A stretch of 64,000 nt of DNA, from the NCBI GenBank assembly GCA_002633005.1, contig NMRA01000355.1:394310-458309 (forward strand), in the 5' to 3' direction. This document shows, one piece after another, positions 1 through 64,000 of the stretch. Each line of letters starts with the position of its first letter. Position 1 is the first letter of the stretch. The position numbers and the translations under genes are program-made. The notes below the pieces were generated by a model. The model had not been told where the DNA came from, did not search any database, and saw only the letters and a list, made by a program, of their open reading frames with translations. Source of the stretch: Phoronis australis. Taxonomy: Eukaryota > Animalia > Phoronida.

Positions 1-672
1 GTGTGGGCGCTGGGATATTATTGTACAGTCGCTTGTAGTGGTTGTAGACGGCAACAGATAACACTTTCTTGGCATACTGTTGACCAATCACATACCTGTT
101 GAGGTACTCATAAATCTGAAAAGGTAAACAACGATATCGATCAAACTGATCATGACAGTTCTATCTAAGTAAAAAACCTTATCCAGTGAACATCGCAACA
201 GTCTAATTCAACAATGGTGATCTGCTACATACCATGGTTAGAGCACACATCAAGTCTTCACAATGATACCGGAGGGGAAGTGGAGTTCACCACCAGTGTA
301 GTTAGAGAGAAACGTGGCGATGACGGGAAGGCGGCATTTTCTTTGAACACTTTTCGCGTACACTGAACCCGTCAACATTCTCACCACTCTTGTGCCCTGT
401 TTTGCTCATGCTACGAGTCAGAGGGCATTGGAGTGTGGGGGATCGTTGAAACAGTTGATCCGCAGTTTTCAAATCAAGACTTTAACAAGGACACAGCACA
501 ACACAAACACACATAAATGCAGCTGACGATACTTCCGACAACCAATCAGAGATAACTAACAGCGATTGCATAGAACTCGACACCTATTGTTAGAAAGATG
601 TTGCCTATGGTGCAGAAATACACCAAAGCAGAACAGCTCATTAAAAGCACATGCGCCTAGTAACCAGGGCAG
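1..672. repeat. Near-identical copy of 2058-2726 (CLPX exon plus intron) ending at a single-N join; probable haplotype-overlap artefact
   Basis: Direct match with scattered SNPs and indels in the intronic part; the copy stops exactly at the N at 673. Confidence 0.8.
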
Positions 673-3600
673 NACTTACGAATAGTCCATAGCATGAGGG
701 ACACCAAAACGGTTGCTCAAATTCATTTTTTAACCAATTTTAGAAATGAAACATACGATTTTGACTTTGATCGTTTTTCTCAATGTCCAGACGTTGAACA
801 CTTTGCATAGCATGACTGAGCTTCGATATTGTTCACTCCTCATTTACAAGTTCAAGGGCACACTTATGATGCAAAAATGCAACAAAAATAGTTTCAAACA
901 CCACAGCATTGAATGTAAGATTTCGGAAAAGCAGGAAAACATGTGCCTCTATAAGACGTCTATGTGTACTTTATCAAAAACATTTATCAGTTCTCGGTTT
1001 TAGTAAACCTAACACCTGGATCACATAGACATTGGAGTGGGATACAACAGAAACAAACTTGTAAGTGACACTTACCCAGAGGCGGTGGTTTATGACGTTT
1101 GCCTGCAACATTTGAACGAGAACCGAAAACGCTGCCTTGAAAAGGCAGAAAGTCTTTAAATTTCACGTATACGTAAATCATATGAAGCTTTTATAATTCA
1201 CGGGGAACAGGCATTATGAACACTAGCAGATGTACGACAGGGAAACACAACTGGCTTGGCGTTAACAGGATGCCCCAGTTACCAAGGATCAAATTCCTTA
1301 AATCACTCTCTAAGTAGTAATGGTACTCCCAAAAAACTGCACATTTGTAAAATCTTTGATGATGACATAATCATTTTATGTGCACAAGTCAGACATGTTA
1401 CCATGACTGCATTTTCCTAAACAATCTTGATTATTCAGAAATTTTGTTTACATGAACTGGCAAATTCTGTTTTTTAATTGTCCTAGCAACAAAATTGTGT
1501 CTGGGATTTCAGCTCAAGACCTTTTAGCCTGAGAACTAGGCTGTCAAAAATGAAGATGTCAGCATTCCTAGAAAATATGATGGCCTTGATATTTGACAGT
1601 CAAGCTCTCAGACTTAAGACCTTAAGAGAACATCTTAGACAAAATATTGTATCTAATAAAATATAAAAACAGAACTCCAAGCAAAAAGTTGTCTTTGTGG
1701 AAACTTCAGTAATCTCGATGAAATTTTAAGTTTTTAAAAGAAGCGAAATCACACGAGTACGAACATCTGGGCATTGCGTTCATGCACACAATAATATTCT
1801 GTGATCATTAAGGATTTTGAAAATATATACGTTCACAGGTCTTTGAGCACACTGACACACACAGCATCTAACATTATTATGACCATCAGAGATACGTTCA
1901 CAGGTCTTTGAGCACACTGACACACACAGCATCTAACATCCATATGACCATCAGAGACATATCCACTCACCTCGCGTACCTAGAGGCTGGTGGACCATGG
2001 GTCGCTGGTGGTCCAGGGACACATCGCTACCTGGTGGTGCCTTGGGCCCATTCTGCTGTGTGGGCGCTGGGATATTATTGTACAGTCGCTTGTAGTGGTT
2101 GTAGACGGCAACAGATAACACTTTCTTGGCATACTGTTGACCAATCACATACCTGTTGAGGTACTCATAAATCTGAAAAGGTAAACAATGATATCGATCA
2201 AACTGATCATGACAGTTCTATCTAAGTAAAAAACCTTATCCAATGAACATCACAACGGTCTAATTCAACAATGGTGATCTGCTACATACCATGGTTAGCG
2301 CACACATCAAGTTTTCACAATGATGCCGGAGGGGAAGTGGAATTCACCACTAGCTAGAGCGACACGTGGCGATGACGGGAAGACGGCATTTTCTTTGAAC
2401 ACTTTTCGCGTACACTGAACCCGTCAACACTTTCTCACCACTCTTGTGCCCTGTTTTACTCATGCTACGAGTCAGAGGGCATTGGAGTGTGGGGGATCAT
2501 TGAAACGGTTGATCCGCAGTTTTCAAATCAAGACTTTAACAAGGACACAGCACAACACAAACACACATAAATGCAGCTGACGATACTTCCGACAACCAAT
2601 CAGAGATAACTAACAGCGATTGCATAGAACTCGACACCTATTGTTAGAAAGATGTTGCCTATGGTGCAGAAATACACCAAAGCAGAACAGCTCATTAAAA
2701 GCACATGCGCCTAGTAACCAGGGCAGTAAACTAAACTCGGTATATATATTACAATGCATGTCACCAGTGATGTGAAAATATTGAAATTCAAACTCTAGAC
2801 AACCGGAACAGCAGGAAATAAAATACTCCAAACAATAAAATACTAACATCATTTCTAATTTATTTGGTTTATTTAAACCAACCTCAAGCTTATTCCCATG
2901 GTCAGAGAAGTGACCGACCGAAAAGTCATGCCAATATAAATACACTAGAGGTTGGTGTAGGCTGACTAACAGACCACATCACTACTTAGAAGTAGTTACA
3001 CCTCACAGTGATACGCACAAAAAATTCTCGGATACCATACAACCAAAGCATGCACTGACCTTTTTGGGAGGGGGTGGGGGTTTGGGCTTCACCCCTCTGT
3101 CTAAGTCCTTCTGACTCTCCTTGATACTCTTCTTGGAGTCGGCCTCCGAGAGGACGACGAAGAAATGGTGGCATTTCTCACACTTGACAAATCTCGTAGA
3201 CGCTGCAACAGTCATGTATAAAAGTATGGTAACTTCAACAAAAGCAAAATGTGTCGATCCCTGCAGCTGTACAAGTCTCCAACTGGTGACGACAATTGCT
3301 GATGAACAGCACATGTAAAAAGAATTGCACAAAATTGCCTGTGACGAAAACCGATTGTGAGCACAATTCACAGTCAGCATGGCTGAAAAGAGAAGTCATG
3401 ATAGTTGATGACCAAGAATGAAACCTGAACATTTGTCTCATTCCTTTAATTAGCATGTCCAACATTAAAATGAATACTTATTGCTTGATAATGGAGTATA
3501 TGACGTAATCTTGTACCTGAATATAACGAATCAAGTGTTTTATGAGCTTAAGTTACAACTTTGTAAAATAGAGGTTTTAAAAAGTGCCAATGGGAGTAAA

Positions 3601-6600
3601 AAGGGGAAGGAGAGGTAAAAGGGGAAGAAGAAAAGGTGTTGAAGGGAGGAAAAGGGGGGAGGGGAGGAAAGAAGGGAAATGTGAGAAAAGGGGGGAGGAG
3701 AGAAAAAGGGAGAGAGTGGAAGGAAAATGAGGGAAGAAAATGGGGGAAGAGAAAAAAGGGGAGGAGAGGATTAAGAGGGAGGAGAGAACAAAGGTGGGAG
3801 GGGAAAAAGGGGGAGGAAAGGGAAAAGGGCGGAGAAGGAAAAGGGTAGAGGAGAGGAAAAGCGGGATTTGAAAAAGGGTGGAAGGAGAGTTTCTTTGCAA
3901 CCCAGTACTTTTGAAGATGGCAAGACGCTGGAACTAGTCTGTGATTTGAAAACCGGGATTCAGGGTCACCAGATTAACGCCTGCCAAATGGGGGGATTCT
4001 GTATGACATCACAGGACAGGGAAATNACCAAGTCATGATAATTGATGACCAAGTCATGATAGTTGATGACCAAGTCATGATAGTTGATGACCAAGTCATG
4101 ATAGTTGATGACCAAGAATGAAAACTGAACATTTGTCTCATTCTTTTAATTAGCATGTCCAACAATAAAATGAATGCTTATTGCTTGATAATGGAGTACA
4201 TGACGTAATCTTCTACCTGGATATAACGAATCAAGTGTTTTATGAGCGTAAGTAACAACTTTGTAAAATAGAGGTTTTGAAAAGTGTCAATGGGAGTAAA
4301 AAGGGGAGGGAGAGGTAAAAGGGGGAGAAGAAAAGGTGTTGAAGGGAAGAAAAAGGGGGGAGGGGAGGAATGAAGAGAAATGTGAGAAAAGGGGGAGAGA
4401 AAAAAGCCAAAGGGAAAGAGAGGAAAAAGGGAGAGAGTGGAAGGAAAACGAGGGAAGAAAATGTGGGAAGAGAAAAAAGGGGAGGAGAGGATTAAGAAGG
4501 AGGAGAGAACAAAGGTGGGAGAGGAAAAAGGAGGAGGAAAGGTAAAAGGGTAGAGGAGAGGAAAAACGGATTTAAAAAAGGGTGGAAGGAGAGTTTCTTT
4601 GCAACCAAGTACTTTTGAAGATGGCAAGACCCTGGAACTAGTCTGTGATTTGAAAACTGGGATTCAGGGTCACCAGATTAACGCCTGCCAAATGCGGCGA
4701 TTCTGTATGACATCACAGGACAGGGAAATATTCCCAAAAAACATGGCTGCCGGCAATTAACCATCGTCACCGTGACATTTATGACAAAACTAGACAGTTA
4801 TAATATTCTGTGATCTCAATTTGTGTCTTAATATTTGTGGAATTAAAACAATGAATTCTAGTTTTTGATGTTTATTAATGAGAAATGTTAAAATTCATTA
4901 TTAAGTCATCGTTCTCGCTATGGCAGTGCATTAACTCTTTCACTGCCACTCGCGCCTCTTGGCAAGTTTCCCGGTCACCAGCCAAATGTATGGGAGCTTT
5001 AACAAGAACATCCAATTTCCCTAGCTGTTCACGGACTATTTTGTGACAGGCTTGCAGATTTTTACATGCAATCTGAAATTGGACTGTTCTTGGGATTCTG
5101 TGAATAAAGCGGGCGAAGATAGCAACTTCCTCTTAAAAGATTATCAGAAATGAAAATGATATTATTTTGACATCTGGGTGAAGTTCAACATTTACCTCCT
5201 CTGTAGCTCTTCATCCAGCCTCACAAAGATTCCAATACAGGCGTTTTCAAAAATGAAATTTCTTTTAAGTTATCACTAAAAATTTTGACTAAGTCAAACC
5301 AATTACAACAAAATCAGTCAAACTGCATTTGAAAACGACTGGATTCTATTATATGATACAACAGATGGCCCCGCCAGTCCTTTACACAACCAGAGCAACT
5401 TGATGAAGTAGCTAGACCACACTTGAAAGGCCCTTTTACATGATCTTTTCCAAAATGTCATCAAGGTGACATGTTCAATCAGAAAGCGTTTCGCGTGACT
5501 ACAACCAGGACTAAATTGAGATGATTAAAGGAGAATGCCACCCGATTTAACTAGCCTTTTTTACTGTCTTAATCGGTCAATATCCACATTGCCTCTTATA
5601 CGGTTGACCTCACCTTGCCGAGAGTTCCCGCTTGTCCGAACTATGAAGCTGCAAAGAAAGCGGGTTTATCGTTTTTTTCGACTTCCTCGAGAGTCCGAAA
5701 CGCTTAGGAAGTGGCTCGCGGTAGTGAAGAATGAAAGGTAAGCTGTTAATAGCAAGTATGAGGCCGTGAAACATCTTCGTGTCTGTGCCGGGCCAGCATT
5801 TCGTCCACAGTGATTTCTCTGGCCAATTCCGGGTTACCAAAGAACTATCCATACGTTCCATTGCCTGTGCATCTTCACGGCACTTCTCTAGTTGATCAGT
5901 GAATTCCGGTTCGATTGAACTGATAGCCTATGAAACCTAATGATCCGACCTGTGAAGTCTTCGTCGGATGAGCTCTTGACTAAGTCGAGAGTGGCCCCGG
6001 GCGAGTTGCCATGTAGACGTTTATTATTCTGCGTTCTGTTTCAAAATAAATTATTCTCATCCTAACCAATGCTTATGTGAAACTGAAACAAACTCTGTCT
6101 CATTAGATACAATTTGTAATGCCTTGGAGTGCTCGTGAGTGTAGTTTTGAGAAGCCAGCAATGAATAAACCACTGCGTTACCGGCTTTTGATGCCAGCAA
6201 CAAAGGTAAGGCACCAAGACCGTGTGAGCGCATGCTAATTCAGTGTTTGCTGACAGAAAGCTGTTGTGAAACAATTATTCGATTTTATATGCTATGGTCA
6301 CATGTTAGGGCAATCTTTATTTAGAAATACAAATACATTACTCAAATCATTGTTACTGTACAACCTTTGCCCTGATGGTCTGTGGAAGGGAAACCCGACT
6401 TCGCGGCACCCGACAAGTAAGTAGGTTTTTAGTTTCGTTTCTAATTAACATAAATAATTACGTGCGCATTATTTCTTTGGCTCACTATCATAGTCTTTTC
6501 CTGACTGGAGGTTTAGTTTCCAACTCAAGCTGGTTTATGTTTGTACCAGTCCCGGCGGCCGCAACGGGCCTGAGCGTCGGGGTTCCGAGCCACTGACCGG

Positions 6601-7590
6601 GAAAACGAGTCAGTCCGGTCGCAACAGGCCTGATCGGGTTTCAGACTCAAAAAATCACAAGTATAAACAACATAGATCTAGGTTCTTCCGTCTGTACTTC
6701 ACGGAAAAATAACTTCGAATTTATCTCCGAATAGACCCCTAACTCCTGCTACGCACCTTGGTAAATTGGCCTGCCCGACGAACTTTGTAGGCTGCGGTGT
6801 GTCCAAATACCAGTAAATCCGTAACAGCGAAATAAAACAACACGTTTTTATAAGAATTTGGTGTATTTTTAAGGGTTTTGCATCGAAGTTTGATGATTTA
6901 TTGGTGTTAAACGATGAATTCAAGCGATAAGCTGACACCACTAACCAGTGTTGTGAACTGCTGAACAGACGGCTTGTGAAACCAATTACGTCACTGGATA
7001 ATTTCAACATCTCCGTCTGCCGTCATGTGTCAGGTAACGCAACCGAACTTGCCGTTATCGAGTAGAACTACTCAATCTAAATTGATACAAAATAGGTTGT
7101 TTTTGGGTGGCATTCTCCTTTAATATGTAAATGAAATCTAGACATTTATGTACCTCTCAAAATTAGTTTGCATCAATGCAGGCAGTTGACAGAAAAACAA
7201 GCTGACCCGCCACACCATGCACATTTTCAAAAACGAGCAACAATCTGACACTGGGGCGTTACCTTAAGCTGTGCCTGGCTAGGTTTATTTAGAAAATGTA
7301 TCAAAACATTTTGATGCGGGTCAGCTTGCACCACAAACAACACAAAGGTGTTCAACGATAACGTCTTCAACAACTACAACTTACACACGAACGTCTCCAC
7401 ATGTGTGCAGGGGTCTCCGCATTTCGGGCACCTAAGCTGCCCCGGACCCCCCTTCTTTCCATTTCCTGAGTCGCCACCGGCGCCATCTACAGATGAGTCC
7501 TGACCTGAGTAGAACCCCGCGCCATTTTTTGAGGGGCCACGTAAGCACAGGACGGTTGACGTTGATAATGCTCTATCATGAATTTCAGCC
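1..7590 (-). CDS. CLPX: Mitochondrial ATP-dependent Clp protease ATP-binding subunit ClpX, 5' part (spliced; continues off the left edge; first exon(s) not identified)
   Basis: GT-AG-bounded exons with consistent phases. 7590-7385: [15 protein letters not shown]...[22 protein letters not shown]. 3202-3060: [28 protein letters not shown]...PKPPPPPKK. 2172-1971: [36 protein letters not shown].... The C4 zinc finger and the [19 protein letters not shown] motif match metazoan CLPX. Bases 1-115 are a second copy of part of the 2172-1971 exon. Confidence 0.95.
1400..1740. mobile_element. Decayed palindromic (foldback) MITE-like element in a CLPX intron
   Basis: Imperfect inverted arms centred near 1570, e.g. 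gcctgagaactaggctgtcaaaaatgaag versus the reverse complement of cttgatatttgacagtcaagctctcagac. Confidence 0.5.
1829..1958. repeat. Two-copy 65-bp tandem duplication next to a CLPX splice donor
   Basis: acgttcacaggtctttgagcacactgacacacacagcatctaacat... starts at 1829 and again at 1894. Confidence 0.85.
3392..4728. repeat. Duplicated ~630-bp block with GA-rich low-complexity tract, split by the N at 4026, plus a 21-bp tandem repeat (accaagtcatgatagttgatg x4, 4027-4115)
   Basis: About 3392-4025 is repeated at about 4093-4728; purine-rich tracts lie at 3590-3890 and 4290-4590. Likely an allelic overlap at a contig join. Confidence 0.75.
5529..7119. mobile_element. Kolobok-superfamily DNA transposon, decayed/internally deleted
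   Basis: Perfect 15-bp TIR AGGAGAATGCCACCC ... GGGTGGCATTCTCCT flanked by TTAA on both sides (5525-5528, 7120-7123). Plus-strand THAP-like remnant ([21 protein letters not shown]...LRVCA, ~5640-5800). TTAA TSD, RR..YY termini and THAP are established Kolobok hallmarks. Confidence 0.8.
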
Positions 7591-9699
7591 CTGTAGATGG
7601 CGTCTATATCATAGTAAATGTTGTTTTGTCGCCGAACACCAGCAGAACCTAAATAAGTAGCATTGAGAATGTGTATGTAATCGAGGTCAGGGACAACAGA
7701 TTCAAATGCGACTCAAACTGCGTATTCTGTTTTGCGCGTCCTAAGGTAAGTTGCATGAGATTGTTTCTATCACTTAACTGTTATCGAGCTTAACTTTTAA
7801 GTATGACATTTCCTAAAAATATGTCTGACAACAGAGGGAAATAAGGCTTCAAAGTAGGGGCGTTGTGCAAAAAGACCCCTTGTATTTATTCTCAGTGCTG
7901 TTGGAAATTCAACGTACAAAAAATTGTGGGCTTTCAAAACTATTAAGTATGTAAGAAGCTTTTGGAAAATGTAGAAACAGCAATTTCGTGAAATTTTTCT
8001 GTCTGAATTTGATGACATTTTACCATCATCCTTTAATCAATTTAAAATGAGCTTTTAATTCAGTAATAGTCAGATATATATAGTATGTCAGCATTACGGG
8101 AACCAGTTTTCTCTAATGAATAACATGCACCAAACTGGTTCCCAAAACATGGACATGTTACATCCGACAATGACAAATTATATGAACAAAGGTAAAATTA
8201 ATTATATATAATTTAGCTGATTGTACCTTTTACTGCCGATCTGGACAGGACTTTCCTGGTAGGTCTAAAAACATTTCGCACCACACTAGTCATAGCGCCA
8301 CCTACAGGCAGTTAATGCCGGCATCAACAGCAGCCTAAAATTCACAAACAAAAAACTTAACTTACTCGTTAAAATTAAGAAGATTTCCACAACTCTATAG
8401 CGAAATGGCATTATATAGTAAATCCATGTTACCTTGGAAACTATTTTGACTATTTGCAAAGATAATTTTGATACAAAATGTATGAAAATGGTTTCCTAGA
8501 ACACACCCTACAAAAAAGCTTGATAATGGGACTTTTGTTAGAGTTGGAAGGAATTGTTGTGACACGTAACTTCTGGTTGAGACGTACTGCAAGGTAAAGC
8601 CTCTCTAAGTCACTTGGAAAGTGGCAATTGCCTATTGGCTCAACTGTTTACACGCTCAACAATCACATGTGCAATCTGGTTTCAAGTCCCGGAGTCACCG
8701 AAATTTTCTACACTGGCAGGAGAAATCCATGAAAAACTCTTGGAGGTAAATATTTGTTCTGAGTGGTGGCTGGAGAGGGTGCTGTTAAAAAGCTGAATAG
8801 TGGCCAACACTAATCAGGGCCTCAGCAACAAGCTTGCAAGTCTCCTTGTAATTTACGGGGAGAAAGGTCATCATTTGCACACGATTTTGATCTTCTCAGG
8901 GCACTACGTTATGGTGCGAAATCTTCTGTGCTCTGCCCTAATTCATGTTATTGCCATTGACAAGTGGGACAGAGTCGGAGACAACATGAGGTATTTAGCT
9001 AGTCAGCTAACTGTATGAAGACTATTGTCAAAAAAGGGCTTGAGTTGAAGCAAGGTACCACTGTGTGTTCAGCTCCAACAGACCTCAAAATTGCACACAA
9101 CCAGGGTAGTTCTGCGTGTCACCTCGCCGTGAAACTTGAAACAATAACATGTAGAACTAAAGACCGGCGGTGGAGGGGAGAGGGTGCATGCAAAATCTGG
9201 GAGTCAACCGACACTCGCCTTGACTGTTAGACAATGACCATTGCCAGGCATCATCTCTACTGGTGGTGCCAGTAGAGAGGATGGTCACTGCCTACTTGCC
9301 TGTTAGTGTTGCATCAGTTCATGTGAAAAACAATATGTCATTTTCTTGAGAAATTCTTCATGTAGTTTTTTGTGACACTAATTTTTGTCGGGTTGTATTA
9401 GGCCAGTTTCTTACCTACATCGGCGCAAAGCTGTGTATTTATAGAGCTTGAGCTTTGCACCAAGTATGAGGTATTGTATTGAGAGATGAGTTGTGTAACT
9501 CCTTCGCCAACACATGAACTGACTAAAAACTTAAAAACACTTTCACTAAAAAGAGACCAATGAAGTCTAAAAAAATGACGCCTTACGATTTCAATTTTTC
9601 ACTGTCGTTTCTCTTTCCCCTTTCCGCAGCTTTGTCTCCTAACAACAGAATTTTTGGATAACAGGACAAACTTACAAACATTTGTTTGACGAATTCTAA

Positions 9700-9814
9700 C
9701 CATTTCCTACGCGATTGCGCATGTATAGGATGTTGATTGACGTCACAATCCAACATGTCAGCCTCCATCTGACCAAAGTCACTTGTGTTTCATGTTTTCC
9801 GCTTTGAAAATCTG
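9700..9814. promoter_or_regulatory. Probable bidirectional promoter region between CLPX and POLR3G
   Basis: Divergent gene orientation. Full CRE palindrome TGACGTCA at 9738-9745 and NRF1-like TGCGCATG at 9716-9723, just upstream of the POLR3G ATG. Confidence 0.45.
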
Positions 9815-12800
9815 ATGGCTGGCCGCGGCCGTGGGAGAGGGAAAGGTTATTCCTTTCCAGTAGAATCACTGGGATTTGGACGAGGCGAAGCTTTACCAAC
9901 ACCAACTTTACAGCCACCGTCAAATTATCCGGTGAGTCGAGATAGACAGTGGTCTCACAACCAGGCACTGACAGTCGGTGACCATCCCCTACTAGCCCTA
10001 GGCCTAGCGCTATGCCCTCCCTACATTGCGAATGATTAAATCATCAAAAACCATGTTGTAACTTTTTGCGCACTGAGGGACACCTAAAGAGGACGTTGAT
10101 GTCTTTAACTGAAGTTTAACTCTTCGCAGTTCTAACAAAAACTTTCCGCACTGACGCGATCAAACTTTTTTCCAACAGTCCATCTTCAGTTGCCCAAATT
10201 GACAACTCGTCATTTTTACACTGCTTGTGCTAGAAGATATATCCTCTTATCCCCTGGTGTGAGCGATGCAAAACTGGTCACTTCAGCGGTATGAGCAACT
10301 GAACGGTGTCGGAGGACTGTTCGAAAAAAGTTTTGAGTTAATTGGGTTGAATTAAACACATCAGTAGCGTCAGTTTAATGGTTCCCCGGATGCTTCTTTT
10401 ATTTAAACTGCTGGCGGTAACCCTGCTGGCAGTCTTTCAGCAAGCAATCAGGATGTCAGAGATGGGCACCTGGATTGGGTTTTACTGAAGCTTGAATAAT
10501 GAATAGCTGTGTTTTAACTGGTGAGTACTTCTAGAGGCCTAGCTAGTGAACCTGCAGCAATACAACACTATAAAAGGTCTGTGGGATAGCCAGGCAATGT
10601 CTCTACTGGGGCCAGTTAAGACATTGGTACGGTCTACACTCAAGATGACTTACTTACTGACTTAAAACCCTTGCCACCCTGTGGTGGACAGGGTCTCTGT
10701 GACGGAATGCCATCCAATCCTGTTGTTCGCCATCTGCCTTATTTGCTGCATAGAGTACATGTGCTTGACGAGCTTTCTTGATGCGTGCTATTAATGGCCT
10801 TTTCAGTTCTCCCACTAGAGCTAACAACACTCCCCAGACAAGTAAATTCTGAGACGTTTTCAATCTCTTCACCATCCAGGCTAACAAATTTAATTTACTT
10901 GTCTGTTATGTATGGGCAACGTCTTAGTCTTCTCGGTGTTGATGGACAGACTTACTCGTTTAGCAGTCTCTGACATTGCGGCTGTCCTTCTACAGAAGTC
11001 TTGGAAGTGGTTAGGCAATGACCATCGCCTCTGTTGGCCCGAACCAGAGGCGATGCAGAGGCTATAGGCGGTCTGTACGCCGGAAGCTTTTCGGCGAATT
11101 ATACTCCAGTTTCATCTACACCTCTAAACACAACTGGGGCACTGTGCAAAGGGATTATCTCTCAATGCACTTGCACAATGGCGTATATACGGGTGATCCA
11201 CTGGCATTCAACATGGTTTGGACGTTTGCTATCGTTTATACGAGCATGTGCAGACAGTCTTTGTGTAAATGACGCATGCTGATCCAGTTGCGATCTAATG
11301 TTGTGTAAATGGAACTTCAGTGGAGCAAGTGGCACCATGACATCTCGCACGGTGACAACTATTATTCGTGCAAAAACAGCTTAAGTGACACAGAATATGT
11401 TGAATCCTTCCAAAAACTAGAATGGCTTTGTCATCTTATGTAGTTACTTAATATTTGGAAAACTTCATGAAAGTCCATCATGTACCAAGTCACAGATGCA
11501 AACGTAAAAAAATGAAATTGTCACTACAGAATACAATGGTTCAAAAGTAGTCGTCATACTAGTATGTTGTCAGCCTCATAAGAACACCTCTGCTAAATTG
11601 CATCTTGCGAGTGGTTTAGGAGATACATCAGTCTAGACCCAGCACGTAACCTGTCTGTAAATAGTTATTTACAGACTCGCTGGAGCATAGGAGCTTATCT
11701 CGATATGTTAAAACATACCAGGTATGCACCATAAGAAAGGGGTTAGTAGTGCATTTGTCATTACAGTCTTGTGCTGGATAGAAAGCAATGTAAGCACCTA
11801 TATTACGTATCAGGTGCAATGAGAGATATGTTCTAAAAACGTCGAGACAAAAAAGCGTAGTTGATTCTGTTCTCTATCACGACTCATTTTGACATCTGCA
11901 CTCTTTGATTAAACAAATGACCGTCCGCATCAATTTTAGCTAAGGTCAGGTCTCGGGGGTTTTTTTTTGAAAAGCTATAATACAAAGGCACATAAACAAG
12001 GTTTGAAATGCCTTGATTTGCCAAGCGATGAGTAAAGGAACTGTCATTTTTATGTGCCCACATGTTTATATGTGGACGCATTGTGCCGTCATCTGCGTCC
12101 ATCCGTCCGTCCGGGCAGCGTCCGTCCGGCGTCCAGCATCCGCTGCTCTATCTCCAAAACCGATTGATGTATGTTCATGAAATATTGCACATGTGTTCCT
12201 TTCATGGATAGGATGGTGTGAGCGAACTTTCGGACGGATCCGATTACCGGTGTGCCCCCTAGTGGCAATTTTAGTTTTTTACGTTTACCTCTGTATCTTC
12301 AAAGGCCCTTAACGTATTGTCATAAAATTTGGTTTATAGGCATCTATTAGTAAGACGACAATATCCTGCCATTTACAGATAGATTCGATGTAGTTTGCAC
12401 CACCTAGTGGCCATTTTTACTGTTTCGAGTCTGTATTTTGACGTCCACCAACGTTAACCAAACCGCTTTAAGCATGATTGTGAAAATTGGGATGTATGTT
12501 CTTACTATGAAGAGGATTGATTTTACGACGACTTCAATTACTGTGGTGCCTCCTAGTGGCAGTTTTGTTTATTTTACGCCTATGGCTATATCTCCTAAAC
12601 TGTTTGCAGCATCTTTACTAAATTTAATAAGTGCAATTATATGATGTTGACAATGGACTACAACGAATTTCGGACAGAACTGACTACTGGTGTGCCACTT
12701 AGTGGCAATTTTATTTTTTTACATTTACATCTTTATCTTCAAAGGTCCTCAACGTAATTTCAAAAAATTTGGTGTACAGGCTTCTGTTGGTGTGGTGACG

Positions 12801-15800
12801 CTATCTTGCTGTTTTCAGGTGGATTCGATCAAGTTTGCGCCATCTAGTGGACATTTTTACTGTTTTTGGCGTCCCGTGAAAATTAGCACGTATGTTTTTA
12901 CTATGAACTGGACGACTGAGGAGGATTTTCCGATGACTGCGACTACTGTGGCACCTCCTAGTGGCAGTTTCTTTTTTTGCGCCTGTGGCTATATCTCGTA
13001 AACCATTTGCAGGGTCTTTACTAAATTTAAGAAGTGTGTTTATATGATGTTGACAACGGACGACGATGATTTGCCCCTTGGTAATAATTTTACTTTTACG
13101 TTTACCTCTGTATCTTCCAAGGTCTTCAACAGATTTTCATAAAATTTTATTGGTGAGATGATGCTATCCTCTCGTTTTCTGATGGAATCAAGATACTTTG
13201 TGCCATCTAGTTGCCATTTTTGCCCTTTTTGGCGTCTATCAACCAAATCATTCTAAGGATGGTTTAGAAAATTGGCGTATATGTTCTCAGTGTGAAGAGG
13301 ACGGTTTATGATGACGACTTCGACTACTCTGACACCATTTAGTGGTAGTTTTGTTTTGTTTTGCGCTCATAGTTTTATCTTTAACCCCCTGCAGGATTTT
13401 TATTAAATTTTGTAATAAGTGTATTTATATGAAGCTAACAACAGACAATGACGATTTTCAGGCGGATCCAATGAACACTGTGCCCCCTAGTGGCATTTTC
13501 ATTTTATTCTGTTTTCCTTTGTTTCTCTGAAGTTCCGTGACGGACTTCTATGAAATTTAGTGTATCGCTTCCTATTATATTGTATTTTTGTGCCATCTAG
13601 TGGACATTTTTATCACACAAATAAGCAACACTAAAAGCACACCATTTGCGATGCATTCGTGGGCGCATTTCAACGCTCCACGTTTCTCTTGTAATCATCT
13701 AGGGTGAATTTTCTTTTTTGAAAAAGCGAGCAACTAAAAAACTGCCTACATACCACCGACTCAAAAGAAAACAGAGACCAGAATCAACCATGCTATTTTG
13801 CCATAGCTCCCGTGCGAGAGTGTCGAGAAGTCTGAGATGGTTGTACGAGCTGTAACATCTTGCAAGTTTGTCAAGATGTCTCTTGCGCTGGTCTTACACG
13901 TTTCAAAATGGCCTCTATGGAAATGTTGTCTAACAGACGTCAGTCTGAGCTGTGTTGGCTGGGTACTAGAGAGACCTAATTTTACATGCGATACAAACCA
14001 ACTTCTTATTTAATTGACTTTTCTCATGCAGTGTGTATTTTGATTTTGGTCCATGGATATGGACGTGAGTAATTAATCAGCTGATCATTAGTTGGAATTT
14101 TAAATTATGAGTCCTGAGAAAGCAGTTTCCTTTGTGTAGGAAAAGAGTGCAGGTGGTATGATGTTATTTGCGGTGCATCGCACATGTGCAAACCAACTGA
14201 ATGCTTTTAACCTCAAATGGCTCACAAGTAAGGCTGTGCTGTGAGTAGAAGTCTCGTATGAGGATTGGCCTGTACGAACCTTCTTTTCTCACAGTTGTGA
14301 ATTGTTTGTAAAAATGGTGTCACATATCGTACAGATGAAGCTTGACCTTCTCGACAAATGAAAAGAATAGTATTTTGGAACAAATAAGGAATTAATACTT
14401 TGTAAAAATTGATGCCGTTTTTTACTGCGACAAAGGAATAATTATGGAGCTTGTGTTGACTTTTTTGTACATAGTTTAAGTCATTGTTTTTGGATCATTT
14501 TGAGTAAAAAGTGTGGGAAAAATGGCAGAATGTTTATGTATTGATTAGAATATTTGTGTTATGTGTAGCACTGTTTACATTTACCTTGTTTCATTTCAGG
14601 TGTTGGACTTCAAACCTGTGTCGCTGCTCACCAGCGATGAATACAACTACATCCTTGCTCTAAAACAAGAGTTCCGAGGCAGCATGCAAGAGTCGGCGTA
14701 CTTTCTGCGTTTCGACAACAATAGAAAACACATCGAGCGGTACTCGGACAAGTACCAATTGAATGGGTACAACGCTGGTGACAGCTGGGAACCAGGTGTG
14801 CACATATAGGTTAAAGCAGTCATTGTAACTTGATCTCTGCTTTTCCACAACTACAGATAAATTTTATTGAATTCCAACTATGAAAATAAAATTATTTTCT
14901 AAATACAGTAACAAGTTTTCAAAATAAACTAGACAACATTCAATTGCGTAACGTTTAGACACCAAGCCATTTCTCTTCAATTAGAACAAATATTTATAAC
15001 GCAAATTTGTCAAAATAACGACAACTTGCGTTTCATTTACAAAAATAAAACATTACAGCCTAGCGGCACATAACAGATATTTGACTTAACTGCCAAATAA
15101 TTCTGGCAAGAAGTTTGTTCAAGATTGCAGAGTTCTGCTTATGTATATCGTGTGTGTTTTGAAAACAACAGTTACTTAAAGCGTCTAGAAATACTGTTGT
15201 GGTGCCATATTCAAGGAGGATAATCAGCAATTGGTCGGACTTCAAGACCAGTCGCCTGGACTGGAAAACCAAATGGACAGTGATCAAATGTGTTGTTTAG
15301 ACTTCAAAACGCAACAGCCTCACCAAAAACTAGTTGGCTGGACCCAAAACACGATGGCCAGTGCTATAACTAGTTGGCCTGTGATCAAGCACGACGACCG
15401 GACTTCCTCAGATACTCACTTTGAAAGTTTTGAAGGATTCAATTAACATTTAGTGTTTATTTTCGTACTCATGAGTTCGCTTTCCTTAAAATCGGTGATT
15501 TGTTTGGCTATTGTGTTTGAGCACCGGCCAACCCATTTTAGGTCCGGCTTACCAGTTTTTTAGTGCAGTCATCTGGTTTTGTGGTACCGGTCAACCCCGT
15601 TTTGAGGTCCGACCATCTAGTTAGAACACAGGTCATTAGATTTTGCAGTCCAACCAGCTGGTTTTGAAGTTCGGGCAAGTGGTTTTGAAGTCCGACCAAT
15701 TGCTGATTCCCCCTTGATATTGCCGATCAGCATATTTGCCCTGCCAAACCAACGTCATCATGCATGGTTCTAAACTTTCATTTCATCCAAGGAGTAAACT

Positions 15801-18292
15801 TTTGATGTATACCACTTATCACTATATGTAATTGGTCTCAATTTGTTCCCTTAATTTTCAGACGAGAAATTATTTATTGGTTCGCTTCTTTGCCCGTTGA
15901 GGGTATGAAGCGCCTCCTTATGGCCATTTTGTATTACAGTGTATAACGCTCGCCTCATAGAATGATACACCGTAACAAGCCATCTTGTAGAAGCTGGTCG
16001 CAAGCAATGCTGAACTGTCAATTTTTTCAACACCTTTAAATCACTTCCAATTGGAACAAGAAACAATTTTGAGGCCCATCCCATAACAGCAAGTGGCCTA
16101 AATTTAGTGTTGGTTTTTGTAATGGATGTCAAGGTGATATCAGCTTTGTAGAGTGTCACCAATTGCATATCAAAAACACCATAGAACAACCCCACCAGTC
16201 ATCAGGCATCAAATTAGAACAACCGCAAACACTATCTGATGATTTGTTAAGTAGCGAATGTGGATTCACGAAGATTTACTGGTCGATGCATAACATGTAA
16301 AATCAGGCAACCAATCACAGCGATAGTCATTCTTCATTGTGTTCAGTGTGAAAAGTCAACACATATTGATGCTCGTTTTCCTATGGTTTCTGGTATTAAA
16401 AGGAACCACGATGCATTGCTTTAGTGGTTGCTGTGACAACTTAGTGTACAGCCACACTGTGGCTCTTTGCATTAGATTTAATTTGTGTTTTCTATCATTC
16501 TTAAAATCCGTTGAATCACGCACTCGAATATTTTAGAATATTTTCTCTAGTCAACGTTTCAGACTCTCAGCTCAATATGTGTCTACTGTTTTATGTAATA
16601 ACAATGTTGTAGCTTTCACTCTTGGTTAGAAGTTCAGCGAACTATTGCTGGTTATATCTAGTTGCCTTACACTGTTGTCATGTTGATCAGGAAAGAGTGA
16701 GCTTAATAGTTGTAGCTCTGGTTTGTGATTCTGCCTCATAGCACATGTTGCTTAATGGTAAGCAGGTTTGAATATATTGACAAACTAGACCTGCTTCTAT
16801 TTAAGTTACAGTGAGTTTTTTTTTTTACAGATTGGTCGCAATTTCCAGCCGAGCTCAAACCGGCTAAGAAGCGTAAAGGGAAGCCTATTGTGAAACCAAA
16901 TCTTGTAAAAAAGAAGACAGTCGATTTGAATTTACTCGAAAGTCTACAGGTGAAACTTGGGTCATTGTGTCACTCTCTTGATGTAGATTTTATGATAAAC
17001 TTGAGACTTGTTTCTAACCAAGCATGGAAAACTTGAGCAAATGAAAAAAGAAATTGAAAACCCAAGGACCACTAATAGAATGTTCATTTTCGACTTCATC
17101 AGTATAATAACTAATGACAATTTGCCTTAGTTTCCAGTGGTGGCCAGTAGGAATCCCACCTGACTGCAGTTTACTGTTATGTCGGACCTTTGAAGAATGT
17201 CCAAATTTGTCTATCTCAGAAAAGGGGTGACCGGATTTTATAGGAAATTTTTAGGTCCTCTGCTGCACTAAAACTGTTAGGATTTGTTTTAAATTGGTCA
17301 AGGGCAATCAAAATGAGGACTTGAAAAGCTATGTCAACAAAGGAAATGATAACTTAGAAAACTGTATCACATTTTTGACATTTCATATTGAACGTTTATA
17401 TTAAACAAAGTTTAGTATTGTTATTTGTACAATTGTTTTGCTGTAACTGTGTCATTTTCGTATAGTTCCGTGCAGTGTCACAGTTGTTTTGTGATGGAAC
17501 TCTGCGTTCTTTCAAGATTGCAAATTTCTAATCACACAGTGATAACCCCGAGGACCATGTGTTAAATGATTGTTTCAGCAGGAAGATTAGCCTCCTCTAA
17601 CCTTGTATATTTCTGTTTGAAGTTTGTGACTTCAGCTCGACCTAACTAGCTCTTTGTGGGACTTTGTATGATCTATATTTCCTCAATTATTTTATGTGTT
17701 TCTGACTAGTATATGCTCTAAATCTGTAACGTCACAGACAATGTATATGCTTATTCTGGAAAATTTTTTGGAAAAAGAAAACACACTATGGATTGAATGT
17801 GACGACGAACACTTCTCCAGGCCCTGGTGGTGGCTTGCTCAAAAGAGACCCGCTTTCCATGGTGATTCTTGTTCATGTAGGAACTGGAAAAGAAAGAACA
17901 GCAGAGCGATGGCGAACAAGAGGAGGAGGAGGAGGAACAGAAGGGGTCAGGTGATGAAGAGGTCATTGATGAAGAGTTGTATGATGAAGAGGAAATGGAA
18001 GAGGTGAGGGGCATTGTGGGATAAGGGAGGTGCATTGTGGGATGGGGAGAGCAAACAGAAGGGGTCAGGCGCTTGCTTAGTAAGAAAGCATTGGTAATGC
18101 ACCACCTGGATTTGTTTACTGTTGATTTTTGAAGGAACATTCATTCTGTGTGAAATTGGATGATAAAGCTATGGCATCATCACTTATTTCCTTTTCCAGG
18201 AGACTGATTACGTATCGTCGTACTTCGACAATGGCGAAGGTTATGGGGTGGACGACGAAGACGATGGTTTGGATGATGGCCCTACTTACTGA
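9815..18292 (+). CDS. POLR3G: DNA-directed RNA polymerase III subunit RPC7 (POLR3G/POLR3GL-like), 5 coding exons, 215 aa
   Basis: Exons: 9815-9931 (MAGRGRGRGKGYSFPVESLGFGRGEALPTPTLQPPSNYP), 14600-14795 (VLDFKPVSL...IERYSDKYQ...), 16831-16949 (DWSQFPAELKPAKKRK...), 17881-18003 (acidic tract), 18200-18292 (ETDYVSSYFDNGE...GPTY*). All are GT-AG with consistent phases, 648 nt total. IERYSDKY, DW..FP.EL and DY..SYFDNGE are RPC7/Rpc31 signatures. Candidate AATAAA at 18885. Confidence 0.95.
10070..10390. mobile_element. Small palindromic MITE-like element in POLR3G intron 1
   Basis: Inverted arms aaacttttttccaacagtcc (~10162) and ggactgttcgaaaaaagttt (~10314). Confidence 0.4.
10647..11030 (-). mobile_element. 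Truncated, internally deleted RTE-clade LINE 3' fragment
   Basis: Frameshifted minus-strand peptides AMSETAKRVSLSINTEKTKT, SLDGEEIENVSEFTCLGSVVSS, IARIKKARQA and MANNRIGWHSVTETLST resemble the RTE reverse-transcriptase C-terminus; (TAAG)n-type tail at ~10647-10663. Confidence 0.75.
12047..13672 (+). mobile_element. Helentron-associated (HINE/pearl-like) non-autonomous element with internal tandem-repeat array
   Basis: T-run start; sub-terminal inverted repeat atgtgcccac ... gtgggcgcat (~13639); (GTCC)n microsatellite at 12095-12130; internal degenerate repeats with core cc(c/t)ctagtggca(a/g)tttt and aaatttgg; ends ...ctcttgt. Confidence 0.65.
15212..15716. mobile_element. MITE with ~35-bp TIRs in POLR3G intron 2
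   Basis: caagg..aatcagcaattggtcggacttcaagacca versus tggttttgaagtccgaccaattgctgattcccccttg; flanked by direct repeat ATATT (15207-15211, 15717-15721). Confidence 0.8.
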
Positions 18293-19773
18293 GGATGGGT
18301 GCGTTGAGTGGTGCCCAAAGCATTGTCATGGTAGCTCCGAACATGGTCGTATTTACTGAAGTTGGCTGGCATCAATCAACTTCAAGTTACCATATGTGTA
18401 TGATTTGGTCCAAGAGTAGTGATCAGCGGTTGGGGGATAACCAGAACAAAATTATAGTTAAGACAATGGTCTTATTTGGTGCGGTTGGCTGGCATCACGT
18501 GACTAAATTACCATGTATGTCTGATTATAGACAAGACTGGTTACCAGCATTTGGTAGGAAATCATGACGACAAAGATGGTGGCTCACATGACGCTCATGT
18601 GTAATTGATGTTGGTTGGAGTCGATAGTCTCATCTACAGAAAGACTTATCCTAGAACAATTTGCACTATCTGATCAGCAGCTGACCATCATCGGTCTGCG
18701 AGGAGTTGTCAACGAGGAGTCGTTTCTGCAGTCTGTTGTTGGGTGGGCAAATTGGTCGTCTAGCTTAGACCACCGATTGGGATTATGGGCATTCGCGATT
18801 GGCAATCATCATTTAATGACTTAGAACATGAACTTTGGCCAAGCTAGACATCAAGCTTTTTTTGTTCGAATTGCGTGAAATTAGAATAAAGTAAATGTTG
18901 TTCAAGTTGTAGAATTTTCAAGGACGTGGAGAAATCAAATGTTAAATGATCTGGCAGAAATGTAATTTCGAACTCTATGAGGTGTGTTTTACTCATAACA
19001 ATCAAAAAACGTTTTAATGCTACAGTAAAATTATACAAAAAAATCCAAAAACAACTCTTGACGTGTTACTACAGCAGGTGTTCTTAAGGTCTTGCTGCAG
19101 TCTGTTAACGGGAGTATAGAATGTGATTAACTCACATCCATAGGAACTGGCTCCAAATTGGAGACGAGCAATATGGCGACTGGTGGCCTGTTCAACCTGC
19201 TGTATTTTGCTTACAGAAGAATGAACCTTGACCCCTGTACTCACATAGCACATGCTTTCTAAAACAAAGCTTAACTACTGATTTTCCAGTTAGAACTTTT
19301 GACCTTTTGTAATTTCCTATTGAGAATTGGCAGGGGCTAGAATCTCCCCTAGACATCCTCAGTAAGGTGTCGTACACTTTCTGTTCTTATTGCCTGGACA
19401 AGAACTGATTATATCAGTGTGGTTAATAACACGTATGCACCCAGGTGCGGCTCGAATGAGCCCCCTATTTGGCGAAGTGGGCAAAGAAGGTCCACTTCAG
19501 ATAGCAAAAACTCCGAAAAAGGTAGAAAACGAGACAAAAGTCCACTAAAAAGGCAGAAAATAGCAAAATTTGACGAAGGAACATTTCATTAAGCTCTGAA
19601 CGTACCCTGTCAATTTTAGTAAAAGGTACATGTCAGTTCTCAAAAATTCAAGACCCTTCATTTTTTAGGCTGATTGAGCAGACCTGAATAAATGTTGGAT
19701 GCTAACGATGATACCAGTTTGCTCGCAATTGGTGTGGTTGAGATTAGTCTATAGCTGTCGGTCTCGAATTTGA

Positions 19774-20470
19774 TTTTTACGCGCCCACATATTTATATGT
19801 GGACGCATTATGCCGTCATCACCATCCGTCCGGCGTCCGCTGCTGTATCTCCAAAACCCTTTGACATATGTTCATGAAATTTGACACATATGTTCCATTT
19901 ATGAATGGGACAGTATGAGCGAACTTTCGGACGGATCCGACTGTCGGTGTGCCCCCTAGTGGCAATTTTAGTTTACCTTTGTATCTTAAAGTTCCTAACG
20001 GATTTTCATGAAATTTGGTATCTAGGTACCTATTAGTGAGATGACGCTATTCTCCCGTTTTCGAATGTATTCGACTTAGTTTGCGCCACCTAGCGGCCGT
20101 TTTTACTGTTTTCAAGTCTGTTTTTTGGGTCCACCCCTCTATCAACCAAACCGCTCAAAGGATGATTGTGAAAATTGGCATGCCATGCCAATTTCACAAT
20201 CATCCTATCATCATATGTTCTTACTATAAAGTGGACGGCCGACGACTTCAAGTACTGTGGCGTTTCCTAGTGGCAGTTTTGTTTTTAGCGCATATGGCTG
20301 TATCCCCTAAACCATTCGCAGGATCTTTACTAAATTTAGTAAGCATATTTATGTAATGTTAACAATAGACCGTGACGACGACTTTCAGACAGATCTGATA
20401 TTTGGTGTACCACCTAGTGGCAATTTTATTTTTTTACGTTAACCTCTGTATCTTCAAAGGTACTCATCGT
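19774..20470 (+). mobile_element. Second copy of the HINE-like element, truncated at the contig join
   Basis: Colinear with about 12047-12760 (tatatgtggacgcatt, gagcgaactttcggacggatccga, gtgccccctagtggcaatttt); stops at the N at 20471. Confidence 0.7.
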
Positions 20471-20536
20471 NTTTTTTGCGGCAGCCAAGGGGGGGGGGCG
20501 GGCCCAGTGGCCGCTCCCCCCTAAATCCGCCTATGA

Positions 20537-20794
20537 TATCTAACCTTAAAAGGACATGTAGTGCTTAGTAAGCCAACACTGCTACGAAAAATCCATATCC
20601 CTAAATATATCTAACCTTAAAACGACGTGTAGTGCTTAGTAAGCCAACACTGGTACGAAAAATCCATATCCCTAAATATATCTAACCTTAAAAAGGACTT
20701 GTAGTTCTTAGTAAGCCAACACTGCTACGAAAAATCCATATCCCTAAATATATCTAACCTTAAAAAGACCTGAACTGCTTAGTAAGCCAACACT
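20537..20794. repeat. Minisatellite, ~3.6 copies of a 71-bp unit
   Basis: Units start at 20537, 20608, 20679 and 20751 (tatctaaccttaaaa...gtgcttagtaagccaacactgctacgaaaaatccatatccctaaata). Confidence 0.9.
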
Positions 20795-23700
20795 CGTATG
20801 TTGTCTTGCTGACTATGATGTTTTAGAGTTACCTCACTATATGCCTGAACAAATCAGGGCGTTTTTCTCCTTCCTTGAGGCAAAACGCCCACCCTACTGT
20901 AGTAAAGCGCCCAGGGGCTGGCGTTTTGCCCTGGATCGCAGAGTATTAACAAAAATGATAAGTTTGATTAAGTTTCGATAGGAACTTGTTTTTCTGAGAG
21001 TAATTATAAGATAGCATGACGTGTCATTTAATAATCCTTGATTAGTTTCTGCTACAGCTTAACGTGGCTATAAACATTCACTGAATCGTTCAAGATTCGG
21101 TTTTCTTTCGGAAAACAGGAAATATCACGAAGCGTGACTCGAATAACAGAAACATAATGGATGATACGTCCGCCATATGCAAGGAGTCTGATAACACTTA
21201 CATCAACATATATAAGCTTGTTAGAGGTCGATGTTTTTATGTCAGTTTCCATCTCGGGTGCACTAAATTTATGTATTCTCCAAGAGGAATCGCAGAAGAT
21301 TTTATTCCACCTTAGGAGCTTTAGTTTGGCTGTGACAAAGGTAATTTAAAAAATTTCCTAAAATTCTTTAAAATCTTGTGTGTTCAAATTGGCTGTGGAC
21401 AGGACTCTTTTATAGTTCTTCGGTAATATTTTTCTGCACCAAAAGCTTTGGTCCATTTGCAATGTTCACGTTTTGTTTAAGGTATCATAAATCTTTTCAG
21501 TCGATTTCTGTAAAAAGTTAAATTTATAAAAGTAGCAGTTCCTTAAAATAGCAATTTCTAAAAAAATTGCAAATTTCGTGGTGACACGTTGGTCAAGTTA
21601 CCGCTCGCTTTTCACCTTCCTCCCCCGGCTCTTCAGTTTTGATAACTGCGTAGGGTAGCTTTTCAATCCCCACCGTGATCAGTTTGCCTTTGACTCGAGC
21701 AATACTATTACATATAATAGAACTAAAGTAAGAAACAGCGTGATTCATACACAAAGTTTTTGCATTGCCCAACTTGCTCACGTCCCCAAATCAGTGTGGA
21801 CGCCTTTGCCATCAGAGCCATTGTGTATTCAACTGATATGGTCAGTGGCCTCAATTTCTAATTTAATCGAATTGCTGGAAACCACAGTCGGGAATTGGAA
21901 TTTGATGATAAAAACAAGGGGGTTTTATTATTATTATAAAGCTTTACATGTAGTCCTAACCAATAATATCAAGATGCCTTTCCTAACGTAAAATAATCCC
22001 CCAATATGCGCGTTTCGACTCTTCAACCCTATTATTACCCCCTTAAAGCCCATGCAGCCCCATCTTTGGTTCATGTTTCGGGGTGGACCTCTTTCGTTTC
22101 AATACCGAAGGTTAAGTTTTGGCAGGACACTCTGATGCCCCAAATCTGGCAAACTTCGGAACATCATATCTCAGAAATGTCTGGTCAGATTCACAGGAAA
22201 CTTTAACATTCAATTCATCAAGCACTGTTCTCCAAAACGATGTTAGAGCTTGTTAATTTTAAGTGTTTTCACTTTTGCGGTTTTCCGCTCAACTGAGTTT
22301 TGATCGAGCATTGTCAACTAAACCCTAATTTCATTGTTTCATTTTAATGTTGTCATTTTGTTCAGAATGAAATCACTGAGCAAGACTTGTGAGCTACGGT
22401 TCCAGACAACCAGCGATTTCTCGCAAAATTAGTCAATAAACATGTCAATTGCAGTGGTCATTCTGGAAATGGTGCGGCCTCTGATCTTTTCAACTCCGGT
22501 CTTAGAGCCACTTTCGAGAAATTATCAAACTATATGTTAGGAATTTTTCAACAAGACATTTTTGGGTGTTAAAATCATACAGTACTTTACAGAAATAAGT
22601 GATCTTTGGTTGTCAGTGTTAGTTCGTCAATTATTAATGAAACGTTTAGGCCCAACTAACAGGTGTGTTTTTGCATAAATTTCAAAAAGCTACTCGTGTA
22701 TTCATTGCGTAGCTAACCCTGTGTGTGCGTGTGCGCGCGTGTGTTTGTGCATGTATATACTATCACTGTTTTCTATTGGCTCTATTTTATTTGTGCAATG
22801 TCTACCAGTTTCCCATCTAAATGTTTGTTACCTGTATAATTCGAGGTCTGAGCAGTAATGTTATCTGCAGTATTGTCCCGAAAACGTGAAATAAAATCTA
22901 AGAAATGAAAAAAGCCAATCTAATACTTTGCGTTACCTATAGTACTTGCCAATAGTCCCGCTCTTGGCGGACTGTCTCACTTTTGGATTTTCCCCGCCAT
23001 TCCGCCACACCATCAAAATGTCCCGTTTTTTCACTCACGGCGAAATTGACAGATAGTATTTTATACCGCATAATCAGCCTGTCATGGCCATTACAACCGT
23101 TGATTAATCCATTTTGTTTGTCATCGCGTGTTGATTAACATTTTGACGGGAACTCGACGCCGGATTAGAACACTTGGCCCAATGGAGTTAGGGTTGTGTA
23201 TCCGGCTGACAGCATTCTGTGGGGATGTAAATCTCCTGTTTCCTCCCTTACTTTTATTTCAATGCGTCCCTGCAGAAGGCATGGGCTGTCTTACAACAAC
23301 TTGTGGCGCCTTTTATTACCCATCTTTCCAGAGATTATTATTTTATGTTTACTGATTACTTTTCTCTCATATTTTTGTACCGTTATCCGTCATAATAAAT
23401 GACGTTTATTTCGCCTAAATACGATCTCCTTTTTATCTCTGGAAACGGAGGTCTCGACGGACCTATCATTTTCGGGACATACGTCGAACATAAATGCTCT
23501 TTAACTCGTTAAATATATTTATGTGAGAATATGGACTCGTCCCACTTATATCCCCCTTTTCCCTTCTTTCGGGCTGGTCCATTAATTCTTTGTGTAGATT
23601 TGCATGAGGTTAATTTGCACACCACGCCCTAGGACATTTTATTCCTAGCCTCACTAGTGGATCATTTCTGTCATGTGCCTCGAGTTTGGTCAGCTCCTGG

Positions 23701-26229
23701 CTTCTATAAGCTGATGATTGTCACTTGCCTTAGGGTTAACCTTTGTTCTCCGTAATGTGTTTCCTGTCATTCCTTCGCTTTAGCAGCACTTACGTTTGAA
23801 TTTAATCTTCCTTCATTTTTCCCACCACCTCCCCCCCCTTTTTTTTCGCTGGTTCCTATTAAATGAGTGCTGCGCTTTTTATTTGCCCAACTTTCGAGAG
23901 ATTATTATTTTATGTTTATGTATTATTTTACACTTGTATATCTTTATCGTTATCAGTTAATATAAATTACCTTTATTTCGGTGGAATACGGTCTTTTTTA
24001 ACTCTGGAAACGAAGCTTGCGACGCACTTCGGGACATACGTCAAACATAAATGGTATTTTTACCACATAATCAGCCTGTCATGGCCATTACAACCGTTGA
24101 TCACCACATTTTGTTTATCAACGCGTGTTCATTAACATTTTGGCGGGAACCCGAGGCCAGATTAGAAGACGCTTCACTCAAGTTTTGTGAAACGACAGCC
24201 GTCGCCTTAGCGACTGAGCTATTCCCAAGCTGACGTCATTTTACGAGAACACTGAATACTTAATGCGCAATAATCGCATGTTCAGCAAACCACATTGTAT
24301 CGACATTTATTAGGCTGTGTAAAATATTACGTTCAATTTCCATCTATGAAAACGACGTTCTTAATCCAGTAAAATTTATCTGTCACCTTCTCTCACTTGT
24401 CATCGATTTCCTGTTTAAACGTTGGTAACATGTCGTCGGGAATCTTTGACTTAGACATTATGTTTAGTAAATAGTGGTAACCTACTTTAGCAGACGAAAT
24501 TTTCACGGTGGAAGTTTAGCATGATAAGATGTGTAGTAAGCTAGCGTATTTGCTTAAAATTTATTTGATAGATGGACTTGATTTCTATGTTATCGTTCAG
24601 TGTGTAATATAAATAGATCACTCCACTTGGGCGATATTTCTCCAATATTCACGAGGGCCCTATATTACGACAGATAACGACTTTGTCGTGTGATAATATT
24701 TATGCATTTTCGCACGGGACGTAATTCTCTATTCCTGTTCGTCTGAAAAGGAAAGACAGGGCGTTTCATGTGTTTTTGTGGCATCCGCAATTTCCCCATT
24801 CGACTAAAAAAGCGTCGTCGGTCGCTTTTTGTGTGTTGCGGCGTTCATTTCACCTTTGGGTTTTGACATTTATGTAGACCCAGATGTCCCACTTTTTATC
24901 CGGATGTTCCGATTTTTAATTCAGTTATCCAGCTTTTAGATTCTCGAATATTGACAACTATTCAGCAGGTGTTCAAAGAACATTGTGTCTTTGTTAGGAA
25001 TATTGTCCACTTTCTTTAGTAACATTACAATTTTAAAAATTTGTTCCAATGTTTTTCGTACACGGTAACACACACTGCATGTAACAGGATCACTAACTTT
25101 ATTTTCTCAAGGCGTGAGTTTCTTCTGAAATGCTATGTAAATTTGTACACTGCAGCCAATGTGATGAGCTTTTCACAGTTCGTGTTAAAGCTACAAAATA
25201 AATGTGACGGGACGTTCGTAACTTTATGCTTATTGTTATTCTTATTTAGTTGCAAATGTTCAGTTATTCTTATGCTAATGTCTTTGTTGCGTCTCAGTGC
25301 GCCTTTGTTACGTGGGCATGTGGGCGCGACTGTATGTGTCGGGCACTTCGCTAGCGACAGGCTTAGGAGAAGGGTGTTTCCTTCTTTTGCTGTCATGGAA
25401 AGTTGATCGTTATCATGTGAAAAATTGAACTGAAACGAATGCCTGATGAGAGAAAATACATATTTTAAGGTTCAGTGGAGACTTGCTCTGTTACATAAAT
25501 ATTTGCCCATTTATATCTAATCTGCAAATTTTGATTGGTAGTTGGAATAATTTGTTCATCAAGGTTTCTGTAAATGTCACTGAGTCCAGGCTTTTTACTG
25601 GAAATTTAATTATATCAAAAGACACCAAAATCCTATTAATATTTAAAGATGCACAATTTTTGATGAATGCCCGCCTAAATTCTTCCCGGCAGCTGTGAGA
25701 CATCCATATTCTAAAATCTTTGCCTTGATAGGTTGCAATGTTTTGAAACATTAAAACTATTTCTCTAATAATTCAATTAGTCATTTATGATACCACCTTT
25801 GTTCATTTTCTATTTATATTTTATTACACCCGAAACTAATTGTCATTATACTCAATTAGTTGACATATTAAATGAGTAATGTGCTAATTATTACTTGAAG
25901 GGTTTCCTTGTTGCACTCTTTTTTTGATTTTGGTAACACTCTTCGTTTTCAGAATTAAAAAAAAATTTAAAGCTGTCAGATATTTAAAACGATATTCAAA
26001 CTTGATTAAAAACACGACTGTACTTTTTGTTAGACGGCTTGATGTCCACGCGCTCATATTAACTTTAAAATTTTCGATTTTCCGACAAACAAGCTTTAGT
26101 ATTTCAAATCACCACTTTTATATCAAATACAACTAGACATAGCATCAGCAGTGGATCAAGTGTTAGATTTGCGCATCAGTAAATAATATCTGATGGTACG
26201 TTAAGTAGCTGACCTCAAACTTACGGGCA

Positions 26230-26660
26230 TTCATTGCTCGATACATATGCGCTCAAAATTGGAGGTGTCATCAACAATTAGATCAAATTTACTCATACAA
26301 GTGTTTTTCCATGATGACGTCAACATTGAATATGTTTGTCCGGCGAACTACTACTTTAACATTGTCTTCCAGACGCTTCGGGGCTTCATGGAGTTTTCGG
26401 GGGCACTTGATGTCAACGTTTTATTATGGTGCTTTCGCATCGCAGTAGGTCTTTACTGTTGGGACTAGCGTTGACAAATACCACCGATTCCAGGCATTTA
26501 AAATTTCTGGACAAGTTTTCTAGCGTCAGCCGTTTGCAGTAAGGGTCAAATTTAGATTTCAAGTGGAGGTTTGGGCCAAGGCTGAGCAAGTAATTCTCGT
26601 CATCCGAAAGTTTGTGTGACGACGTGTTGACAAACGGGGATATCGCCATGAAGAAGAGCA
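26230..26660 (-). mobile_element. Decayed Penelope-like retroelement fragment (unit A copy)
   Basis: Minus-strand peptides FVNTSSHKLSDDENYLLSLGPNL and LHEAPKRLEDNVKVVVRRTN..VDVIMEKHLY..KFDLIVDDTSNF follow the N-terminal Penelope pattern VxNLSxxxLSxxExxLLSxGxxF ... ALKxLxxDxxIVIxxADKGxxxVIMDxxxY. Confidence 0.55.
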
Positions 26661-28477
26661 AATGGAGCAACCGTAGAAATAGTATGAAAAAAATTGTCTC
26701 AAGGAAAATTTTCGGTCGATATGATCTGATTCTAAAGAGGAAAAGCTAATGTCCTTTTTCTCGGTTTCACAATTAATTGCAAAGTACCCTCTGCACCAAT
26801 AGAATCAGTTAACGAGGACGGTTTCTGACAGGAAGAATGTCTCCTCATAGATAAGCCAGTCGTTACCAAATCCCTTTAATATTTTTGTATTCTGTTGAAT
26901 GTAGAGATGTTGACCTTTGACCTCCTGAGGAGTTCTTCATGATCAGACTGAAACCGTCCTTGCTCGTCAATGCAATTTAATCCTATTTTAACCAGTATTG
27001 ACAGTTTTTACTCATCCATGAGATGACATTTCACTCCCCAACATCGCTTCAAAATTTGATATTTGAAATCCATAAGTTTCTGGTCATCAACCATCGAAAC
27101 AGTTTGGCAGTATTTCGGTATCTCAAATGCGTTCAGTTACAATAGATTTAATAGAAAAAGCAAAACTTTGTTCGCTTACAGGGTAACAGATAATTCGGCC
27201 TGAATGCTGTGTTATCACCATAATTTGTACTAACAAGATTTCTTATATAGTAGCTTAAAAAAAGCACCACTCACTCGATTTAGTAAAAATCAGAGACCAG
27301 AAACAACTATACTCTTTAGCCTAACAGCAAGAACACTTAAAAAATTCATAACACAACGTCATATTTATTTATGTGTGTACGTACGTATGAATGTATGTAT
27401 AAGTAGAGTTTCAGAAACGGTTTTGGCTCCAAATCGGACCTTTGTTTTTTCTAACAGGAACTGGAACTGTCGGGCGTATGCAGTGAAAGTTAAATTTCCT
27501 TCCTCCACTGTAACCACTAACCACTAACTTGGAGGCAACACACGTTTAACCAATTGTATCATTTTCTCTTTGAAATCCAGAACGATTGGACATGTTCATG
27601 GCATTCTGCTTTCACTGCACTAAAACTCAGAGCGAAGATTCGTCTCAGCTGTCTTCAAAGCGAAATGTTGCACGTTATTGTCAAACGTACATGGTTTGAA
27701 ACTACTGATATATAATCTTTGTGCATATAGATCACATGCCGCATTGCTGTCATCTTTAGTTTGTTGATATGTCGTTCAAGCTGACTCTGCAATAGGCAAA
27801 TTCACATCTGTTGGGCAATTATTGATTCAAAGAATGTTAACTTGTTGAAAAAATGCAGATTTATCTGATCTTGTCCACATTTGAAAGCTTACGAAGCCTT
27901 TCTTTGCTTGAAGTAACGATGGGTTGAGTTTTGAAAAGGGACGAGTTGACGCATACCGAATATTTAGACATTTAGTGCGATATTAGTTCTAGCTAACTGA
28001 GAAATTAGCCAATGAGCGAGTGGGCTTGAGGTTGGTTTTCTTTGTTCGATTAAGACGTATTATGATTACATAGAACGAGAGATGCGATTGAGACCATGTG
28101 ACGACGTGTTGACAAAAGGGGATATCGCCATGAAGAAGAGCAAATGGAGCAACCGTTGCCTTCCCCCCCTTATGGTATCCTAGATCCGCTACTGACAGTA
28201 CCATGTAATTCATAAAGTTTAAAAATGACAGTCACAATAGTAACACAATAATAATCACAACACAGCGTAACTGATTAAACAAGAAGCAACACTTTGGCAA
28301 TGAATTGCTTTTCTTCAATTTCTGACCTGACTTTGTAGTGCATAGGATGACTTTACATGGGGTCACATCACAGTCATCACTCATTGTCAGACAGTAAAGT
28401 TAGGCAATAAAGTTCATTGCAAATGTTTTCAAGTAATCGGCTGCTGGCAACCTACTAACCAAGTTGCTTGTTTCCAG

Positions 28478-28639
28478 AACTCACTCGCACAAGTATGGGA
28501 TGCGTTGCAAGCAAACTGTGTTGCCATAATGGAAAGACAATAGACGACAACAGTTCTGCGACGTCTCACGCCAGTGTTCTTGGATTAACATCTGAAGATC
28601 AAACCAATCTCATTGGTTCTGACAGAAACGTTGAAAAAG
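28478..28639 (+). other. Candidate upstream coding exon (MGCVASKLCC... dual-acylation-like N-terminus), unit A
   Basis: Acceptor-like tgtttccag at 28477; ATG at 28495; open frame MGCVASKLCCHNGKTIDDNSS...NVEK followed by G/GT at 28639/28640. The paralog keeps the frame through an in-frame indel. Confidence 0.4.
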
Positions 28640-29808
28640 GTCACAGTAATGAAAATGGAAGAGAAATAGCTGAGATTAGTTTCACTCACAGCTTACTTTA
28701 GTACTAATAGTTGCTTATTCAAACAAGTTAAAATTCATGAGAACTCTCACGGGTGACCCATGCATTCTAGACATTACCCTATCTTTTTGTTAGACTCAAA
28801 ATAAGGTGTTCGTGGGTTTGTGTGGTACCCACTTCTAAAAAACAGATAACGCCCGCTTTTGGGTGTTACGCCACCTTTAATATGCCCTTCCACAAAAAAC
28901 AGGTCAGGAATTTTTTTGTGTGTTGCGACGAACATTTCATCCTTGTGTTCCCCGGCTTTTCAACAAGAAGCAATACTTTGGCAATGAATTGCTTTTCCTC
29001 AATTCCGGACCTGATTCTGTAGTGCATAGGATGACTTTACATCTGATGAAAACGTTGAAAAAGGTAATGAAAACGGGAGAGAAATAACTGAGTTCAGTAT
29101 CACTCTGAATAGAGCTTACTTTGGTAATATAGTTACTTAACCAAACAAGTTAAAATTCTAAGCATGGACTTAGAATTCTCGCGGGGACCCATGGATTTTA
29201 GATTTAGAGGTAGCGACCCCGTTGAGCTTTCGCAGGATTAGTCGCGAGAATGTGAATTTCCAGTCGTCCACGCGACTGAGTTTTGATCGATTGAGTATAG
29301 TTATCAAATCGAGCCTAATTTTATTGCTTACAAAAAATTGCTTGTGGATTTATTTGTGTTGCTAAGTGTGTGTGTGTGTGTGGGCGCGCGCGCGTATATG
29401 TACATGTATGCATGTGCATATTATTACTGTTTCGTATTGTTTCTGTAAAAATTCATTTGTGCAACGTTTACCTGATGCCCGGTTGCATGAAATAGTCCCA
29501 ATTTAGGGACTCAACTAATATCCCTAAATCTACTGCGTATTTTTGGACTTGTGGAAACAGCGATTGCCCTTTCTTGTATGGTTTTAGTTTCATTATTAAG
29601 TTATCTTTTCACTTTGATACAAATCGAAAGTCAACTCTACGTGAAATTGTCAATGTAAACGGAAATAATTAGGGATCTTTTCATGCAACACCCCAGTTTA
29701 AGGACTAAGTCCGTATTTATTTTCAATGAACTCTGGGTTCAGTTTTTATTCATATTATTAGAGAAAGTCTTTAAACAAAGAGGGGCTCTCACTAAAGATG
29801 AAGTCTTC

Positions 29809-31621
29809 CAGTGGCGGATCTACGTTTTTAGTAAGGGGGGTTTAGGATTCCGCAAAGGTCGAATCCGAGGTGCGTGGCGCCGAGCGGGGGGAGGTCGGGA
29901 GGGGGGGGGTCTCCCCCCTACCGTGTTAGACAATTTTTGTTTTTGTTGCCAAATAGTGAAATTTCCATTCACCCTGGTAAGTTTCTGGCACTTAACATGT
30001 CTCTCAAGATAATTTAAAACCCTTCTCAATTTCTTCACATGAACTAGGGTCATAAGTTTCGTGAAACCATATTTGTGTACATCTGGGTATGAGTCACACC
30101 ACCAGCATAAATTGTTGTTGGAACATTTGCTTACACACACCTTTTTTACCATACGAAAAGTCGTATACGAAAATGTGGGACGTGTATACAGGGGTTTAGA
30201 CAACTACCAAATATTCAAGAGCATAAGGAGCACCGACGGGGCGTAAAAATTTGAATATCAGATGATCGCGTAACAGCAGCCTCAAGTTGTTTAAGAACGA
30301 AAACCTGTACTGTTAGTCCGGAAATAAACATGTGTTCTGTCTCGTTAGGAGAAAAACTGGCGAACGACGGTGCTCTCAGCTCATAGTCTATTATTAAAAG
30401 CGACAATAAACAATTATGTATCACTTTATTAAGATGAATCACGTTGACAACAATTGAAAAACATCAAATGTATCATGAAACAAACCATCTAAAAACAGTT
30501 TCACGAAACCAAAACATTCTGTACACCGTGGTGAAAAGATACACACGACCAGTTCGCAGAGGTACCAGGTGTACACAAAAAGGCTGGCCTGGTCTGTCAC
30601 GAGACCAAAAGTACACCTGTGCTTATTATCCCTATAAAAATAGTCGATCTGTCGCGTGACCAAACAGTTCTGGCTGAGATAAATAGTTTTACAAAGCACA
30701 AGTTGGTAAAAAACATCACAAGACTAGTTCGCCGAGGCACCAGAAGTACACTGAAACTCAGTATCTACACAAATCAAGCTGGCCTGATCCGTCGCGAGAC
30801 CTAAAGTGTACTATGCAAAAATTTTGAATTGAAAACTTCTATCTAAACACTTTTTATTACCCAGTTGTTGCTCATTCGTGTATTTTACAGATCTGGTGGT
30901 CAATTGCTGCGAGATGTTGTCTAGGAAGGGTTTTCGCACGGTTCTGTACTCACTGGAAGAAACAAATATTGAGTACAGATTTAACTGCTCATTACGTGAA
31001 ATAGATTTTGGATATGAAGAAGATAGAGCCAAGTGGAAATACAAACCAGAATCAGTTTCTGTGCGCTCGTAGACCCTCGGCTGTACTGGGTAAATTTGGC
31101 ATGACCACAAATAATTTCTATATCGTTTTATTGTACACAAGCATAAAAAACCGACATTATATACGAAATGTAGAATTATAATTTATTACCTGGGTGTTTC
31201 TCCAGGAACGTTGGTCCTATCTTTCTGTTGTCTAGACTGCTGAGGAATCTGTATATCGGATCCAATGGTTTGCTCGTCTTAGAATCATTCTACCCAGATA
31301 TCTTCGATGTTTGTTACCAACGCTTGCACTTCGTCAACTGCTGTGTCAATGAGCTTGTAAGCCTCTACAACGTCAGCATCTCGTTTTGCAGATCAGTTGG
31401 CACAAAGCCTCCTGAGGTTACCATGTCCATTCAAAAGACTTACATGCGCAACTAAATTTGGTCCGTTCATCATGGACTACTTCAAACCTTGACGATGTAT
31501 CCCAGGACCTATTTGCATCTCTTGCAATTTTCGAAATAAACACCCCAATGTCTGAACGTTTGAAACCCGAAGTATTAACATCAGATAAATGCCAATGGGC
31601 ATGGACGTTTCATCGGGGGGG
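29809..31621 (-). mobile_element. Decayed hAT transposon (unit A copy; other end lost in the gap)
   Basis: Terminus CAGTGGCGGATCTACG at 29809; sequence colinear with 53995-55830. Confidence 0.7.
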
Positions 31622-31860
31622 NNNNNNNNNNNNNNNNNNNNNNNNNNNNNNNNNNNNNNNNNNNNNNNNNNNNNNNNNNNNNNNNNNNNNNNNNNNNNNN
31701 NNNNNNNNNNNNNNNNNNNNNNNNNNNNNNNNNNNNNNNNNNNNNNNNNNNNNNNNNNNNNNNNNNNNNNNNNNNNNNNNNNNNNNNNNNNNNNNNNNNN
31801 NNNNNNNNNNNNNNNNNNNNNNNNNNNNNNNNNNNNNNNNNNNNNNNNNNNNNNNNNNNN
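31622..31860. other. Assembly gap (N run)
   Basis: Run of N; the paralogous interval in unit B (about 55828-57047) is ~1.2 kb, so the gap may be undersized. Confidence 0.99.
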
Positions 31861-33534
31861 CATTTTTTATTCGACTAGAAAGAAAGAATAAGGTGTTCAT
31901 GAGTTTTTGAGGTACACGCTATTAAAAAACAGATATTGCACGCTTTTGGATGTTACGCCAACAATAATATCCTGTTCCACAAGAAAATGTGGCCAGGAAT
32001 TTTTGTGTGTTACGGCGAGTGTTTTCACATGGACCAATTAAGGTGCCACCTTTTTATCCGTATGTCCTTCTTTTCAACTGCGTTGTCCCGCTTGTTAATT
32101 CTTGTATCTTGGCATCTATGCAACAGGTGTTCCAAATAGTATTGTCTCTTTCATATGAAAATATACCTTCCACAGTCCACTTTCTTTAGTAATGGAACAA
32201 TTGTAAAATGTGTTCCAATGTCTCTGGTTTACTGTATTACTATTACTATTACTATTGTTTATTCGATCAAGAAATGAGTCCATTTCTAAATGTCTTCGTA
32301 TAGTCCTAGTACACTGCAGCCAATGTAATCAGCTATTCACAGTACATTTCAAAGCTACGCAACTGATGTTTGCCCATATTTTCTGTTAGAATATGTTTAC
32401 TGCAAATTATACACATAAGTAGTTGGAATAATCACATTTTTTGTAAATTTTGTTGCATTCTGAATTTTTACTAAAGAACGTAATTGTATCAAACAGCTTT
32501 AAAGGTCCAATTAAAATATTAAGATGTATAACTTCGGATTAGTGCCTGATTAAATTCTTCACAGCAACTGTGGTAAATCCATATTCTAAAATTTTTATCT
32601 TTATCATTAAAATCCTTTTGAAACCTTGGTTTAATAAGTCATTTATAGAATGTCTGCTTCTGTGGTTCATTTCCGCTTTGTGTCATTGATATAACTTAAA
32701 TCGTTTGATTTTACAAGTTAATTAGTTAACTAAGTAATTAATTTTTTAATCAATATATTAGTACATGACGGACTTCATTATTACATTTATTGATATTTGC
32801 TTCTATTAAAACCAAACACTAGCAATCGCCTGCAGGCAATCATCCGTTTCACATTGTTTGAAATAGTCCAATAACATACGAATTTTTTTCGGAAGAAGTT
32901 TTCAATGGTAACAGTTCTAAAATTATTTCATTTCTGCTTAACATAAATTCAACCCCAAGCCCTATATTTTCTTGCAGCAAACAACAACGGATCAATCAAA
33001 CTCAAACAAGTCCCATGCATGCATCGCCTGTGATAAACGTTGTCATTCCATTCTTACAGTTTTGGTAATGACAAATATACTTCGTCATCGTGAAAAGTGT
33101 TAAAGAGTGGTTGTTAAAGCCATGTACCACGGTTTACAAAAATGCAATCATGCACTGTGATTTGACTGGAAAAGGAAATACACGGACGAGATTTCAAATT
33201 CATGTTTACAAATGTTGTCGATATCGCTTGAAATGTCTACAGACCCATCATTTGGATGATTACCATTCTTTGGAGGTGTTTGTTTAAGAACTAGCCAAAT
33301 TACGCAATCAACTTTACGTAAGTGGAAGGCGACCGTACAAATATAAAATGTGTGATTGTAATTTGAGTGTTACCTCGTGAAAGCCATTTGCTTACTCGTG
33401 CAGTGTGAAGTCTATTAAATCTAACATTGCTTTATTCTCCCTTTATTTTTAATTATGAGACCCCCCGATACACGTTAGAGATTCAAAGAAAGATACAAAA
33501 ACATTTTGAAATGAAATAACATTGAGAGATATTA

Positions 33535-36430
33535 ATGCTGTCCCAACTCTTTTCAGAGCAACTTGACGGTGAGGAACAACGGTTGGCGTCAGAACTACAT
33601 TGGAGAAACAAATCTGAAGACCATGAATATTAAATCACTCAATGATTATTTCACACCTGGTGAGAACTGGTTCAGTGACACTGTTGTCGTTAGGGGTGTG
33701 GAGTTCGACAGTGCTGCGCCGTTTGCTTGCAAAACGCCTCTTGGAAGACCTGACAGACTTGAAAGACAAGGCATAGAATTGATAAAAACACCCAAACACA
33801 TGGCTGCAATATGCGAATGTGAAACCGCCGTTAAGGAGGGTTATAACTTCGATCGCGTATTGACGGTTACAACCAAACTCCGTGGGGATGATCAGCTTTT
33901 TGAAAAGTTCAGACAGCTCAGAGCATATAATCAGGCTAAGGTAGACTCGCGCAAGAAGTACATTCAGGTTATCCGTAATGTAGTGGATGAGTTCTTACCA
34001 CAACTGAGTTTTCACACGGATGACGCAGCAACTCATGACATTAAAAAAGAGATGTTGCGGTTGCCGACTTTGGTTGTCGTTGTACTGAAACCGATATTCA
34101 GTTTGAATAATGATTTTATTTGGGACACTATAGATGAGATGATATCTGAATCCATATTGACATCCGATGGAGGGCATAATTTGCTTGTGGTCATTTCCAT
34201 CGTGGCCCTTCTCAGACTCGTAATGTACTGTAGTAAAGAAAGACAGCACGAAGTGTTCGTTTTATTTGGAAACTCAAACTCATCTGAGCTGGGAAAATCT
34301 ACCGTTCCAGGATATAACAGATACAAGCACTTGGTTATTCGATATTATCATTCAATGTTACCATTAGCTAATTTTGTAAGAAGTAAACAGTTAGTAGAGG
34401 CACGTACAAAACGACAAATAGATGACATGTTTTATGAAAGAAATCATTTAACAGAAGGTTTAATTGAATTATACTGCCTCTCCAACGAACGTGCCAGAGA
34501 ACAATTTTATGCTCACATTGAATCAGTTTCTGCAAATCCACACAAAATAGAAGGGGAGGACGTAGTAGTTCAGCACAAAGGAAAGGATATTTTCTGTGAC
34601 CACACAAACAGTACAGTATGGGAGTGCCTCTTCAATATCGGTAATACCTACGAGACAGAACAAAAGTTCGAAGAAGTTTTGAAATATAACTTGCATGCTT
34701 TCAGACTGATCTCGCAGAAACACGTCACAAATAGCAGACTCCCAGCTCATAAGTATGGTGAGCAGGGGATTCGGTCTATTTTGAAGACGATTGAAAGTAT
34801 GCACGAAATGAACAGTCGCGAGTTGAAGTATAGGGAATATGATGATGATGAATTTGTGCGCATCACACATATTCTTGTTGCTACCGGGAATGTGTGTTCA
34901 AGAATGCCTAGGAACAACTTGGCCTTACAATATCATCAAGAATCACTGAGCATGAAGAGGAGGATACACGGTGATGGTGATCATCCCAGCATCGCCACAA
35001 GTTTGCATAATATTGGGTGTGTGTATGATAAGATGTGTAAGTACGACCTGGCGTTGCAGTACTATCAAGACTCACTGGGTATGAAGAAGAGAATACACGG
35101 TGATGGTGATCATCTCAGCATTGCAATTAGTTTGCATAATATTGGGAAAGTATACAAGAAGATGTGTAAGCACGACCTGGCGTTACAGTACAATCAAGAC
35201 TCACTGAGTATGGAGTGGAGGATACACAGTGATGGTGATCATCCCAGCATTGCAATTAGTTTGCATAGTATTGGGGATGTATACAAGGACATGTGTAAGT
35301 ACGACCTGGCGTTACAGTACTATCAAGACTCACTGAGTATGGAGAGGAGGAAACACGGTGATGGTGATCATCCCAACATTGCCACAAGTTTGCATAATAT
35401 TGGGGATGTATACAAGGAGATGTGTAAGTACGACCTGGCGTTACAGTACTATCAAGACTCACTGAGTATGGAGAGGAGGAAACACGGTGATGGTGATCAT
35501 CCCAACATTGCCACAAGTTTGCATAATATTGGGGATGTATACAAGGAGATGTGTAAGCACGACCTGGCGATACAGTACTATCAAGACTCACTGAGTATGA
35601 AGAAGAGAATACACGGTAATGGTGATCATCCCGGCCTTGCAATTAGTTTGCATAATATTGGGGATGTATACAAGGAGATGTGTAAGTACGACCTGGCGTT
35701 ACAGTACTATCAAGACTCAGTGAGTATGAAAAGGAGGATACACGGTGATGGTGATCATCCCAGCATTGCCACAAGTTTGCATAATATTGGGGATGTATAC
35801 AAGGACATGTGTAAGTACGACCTGGCGTTACAGAACAATCAAAACTCACTGAGTATAAAGAAGAGAATACACGGTGATGGTGGTCATCCCAGCATCGCAA
35901 TTAGTTTGCATGGTATGGGGGATGTATACAAGGACATGTGTAAGTACGACCTGGCGTTACAGTACTATCAAGACTCACTGAGTATGGAGAGGAGGAAACA
36001 CGATGATGGTGATCATCCCAGCATTGCAATTAGTTTGCATAGTATTGGGGATGTATACAAGGACATGTGTAAGTACGACCTGGCGTTACAGTACTATCAA
36101 GACTCACTGAGTATGTTCAGGAGGATATACGTTGATGGTGATCATCCCAACATTGCCGCAAGTTTGCATAATATTGGGGATGTATACAAGGAGATGTGTA
36201 AGTACGACCTGGCGTTATAGTACTATCAAGACTCACTGAGTATGTTCAGGAGGATACACGGTGATGGTGATCATCCCAACATTGCCACAAGTTTGCATAA
36301 TATTGGGGATGTATACAAGGAGATGTGTAAGTACGACCTGGCGTTACAGTACTATCAAGACTCACTGAGTATGAAGAAGAGAATACACGGTGATGGTGAT
36401 CATCCCAACATTGCCACACTACAAACTTAG
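33535..36430 (+). pseudogene. Nucleotidyltransferase-TPR gene copy A: catalytic N-lobe deleted, frameshifted from the ancestral ATG, TAG in repeat 11, 3' end replaced by foreign sequence
   Basis: ATG 33535 (MLSQLFSEQLDGEEQRLASEL) aligns with 58717 but joins at 33598/33599 to the equivalent of 59431 (650-bp deletion); that frame stops at 33633. The downstream frame (ATG 33623) stays open to TAG 36218-36220 and is highly similar to copy B. Confidence 0.8.
34913..36418 (+). repeat. Coding tandem array of ~11.7 x 129-bp (43-aa) TPR units, copy A
   Basis: Consensus YDLALQYYQDSLSMxRRIHGDGDHPxIAxSLHNIGDVYKxMCK, kinesin-light-chain/NPHP3-type TPR; unit spacing of 129 bp (35042 to 35171). Confidence 0.95.
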
Positions 36431-36773
36431 ACCTACGTCGGTGGTCCGACCGGGGTATTGGAATCTGGTCACTATCGGTTTGACGTCATTATCCAATACT
36501 GGGGAAGTAGTTTCTGATGCGTATATGGAATAAGCGGTCACTGTCGTTTTTCTTTAGTTACGTGCTCAGCCACCGTGACCACGCGTCAGTACACAGTAGC
36601 ACGCGCTTTAGCATTGGTTGATGTAACATCGGCAGTCATTGGTTAGCTTTACAACAATATGAAAAAATGGCGGACTATGAACGATTCATCAACTTTATCA
36701 TGCAAGTGGCGTAGCAGCAACTATTTCGTTTCCGCAGTAATGTTTAATAGCAGCTTGCTTTTAGCACATACAT

Positions 36774-36957
36774 CAGTGGCGGATCTAGGATACCATATAA
36801 GGGGGGCCCAACATGTTGCCTCGCGGAGAATTGTGCAAAGCGCGATTGTATGCACAGGTGGCCCGAATGTTGCGGGGCCTGGCGGTGCACTCTATATTTC
36901 TTCACGATGTTGCTGTTTAATTTTGCGTGCAGCTGCTCCCCCCTAAATCTGCTCATG
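36774..36957 (+). mobile_element. Short hAT-type MITE; relatives at 52037-52333 (reverse), 28157-28194 (remnant) and 20472-20535 (one end)
   Basis: cagtggcggatctaggataccatataagggggg ... ccccctaaatctgctcatg; the reverse-orientation relative ends tatggtatcctagatccgctactg. Confidence 0.6.
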
Positions 36958-37830
36958 TAGGCCTACATGTACAATAGTATGGCCTATTTAAACGGTGTGT
37001 TATTCATACTGTAAGGATACAGGACAGTATCGTGAACAAAAGTCGTCGACAGTAGAAAGATGCACTCCGAAAAGGCGCATGCACAATTTCTGGGATTCAC
37101 ATTTCCTGAACATAAATTTTAAGCAACAATTTGTGTGTGCAACAAACCACATTAACACTTGCTCCACCAGCCATGCCAGTTTGTTTGCGTAAAGCGCTGC
37201 CTGTTGAGAATTAGGCCAGCCAATCAGAAACGCCGGTGTAAAAAAAGCTCCCGAGGAAAATTTAGTGATACCTAGCGGCACGCAGGGAACCAGCAAGTGT
37301 CGTTTTGTGTGTTGAAGTGTGAAGGATTTCTTGTGTTAAATTCGTGAGATATAAGGTAATTTTATCTAGAATTGTGTGATGTTTAATCAGGGACTCTTTT
37401 CAAATAGTTTTCAGGTTTTTATTATGTTTCATAGTGTTATTGGACTGTTACAGACTCAATTTTCTCGACACGTACATGCATAGCTTATCAGTAATGATTT
37501 AGGTCACGTACATAACATCAGTGAGGATAAAGTCCAACTCGGGCCGGCTATTGAGTGTGTGTCCCGTATTGAAATCGCCGACAACAGGCCAAAAACGAGG
37601 TGAAAATTACGTGGAAACATAACAACATATTTCAACCTGATCTCTTCGTGTAAAGCAATATTCAAATTCGCCAAAATTTTTCTATTAGCAGCCAAATTTT
37701 CAAGATAACTCGCCTTGGACTCCTGCAACTCGTAATCGTCGGCATTTTGAATTTAGACTCGGTCAACCTCATACAAAGATTGAAGATTTAATAGCAGCAA
37801 GACGTTGTGAGTATCTGTACTATATTAAAA

Positions 37831-40800
37831 CTAAGAAATGTATGGATCCAGAGCGCGTCTGTACACTGTACACTGGTAATTGGCCCTCATGCGATGGAAA
37901 GTCAAGCAGTCCTTGTTTGGAGGCAAGCTCGATTCTGCCGCATGCTTCATTCGAAATATGTTGTAGCGGGCGGTGTTAACTGATTTGTCAGTTACACCAT
38001 ACAATTGGCAAATGAATGGTTCAACACATTCCACAACATTTTCACCCATCTCAAATGACTGCCCAAGCTCTTCAAATACTTTTATGTATTGGGGACAGCC
38101 CGGCATAATTTTCAAAGGCTTCACCTTTCCCTTTCCCCTGAAGGCACTGACAGTGTCACAGCCGGTGAACACATGCATTCCAAGCAGGGCTTTTCATTTG
38201 CTCTGGTCAAGGTGACGTGCGATTTCACTGAGGTTGACTGTCCGTGCATTTGGACCCACTTCAGTGGATATCAGTAGGTGGCATCCGATGTCAGCAGCAT
38301 AGGCAACGCCGAGTACCATGACGTCGGTATCTGGGCTTCTGAGAACAACTTTGCTATGTGTCTGCGATTCATGTTTTGCATGCAACATCATCCTTGTGTC
38401 AGTCTCCTCGTGGTCACATTGACGTTCCTGCACTTCGTCCACTTTGTTGGTGTCATGATGCCTGTGGATTACGTGGCACTCACTTCCATGGGATACAAAC
38501 AGCTTTACATTGGCAATGCAAGTAGCCGACTGCCACTGCTCAAACAAAAACTCGAGAAGAATTTCCTTGTTATTGCCATTTGATAAGAACTTCTTGTATT
38601 GCTTCGGCATTTTCTGGTCTGGGCGAGTAATGCGCATTGTATACGCACCTGCTACACATCTCCTATTACGTTCACGGTTTTTAATGCTGACATCTTGGTA
38701 CCTATCTACCACAAAGTCTACCCGTTTGCTGTTGTGCAGTGAAGCGACAGACATCAACCGCTGTAGACATTCGTGAACAAAAGAACCAAAAGTATCAGCA
38801 GATACTTGCATGCTGTGCAGAAATGCCATTCCATCAACGATCAATGCACTCTCAACTGTAGGTACCTCATCACAATCACTGCTCAGTTCCTCAATAGCGT
38901 GCATCAGTTTGGCTTTGTCAGTTTTAACATTGTAGCCCTCGTAAGTAGCAATAGAGCTATGTACTGCACTCAGACTGTAAGACAGAAGTTCCTTGACATC
39001 TACATCCCGGGTCTTTCCCACTATCAATAACCGCCCAAACAACTCGGAGCTTGTTTTCAGAGACATAGTCTCCGATTTTTGCTTTGTCACTGTTTTACGC
39101 GTGTGGTTTTCTGCAACAGTTTTCAGCTTCATTTGTTTGATTGGCTTGTGAAAATCAACATCTGCACCATTTAACAGTCTCTCGTTACAAAAAGCTTCAG
39201 CGGGAGCAGATCCCAAATCATATGCATGTTCAAGGTCAAACCTTATACTCGGTGTACCACTTGACGAGACATCTTCTGCAACAATACCTGAGGACACATT
39301 AATCAAATCATCTCCCTCATATGTAAAGGGGTCCACACAAGTGATTGTATTACAGCTTGAATAGAATCAATCGAGGCTTCATCCTTGGTGATTGCTGAAG
39401 CATCAAGGTCATTACATACTTGAGCAGATGACACTCGACCAGACATCTCTTTACATGCAACAGATATGGCAGCCCTGTCATGGTGCGATAGAATCCATCT
39501 GTTGACAGCACCTTTGAAAGTACAAAAATACATGTGATTTGTGTTTGAAGTAACTTTCTACCTTCACTGCAATTTCAAAACAACTTACTTAGCCTTACAT
39601 GTTTTTATCACAATAATACACAAACTTATACTGATGCACGGAAATATTGTGGGTAAAGGAAAGATATGGTTTTCAAAAAAGCATACTTTCAATTAGTTAT
39701 TTTTCATTTAAATCTCACAAATGTTTCCATAGTACTCCATTTAATTTCGGCAGACAGCCAATTCCTTGTAGTTAATTTAAGAAAACTTTGAAATCATATT
39801 TAAACATTGTCACACTACTGGTATTAATTTTCACCTGTTTTGAGGCACTGGTAGTTTTTACTGCCTTTTAGCAATAATCAAATACCTTTGTTTAAAGTGA
39901 ACCCAGTCATTCCACCTTTAGTTTTCGAATCTCTGTTAATGGTCTGCTCAATTAGCTGGTCAAAAGCATTGACACAGAATCCATAGTTTGTGTGTTGTTG
40001 GACGCTGAATCCCTTGTAGACAAGTTCACTGTTGATTTCAGGATGGGTCGCTGGCAGAGAGGACATCTCAGCTAGGTATACAGGCAGGTATCTTGCATAG
40101 TTAATTCGATCGTAAGCAAGGTACCAAAGCAGCATTGCATGCAATACTGCTAAATGTTGTGCCCAAATACCCTCTCGTGTGGCTCGTATGAACTGCAGCA
40201 ACAATCCCACCATGTCCAGATACGATGACCAAAAGTCAAATGTGGGACTGTTCTTTCGTTTATGCAACACATACTCTGAATAGTGACTTAGGACAGTCAA
40301 TACACAATCTTCCTCCAGCAAATCAAGGAATGCTGGTGATGCACCCACAGAGTTAAGCTGGCCTACGACTGCGAGTACCTCTTCTCGTCCCTCCTCAGTC
40401 AGAAAACTGGCAAAAGACTTCCATCTGAGCCGCTGTAAAGCCTAAAAGAAAAAAATAATAAGTTACCGCATTCTGTTAAAACGTCCTTTTGTTTAGAAGT
40501 GATTAATTTATGCCACATATTCAATGTATACAAGCAATCTAAGAGCAAGTTATCGCTGTTCAACAAAATGTTAAAACGCTTAGCTTACTGCATCTGTGAT
40601 AAAATCTATGTGCCAAATCACAAAATTTAATTCAATTAGTTGAGGCTTTCTTAATTAATGGAAATCTACAAACCTCAAACAAGAGCTTGTGTGCCAACAT
40701 GCATCTGTTATAGTTGTGGCCAGACATCACCCCATTCATGGATCCAGGTGCAACCACTTCAGCTTCAATCCAAATGTCTTCTAGTCCAGAGTACTCAAGT

Positions 40801-43800
40801 CGTTTCGCGATGATAGCCAAAAATGAAATAGCAGTGTGAAAGTCACCCAAGCGAATCACAAGTTTCTTTTGAAAGATTGGGTTTTGCCACCTGATGCGTT
40901 GAGCTTTAGCATATATGGCCTGGTCAAACACTACAACAAGGCTATCAAGCTTCAGCTCGTCGGCTATAGCAACACTTCTCAATAGAATAGTATACACTGT
41001 AGACATATCAGTGGGATTAGCATCAATAACAGGCAAATAGCCAACTTTGGACACATCAGGTATGTCAACAGATTTAATTAGTCTGTTGAACCCAGTCCAG
41101 CCACCTACTACTTCAGGTTGCTTCGACAGGCAAAATGCAGTGTCTGTCAAATTCTGGTGTGCAGTCACTGATGGAATAAAGGTAAGTGCATCACTACGGG
41201 GAGGACCACCTTTTTCTCTCCTCGAGTAGTCTTCAATCATCTTTGGGGGAAGGTGGCAGGTTCTTTTCTTCGACTTCTTTACAAAAACTCCTTGTCTTTT
41301 GGATGGAGCTATTTCCTGGTGTTTCTGCTGTAGTTGTAAAATTATTCCGGTGGTATTATGGGTTGTGCCTGCACCACTCCGGGTTTCTTCTTGAAAATCG
41401 TTATTGTCCCAAACTAATGTGGTGTGTATACCATCTAAGAAACCATTTGGCACCATTGTATTTCTATGAAGCTGAGCCTCTGCTAAAGCAGTGTCAAACT
41501 GTAACACAGTCGAATGAGAAACGCAATGGCCCAGTCCATTTAGTCTACCAATGAGTGTAGAAGATCCAGTCAAATGTCAACCTGTCATACCTAAAGCTTA
41601 GTGTTTTGGCATCGGAGTGTGCCCCGCTGAAGCCACATACATTAGTACCCTGTCGACATCTTGCCTAGTGCTAACAAACCCGTCTCCCGTCACTAGAACC
41701 GATGACCCACGCAAGAAAATTGTACAAGTGCGAAGGAATGTATTCCTTGACCGAGTCAGACTGAAAGTCTTTGGCAGCGGGTGGCCTAACTGTAACACCT
41801 TCACAATCTTTTACATAATTTCTTAAAATAAGTGCAGATCTGTACAACTCACGCCGGATGTCTGGAGATGAGTCCACAACTTTGAGGTCGTGCACACTTT
41901 CATCACCACTGCTGCTACCCTCGGATTCATAATAATCGGCAAGTGAATCATTAAACGCTAGCACCAGTTCACTTTCATACCTCTTACAAGGTCGTACAAA
42001 CTGCAGCTGTGGGTACAGTTTCAACAGACTTTTTTTAAGATTTCCTGTCCAAATACTTCCACGCACGCCAGCTTTCTCAAGCATAACTTCAAATTCTCGC
42101 TTAAGTTTGGTAAGGCGGATGACTTCCCCATGTTTCAGAAGCTTCATTTCAATAAATTCCACACAAAACTGTTTGAAAACTTCACAGAAAAGTGGGTATT
42201 ATCCACTTGTTTGGTCTTTCACGATCTTTGTCAGGGGTCTCGTTAACTTTTTGTAGCAGGATCTATGATTTAGCTTCCAAAGCCACAAGGTCTTTATCTT
42301 TAAACTTAAAGTGCAGATTCATGTCCCCGGACTGCGCTGCTGCTTGTGATGCAAGTCCACCTGAAAGAACGTGAACTATTAACACTAATTTAACATTAAA
42401 AGTATTTGCATGCTCCTAACTATGTTAATGTATAGCAGGAACTTTACGACAATGCTATTTGAACATCGTCTACACTAATCGAAGTGCAGTTTTATTCGTT
42501 GACAACTTGTAGATGTGAAAACAAATAGGTGGCCTTTGCACTAATGACATACCTTGCGGCTCGCATAGCCTACATCATGCGTCACGATATTTACTGGACA
42601 CCGTTGAGTGATTTACAGTAGATCATTTTTGACACAAAACTCATTCTTAAAAATATTTTGCAATTTTCAGCGTAATTTGTATTCACATCATCCCGATATG
42701 TGGTGTTTTGATCTAAATTTACCAAGTAATCACAGAGATAAGGAATTAGAATGTAAGTTCTACTTAAATATTGTGTTGATATGCAAATGTTTCAGATGGG
42801 CTGACTAAGCCTTGATCAACCACCAGCCTAACATGTTTGCACACCGTCTGATCTGTCGCCTAAAAATGTTCATTTCAACAATTAAACTTTTCCAAAATGG
42901 GCACGAGTTTCCCAGATTAAAGAAGCGACCTTCATAATTAATTGCCAAATCCAGTTAGCATTTTGAACATGCAATGGTCAATACTTGTAATATAGGGAAA
43001 TCTAAAACACAAACCTGGTGATAATAGTGAACACACTAGGAGAACACAAAAATTAAACGTACTTCACAAAATTACATACTGTTATATACTCAAAGCTAGA
43101 AAGGTGTTCTTTCCTTCTCTTTCTAGAAATGCTGTCTACAACATATTTTTCTTGTTGACAAATAATACACTCAGGTGCCAGAATGTATGAACTTCTGGTG
43201 GTTGTTTTTTGTAGTTCCGATTTGGAAAGTCTCATGGATTTCCTTGGTTTTTCAGGGGTGACGTCTGTGACACTTATCTTCTTCATTTTTAGCACAACTG
43301 TTGGTTTCCGGAAACTTCGCTGTGCGTTTCTGTGCCTGTTCAATTTTTGTCCTGTCTGTTATCCTTCTATAGCAAGACATATGATATTTCAATGGAGTAA
43401 ATCCCCTGTTTTCTTGCATAAATTTCTGACACACTTCCTTTTCTTTGCAGTCTAAATTGGTCCATTGAGCTGCACATTCTTTGAACTTTCCCCAAGATGC
43501 TTTTGTAAACTTATTCAGCTTTTGATCTTCACAATTTATTGTCATTTCACAAACGTGAATAATACAGGCATCTCCCTCCATGGGAGCTGCCATATTGAAG
43601 TCATTCAACACAACAACACAATCTGGCTCTGTGATTGGTCAAATTGAACGAGAAGCTCTACCTGGTGGCAAAAATGTGTATAATATTTCTTGCAACAAAA
43701 ACGCCTTTTTTAAGAAAATGTGCAACTGTAGACGTGGGAACTTTTTGGAATTTGATTTATAGGTATATTATCTAGCCACGTAGAAAAAACCAGGTTGCCC

Positions 43801-43853
43801 CCCCACCCAAAGTACTCACAAGGATGAACGCTATGAGATCTGGCCCACCGATT
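37831..43853 (-). mobile_element. Academ-superfamily DNA transposon (transposase plus XPG/FEN-like nuclease region), intron-containing, decayed
   Basis: Motifs in order from 43593 downward: CIIH, YHMSCYRRIT, DLVALEAK, WDNNDFQEETRSGAGTTHNTTGI, VFDQAIYAKA, IRLGDFH, HNYNRCMLAH, YDRINYARYLPVYLAEM, DQLIEQTINRDSKTKGG, DGMAFL, HEETDTRMMLHA, SPDTDVMVL, HVFTGCDTVSAFRGKGK. Introns near 42361-43079, 40443-40672 and 39512-39884; several frameshifts and stops; 3' end truncated. The 43853 boundary is only a candidate terminus. Confidence 0.8.
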
Positions 43854-44289
43854 AATTGGCTAATCACGGACTTGTAAACTGGTTTTTAAGCATTTTTATC
43901 TTTCGCTGTAATATTTTCAACATGTTTTATTCCATGAGAAATCATTAGTAAAAGTGACTTCAAGGTATTTTGATTCCAGCACTTGTTAAGTTAACGTTCC
44001 TAGAGAAAATAGTTAGACTCACATTTCTTGTGCCCCGTAAAAATTCTGAGCGTACTATACTTATTGAGGTGGAATGCCGTTAACCAGGACACTAGCGCCT
44101 CTAGTGCCCTGCGCAGCCATGTACATGTATGTGATGATGTCATCACCAAACAGTCTGGTTTTGGAACTATCTGCAATGTCAGTTATACAGAAAAGAAATA
44201 ATGACTTGAGGTAAATGTACACCTAAAAGCATGCTTATCTTATCAAAGGTCTTACCTTCTTTATTATTACTATTGTGCCTTACAATACT

Positions 44290-45100
44290 GTAGCAATTGT
44301 CCGACAATTAATCAATAACAACATGGAAAATTATTCACCTCAAATACAACGCGTGACCTTGCAGGGGCAGTTTTGGGTTGTAAAGTTGATAACTTGGGAG
44401 ACGCTTTCCTTAAAAAAATATCCGAAGGAACATACTATCTGTTCTGGAAGGATGAAGTTTTAAGCGATGTTGTGCTCCTATTTCAAATGTGTGATAAAAA
44501 TGAAACTATTATTTACGCTCCCCATGTCATAAATAATGTAAATTTTAGTGAACCTGATACAAGGTGGAGAAAAGTACATAAACTCGCCCTCAATTAATGC
44601 AAAAGATGCAAAATTGCGTTGGTTTCAATACCGCTTAATTCACAGAATATTGCCAACCAATAATTATTTGCATAAAATGAAAATAAAAACTAATGATTTG
44701 TGCTCTTTCTGTGTGGTGAACACAGTGAAACTTTTCTCCATCTGTTTTGGGAATGTCGTCTTGTTTCCGGTTTCTGTCTCCTGTTTGCTGAGTGGTTAAA
44801 ACAAACATATGTAAATTTTCATGTGGACAGGATACATGTAGCAGTGTTTTTTGTTTTTTATTAACCATTGAGTCGGAAAATTATAACATTAATCTGTTGA
44901 TTATGCTAGCAAAAATACATATTTTAGTTTGTTAAAAAAAATCTTAATTTCCAATTGTTCATTAACTTTATTAAATTTTATCCTGATGGAAATACGGTAC
45001 CTGTTGACTTATGATTTAATATTATTCTTTGTAAATGATGTCTACTGTATTGTTTTATGTGAAAGGTAATTATCATGCTAGAGCAAAATAAAAATACAAA
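44290..45100 (+). mobile_element. L1/Tx1-clade LINE 3' fragment (zf-RVT region)
   Basis: LFWKDEVL and KLRWFQYRLIHRILPTNNYLHKMKIKTNDLCSFC..(ETFLHLFWEC, frameshifted), then an A-rich end near 45085-45105. Confidence 0.8.
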
Positions 45101-48100
45101 AATAACAACATGGAAGAGCGCGGAAGAATCTGTAAGACATATCACTCAAATGTACACCATTTCCCGTCTGACCAGGTGTCGGCCAGTTGCCTTTGCAGAA
45201 TATTGCACACTAATCGCGTATCAAAAGAGAATTTCTTCAAAAAACTGTTTTCAGCTTCCAGGTCTGTAAAAAAGTGCGTTTTAATTCTGAAGACCAGTTT
45301 TTTATTGTTCCAACCTAGAATCCCAAAGAAAGAATCACCTTAGTAACTCTGGTATCGTCCCTAATCTTACCGATATACAACCAGCACTGACATCTACTAC
45401 TCGGGAAAAGTTTTGAATCAGGTTTTAGTTTGACCTCTCATATCGTGCGTATTGAGTGTGTTTAATAAAAACGACTTTATCAAATGCTTTGAAGAAATCG
45501 TGATGAGGATTTACTTATAAGTCTGGACACCACATTGCAGGTTTTTTGCAATGTCGTGGGTAAGATGTACCAATCGTGTTTCACAAGGACTATTAGACCT
45601 TAACCATATGTTGGTTGTTAACGATGATATGGTCCATGAGTTAGCTGACAAACGGTGTGAGGGAGATTGGTCAATAGTTGCCATCAGCAGTTATAATGTG
45701 CGGATTTGACTATGTGAGTATTGCCTAGGACGTCGAAACCAGATATAAATACAACCAATTTTGGTACGGAATATGCACATCCGTAAATATATCTACATTA
45801 ATCTTAAAAGGGTATGTGCTTAGTAAGCCAGCATAGTGTGTATTGTCTTGTTGATATGTTTTCAGAGTTACCTCACTTTATATTAATGAATTGATTTGCG
45901 CAAGCATTGTCCACTATTAGGAATCAACGACTTTTTAAAAACAAACCAGGGCGGTTTTCTCCTTCCTTGAAGCAAAACGCCCAACAATGTGAAGCATAGT
46001 TCCCAAGGACTGACGCTTTACCCAGCGGTCGCAGATTATTAACAAAAATGTTAAGTTTTTTCAATTTTCAATAGACGCATTGATATATACCCCCTGAAAC
46101 GATATAACAGGAAGGATCATGTGTACATGAGAGTAATTAGAAAATAGCGTAGCACCCCTAATTCGTTACAGCTATAGCTAGACGTAACTAAAAATTTCAC
46201 TGAGTCGCTCAGATTTTTGTTTCCTTTTGGAAAACAGAAAATATCAAGAACGTGACGCAAACAGCAGAGTTAGAATGAATGGTTCGTGCGTCAGAAGTAA
46301 GTAGTCTGATAACACTTTCATCAACCTATATAAGCTAAGAGGTCGATGTTTTTAATTCAATTTCTATCTTTGGCGCAGTTAATTTATGTATTCTTCAAGA
46401 AGACTCGTCGAAAATGTTATTACACCTTAGGAATTTCCGTTTGGAAGCGACTAAGATAGTTTGCAAAATTCCTAAAATCCTTTCGATTCAGATTAGATTG
46501 TGTTCAGATTAGATGTGGAGGTGCAAGTGGACTTGACTATAGTTCTTCGGGAACATTTTTCGCACTAAAACCTTTCGTCTCGACTCTTCAAACTAAAGCC
46601 CATACAGCGTCATCTTCGAATACCATTGTTTAGTTCATGTTTATGGCCTACTAGCAGGTGTGATAGCGTAACTTTTGAAAATTAAAGTACTTGTGAATTT
46701 ATTGGGTAGCTAACCCATGTGTGTTTTTGTGTTTGAGTGTGCGCGATAATTCTCCAAAATCCACTCGGGCTCTAGATAACGGGGGATAACGATTTCACCA
46801 TGTAATAATCTATATTTGTTAGGCTGTGAAAAATATTACGTTCAATTTCCATCTATGAAAACGACGTTCTTAATCCAGTAAAATTTATCTGTCACCTTCT
46901 CTCACTTGTCATCGATTTCCTGTTTAAACGGTGGTAACATGTCGTCGGGAATCTTTGACTTAGACATTATGTTTAGTAAATAGTGGTAACCTACTTTAGC
47001 AGACGAAATTTTCACGGTGGAAGTTTGGCATGATAAGATGTGTAGTAATCTAGCGTATTTGCTTAAAATTTATTTGATAGATGGACTTGATTTCTATGTT
47101 ATCGTTCAGTGTGTAATATAAATAGATCACTCCACTTTGGCGATATTTCTCCAATATTCACGAGGGCCCTATTTTACGAGAAATAACAACTTTGTCGTGT
47201 AATAATATTTATGCATTTTCGCACGGGACGTAATCCTCTATTCCTGTTCGTCTGAAAAGGAAAGACAGGGCGTTTCATGTGTTTTTGTGGCATCCGCAAT
47301 TTCCCCATTCGACTAAAAAAGCGTCGTCGGTCGCTTTTTGTGTGTTGCGGCGTTCATTTCACCTTTGGGTTTTGACATTTATGTAGACCCAGATGTCCCA
47401 CTTTTTATCCGGATGTTCCGATTTTTAATTAGTTATCCAGCTTTTAGATTCTCGAATATTGACAACTATTCAGCAGGTGTTCAAAGAACATTGTGTCTTT
47501 GTTAGGAATATTGTCCACTTTCTTTAGTAACATTACAATCGTAAAAATCTGTTCCAATGTTTTTCGTACACGGTAACACACACTGAATGTAACAGGATCA
47601 CGTGAGTTTCTTCTGAAATGCTATGTAAATTTGTACACTGCAACCAATGTGATGAGCTTTTCATAGTTCGTGTTAAAGCTACAAAATAAATATTTTCCCA
47701 TTTATATCTAATCTGCAAATTTTGATTGGTAGTTGGAATAATTTGTTCATCAAGGTTTCTGTAAATGTCACTGAGTCCAGGCTTTTTACTGGAAATGCAA
47801 TTATATCAAAAGACACCAAAATCCTATTAATATTTAAAGATGCATATTTTTTATGAATGCCCGCCTAAATTCTTCTCGGCAACTGTGAGACATCCATATT
47901 CTAAAATCTTTGCCTCGATAGGGTTGCAATGTTTTGAAACATTAAAACTGTTTCTCTTATAATTCAATTAGTCATTTATGTAACCACCCTTGTCCACTTT
48001 CTGTTTATTTTTATTACACCCGAAACTAATTGTCATCATACTTAATTAGTTGACATATTAAATGAGTAATGTGCTAATTATTACTTGAACGGTTTCCTTG

Positions 48101-48419
48101 TTGCACTCTTTTTTTGATTTTGGTAACACTCTTCGTTTTCAGAATTAAAAAAAATTAAACCTGTCAGATATCTAAAAAGATATTCAAACTTGATTAAAAA
48201 CACGACTGTACTTTTTGTTAGACGGCTTGATGTCCACGCGCTCATATTAACTGTAAAATTTCCGATTTTCCGACAAACAAGCTTTAGTATTTCAAATCAC
48301 CACTTTTATATCAAATACAACTAGACATAGCATCAGCAGTGGATCAAGTGTTAGATTTGCACATCAGCAAATAATATCTGATGGTACGTTAATTAGCTGA
48401 CTTCAAACTTACGGGCATT

Positions 48420-48830
48420 CATTGCTCGATACATATGCGCTCAAATTGGAGGTGTCATCAACAATTAGATCAAATTTACTCATACAAGTGTTTTTCCATG
48501 ATGACGTCAACATTGAACATGTTTGTCCGGCGAACTACTACTTTAACATTGTCTTCCAGACGCTTCGGGGCTTCATGGAGTTTTCGGGGGCACTCGATGT
48601 CAATGTTTTATTATGGTGCTTTCGCATCGCAGTAGGCCTTTACTGTTGGGACTAGCGTTAATACCGCTGATTCCAGGCGTTTAAAATTTCTGGACAAGTT
48701 TTCTAGCGTTTGCAGTAAGGGTCAAGTGTAGGTTTGGGCCAAGGCTGAGCAAGTAATTTTCGTCATCCGAAAGTTTGTGTGACGACGTGTTGACAAAAGG
48801 GGATATCGCCATGAAGAAGAGCAAATGGAG
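48420..48830 (-). mobile_element. Decayed Penelope-like fragment (unit B copy)
   Basis: Paralog of 26230-26660 with small deletions. Confidence 0.5.
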
Positions 48831-51800
48831 CAACCGTAGAAATAGTATGAAAAAATTGTCTCAAAAAATTTTCGGCCGATATGTTCTGATTCTGAATAGG
48901 AAATGCTAATGTCCTTTTTCTCGGTTTCACAATTAATTGCAATGTATCCTCTGCACCAATCGAATCACTTAACGAGGACGGTTTCTGACAGGAAGAATGT
49001 CTCCTCATAGATAAGCCAGTCGTAACCAAATCCCTTTAATATTTTTGTATTCTGTTGAATGTAGAGCTGTTGACCTTTGACCTCCTGAGGAGTTCTTCAT
49101 AATCAGACTAAAACCCTCCTTGCTCGTCAATGCAATTTAATCCTATTATAACAAGTACTAACAGTGTTTACTCATCCATGAGATGACATTTCACTCCCCA
49201 ACATCGCTTCAAAATTTGATATTTGAAATCCATAAGTTTCTGGTCATCAACCATCGAAACAGTTTGGCAGTATTTCGGTATCTCAAATGCGTTCAGTTAC
49301 AATAGATTTAATAGAAAAAGCAAAACTTTGTTCGCTTACAGGGTAACAGATAATTCGGCCTGAATGCTGTGTTATCACCATAATTTGTACTAACAAGATT
49401 TCTTATATAGTAGCTTAAAAAAAGCACCACTCACTCGATTTAGTAAAAATCAGAGACCAGAAACAACTATACTCGTTAGCCTAACAGCAAGAACACTTAA
49501 AAAATTCATAACACAACGTCATATTTATTTATGTGTGTACGTACGTATGAATGTATGTATAAGTAGAGTTTCAGAAACGGTTTTGGCTCCAAATCGGACC
49601 TTTGTTTTTTCTAACAGGAACTGGAACTGTCGGGCGTATGCAGTGAAAGTTAAATTTCCTTCCTCCACTGTAACCACTAACCACTAACTTGGAGGCAACA
49701 CACGTTTAACCAATTGTATCATTTTCTCCTTGAAATCCAGAACGATTGGACATGTTCATGGCATTCTGCTTTCACTGCACTAAAACTCAGAGCGAAGATT
49801 CGTCTCAGCTGTCTCCAAAGCGAAATGTTGCACGTTATTGTCAAACGTACATGGTTTGAAACTACTGATATATAATCTTTGTGCATTGGAAATATAGATC
49901 ACATGCCGCATTGCTGTCATCTTTAGTTTGTTGATATGTCGTTCAAGCTGACTCTGCAATAGGCAAATTGACATCTGTTGGGCAATTATTGATTCAAAGA
50001 ATGTTAACTTGTTGAAAAAATGCAGATTTATCTGATATTGTCCACATTTGAAAGCTTACGAAGCCTTTCTTTGCTTGAGTTTTGTAAAGGGACGAGTTGA
50101 CGCATACCTAATATTTACTTTAGTGCGATATTAGTTCTAGCTAACTGAGAAATTAGCCAATGAGTGAGTGGGCTTGAGGTTGGTTTTCTTTGTTCGATTA
50201 AGACGTACATGTATTATGATTACATAGAACGAGAGATGCGATTGAGACCATTGCTAAGATACCAGTGCCTATCAACATAGTTACGGGATAGCCTAAGTAC
50301 TTCAATTTATTCTAAAACAAGGAAAACGCGCCAAAAACGATGCAAAAGCTATATTATACAATATTAAGTAATTTGCATGATAACTTTTTAACCAATGAGC
50401 ATGCTTGAGACGAACAAAAATGGCACTTTTTTCTCATTACATTGCAAATCATGATGCTTCAAACCTTTCTTTCCCTTGTTTACATGGTTTTGGGCAGGTT
50501 TCCAACAAATACGAAACAATGGCTGAATGACGTGGGCGGACGCTTTCTTTTGTTTGTGGGCACAGGTCTCAAACTGAGTCGTGCAAAAGACCAGAACCAG
50601 TTTTTCTTTTAGTGAGCTCGTGATTATAGTTCGTACTTACCGACATCACAACTTGGAGTTTTGTTCATGTTACTCGTGTGGCCATGATGTAACTTAGCAA
50701 CTCTTAGTGTCAAAAATGCAAAGCAAGGGAAAGTTCACAGGAGTAAACAAATGCTTGATCCATTTTTCGTGGGCAGCGTGCCAAATTCACTCTGGTAATC
50801 CGGCACTTCAAAACTAAGCAATTGTTGGAGGGTCGGTTTTCTACTTATGACACGATGTCTCGAAACTGTGGTGAAACTCTGAAATTTTGGGCACCGATAC
50901 TCAGGCAGAAATTGAATTTTCTTCATTCTTAATGTTGGGACATGGGCGATTTTGTCTTTCAACTTATTTCTCTGATTTTGAACACATTTTGTATCAACAT
51001 AGTCTGAAAATAGGCTTGGCAGTTAATGGGGTCGCTAAAAATATCTGCCGGCGGACGCTGCGTTTCCATAGCTTGTAACATCTAGCTGAAAGATGGTTTG
51101 TTTACTGGCAAAAGTATATCGAAATGAATTTTGAATGTTAAGGGATTGCTGGTGAATATTGGAAATGTCTACCCTAATTTGTCTAAAATCTTTGTCCCAG
51201 TTTTTTTCAAAATGGACCTTAGTGAAGTTTGTGCAAAATAAGTTTCAGTGGCACAATCTGGTGTACGTTCCATCGAAGTGGGATATTCTAGATGCCACTT
51301 TGTCAGTTCTGTGTACTCTCGCTTGCACAATTGTTCCTTCACATGCACAAGAGTGGGGTCACCTGCACATGGGTTATATTGCCTGCACATGTGTTGTCTC
51401 GCAGCACGAAGAGTTAAGTCGGAGATGTCTTGCAAAAAGTGTTGATTTGGCAAACTGTCGTAGTAGCAGACATTTTACAAAGCAATCATCGGATGTTCAG
51501 TTCACAATCTTGAAACTGAAAATGGCAGGAGAAATGGTGTTCCGGAAATGAAGCAATTTGTAATAAATCTGAGCACGAGACAGAAGCTGAATTTCATGTT
51601 TCGTTGTCCAGTCCTGGCAAGTTTAAGAACTACGTTTATATCACGTTGCGACGTTAGAAACAACGATCTCAGGTCTCTGTTTAAACTCGTTGACAGTCAC
51701 CAATAAAAAGGCATTTCAAAGTACATACAAATGGCAATGGTCATCAGAAGAAAAAATTCGAGCTTTTAAACGCTGTACGTGTGTATCAAAGTTAGCTTAT

Positions 51801-52593
51801 ATTAGTTACAGGCAACTGTGACCGGTGGCTTCTTATACTCAATTAAGTTAAAACACCTGTTACGTCCCTGTAAGCCAAAGTCAGTTATATGTTCAGAATG
51901 ATTCATTGATGGAATTCTCAGTTGGATGTCCAGTGTCAGACTACCTTTAGATACAGGACAAGCACCAGGACACTTTACATACTAATTTGCTTAACAAAAA
52001 TGACACTCCCAAGAGCTCTGAACAAGTCAGTACATTCATAGGCAGATTTAGGGGTGGTGCGCAAGCAAAATGAAAGAGCAACAGCGCGAAGCGTGAGCAA
52101 ATATCTTTGAGCCCAGAAACTAGGACTGGTATAGGGGAGGGTGGACTCAGATCCCAGATTATGTCGGGGCGGAAACGTGCTCCCGTTTTTTTTTTAGTCC
52201 ACTATAGATTTTGTGAACGGAAGATTCATCCACGGCCCCCGCAATTTTGGGGCCGCCTGTATGTACAATCGCCCGATTTCCCCGAGGCAACATGTTGCCT
52301 TCCCCCCCATATGGTATCCTAGATCCGCTACTGACAGTACCATGTAATTCATAAAGTTTAAAAATGACAGTCACAATAGTAACACAATAATAATCACAAC
52401 ACAGCGTAACTGATTAAACAAGAAGCACATGATACTTTGGCAATGAATTGCTTTTCCTCAATTCCGGACCTGACTCTGTAGTGCTTAGGATGACTTTACA
52501 TGGGGGTCACATCACAGTCATATTGTCAGGCAATAAAATTCTCTGCAAGTCATGGACAGCTGAGAACCCACTAACCCATTCGCCTGTTTCCAG

Positions 52594-52737
52594 AGCTCAT
52601 TCCCACAAGCTGCTTTAGTATGGAGTGCGCCCCAAGCGAGCTGTGTTGCCGTAATGGAAAGACACTTGACGACAACAGTTCTGCGACACCTCAGGCTAGT
52701 GTGCTTGGATCAACATGTGATGAAAACGTTGAAAAAG
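52594..52737 (+). other. Candidate upstream coding exon, unit B (MECAPSELCCRNGKTLDDNSS...NVEK)
   Basis: Acceptor cctgtttccag at 52593; ATG at 52620; 39 codons plus 1 nt; strong donor AAG/GTAATT at 52737/52738. Confidence 0.45.
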
Positions 52738-53994
52738 GTAATTAAAACGGGAGAGAAATAACTGAGTTCAGTGTCACTCTGAATACAGCTTACTTTGGTA
52801 ATATAGTTACTTAACCAAACAAGTTAAAATTCTAAGCATGGAATTAGAATTCTCGCGGGGACCCATAGATTTTAGGGTTAGAGGTAGCGACCCCGTTGAG
52901 CTTTCATAGGACTAGTCGCGAGAATGTGAATTTCCAGTCGTCCACGCGACTGAATTTTGATCGATCGAGTTTAGTTGTCAAATTTTATTGCTTACGAAAA
53001 ATTGCTTGTGGATTTATTTGCGTTGCTAAGTGTGTGTGTGTGGGTGGGTGGGTGGGTTTTGGGTGGGCGCGCGCGCGTATATGTACATGTATGCATGTGC
53101 ATATTATTGCTGTTTCGTATTGTTTCTGTAAAAATTCATTTGTGCAATGTTTACCTGATGCCCGGTTGCATGAAATAGTCCCAATTTAGGGACTCAACAA
53201 AGATCCCTAAATCTACTGTGTATTTTTGAACTTGTGGAAACAGCGATTGCCCTTTCTTGTATTGTTTTAGTTTCATTATTAAGTTATATTTTCACTTTGA
53301 TACCAATCGAAAGTCAACTCTACGTGAAATTGTCAATGTAATCGGAAATAATTAGGGATCTTTTCATGCAACACCCCAGTTTAAGGACTAAGTCCGTATC
53401 TATTTTCAATGAAATCTGGGTTCAGTTTTTATTCATATTATTAGAGAAAGTCTTTAAACAAAGAGAAGAGGGGATCTTAGTAAAGATCAAGTGTTCCAAT
53501 GGCGATCTACGTTTTCAGTAAGGGGGGTTTAGGATTCCCGCAAAGGTCGAATCCGAGGCGCGTGGCGCCGAGCGGGAGGAGGTTGGAATGGGGGGCTCCT
53601 CCCTACCGTGTTAGACAATTTTTTGTTTTTGTTGCCAAATGGTGAAATTTCCATGCATCCTGGTAACTTTCTGGCACTTAACATGTCTCTGGAGTTTTTC
53701 TTAAGATAATTTAAAACCCTTCTCGATTTCGTCACATGAACTTGGGTCATAAGTTTCGTGAAACCATATTGAGTTTTGATCGATCGAGTTTAGTTGTCAA
53801 ATCGAGCCTAATTTTATTGCTTCCGAAAAATTGCTTGTGGATTTCTTTGCGTTGCTAAGTGTGTGTGTGGGTGTGTGGGTGTGTGCGTATATGTACATCT
53901 ATGCATGTGCATATTATTACTGTTTCAGTTTTTATTCATATTATTAGAGAAAGTCTTTAAACAAAGAGAGGCTCTCACTAAAGATGAAGTCTTC

Positions 53995-56700
53995 CAGTGG
54001 CGGATCTACGTTTTCAGTAAGGGGGGTTTAGGATTCCCGCAAAGGTCGAATCCGAGGCGCGTGGTGCCGAGCGGGGCGAGGTCGGGAGGGGGGTCCCCGG
54101 CCCCCCCTACCGTGTTAGACAATTTTTGTTTTTCTTGCCAAATAGTGAAATTTCCATGCATCCTGGTAAGTTTCTGGCACTTAACATGTCTCTTAAGATA
54201 ATTTAAAACCCTTCTCAATTTCTTCACATGAACTTGGGTCATAAGTTTCGTGAAACCATATTTGTGTACATCTGGGTATGAGTCACGCCACCAGCAAAAA
54301 TTGTTGTTGGAACATTTGCTTACACACACCTTTTTTACCATACGAAAAGTCGTATACGAAAATGTGGGGCGTGTATACAGGGGTTTAGACAACTACCAAA
54401 TATTCAAGAGCATAAGGAGCACCGACGGGGCATAAAAAACTTGAATATCAAATGATCGCACAACAGCAGCCTCAAGTTGTTTAAGAACGAAGACCTGTAC
54501 TGTTAGTCCGGAAATAAACATGTGTTCTGTCTCGTTACGAGAAAAACTGGCGAACGATGGTGCTCTCAGCTCATAGTCTATTATTAAAAGCGACAGTAAA
54601 CAATTATGTATCACTTTATTAAGATGAATCACGTTGACAACAATTGAAAAACGTCAAATGTATCATAAAACGAACCATCTGAAAACAGTTTCACGAAACC
54701 AAAACATTCTGTACACCGTGGTGAAAAGATTTACAGGACCAGTTCGCAGAGGGACCAGGTGTACACTGAGAGTACACAAAAAGGCTGACCTGGTACGTCA
54801 CGAGACCAAAAGTACACCTGTGATTATTATCCCTATAAAAATAGTCGATCCGTCGCGCGACCAAACAGTACTGGCTGAGATAAATAGTTTTTCAAAGCAC
54901 AAGTTGGTAAAAAACATCACAAGACTAGTTCGCCGAGGGACCAGAAGTACACTGAAACTCAATATCTACACAAATCAAGCTGGCCTGGTCCGTCGCGAGA
55001 CCTTAAGTGTTCCCTGCAAAAATTTTGAATTGAAAACTTCTATCTAAACACTTTTTAATCCCCAGTTGTTGCTCATTCATGTATTTTACAGATCTGGTGG
55101 TCAATTGCTGCGAGATGTTGTCTAGGAAAGGTTTTCGCACGGTTCTGTAGTACTCACTGGAAGAAACAAATATTAAGTACAGATTTAACTGCTCATTACG
55201 TGAAATAGATTTTGGACATGAAGAAGATAGAGCCAAGTGGAAATACAAACCAGAATCAGTTTATGTGCGCTCGTAGACCCTCGGCTGTACTGGGAAAATT
55301 TAGCATGACCACAAATAATTTCTATTTCGTTTTATTGTACACACAAGCATAAAAAACCGACATTATATACGAACTGTAGAATTATAATTTATTACCTGGG
55401 TGTTTCTCCAGGAACGTTAGTCCTATCCTCCTGTTGTCTAGACTGCCGAGGAATCTGTATATCGGATCCAATGGTTTGCTCGTCTTAGAATCATTCTACC
55501 CAGATATCTTCGATGTTTGTTACCAACGCTTGCACTTCGTCAACTGCTGTGTCAATGAGCTTGTAAGCCTCTACAACGTTAGCATCTCGTTTCGCAGATC
55601 AGTTGGCACTAAGCCTCCTGAGGTTACCAAGTCCATTCAAAAGACTTACATGCGCAACTAAATTTGATCCGTTCACCATGGACTACTTCAAAACTTGACG
55701 ATGTATCCCAGGACCTATTTCCATCTCTTGCAATTTTCGAAATAAACGCCCCAATGTCTGAACGTTTGAAACCCGAAGTATTAACATCAAATAAATGCCA
55801 ATGGGCATGGGCGTTCCATCGGGGGGGCGGGCTTTCTGCGGAAATTCCCAGTATAGAAGACGGCATTGGTGCTTATTGCAGGTAGAAAAACGGTAGGTGG
55901 TGAGGTCGGAACTAGGGCTTCTCAGGAGGCCTACTGAACATCGCACGAGTCTCGCAAGACTTTGTTGTGAAAGTACAGCCTCCCCGCAACTTCTGATAAT
56001 GTACACTGTTCGCGAATGCGGTCACTTTGTCAATGTGAGGGCCCCCTTGGTCATTCCTTGTGTAGGCATAACTTGTTATTAGTTTGCACCTTCAAACGGA
56101 CTCGCTACCAGACCACGGTGCCCGCCACAATAGCAATTCTTCGGAAAACGAGTTTTTTTTCAAAAATATTACATGTACATGTACACTGTATGATATTGCG
56201 CAAGACAATTTTACTATACACCAGTCAAATTCGAGTTGCAAACGTTTGGAGTGTAATAGCATGACACGACATGACAGATGAGATAAAAACGTTGCACGTC
56301 AATTTGCCTGAATACCAGGGTTGTGGCACCACAGTATTTTCCCTAATCAAACCAAAACATATCTTAGAGTAAAGAAGCTAGTTACCTAAAGAAATCAGCT
56401 ATAGAGCTGCTCTTTCAGCGGTGGATCCATCTAAACTGTTTGACTACTTTAGAAGTGTCGACGGAAGCGCGCGCACAATTGATCTCCGCGTGTTTTGCCG
56501 ATGAGCCACGAAGACTCGAAATGCGTTGATTTTCATAACAGCAATTCACAATGCAAAAAATTTTCAGAGTGAACCCCCTTCAATTTTTTCCAAGTTGGTT
56601 TTCTTATGCTTTACACACGCTGGCGGTGCCGTTCATTTTTGCGTCCTGGCCCAAGGGGGGGTTAAACCCCATGAATCCCCCACCCGTAGACCCGCCACTG
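53995..56700 (-). mobile_element. Decayed hAT transposon with both TIRs (unit B copy)
   Basis: TIRs CAGTGGCGGATCTACG and CGTAGACCCGCCACTG (15/16 match). Minus-strand remnants NVVEAYKLIDTAVDEVQALVTNIEDIW, IQIPRQSRQQEDRTNVPGETP, EYYRTVRKPFLDNISQQLTTRS and AVVRSF..LLNIW resemble ZMYM1/PRKRIR-like hAT transposases. No clean 8-bp TSD seen. Confidence 0.75.
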
Positions 56701-58716
56701 GAAGTGATAGAAAAGTATTGCATCTGTGAGTCCATAAAGACACAAATACGCCAAAAGACATTGGGACCTTAGTTGAGTCCCTATTTGGGACTGTTTCATG
56801 CAACCAGCCACCGATGCCCACGGACTCAATTTAAGTGATAAGCGGCATTGTTACCTATGACATTTACCTGTGCTCGTGAAATAAAATTAATCAATTTAAA
56901 GTTTTCCTTGTAAAAGAATGTAATATTTTGTGTAACCGAGAAAGTTCTTGTTTTTGGCGGAATGTCGCCTTTCCGTTAACCACTTTTGCCACTCATGAAA
57001 TTGACATACCCTCATATACCATTGTGATTTCCTTCGCGACATTCCTACATTTTTTATTCGACTAGAAAGAAAGAATAAGGTGTTCGTGAGTTTTTGAGGT
57101 ACACGATATTAAAAAACAGATATTGCACGCTTTTGGATGTTACGCCAACAGTAATATCCTGTTCCACAAGAAAACGTGGCCAGGAATTTTTGTGTGTCAC
57201 GGCAAGTGTTTTCACATGGACCAATTAAGGTGCCACCTTTTTATCCGTATGTCCTTCTTTTCAACTGCGTTGTCCCGCTTGTTAATTCTTGTATCTTGGC
57301 ATCTATGCAACAGGTGTTCCAAATAGTATTGTCTCTTTCATATGAAAATATACCTTCCACAGTCCACTTTCTTTAGTAACGGAACAATCGTAAAATGTGT
57401 TCCAATGTCTCTGGTTTACTGTATTACTATTACTATTACTATTGTTTACTCGATCAAGAAATGAGTTAATTTCTAAATGTCTTCGTATAGTCCTAGTACA
57501 TTGCAGCCAATGTAATCAGCTATTCACAGTACATTTCAGAGCTACGCAACTGGTGTTTGCCCTTTTTTATCTGTCAGAATATGTTTACTGCAAATTATAC
57601 GCATAAGTAGTTGGAATAATCACATTTTTTGTAAATTTTGTTGCAATCTGAATTTTTACTAAAGAACGTAATTGTATCAAACAGCATCAAAGGTCCAATT
57701 AAAATATTGAGATGTATAACTTCGGATTAGTGTCTGATTAAATTCTCCACAGCAACTGTGGTAAATCCATATTCTAAAATTTTTATCTTTATCATTAAAA
57801 TCCTTTTGAAACCTTGGTTTAATAAGTCATTTATAGAATGTCTACTTCTGTGGTTCATTTCCGCTTTGTGTCATTGATATAACTTAAATCGTTTGATTTT
57901 ACAAGTTAATTAGTTAACTAAGTAATTAATTAATCAATATATTAGTACATGAAGGACTTCATTATTACATTTATTGATATTTGCTTCTATTAAAACCAAA
58001 CACTAGCAATCACCTGCAGGCAATCTTCCGTTTCACATTGTTTGAAATAGTCCAATAACATACGAATTTTTTTCGGAAGAAGTTTTCAATGGTAACAGTT
58101 CTTAATTTATTTCATTTCTGCGTAACATAAATTCAACCCCAAGCCTTATATTTTCTTGCAGCAAACAACAACGGATCAATCAAACTCAAACAAGTCCCAT
58201 GCATGCATCGCCTGTGATAAACGTTGTCATTCCATTCTTACAGTTTTGGTAATGACAAATATACTTCGTCATCGTGAAAAGTGTTGAAGAGTGGTTGTTA
58301 AAGCCATGTACCACGGTTTACAAAAATGCAATCATGCACTGTGATTTGACTGGAAAAGGAAATACACGGACGAGATTTCAAATTCATGTTTACAAATGTT
58401 GTTGATATCGCTTGAAATGTCTACAGACCCATCATTTGGATGATTACCATTCTTTGGAGGTGTTTGTTTTAGAACTAGCCAAATTATGCAATCAACTTAA
58501 CGTAAGTGGAAGGTGACCGTACAAATATAAAATGTATGATTATAATTTGAGTGTTACCTCGTGAAAGCCATTTGCTTACTCGTGCTGTGTGAAGTCTTTT
58601 AAATCTAACATTGCCTTATTCTCCCGTGATTTTTAATTATGGGACCCCCAATTCACATTGGAGATTCAAAGAAGATACAAAAACATTTTGAAATGAAAGA
58701 ACTTTGAGAGATATTA

Positions 58717-59551
58717 ATGCTGGCCCAACTCTTTTCAGCTCAACTTGACGATGAGGAACAACGGTTGGCGTCAGAACTACGGAAACTTTCTGAAGAAGAT
58801 AGGGGTTCAGTGTTAGGTGGTAAGATACTTCAAAAAATGGGTGATGTTTACATGAAGCGAGGCTTATTGCAGGAATGTGCACAGCATTTTGTTACGACCT
58901 CAGCGTTATACAATGCTGCGTTAATGCGATATAATGAGTCTGGGATGAAACATCAAGTTGAAGCGTCAATGGAACAAAATGAACGAGCATTCTACAATAT
59001 GATTTCAATATCAAATCATAAAATTCCAATGGAGTTTAGGTGTGAAATCAAAGAAGAATTGGACAGCATCAGGAAAAATATTACTCCGACAGCAAATCAG
59101 GTACTAGACAACTTTGCTAAAAACTTAAACTTGGAAGCCGGAAATGAAGAAAGAGTGATGGTGGAAAGGGGATTTGTTAAGGAAACGAGGAATGCTTTTG
59201 AAGGTTTGTGTACCAATTTGAAAGGATTTCACAACAGTCTTCTATCAAAATGTCAAAGTATATTGGGCCCACCCCCCCAGGAATACTCTGCCATAGCCAT
59301 GGGATCATTAGCAAGGGGAGATGCTACACCTTATTCAGACTTGGAGTGGGCCATTTTGGTAAAAGATGATACCCAAGATCTCGAGTACTTCAGAAACATG
59401 GTTCGACTTATGCACATATTCGTTTTAAACATTGGAGAAACAAATCTGAGGACCATGAATATTAAATCACTCAATGATTATTTCACACCTGGTGGGAACT
59501 GGTTCAGTGACACTGTTGTAGTTAGGGGTGTGGAGTTCGACAGTGCTGCGC
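58717..59551 (+). CDS. N-terminal part of NTase-TPR protein (helical/TPR-like start plus Pol-beta-type NTase motif), cut at a contig join
   Basis: ORF MLAQLFSAQL...YSAIAMGSLARGDATPYSDLEWAILV...GVEFDSAA; ends at N 59552, after which 58825-59551 is repeated. Confidence 0.8.
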
Positions 59552-59564
59552 NATACTTCAAAAA

Positions 59565-62162
59565 ATGGGTGATGTTTACATGAAGCGAGGCTTATTGCAG
59601 GAATGTGCACAGCATTTTGTTACGACCTCGGCGTTATACAATGCTGCGTTAATGCGATATAATGAGTCTGGGATGAAACATCCAGTTGAAGCGTCAATGA
59701 AACAAAATGAACGAGCATTCTACAATATGATTTCAATATCAAATCATAAAATTCCAATGGAGTTTAGGTGTGAAATCAAGGAAGAATTGGACCGCATCAG
59801 GAAAGATATCACTCCGACAGCAAATCAGGTACTAGACAATTTTGCTAAAAACCTAAACTTGGAAGCCGGAAATGAAGAAAGAGTGATGGTGGAAAGGGGA
59901 TTTGTTAAGGAAACGAGGAATGCTTTTGGAGGTTTGTGTACCAATTTGAAAGGATTTCACAACAGTCTTCTATCAAAATGTGAAAGTATATTGGGCCCAC
60001 CCCCCCAGGAATACTCTGCCATAGCCATGGGATCATTAGCAAGGGGAGATGCTACACCTTATTCAGACTTGGAGTGGGCCATTTTGGTACAAGATGACTC
60101 CCAAGATCTCGAGTACTTCAGAAACATGGTTCGACTTATGCACATATTCGTTTTAAACATTGGAGAAACAAATCTGAAGACAATGAATATTAAGTCACTC
60201 AATGATTATTTCACACCTGGTGGGAACTGGTTCAGTGACACCGTTGTAGCTAGGGGAGTTGAATTTGATAGTGCTGCGCCTTTTGCTTGCAAAACGCCAC
60301 TTGGAAGGCCTGACAGACTTGAAAGACCAGGCATAGAATTGATAAAAACGCCCAAACACATGGCTGCAATATGCGAATGTGAAACCGCCGTTAAGGAGGG
60401 TTATAACTTCGATCGCGTATTGACTGTTACAACCAAACTCCGTGGGGATGATCAGCTTTTTGAAAAGTTCAGACAGCTCAGAGCATATAATCAGGCTAAG
60501 AAAGACTCGCGCAGGAAGTACATTCAGGATATCCGTAATGTAGTGGATGAGTTCTTACCACAACTGAGTTTTCACAGGGATGACGCAGCAACTCATGACA
60601 TTAAAAAAGAGATGTTGCGGTTGCTGACTTTGGTTGTCGTTTTACTGAAACCGTTATTCAGTTTGAATAATGATTTTATTTGGGACACTATAGATGAGAT
60701 GATATCTGAATCCATATTGACATCCGATGGAGGGCATAATTTGCTTGTGGTCATTTCCATCGTGGCCCTTTTCAGACTCGTAATGTACTGTAGTAAAGAA
60801 AGACAGCACGAAGTGTTCGTTTTATTTGGAAACTCAAACTCATCTGAGCTGGGGAAATCTACCGTACCAGGATATAACAGATACAAGCATTTGTTTATTC
60901 GATGTTATTATTCGATGTTACCATTAGCTAATTTTGTAAGAAGTAAACAGTTAGTAGAGGCACGTACCAAGCGACAAATAGATGACATGTTTTATGAAAG
61001 AAATCATTTAACAGAAGGTTTAATTGAATTATTCAGCCTCTCCAACGAACGTGCCCGAGAACAATTTTTTGCTCACATTGAATCAGTTTCTGCAAATCCA
61101 CACAAAAGAGAAAGGGAGGACGTAGTAGTTCAGCAAAAAGGAAAGGATATTTTCTGTGACCACACAAACAGTACAGTATGGCTGTGCCTCTTCAATATCG
61201 GTAAAACCTACGAGGCAGAACAAAAGTTCAAAGAAGTTTTGAAATATAACTTGCATGCTTTCAGTCTTATCTCGCGGAAACACGTCACAAAAAGCAGACT
61301 CCCAGCTCATAACTATGGTGAGCAGGAGATTCCGGATATTTTGAAGACGATTAAAAGCATGCACGAAACGAACAAACGCGAGTTGAAGTATAGGGAATAT
61401 GATGATGATGAATTTGTGCGCATCACACATATTCTTGGAGCTACGGGGAATGTGTGTTCAAGTATGGATATGAACAACTGGGCCTTGCAATATCATCAAG
61501 ACTCACTGAATATGATGAAGAGAATACACGGTGATGGTGATCATCCCAACATTGCCACAAGTTTGCATAATATTGGGGATGTATATAACAACATGTGTAA
61601 GTACGACCTGGCGTTGCAGTACTATCAAGACTCACTGAGTATGAAAAGGAGGATACACGGTGATGGTGATCATCCCAGCATTGCCACAAGTTTGCATAAT
61701 ATTGGGGATGTATATAAGGACATGTGTAAGTACGACCTGGCGTTACAGTACTATCAAGACTCAGTGAGAATGAAGAGGGGGATACACAGTGATGGTTATC
61801 ATCCCCGTATTGCCTCAAGTTTGCATAATGTTGGGGATGTATATAACAACCTGTGTAAGTACGACCTGGCGTTACAGTACTATCAAGACTCACTGAGTAT
61901 GGAGAGGAGGATACACGGTGATGGTGATCATCCCAGCATTGCCACAAGTTTGCATAATATTGGGGATGTATATAAGGACATGTGTAAGTACGACCTGGCG
62001 TTACAGTACTATCAAGACTCACTGAGTATGGAGAGGAGGATACACGGTGATGGTGATCATCCCAGCATTGCCACAAGTTTGCATAATATTGGGGATGTAT
62101 ATAAGAACATGTGTAAGTACGACCTGGCGTTACAGTACTATCAAGACTCACTGAGTATGTAG
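59565..62162 (+). CDS. DUF294/GlnD-GlnE-like nucleotidyltransferase plus helical domain plus TPR array, copy B (~905 aa with the 40 N-terminal residues from 58717; frame continues past TAG 62160 and TGA 63051 to 63137)
   Basis: Intronless ORF with signature hGS-x10-DhEh (MGSLARGDATPYSDLEW), downstream GVEFD...CKTPLGR, a DUF294_C-like helical segment (HDIKKEMLR...IWDTIDEM...LLVVISIVALFRL), then 43-aa TPRs. Confidence 0.85.
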   Translation: MGDVYMKRGLLQECAQHFVTTSALYNAALMRYNESGMKHPVEASMKQNERAFYNMISISNHKIPMEFRCEIKEELDRIRKDITPTANQVLDNFAKNLNLEAGNEERVMVERGFVKETRNAFGGLCTNLKGFHNSLLSKCESILGPPPQEYSAIAMGSLARGDATPYSDLEWAILVQDDSQDLEYFRNMVRLMHIFVLNIGETNLKTMNIKSLNDYFTPGGNWFSDTVVARGVEFDSAAPFACKTPLGRPDRLERPGIELIKTPKHMAAICECETAVKEGYNFDRVLTVTTKLRGDDQLFEKFRQLRAYNQAKKDSRRKYIQDIRNVVDEFLPQLSFHRDDAATHDIKKEMLRLLTLVVVLLKPLFSLNNDFIWDTIDEMISESILTSDGGHNLLVVISIVALFRLVMYCSKERQHEVFVLFGNSNSSELGKSTVPGYNRYKHLFIRCYYSMLPLANFVRSKQLVEARTKRQIDDMFYERNHLTEGLIELFSLSNERAREQFFAHIESVSANPHKREREDVVVQQKGKDIFCDHTNSTVWLCLFNIGKTYEAEQKFKEVLKYNLHAFSLISRKHVTKSRLPAHNYGEQEIPDILKTIKSMHETNKRELKYREYDDDEFVRITHILGATGNVCSSMDMNNWALQYHQDSLNMMKRIHGDGDHPNIATSLHNIGDVYNNMCKYDLALQYYQDSLSMKRRIHGDGDHPSIATSLHNIGDVYKDMCKYDLALQYYQDSVRMKRGIHSDGYHPRIASSLHNVGDVYNNLCKYDLALQYYQDSLSMERRIHGDGDHPSIATSLHNIGDVYKDMCKYDLALQYYQDSLSMERRIHGDGDHPSIATSLHNIGDVYKNMCKYDLALQYYQDSLSM

Positions 62163-63120
62163 AGGAGGATACACGGTGATGGTGATCATCCCAGTATTGC
62201 CCCAAGTTTGCATAATATTGGGGATGTATATAACAACATGTGTAAGTACGACCTGGCGTTACAGTACTATCAAGACTCACTGAGTATGGAGAGGAGGATA
62301 CACGGTGATGGTGATCATCCCAGTATTGCCACAAGTTTGCATAATATTGGGGATGTATATAAGAACATGTGTAAGTACGACCTGGCGTTACAGTACTATC
62401 AAGACTCACTGAGTATGGAGAGGAGGATACACGGTGATGGTGATCATCCCAGTATTGCCACAAGTTTGCATAATATTGGGGATGTATATAACAACATGTG
62501 TAAGTACGACCTGGCGTTACAGTACTATCAAGACTCACAGAGTATGGAGAAGAGAATACACGGTGATTTTGATCATCCCAGTATTGCAATTAGTTTGCAT
62601 AATTTTGGGGATGTATATAAGAACATGTGTAAGTACGACCTGGCGTTACAGTACCATCAAGACTCACTGAGTATGAAAAGGAGGATACACGGTGATGGTG
62701 ATCATTCCCGTATTGCCTCATGTTTGCATAATATTGGGGATGTATATGAGGACATGTGTAAGTACGACCTGGCGTTACAGTACTATCAAGACTCAGTGAG
62801 CATGAAGAGGACGATACACGGTGATGGTGATCATCCAAGTATTGCCACAATTTTGCTTAATTTTGGGGATGTATATAAGAACATGTGTAAGTACGACCTA
62901 GCGTTACAGTACTATCAAGACTCAGTGAGCATGAAGAGGAGGATACACGGTGTTGGTGATCATCCCAGTATTGCCACAAGTTTGCATAATATTGGGGATG
63001 TATATAAGAAGATGTGTAAGTACGACCTGGCGCTACAGTACTATCAAGACTGAGAGAGTATTGAGAGGAGGATACACGGTGATGGTGATCATCCCAGTAT
63101 TGCAATTAGTTTGCGTAATG
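61473..63120 (+). repeat. Coding tandem array of ~12.8 x 129-bp (43-aa) TPR units, copy B
   Basis: Same consensus as array A; TAG in unit 6 and TGA in unit 13. Confidence 0.95.
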
Positions 63121-64000
63121 TTGCAGAACGGTACTGACCTGCTTAGTTACTGCGTAAAATTACGAGCTGCCAAGTGTTTTGTTTAAAATTTGCTTTTAAT
63201 TGTTTTGTGGTAAATTGTAAAGAAATTGATAGATGGACTCCGAGAAGGTGCATTTCACAGTTGGGGTGACAGAGTATCTTTTTATAGCGAAGAACACTTT
63301 GGTTACGAGAAATGTGTCTACTTAAATGAGTTATGATGACGACCTCAGAATATATGAGAGCGCCGACCATGAGCCCGCATGGCATTCTCTTATTTTCACA
63401 ACACTCTTGCAAGAGGTTTAGGAAATGCAGCAGTTGCAAAAAGAATTGGCTTTGGAGGCCCCACTACACTTGTTGGACCAATTTGACAATGAATATCAAA
63501 TGTCCCCAGCGGGAAGACATCTGTCATTTTCTGTAATGAACAGATCGGTTTGGCTAACAGAGAGGCGGACGCCAAACTAAAACTGACTAGTAAATAATGA
63601 ATATGGCTACTAGGTGGCAAAGATTACCTAAAAAGTCTCCGAAAATGGGAAGACGCCGTCGTCTCCGTAAAAGAAATGAATTGCCAAAGTTCAGGAAAGT
63701 ATGTCTAGTAACTTCAAATATATTAAGCCATACGCACAAAAATCTAAGTTGTCTCTCAGGAACGCCACATTAGTTGGACACTTGCCAAAGTTAGCGCCAG
63801 TCTAGCTCTTCTCAAGAGGAACGTACAAACCAATTTCCACATTGATCTCTCAAGGAAATCAGATGGCACGGACAAAAATTAACACTGACAAGGGCGCTCC
63901 ACATCTTGCTAAGCCGTCGGAAAATCAGCGTCAGCTCTCCTATCTCCAATACGAATAATCTACAACTGCCAAAAACAAACTCGAAATTAATAGCAACTGC

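Follow-up and report, generated by a model that had tools for sequence, protein, structure and literature searches.

In the phoronid Phoronis australis, a gene that joins an enzyme to an array of TPRs is present at one locus in three copies, each of them damaged or incomplete, and structural modelling supports the assignment of the enzyme part to the DrrA/GlnE branch of Pol-beta-type nucleotidyltransferases. Based on this fold match, the metal-binding residues, purifying selection between copies, groove variation in the repeats and the multi-copy distribution of the family, we give about an even chance to a reading in which intact members act as protein AMPylases or other NMPylases, with a variable TPR groove picking the target in host-microbe conflict. 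Coordinates refer to the window, the whole stretch of 64,000 nucleotides that was analysed.

Three copies at a split locus

The original prediction treated 58717-63137 as one gene with an intronless, intact open reading frame, and missed that the locus is split by the assembly and truncated. Two different gene copies are joined there, with a frame break and without a single intact frame. The features are as follows.

24299..36418, + strand: first unit of a duplication of about 12 kb (or second haplotype), partner at 46808-62978, matching blocks 90-96% identical
33535..36418, + strand: copy 1, a pseudogene-like duplicate with 11 repeats, a stop at 36218-36220 and an array cut abruptly at 36418
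58717..59551, + strand: copy L, the 5' part of one gene copy, from a probable ATG at 58717 to the assembly N, with N-terminal helices, G-S (59302-59307), D (59338), E (59344) and the third D (59539)
59552, no strand: single-N scaffold joint between two contigs, 58825-59551 overlapping 59553-60279
59553..62162, + strand: open frame of copy R (P0003), 869 aa, without its 5' end, which the joint cuts off, and closed by a TAG in repeat 5
59553..59760, + strand: N-terminal three-helix TPR/MIT-like bundle in the AF2 model, residues 1-69 (VIA-align TPR/MIT matches, Z 7-9)
59874..60497, + strand: Pol-beta-type nucleotidyltransferase core of copy R, with G160 and S161 (60030-60035), D172 (60066), E174 (60072) and D239 (60267)
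60498..60962, + strand: HEPN-like helical domain as in DrrA and GlnE, with conserved K351, R356 and R408 and without a conserved HEPN RNase motif
60963..61460, + strand: fast-evolving helical linker or degenerate TPRs, dN/dS 0.97 against copy 1
61461..62162, + strand: translated part of the array, near-identical 43-aa TPRs of the kinesin-light-chain type, HPxIA units from 61542
62163..63137, + strand: remainder of the copy R array behind the first stop, with a second stop at 63051-63053 and the terminal stop at 63135-63137

Because the contigs overlap at the single N at 59552 (727 nt, 24 mismatches, 96.7% identical), the N-terminal half and the catalytic motif are doubled (from 59302 and again from 60030) and the frame is broken. 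The single Ns at 673 and 4026 are also flanked by overlaps, that at 20471 is not; since two of the three other single Ns show this pattern, a single N looks like the assembler joining near-identical sequence that it had left unmerged. In the 121 nt common to the three copies, 3 sites separate L from copy 1, 10 separate L from R and 11 separate R from copy 1; copy L is thus nearer to copy 1 than to copy R, which indicates that the span of the original prediction joins two different copies. Mismatches between L and R number 14 in the 606 sites upstream, compared to 10 in 121 within the three-copy stretch (p 0.003), a mosaic that suggests exchange between copies. L and R could be either alleles or tandem paralogs.

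With residue 1 of copy R set at nucleotide 59553, the sequence from there to 63137 is free of intron-sized interruptions, and the claim of an intronless gene stands to that extent; the intact frame does not, and a single ORF over 58717-63137 is rejected on account of the N joint and of two in-frame stops, one in repeat 5 (62160-62162) and one in repeat 12 (63051-63053). Copy L encodes about 36 residues ahead of the helical bundle. A possible splice acceptor lies near 58739 in copy L, so an upstream exon is possible. Of the predicted tandem paralogs, a related copy is present at 33.5-36.4 kb; a frameshifting deletion of 650 nt at 33598/33599 has taken its G-S...D-x-E motif out. A terminal inverted repeat was looked for at the insertion at 36418 in this copy and not found. 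An Rfam search gave no match.

That the gene is intronless and its architecture close to Neochlamydia proteins would also suit endosymbiont contamination of the animal assembly. The same window, however, holds two separate exons that match mitochondrial CLPX (E 6e-17 and 6e-9) and is therefore animal nuclear DNA, the gene is flanked by long non-coding duplicated DNA of similar GC, and the window protein falls among animal rows in trees, with weak support. We regard contamination as largely refuted by these observations and reject it as exceedingly improbable.

Fold, residues and selection in the enzyme part

The nucleotidyltransferase motif MGSLARGDATPYSDLEWAILV is present, as is the third acid in GVEFD, so that the intact Pol-beta-superfamily motif of the original prediction is confirmed, and so is a helical C-terminal region of the kind it had called DUF294_C-like. 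Pfam DUF294 (PF03445) scores above its cut-off (28.4 and 30.4 bits against 21), accompanied by weak matches to SidM_N, NTP_transf_2 and Polbeta. The Pfam scan of the window protein found no HD, ACT, CBS, NB-ARC or NACHT domain, that of the copy L region no F-box or OTU, and the gene has no Walker A motif (P-loop), in keeping with the predicted lack of an NTPase switch.

An AlphaFold2 model of residues 1-470, built from an 88-sequence alignment, reached pLDDT 90.2 and pTM 0.92, and the model of the 869-aa frame of copy R pLDDT 83 and pTM 0.78. Foldseek supported the predicted fold, matching four chains at E<=0.001, every one of them DrrA or GlnE (best 6yx5, 1.7e-9). Compared with 48,161 representative chains in VIA-align, the model superposed on DrrA at Z 27.5 (rmsd 3.9, 324 aligned) and on the N- and C-terminal domains of GlnE at Z 24.8 (rmsd 3.3, 318 aligned) and Z 23.6 (rmsd 3.3, 304 aligned); the best chain outside DrrA and GlnE reached Z 9.1, and the top three were repeated in a second run. 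The N-terminal domain of GlnE, which removes AMP, scores about the same as the adenylylating domain. The three-helix TPR/MIT-like bundle at the N terminus is a common arrangement. Sequence searches of the PDB were less telling, weak with the single protein (best E 0.04) and swamped by TPRs with alignment A1.

The original prediction had offered protein nucleotidylation or nucleotide-signal synthesis as the activity. The second alternative, in which ligand binding makes the enzyme produce a second messenger as cGAS, OAS or CD-NTases do, would share the superfamily motif and make sense of a receptor-like repeat array, and a potential adenylyl cyclase is counted among the GlnD/E-related enzymes (PMC3710099). 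Yet the 470-residue model, HEPN-like half included, superposes on the protein-modifying DrrA and GlnE at Z 24-28 and on others at 9.1 at most, and cGAS, OAS and CD-NTases are absent from the Foldseek and VIA-align matches listed. Since the top structural matches are, by a wide margin, protein-modifying enzymes, we consider second-messenger synthesis the less supported option and improbable, and protein nucleotidylation the likelier activity.

The residues point the same way. Among 87 aligned relatives, chosen by similarity to the query, G160, S161, D172 and D239 are present in all and E174 in 86. The active centre of DrrA consists of G98-S99...D110-x-D112 and D150 (PMC7815794), and D239 would be the equivalent of D150, as judged by conservation and not by residue-level superposition. 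Both halves of DrrA, the C-terminal helical one included, are covered by the alignment to the family profile; in the helical half, K351, R356 and R408 recur in 84-86 of the 87 relatives. One review gives DrrA D249 as a metal ligand (PMC8097203); its position is occupied by T359 here and is acidic in only 5 of 87 relatives, with DrrA numbering deduced from a printed alignment. At 18 of 86 well-conserved positions, moreover, the residue of the window protein is not that of the family consensus.

Among the lower VIA-align matches were Kanamycin/AadA nucleotidyltransferases (Z 7-8, rmsd about 6) and HEPN toxins (Z 8-9), which might indicate nucleotidylation of small molecules or RNA ends, as in aminoglycoside detoxification, or a helical half that acts as a HEPN RNase. 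These scores are one third of that of DrrA, and small substrates do not need a long protein-binding array. Only 9 of 87 relatives have an R-x4-6-H motif after R408, on which ground the HEPN RNase is rejected, and the sole such motif of copy R (at R342) is altered in copy 1. We hold small-molecule or RNA-directed activity to be very improbable. Taken together, the modelled fold and the conserved residues support a Pol-beta-type nucleotidyltransferase of the DrrA/GlnE branch.

Comparing L with R over the N-terminal half and core gave a dN/dS of 0.17 (p 4e-5), and comparing R with copy 1 over residues 203-470 gave 0.22 (p 2e-5), indicating that the enzyme was under constraint while the copies diverged; the ratio for the linker (residues 471-640, R against copy 1) was 0.97, and repeat variants overall were near neutral (0.69 and 1.11). 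These values bear on the possibility that all three copies are non-functional relics of family turnover, as three nonsense codons among 23 repeats, the frameshifting deletion, the interrupted array, the near-neutral repeat variants and the 18 consensus departures would lead one to expect. Nonetheless, the enzyme part shows purifying selection between copies, L and R retain all catalytic residues, the stops of copy R lie in the distal array only with an upstream frame that models well, and TPR arrays of fungal NLRs can have as few as 2 or more than 16 repeats, depending on the strain (PMC4986451). We judge the relic explanation to be a serious possibility, somewhat short of an even chance, and compatible with AMPylation by intact members. 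Provided that copy R is transcribed and its 5' end is present, it could encode an enzyme whose array is merely shorter.

Variation within the TPR array

The array of copy R (61542-63137) comprises 12 full and one partial 43-aa repeats with a mean identity of 85% at the amino acid and 93% at the nucleotide level, in agreement with the approximately 13 near-identical TPRs of the original prediction, but no more than four of these near-identical repeats in full, and the greater part of a fifth, lie in the open frame. In copy 1 the mean amino acid identity is 80%, both amino acid values being our own measure and not that of T-REKS. For 22 of 23 repeats the nearest neighbour lies within the same array, with one tie, and synonymous markers are array-specific, which argues for concerted evolution of the repeats.

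Positions 2, 5, 6, 9, 12 and 13 of the repeat were fixed as groove positions ahead of the test and agree with those in PMC1261162. The six groove columns hold 15 distinct variants compared to 40 in the other 37 columns (permutation p 0.005, pooled), and the enrichment is also seen against non-core columns (p 0.009), consistent with the site-variable array that had been predicted. Taken per array, the enrichment gave p 0.02 for copy 1, p 0.06 for copy R and p 0.26 for the five translated units of R, and the non-synonymous rate in the groove was about twice the synonymous rate, which is not significant (p 0.14).

Among relatives, a strict pattern picked out 55 of 233 proteins as having at least four repeats, and internal identity of at least 80% was found in only 4 of these 55. 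Positions 2, 9, 12 and 13 were among the most variable in 24 other relatives with internal identity of at least 50%, three animal and five bacterial proteins included, and groove variability is thus present in bacterial members as well. Variability of the groove is generic to TPRs. The variation therefore points to a variable binding surface and does not by itself argue for an immune role; its pattern resembles that of fungal NLRs but is shared by TPRs at large.

An animal and endosymbiont family and its known counterparts

A search of 1.84 billion representatives with the pre-TPR region returned 1561 clusters at E<=0.001, 252 of them at 1e-30. The 30 representatives that were looked up included 11 from Branchiostoma, 4 from Owenia and 1 from Saccoglossus, and Clavelina accounted for 2 of 4 matches in another search. 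Family members occur in lancelets, an annelid, a hemichordate, a tunicate and endosymbiotic bacteria; UniRef automatically names some of the animal ones 'Protein-PII uridylyltransferase N-terminal domain-containing'. A pattern-limited scan of GTDB yielded 42 loci, of which 22 are titled Rickettsiaceae, Holosporaceae, Parachlamydiaceae, Amoebophilaceae or Midichloriaceae, all intracellular families, and 20 at a higher rank only, with a free-living model species named in none; eight of the nine higher-rank rows in the tree group with the intracellular families, and TPRs were found in all eight GTDB ORFs scanned. One Neochlamydia record matched at 11 places, and between its protein and P0003 colinearity extends through the TPRs (23% identity over 916 columns, E 3e-47). 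Relatives were not found among phage records and were confirmed for none of 41 pattern matches in viral contigs; a search of metagenome contigs, for close relatives only, gave 0 of 70.

Trees were built for 176 domains (FastTree), for 71 rows (quick tree) and for the 48 rows that remained after removal of 23 without an organism name, with 24 of the 42 GTDB loci represented. The 48-row tree, which has no outgroup, has one weak branch that parts 21 animal from 27 bacterial rows (support 46/85, 44% of bootstrap trees). The branch of the window protein is long (1.3-1.5), and its join with Owenia P0068 carries a long-branch warning. As the distribution is patchy, transfer between animals and endosymbionts is likely.

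Five of the 22 long relatives scanned carry Death and Roc, Roc-COR and GT4, IRF, CARD or OTU domains, one has an IF5A-like match and 16 have only TPRs and DUF294; the fusions may be gene-model artefacts. If real, they tie domains of invertebrate innate immunity (Death, CARD, IRF, Roc-COR) to a family of endosymbiont effectors. They also speak for the sensor-effector reading of the original prediction, in which the array would serve as a pattern receptor and hold the enzyme inactive as long as no foreign ligand is bound; once released, the enzyme would NMPylate one fixed host target and trigger defence or cell death, as an NLR without an NTPase switch. Near-identical, groove-variable and concertedly evolving repeats as in fungal NLRs (PMC4986451), the missing P-loop and the allosteric activation of DrrA by a bound protein, by which the fold is gateable (PMC7815794), would fit this reading. 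High internal repeat identity is nevertheless a minority trait in the family, two relatives carry a Roc GTPase, and endosymbiont members with F-box or OTU share both the layout and the variable positions (PMC4209131), which fits substrate recruitment. Ligand gating appears unlikely to us. A multi-copy family with immune-type fusions in some relatives is a supported part of the sensor-effector claim. The architecture is not particular to animals, given NEX2 of Neochlamydia (PMC4209131) and its occurrence across endosymbionts.

Under the favored reading, intact members would catalyze Mg-dependent transfer of NMP from NTP to a Tyr, Ser or Thr hydroxyl of a protein that is held by the TPR superhelix, and shuffling of repeats would alter the targets; the role may be immune or anti-symbiont, with copies turning over by birth and death and the family shared with endosymbionts through horizontal transfer. 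FICD provides a precedent for TPR-directed AMPylation in animals (PMC8065156). The reading is weakened by the broken or incomplete state of all three copies, the consensus departures and the long branch, by T359 at the D249 position, an identity of 13% and the similar score of the AMP-removing domain of GlnE, and by a groove signal that is weak per array and TPR-generic, with high repeat identity in so few members. More tentatively, and with rather low probability, the family may go back to a DrrA-like effector that marine invertebrates took over from, or share with, intracellular bacteria. They would have expanded it into immune AMPylases, a third class of animal protein AMP-transferase after FICD and SelO, and concerted evolution would re-shuffle the TPR arrays so that the enzymes, without an NTPase switch, recognise and modify symbiont or pathogen proteins that change fast.

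Two classes only of metazoan AMPylases, Fic and SelO, are named in a 2021 review, which expects more (PMC8097203), and the same two in a review from 2025 (PMC12409994). With its DrrA/GlnE fold and intact metal ligands, the large animal family is a directly testable candidate for a third class of animal protein AMPylase, which it would be if the activity is confirmed. The present locus, truncated and divided by the assembly, makes a poor starting clone. Full-text literature searches, with a coverage outside most subscription papers, listed no paper on animal members, in keeping with the original prediction. The available text of a paper on a 'TPRP-like' gene acquired horizontally by amphioxus (PMC13350694) has 0 matches for 'nucleotidyl' or 'DUF294' and gives no link to the DUF294-TPR family, and the supplements of PMC8195603, file 13 excepted, contain neither DUF294 nor GlnD nor any of three accessions searched for. 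The fold and the bacterial architecture were already known, and the animal family appears to be undescribed.

The closest structural counterpart is the N-terminal adenylyltransferase of DrrA/SidM from Legionella (PDB 6yx5), which shares the whole two-lobed fold over 324 residues, G-S-x10-D-x-[DE] with a third Asp, and conserved Lys/Arg in the helical half. Structural identity is only 13%, however, and DrrA is followed by GEF and P4M domains and has an acid at D249, whereas the window gene is animal nuclear DNA encoding a TPR array instead and no acid at that position. GlnE, GlnD and DUF294 proteins are likewise related, by the fold of GlnE and by the DUF294 score, but the window protein lacks the second transferase/removase domain of GlnE, and GlnE and GlnD are housekeeping enzymes, in contrast to a multi-copy, fast-evolving animal family. 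In layout the nearest system is NEX2 of Neochlamydia, F-box-(OTU)-DUF294-TPR, a lineage-specific expansion in which a DUF294-type enzyme is colinearly followed by a C-terminal TPR array (PMC4209131); most members have an F-box and some an OTU domain, the window copy neither, and the NEX2 proteins are putative secreted effectors of an amoeba symbiont, themselves uncharacterised. The highly internally conserved TPRs of fungal NLRs are of the same kinesin-light-chain type, with about 85% internal identity, concave-face variation and concerted evolution (PMC4986451), but fungal NLRs carry NB-ARC or NACHT, which the window gene lacks, and show positive selection and allelic length polymorphism, as against a groove dN that did not differ significantly from dS here. 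FICD/HYPE, finally, is unrelated in catalytic fold and is encoded by one conserved ER gene whose TPR module is short, unlike this multi-copy family with long variable arrays; yet it is the one known TPR-bearing animal AMPylase, its TPR module adjoins the AMP-transferase, as is predicted here, and its TPRs select the substrate (PMC8065156).

Age of the duplicated copies and their flanks

Comparison of the non-coding DNA upstream of the enzyme-TPR gene in the two duplicated units (window positions 31861-33530 and 57048-58712) revealed a divergence of 3.1%, as opposed to a synonymous divergence of 10-11% between the gene copies themselves. Judged from these sequence divergences, the flanks look younger than the coding copies, a mismatch for which gene conversion or a third lineage may account. 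The joints consisting of a single N at positions 673, 4026 and 59552 are each bordered on both sides by near-identical overlaps (97%, 90% and 97%, respectively), which suggests that haplotypes of a polymorphic genome were left unmerged; duplications in the Phoronis australis assembly need caution. Other features of the window are as follows:

3003-3230 and 7377-7712, minus strand: two exons of the mitochondrial CLPX gene (E 6e-17 and 6e-9)
37831-43638, minus strand: long, fragmented ORFs between the two duplicated units

Those of the latter ORFs that were scanned gave no Pfam match and no PDB sequence match, and a search for a terminal inverted repeat found none; the ORFs may be similar to a DNA transposase of the Academ type that carries an XPG-like motif.

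Bacterial members of the family

In NZ_AP017978.1 (locus L001), titled as a Neochlamydia S13 plasmid, the TPR gene is surrounded by the core genes infB, nusA, rpsA and accBC, so that the record may be a piece of chromosome despite its title. The 1.06-Mb Cytophagales chromosome OY970075.1 encodes at least eight members (L021-L023, L025, L027, L030, L035 and L038), a large expansion considering its reduced genome.

Relatives with several enzyme domains

Three predicted proteins, P0008 and P0010 from Branchiostoma and P0009, each carry three enzyme domains, and many members of their clade have Q-A-T in place of the motif's L-A-R. P0077, which groups with Owenia members, combines an OTU domain with two enzyme domains, recalling the OTU-bearing proteins of the Neochlamydia family NEX2 (F-box-(OTU)-DUF294-TPR).
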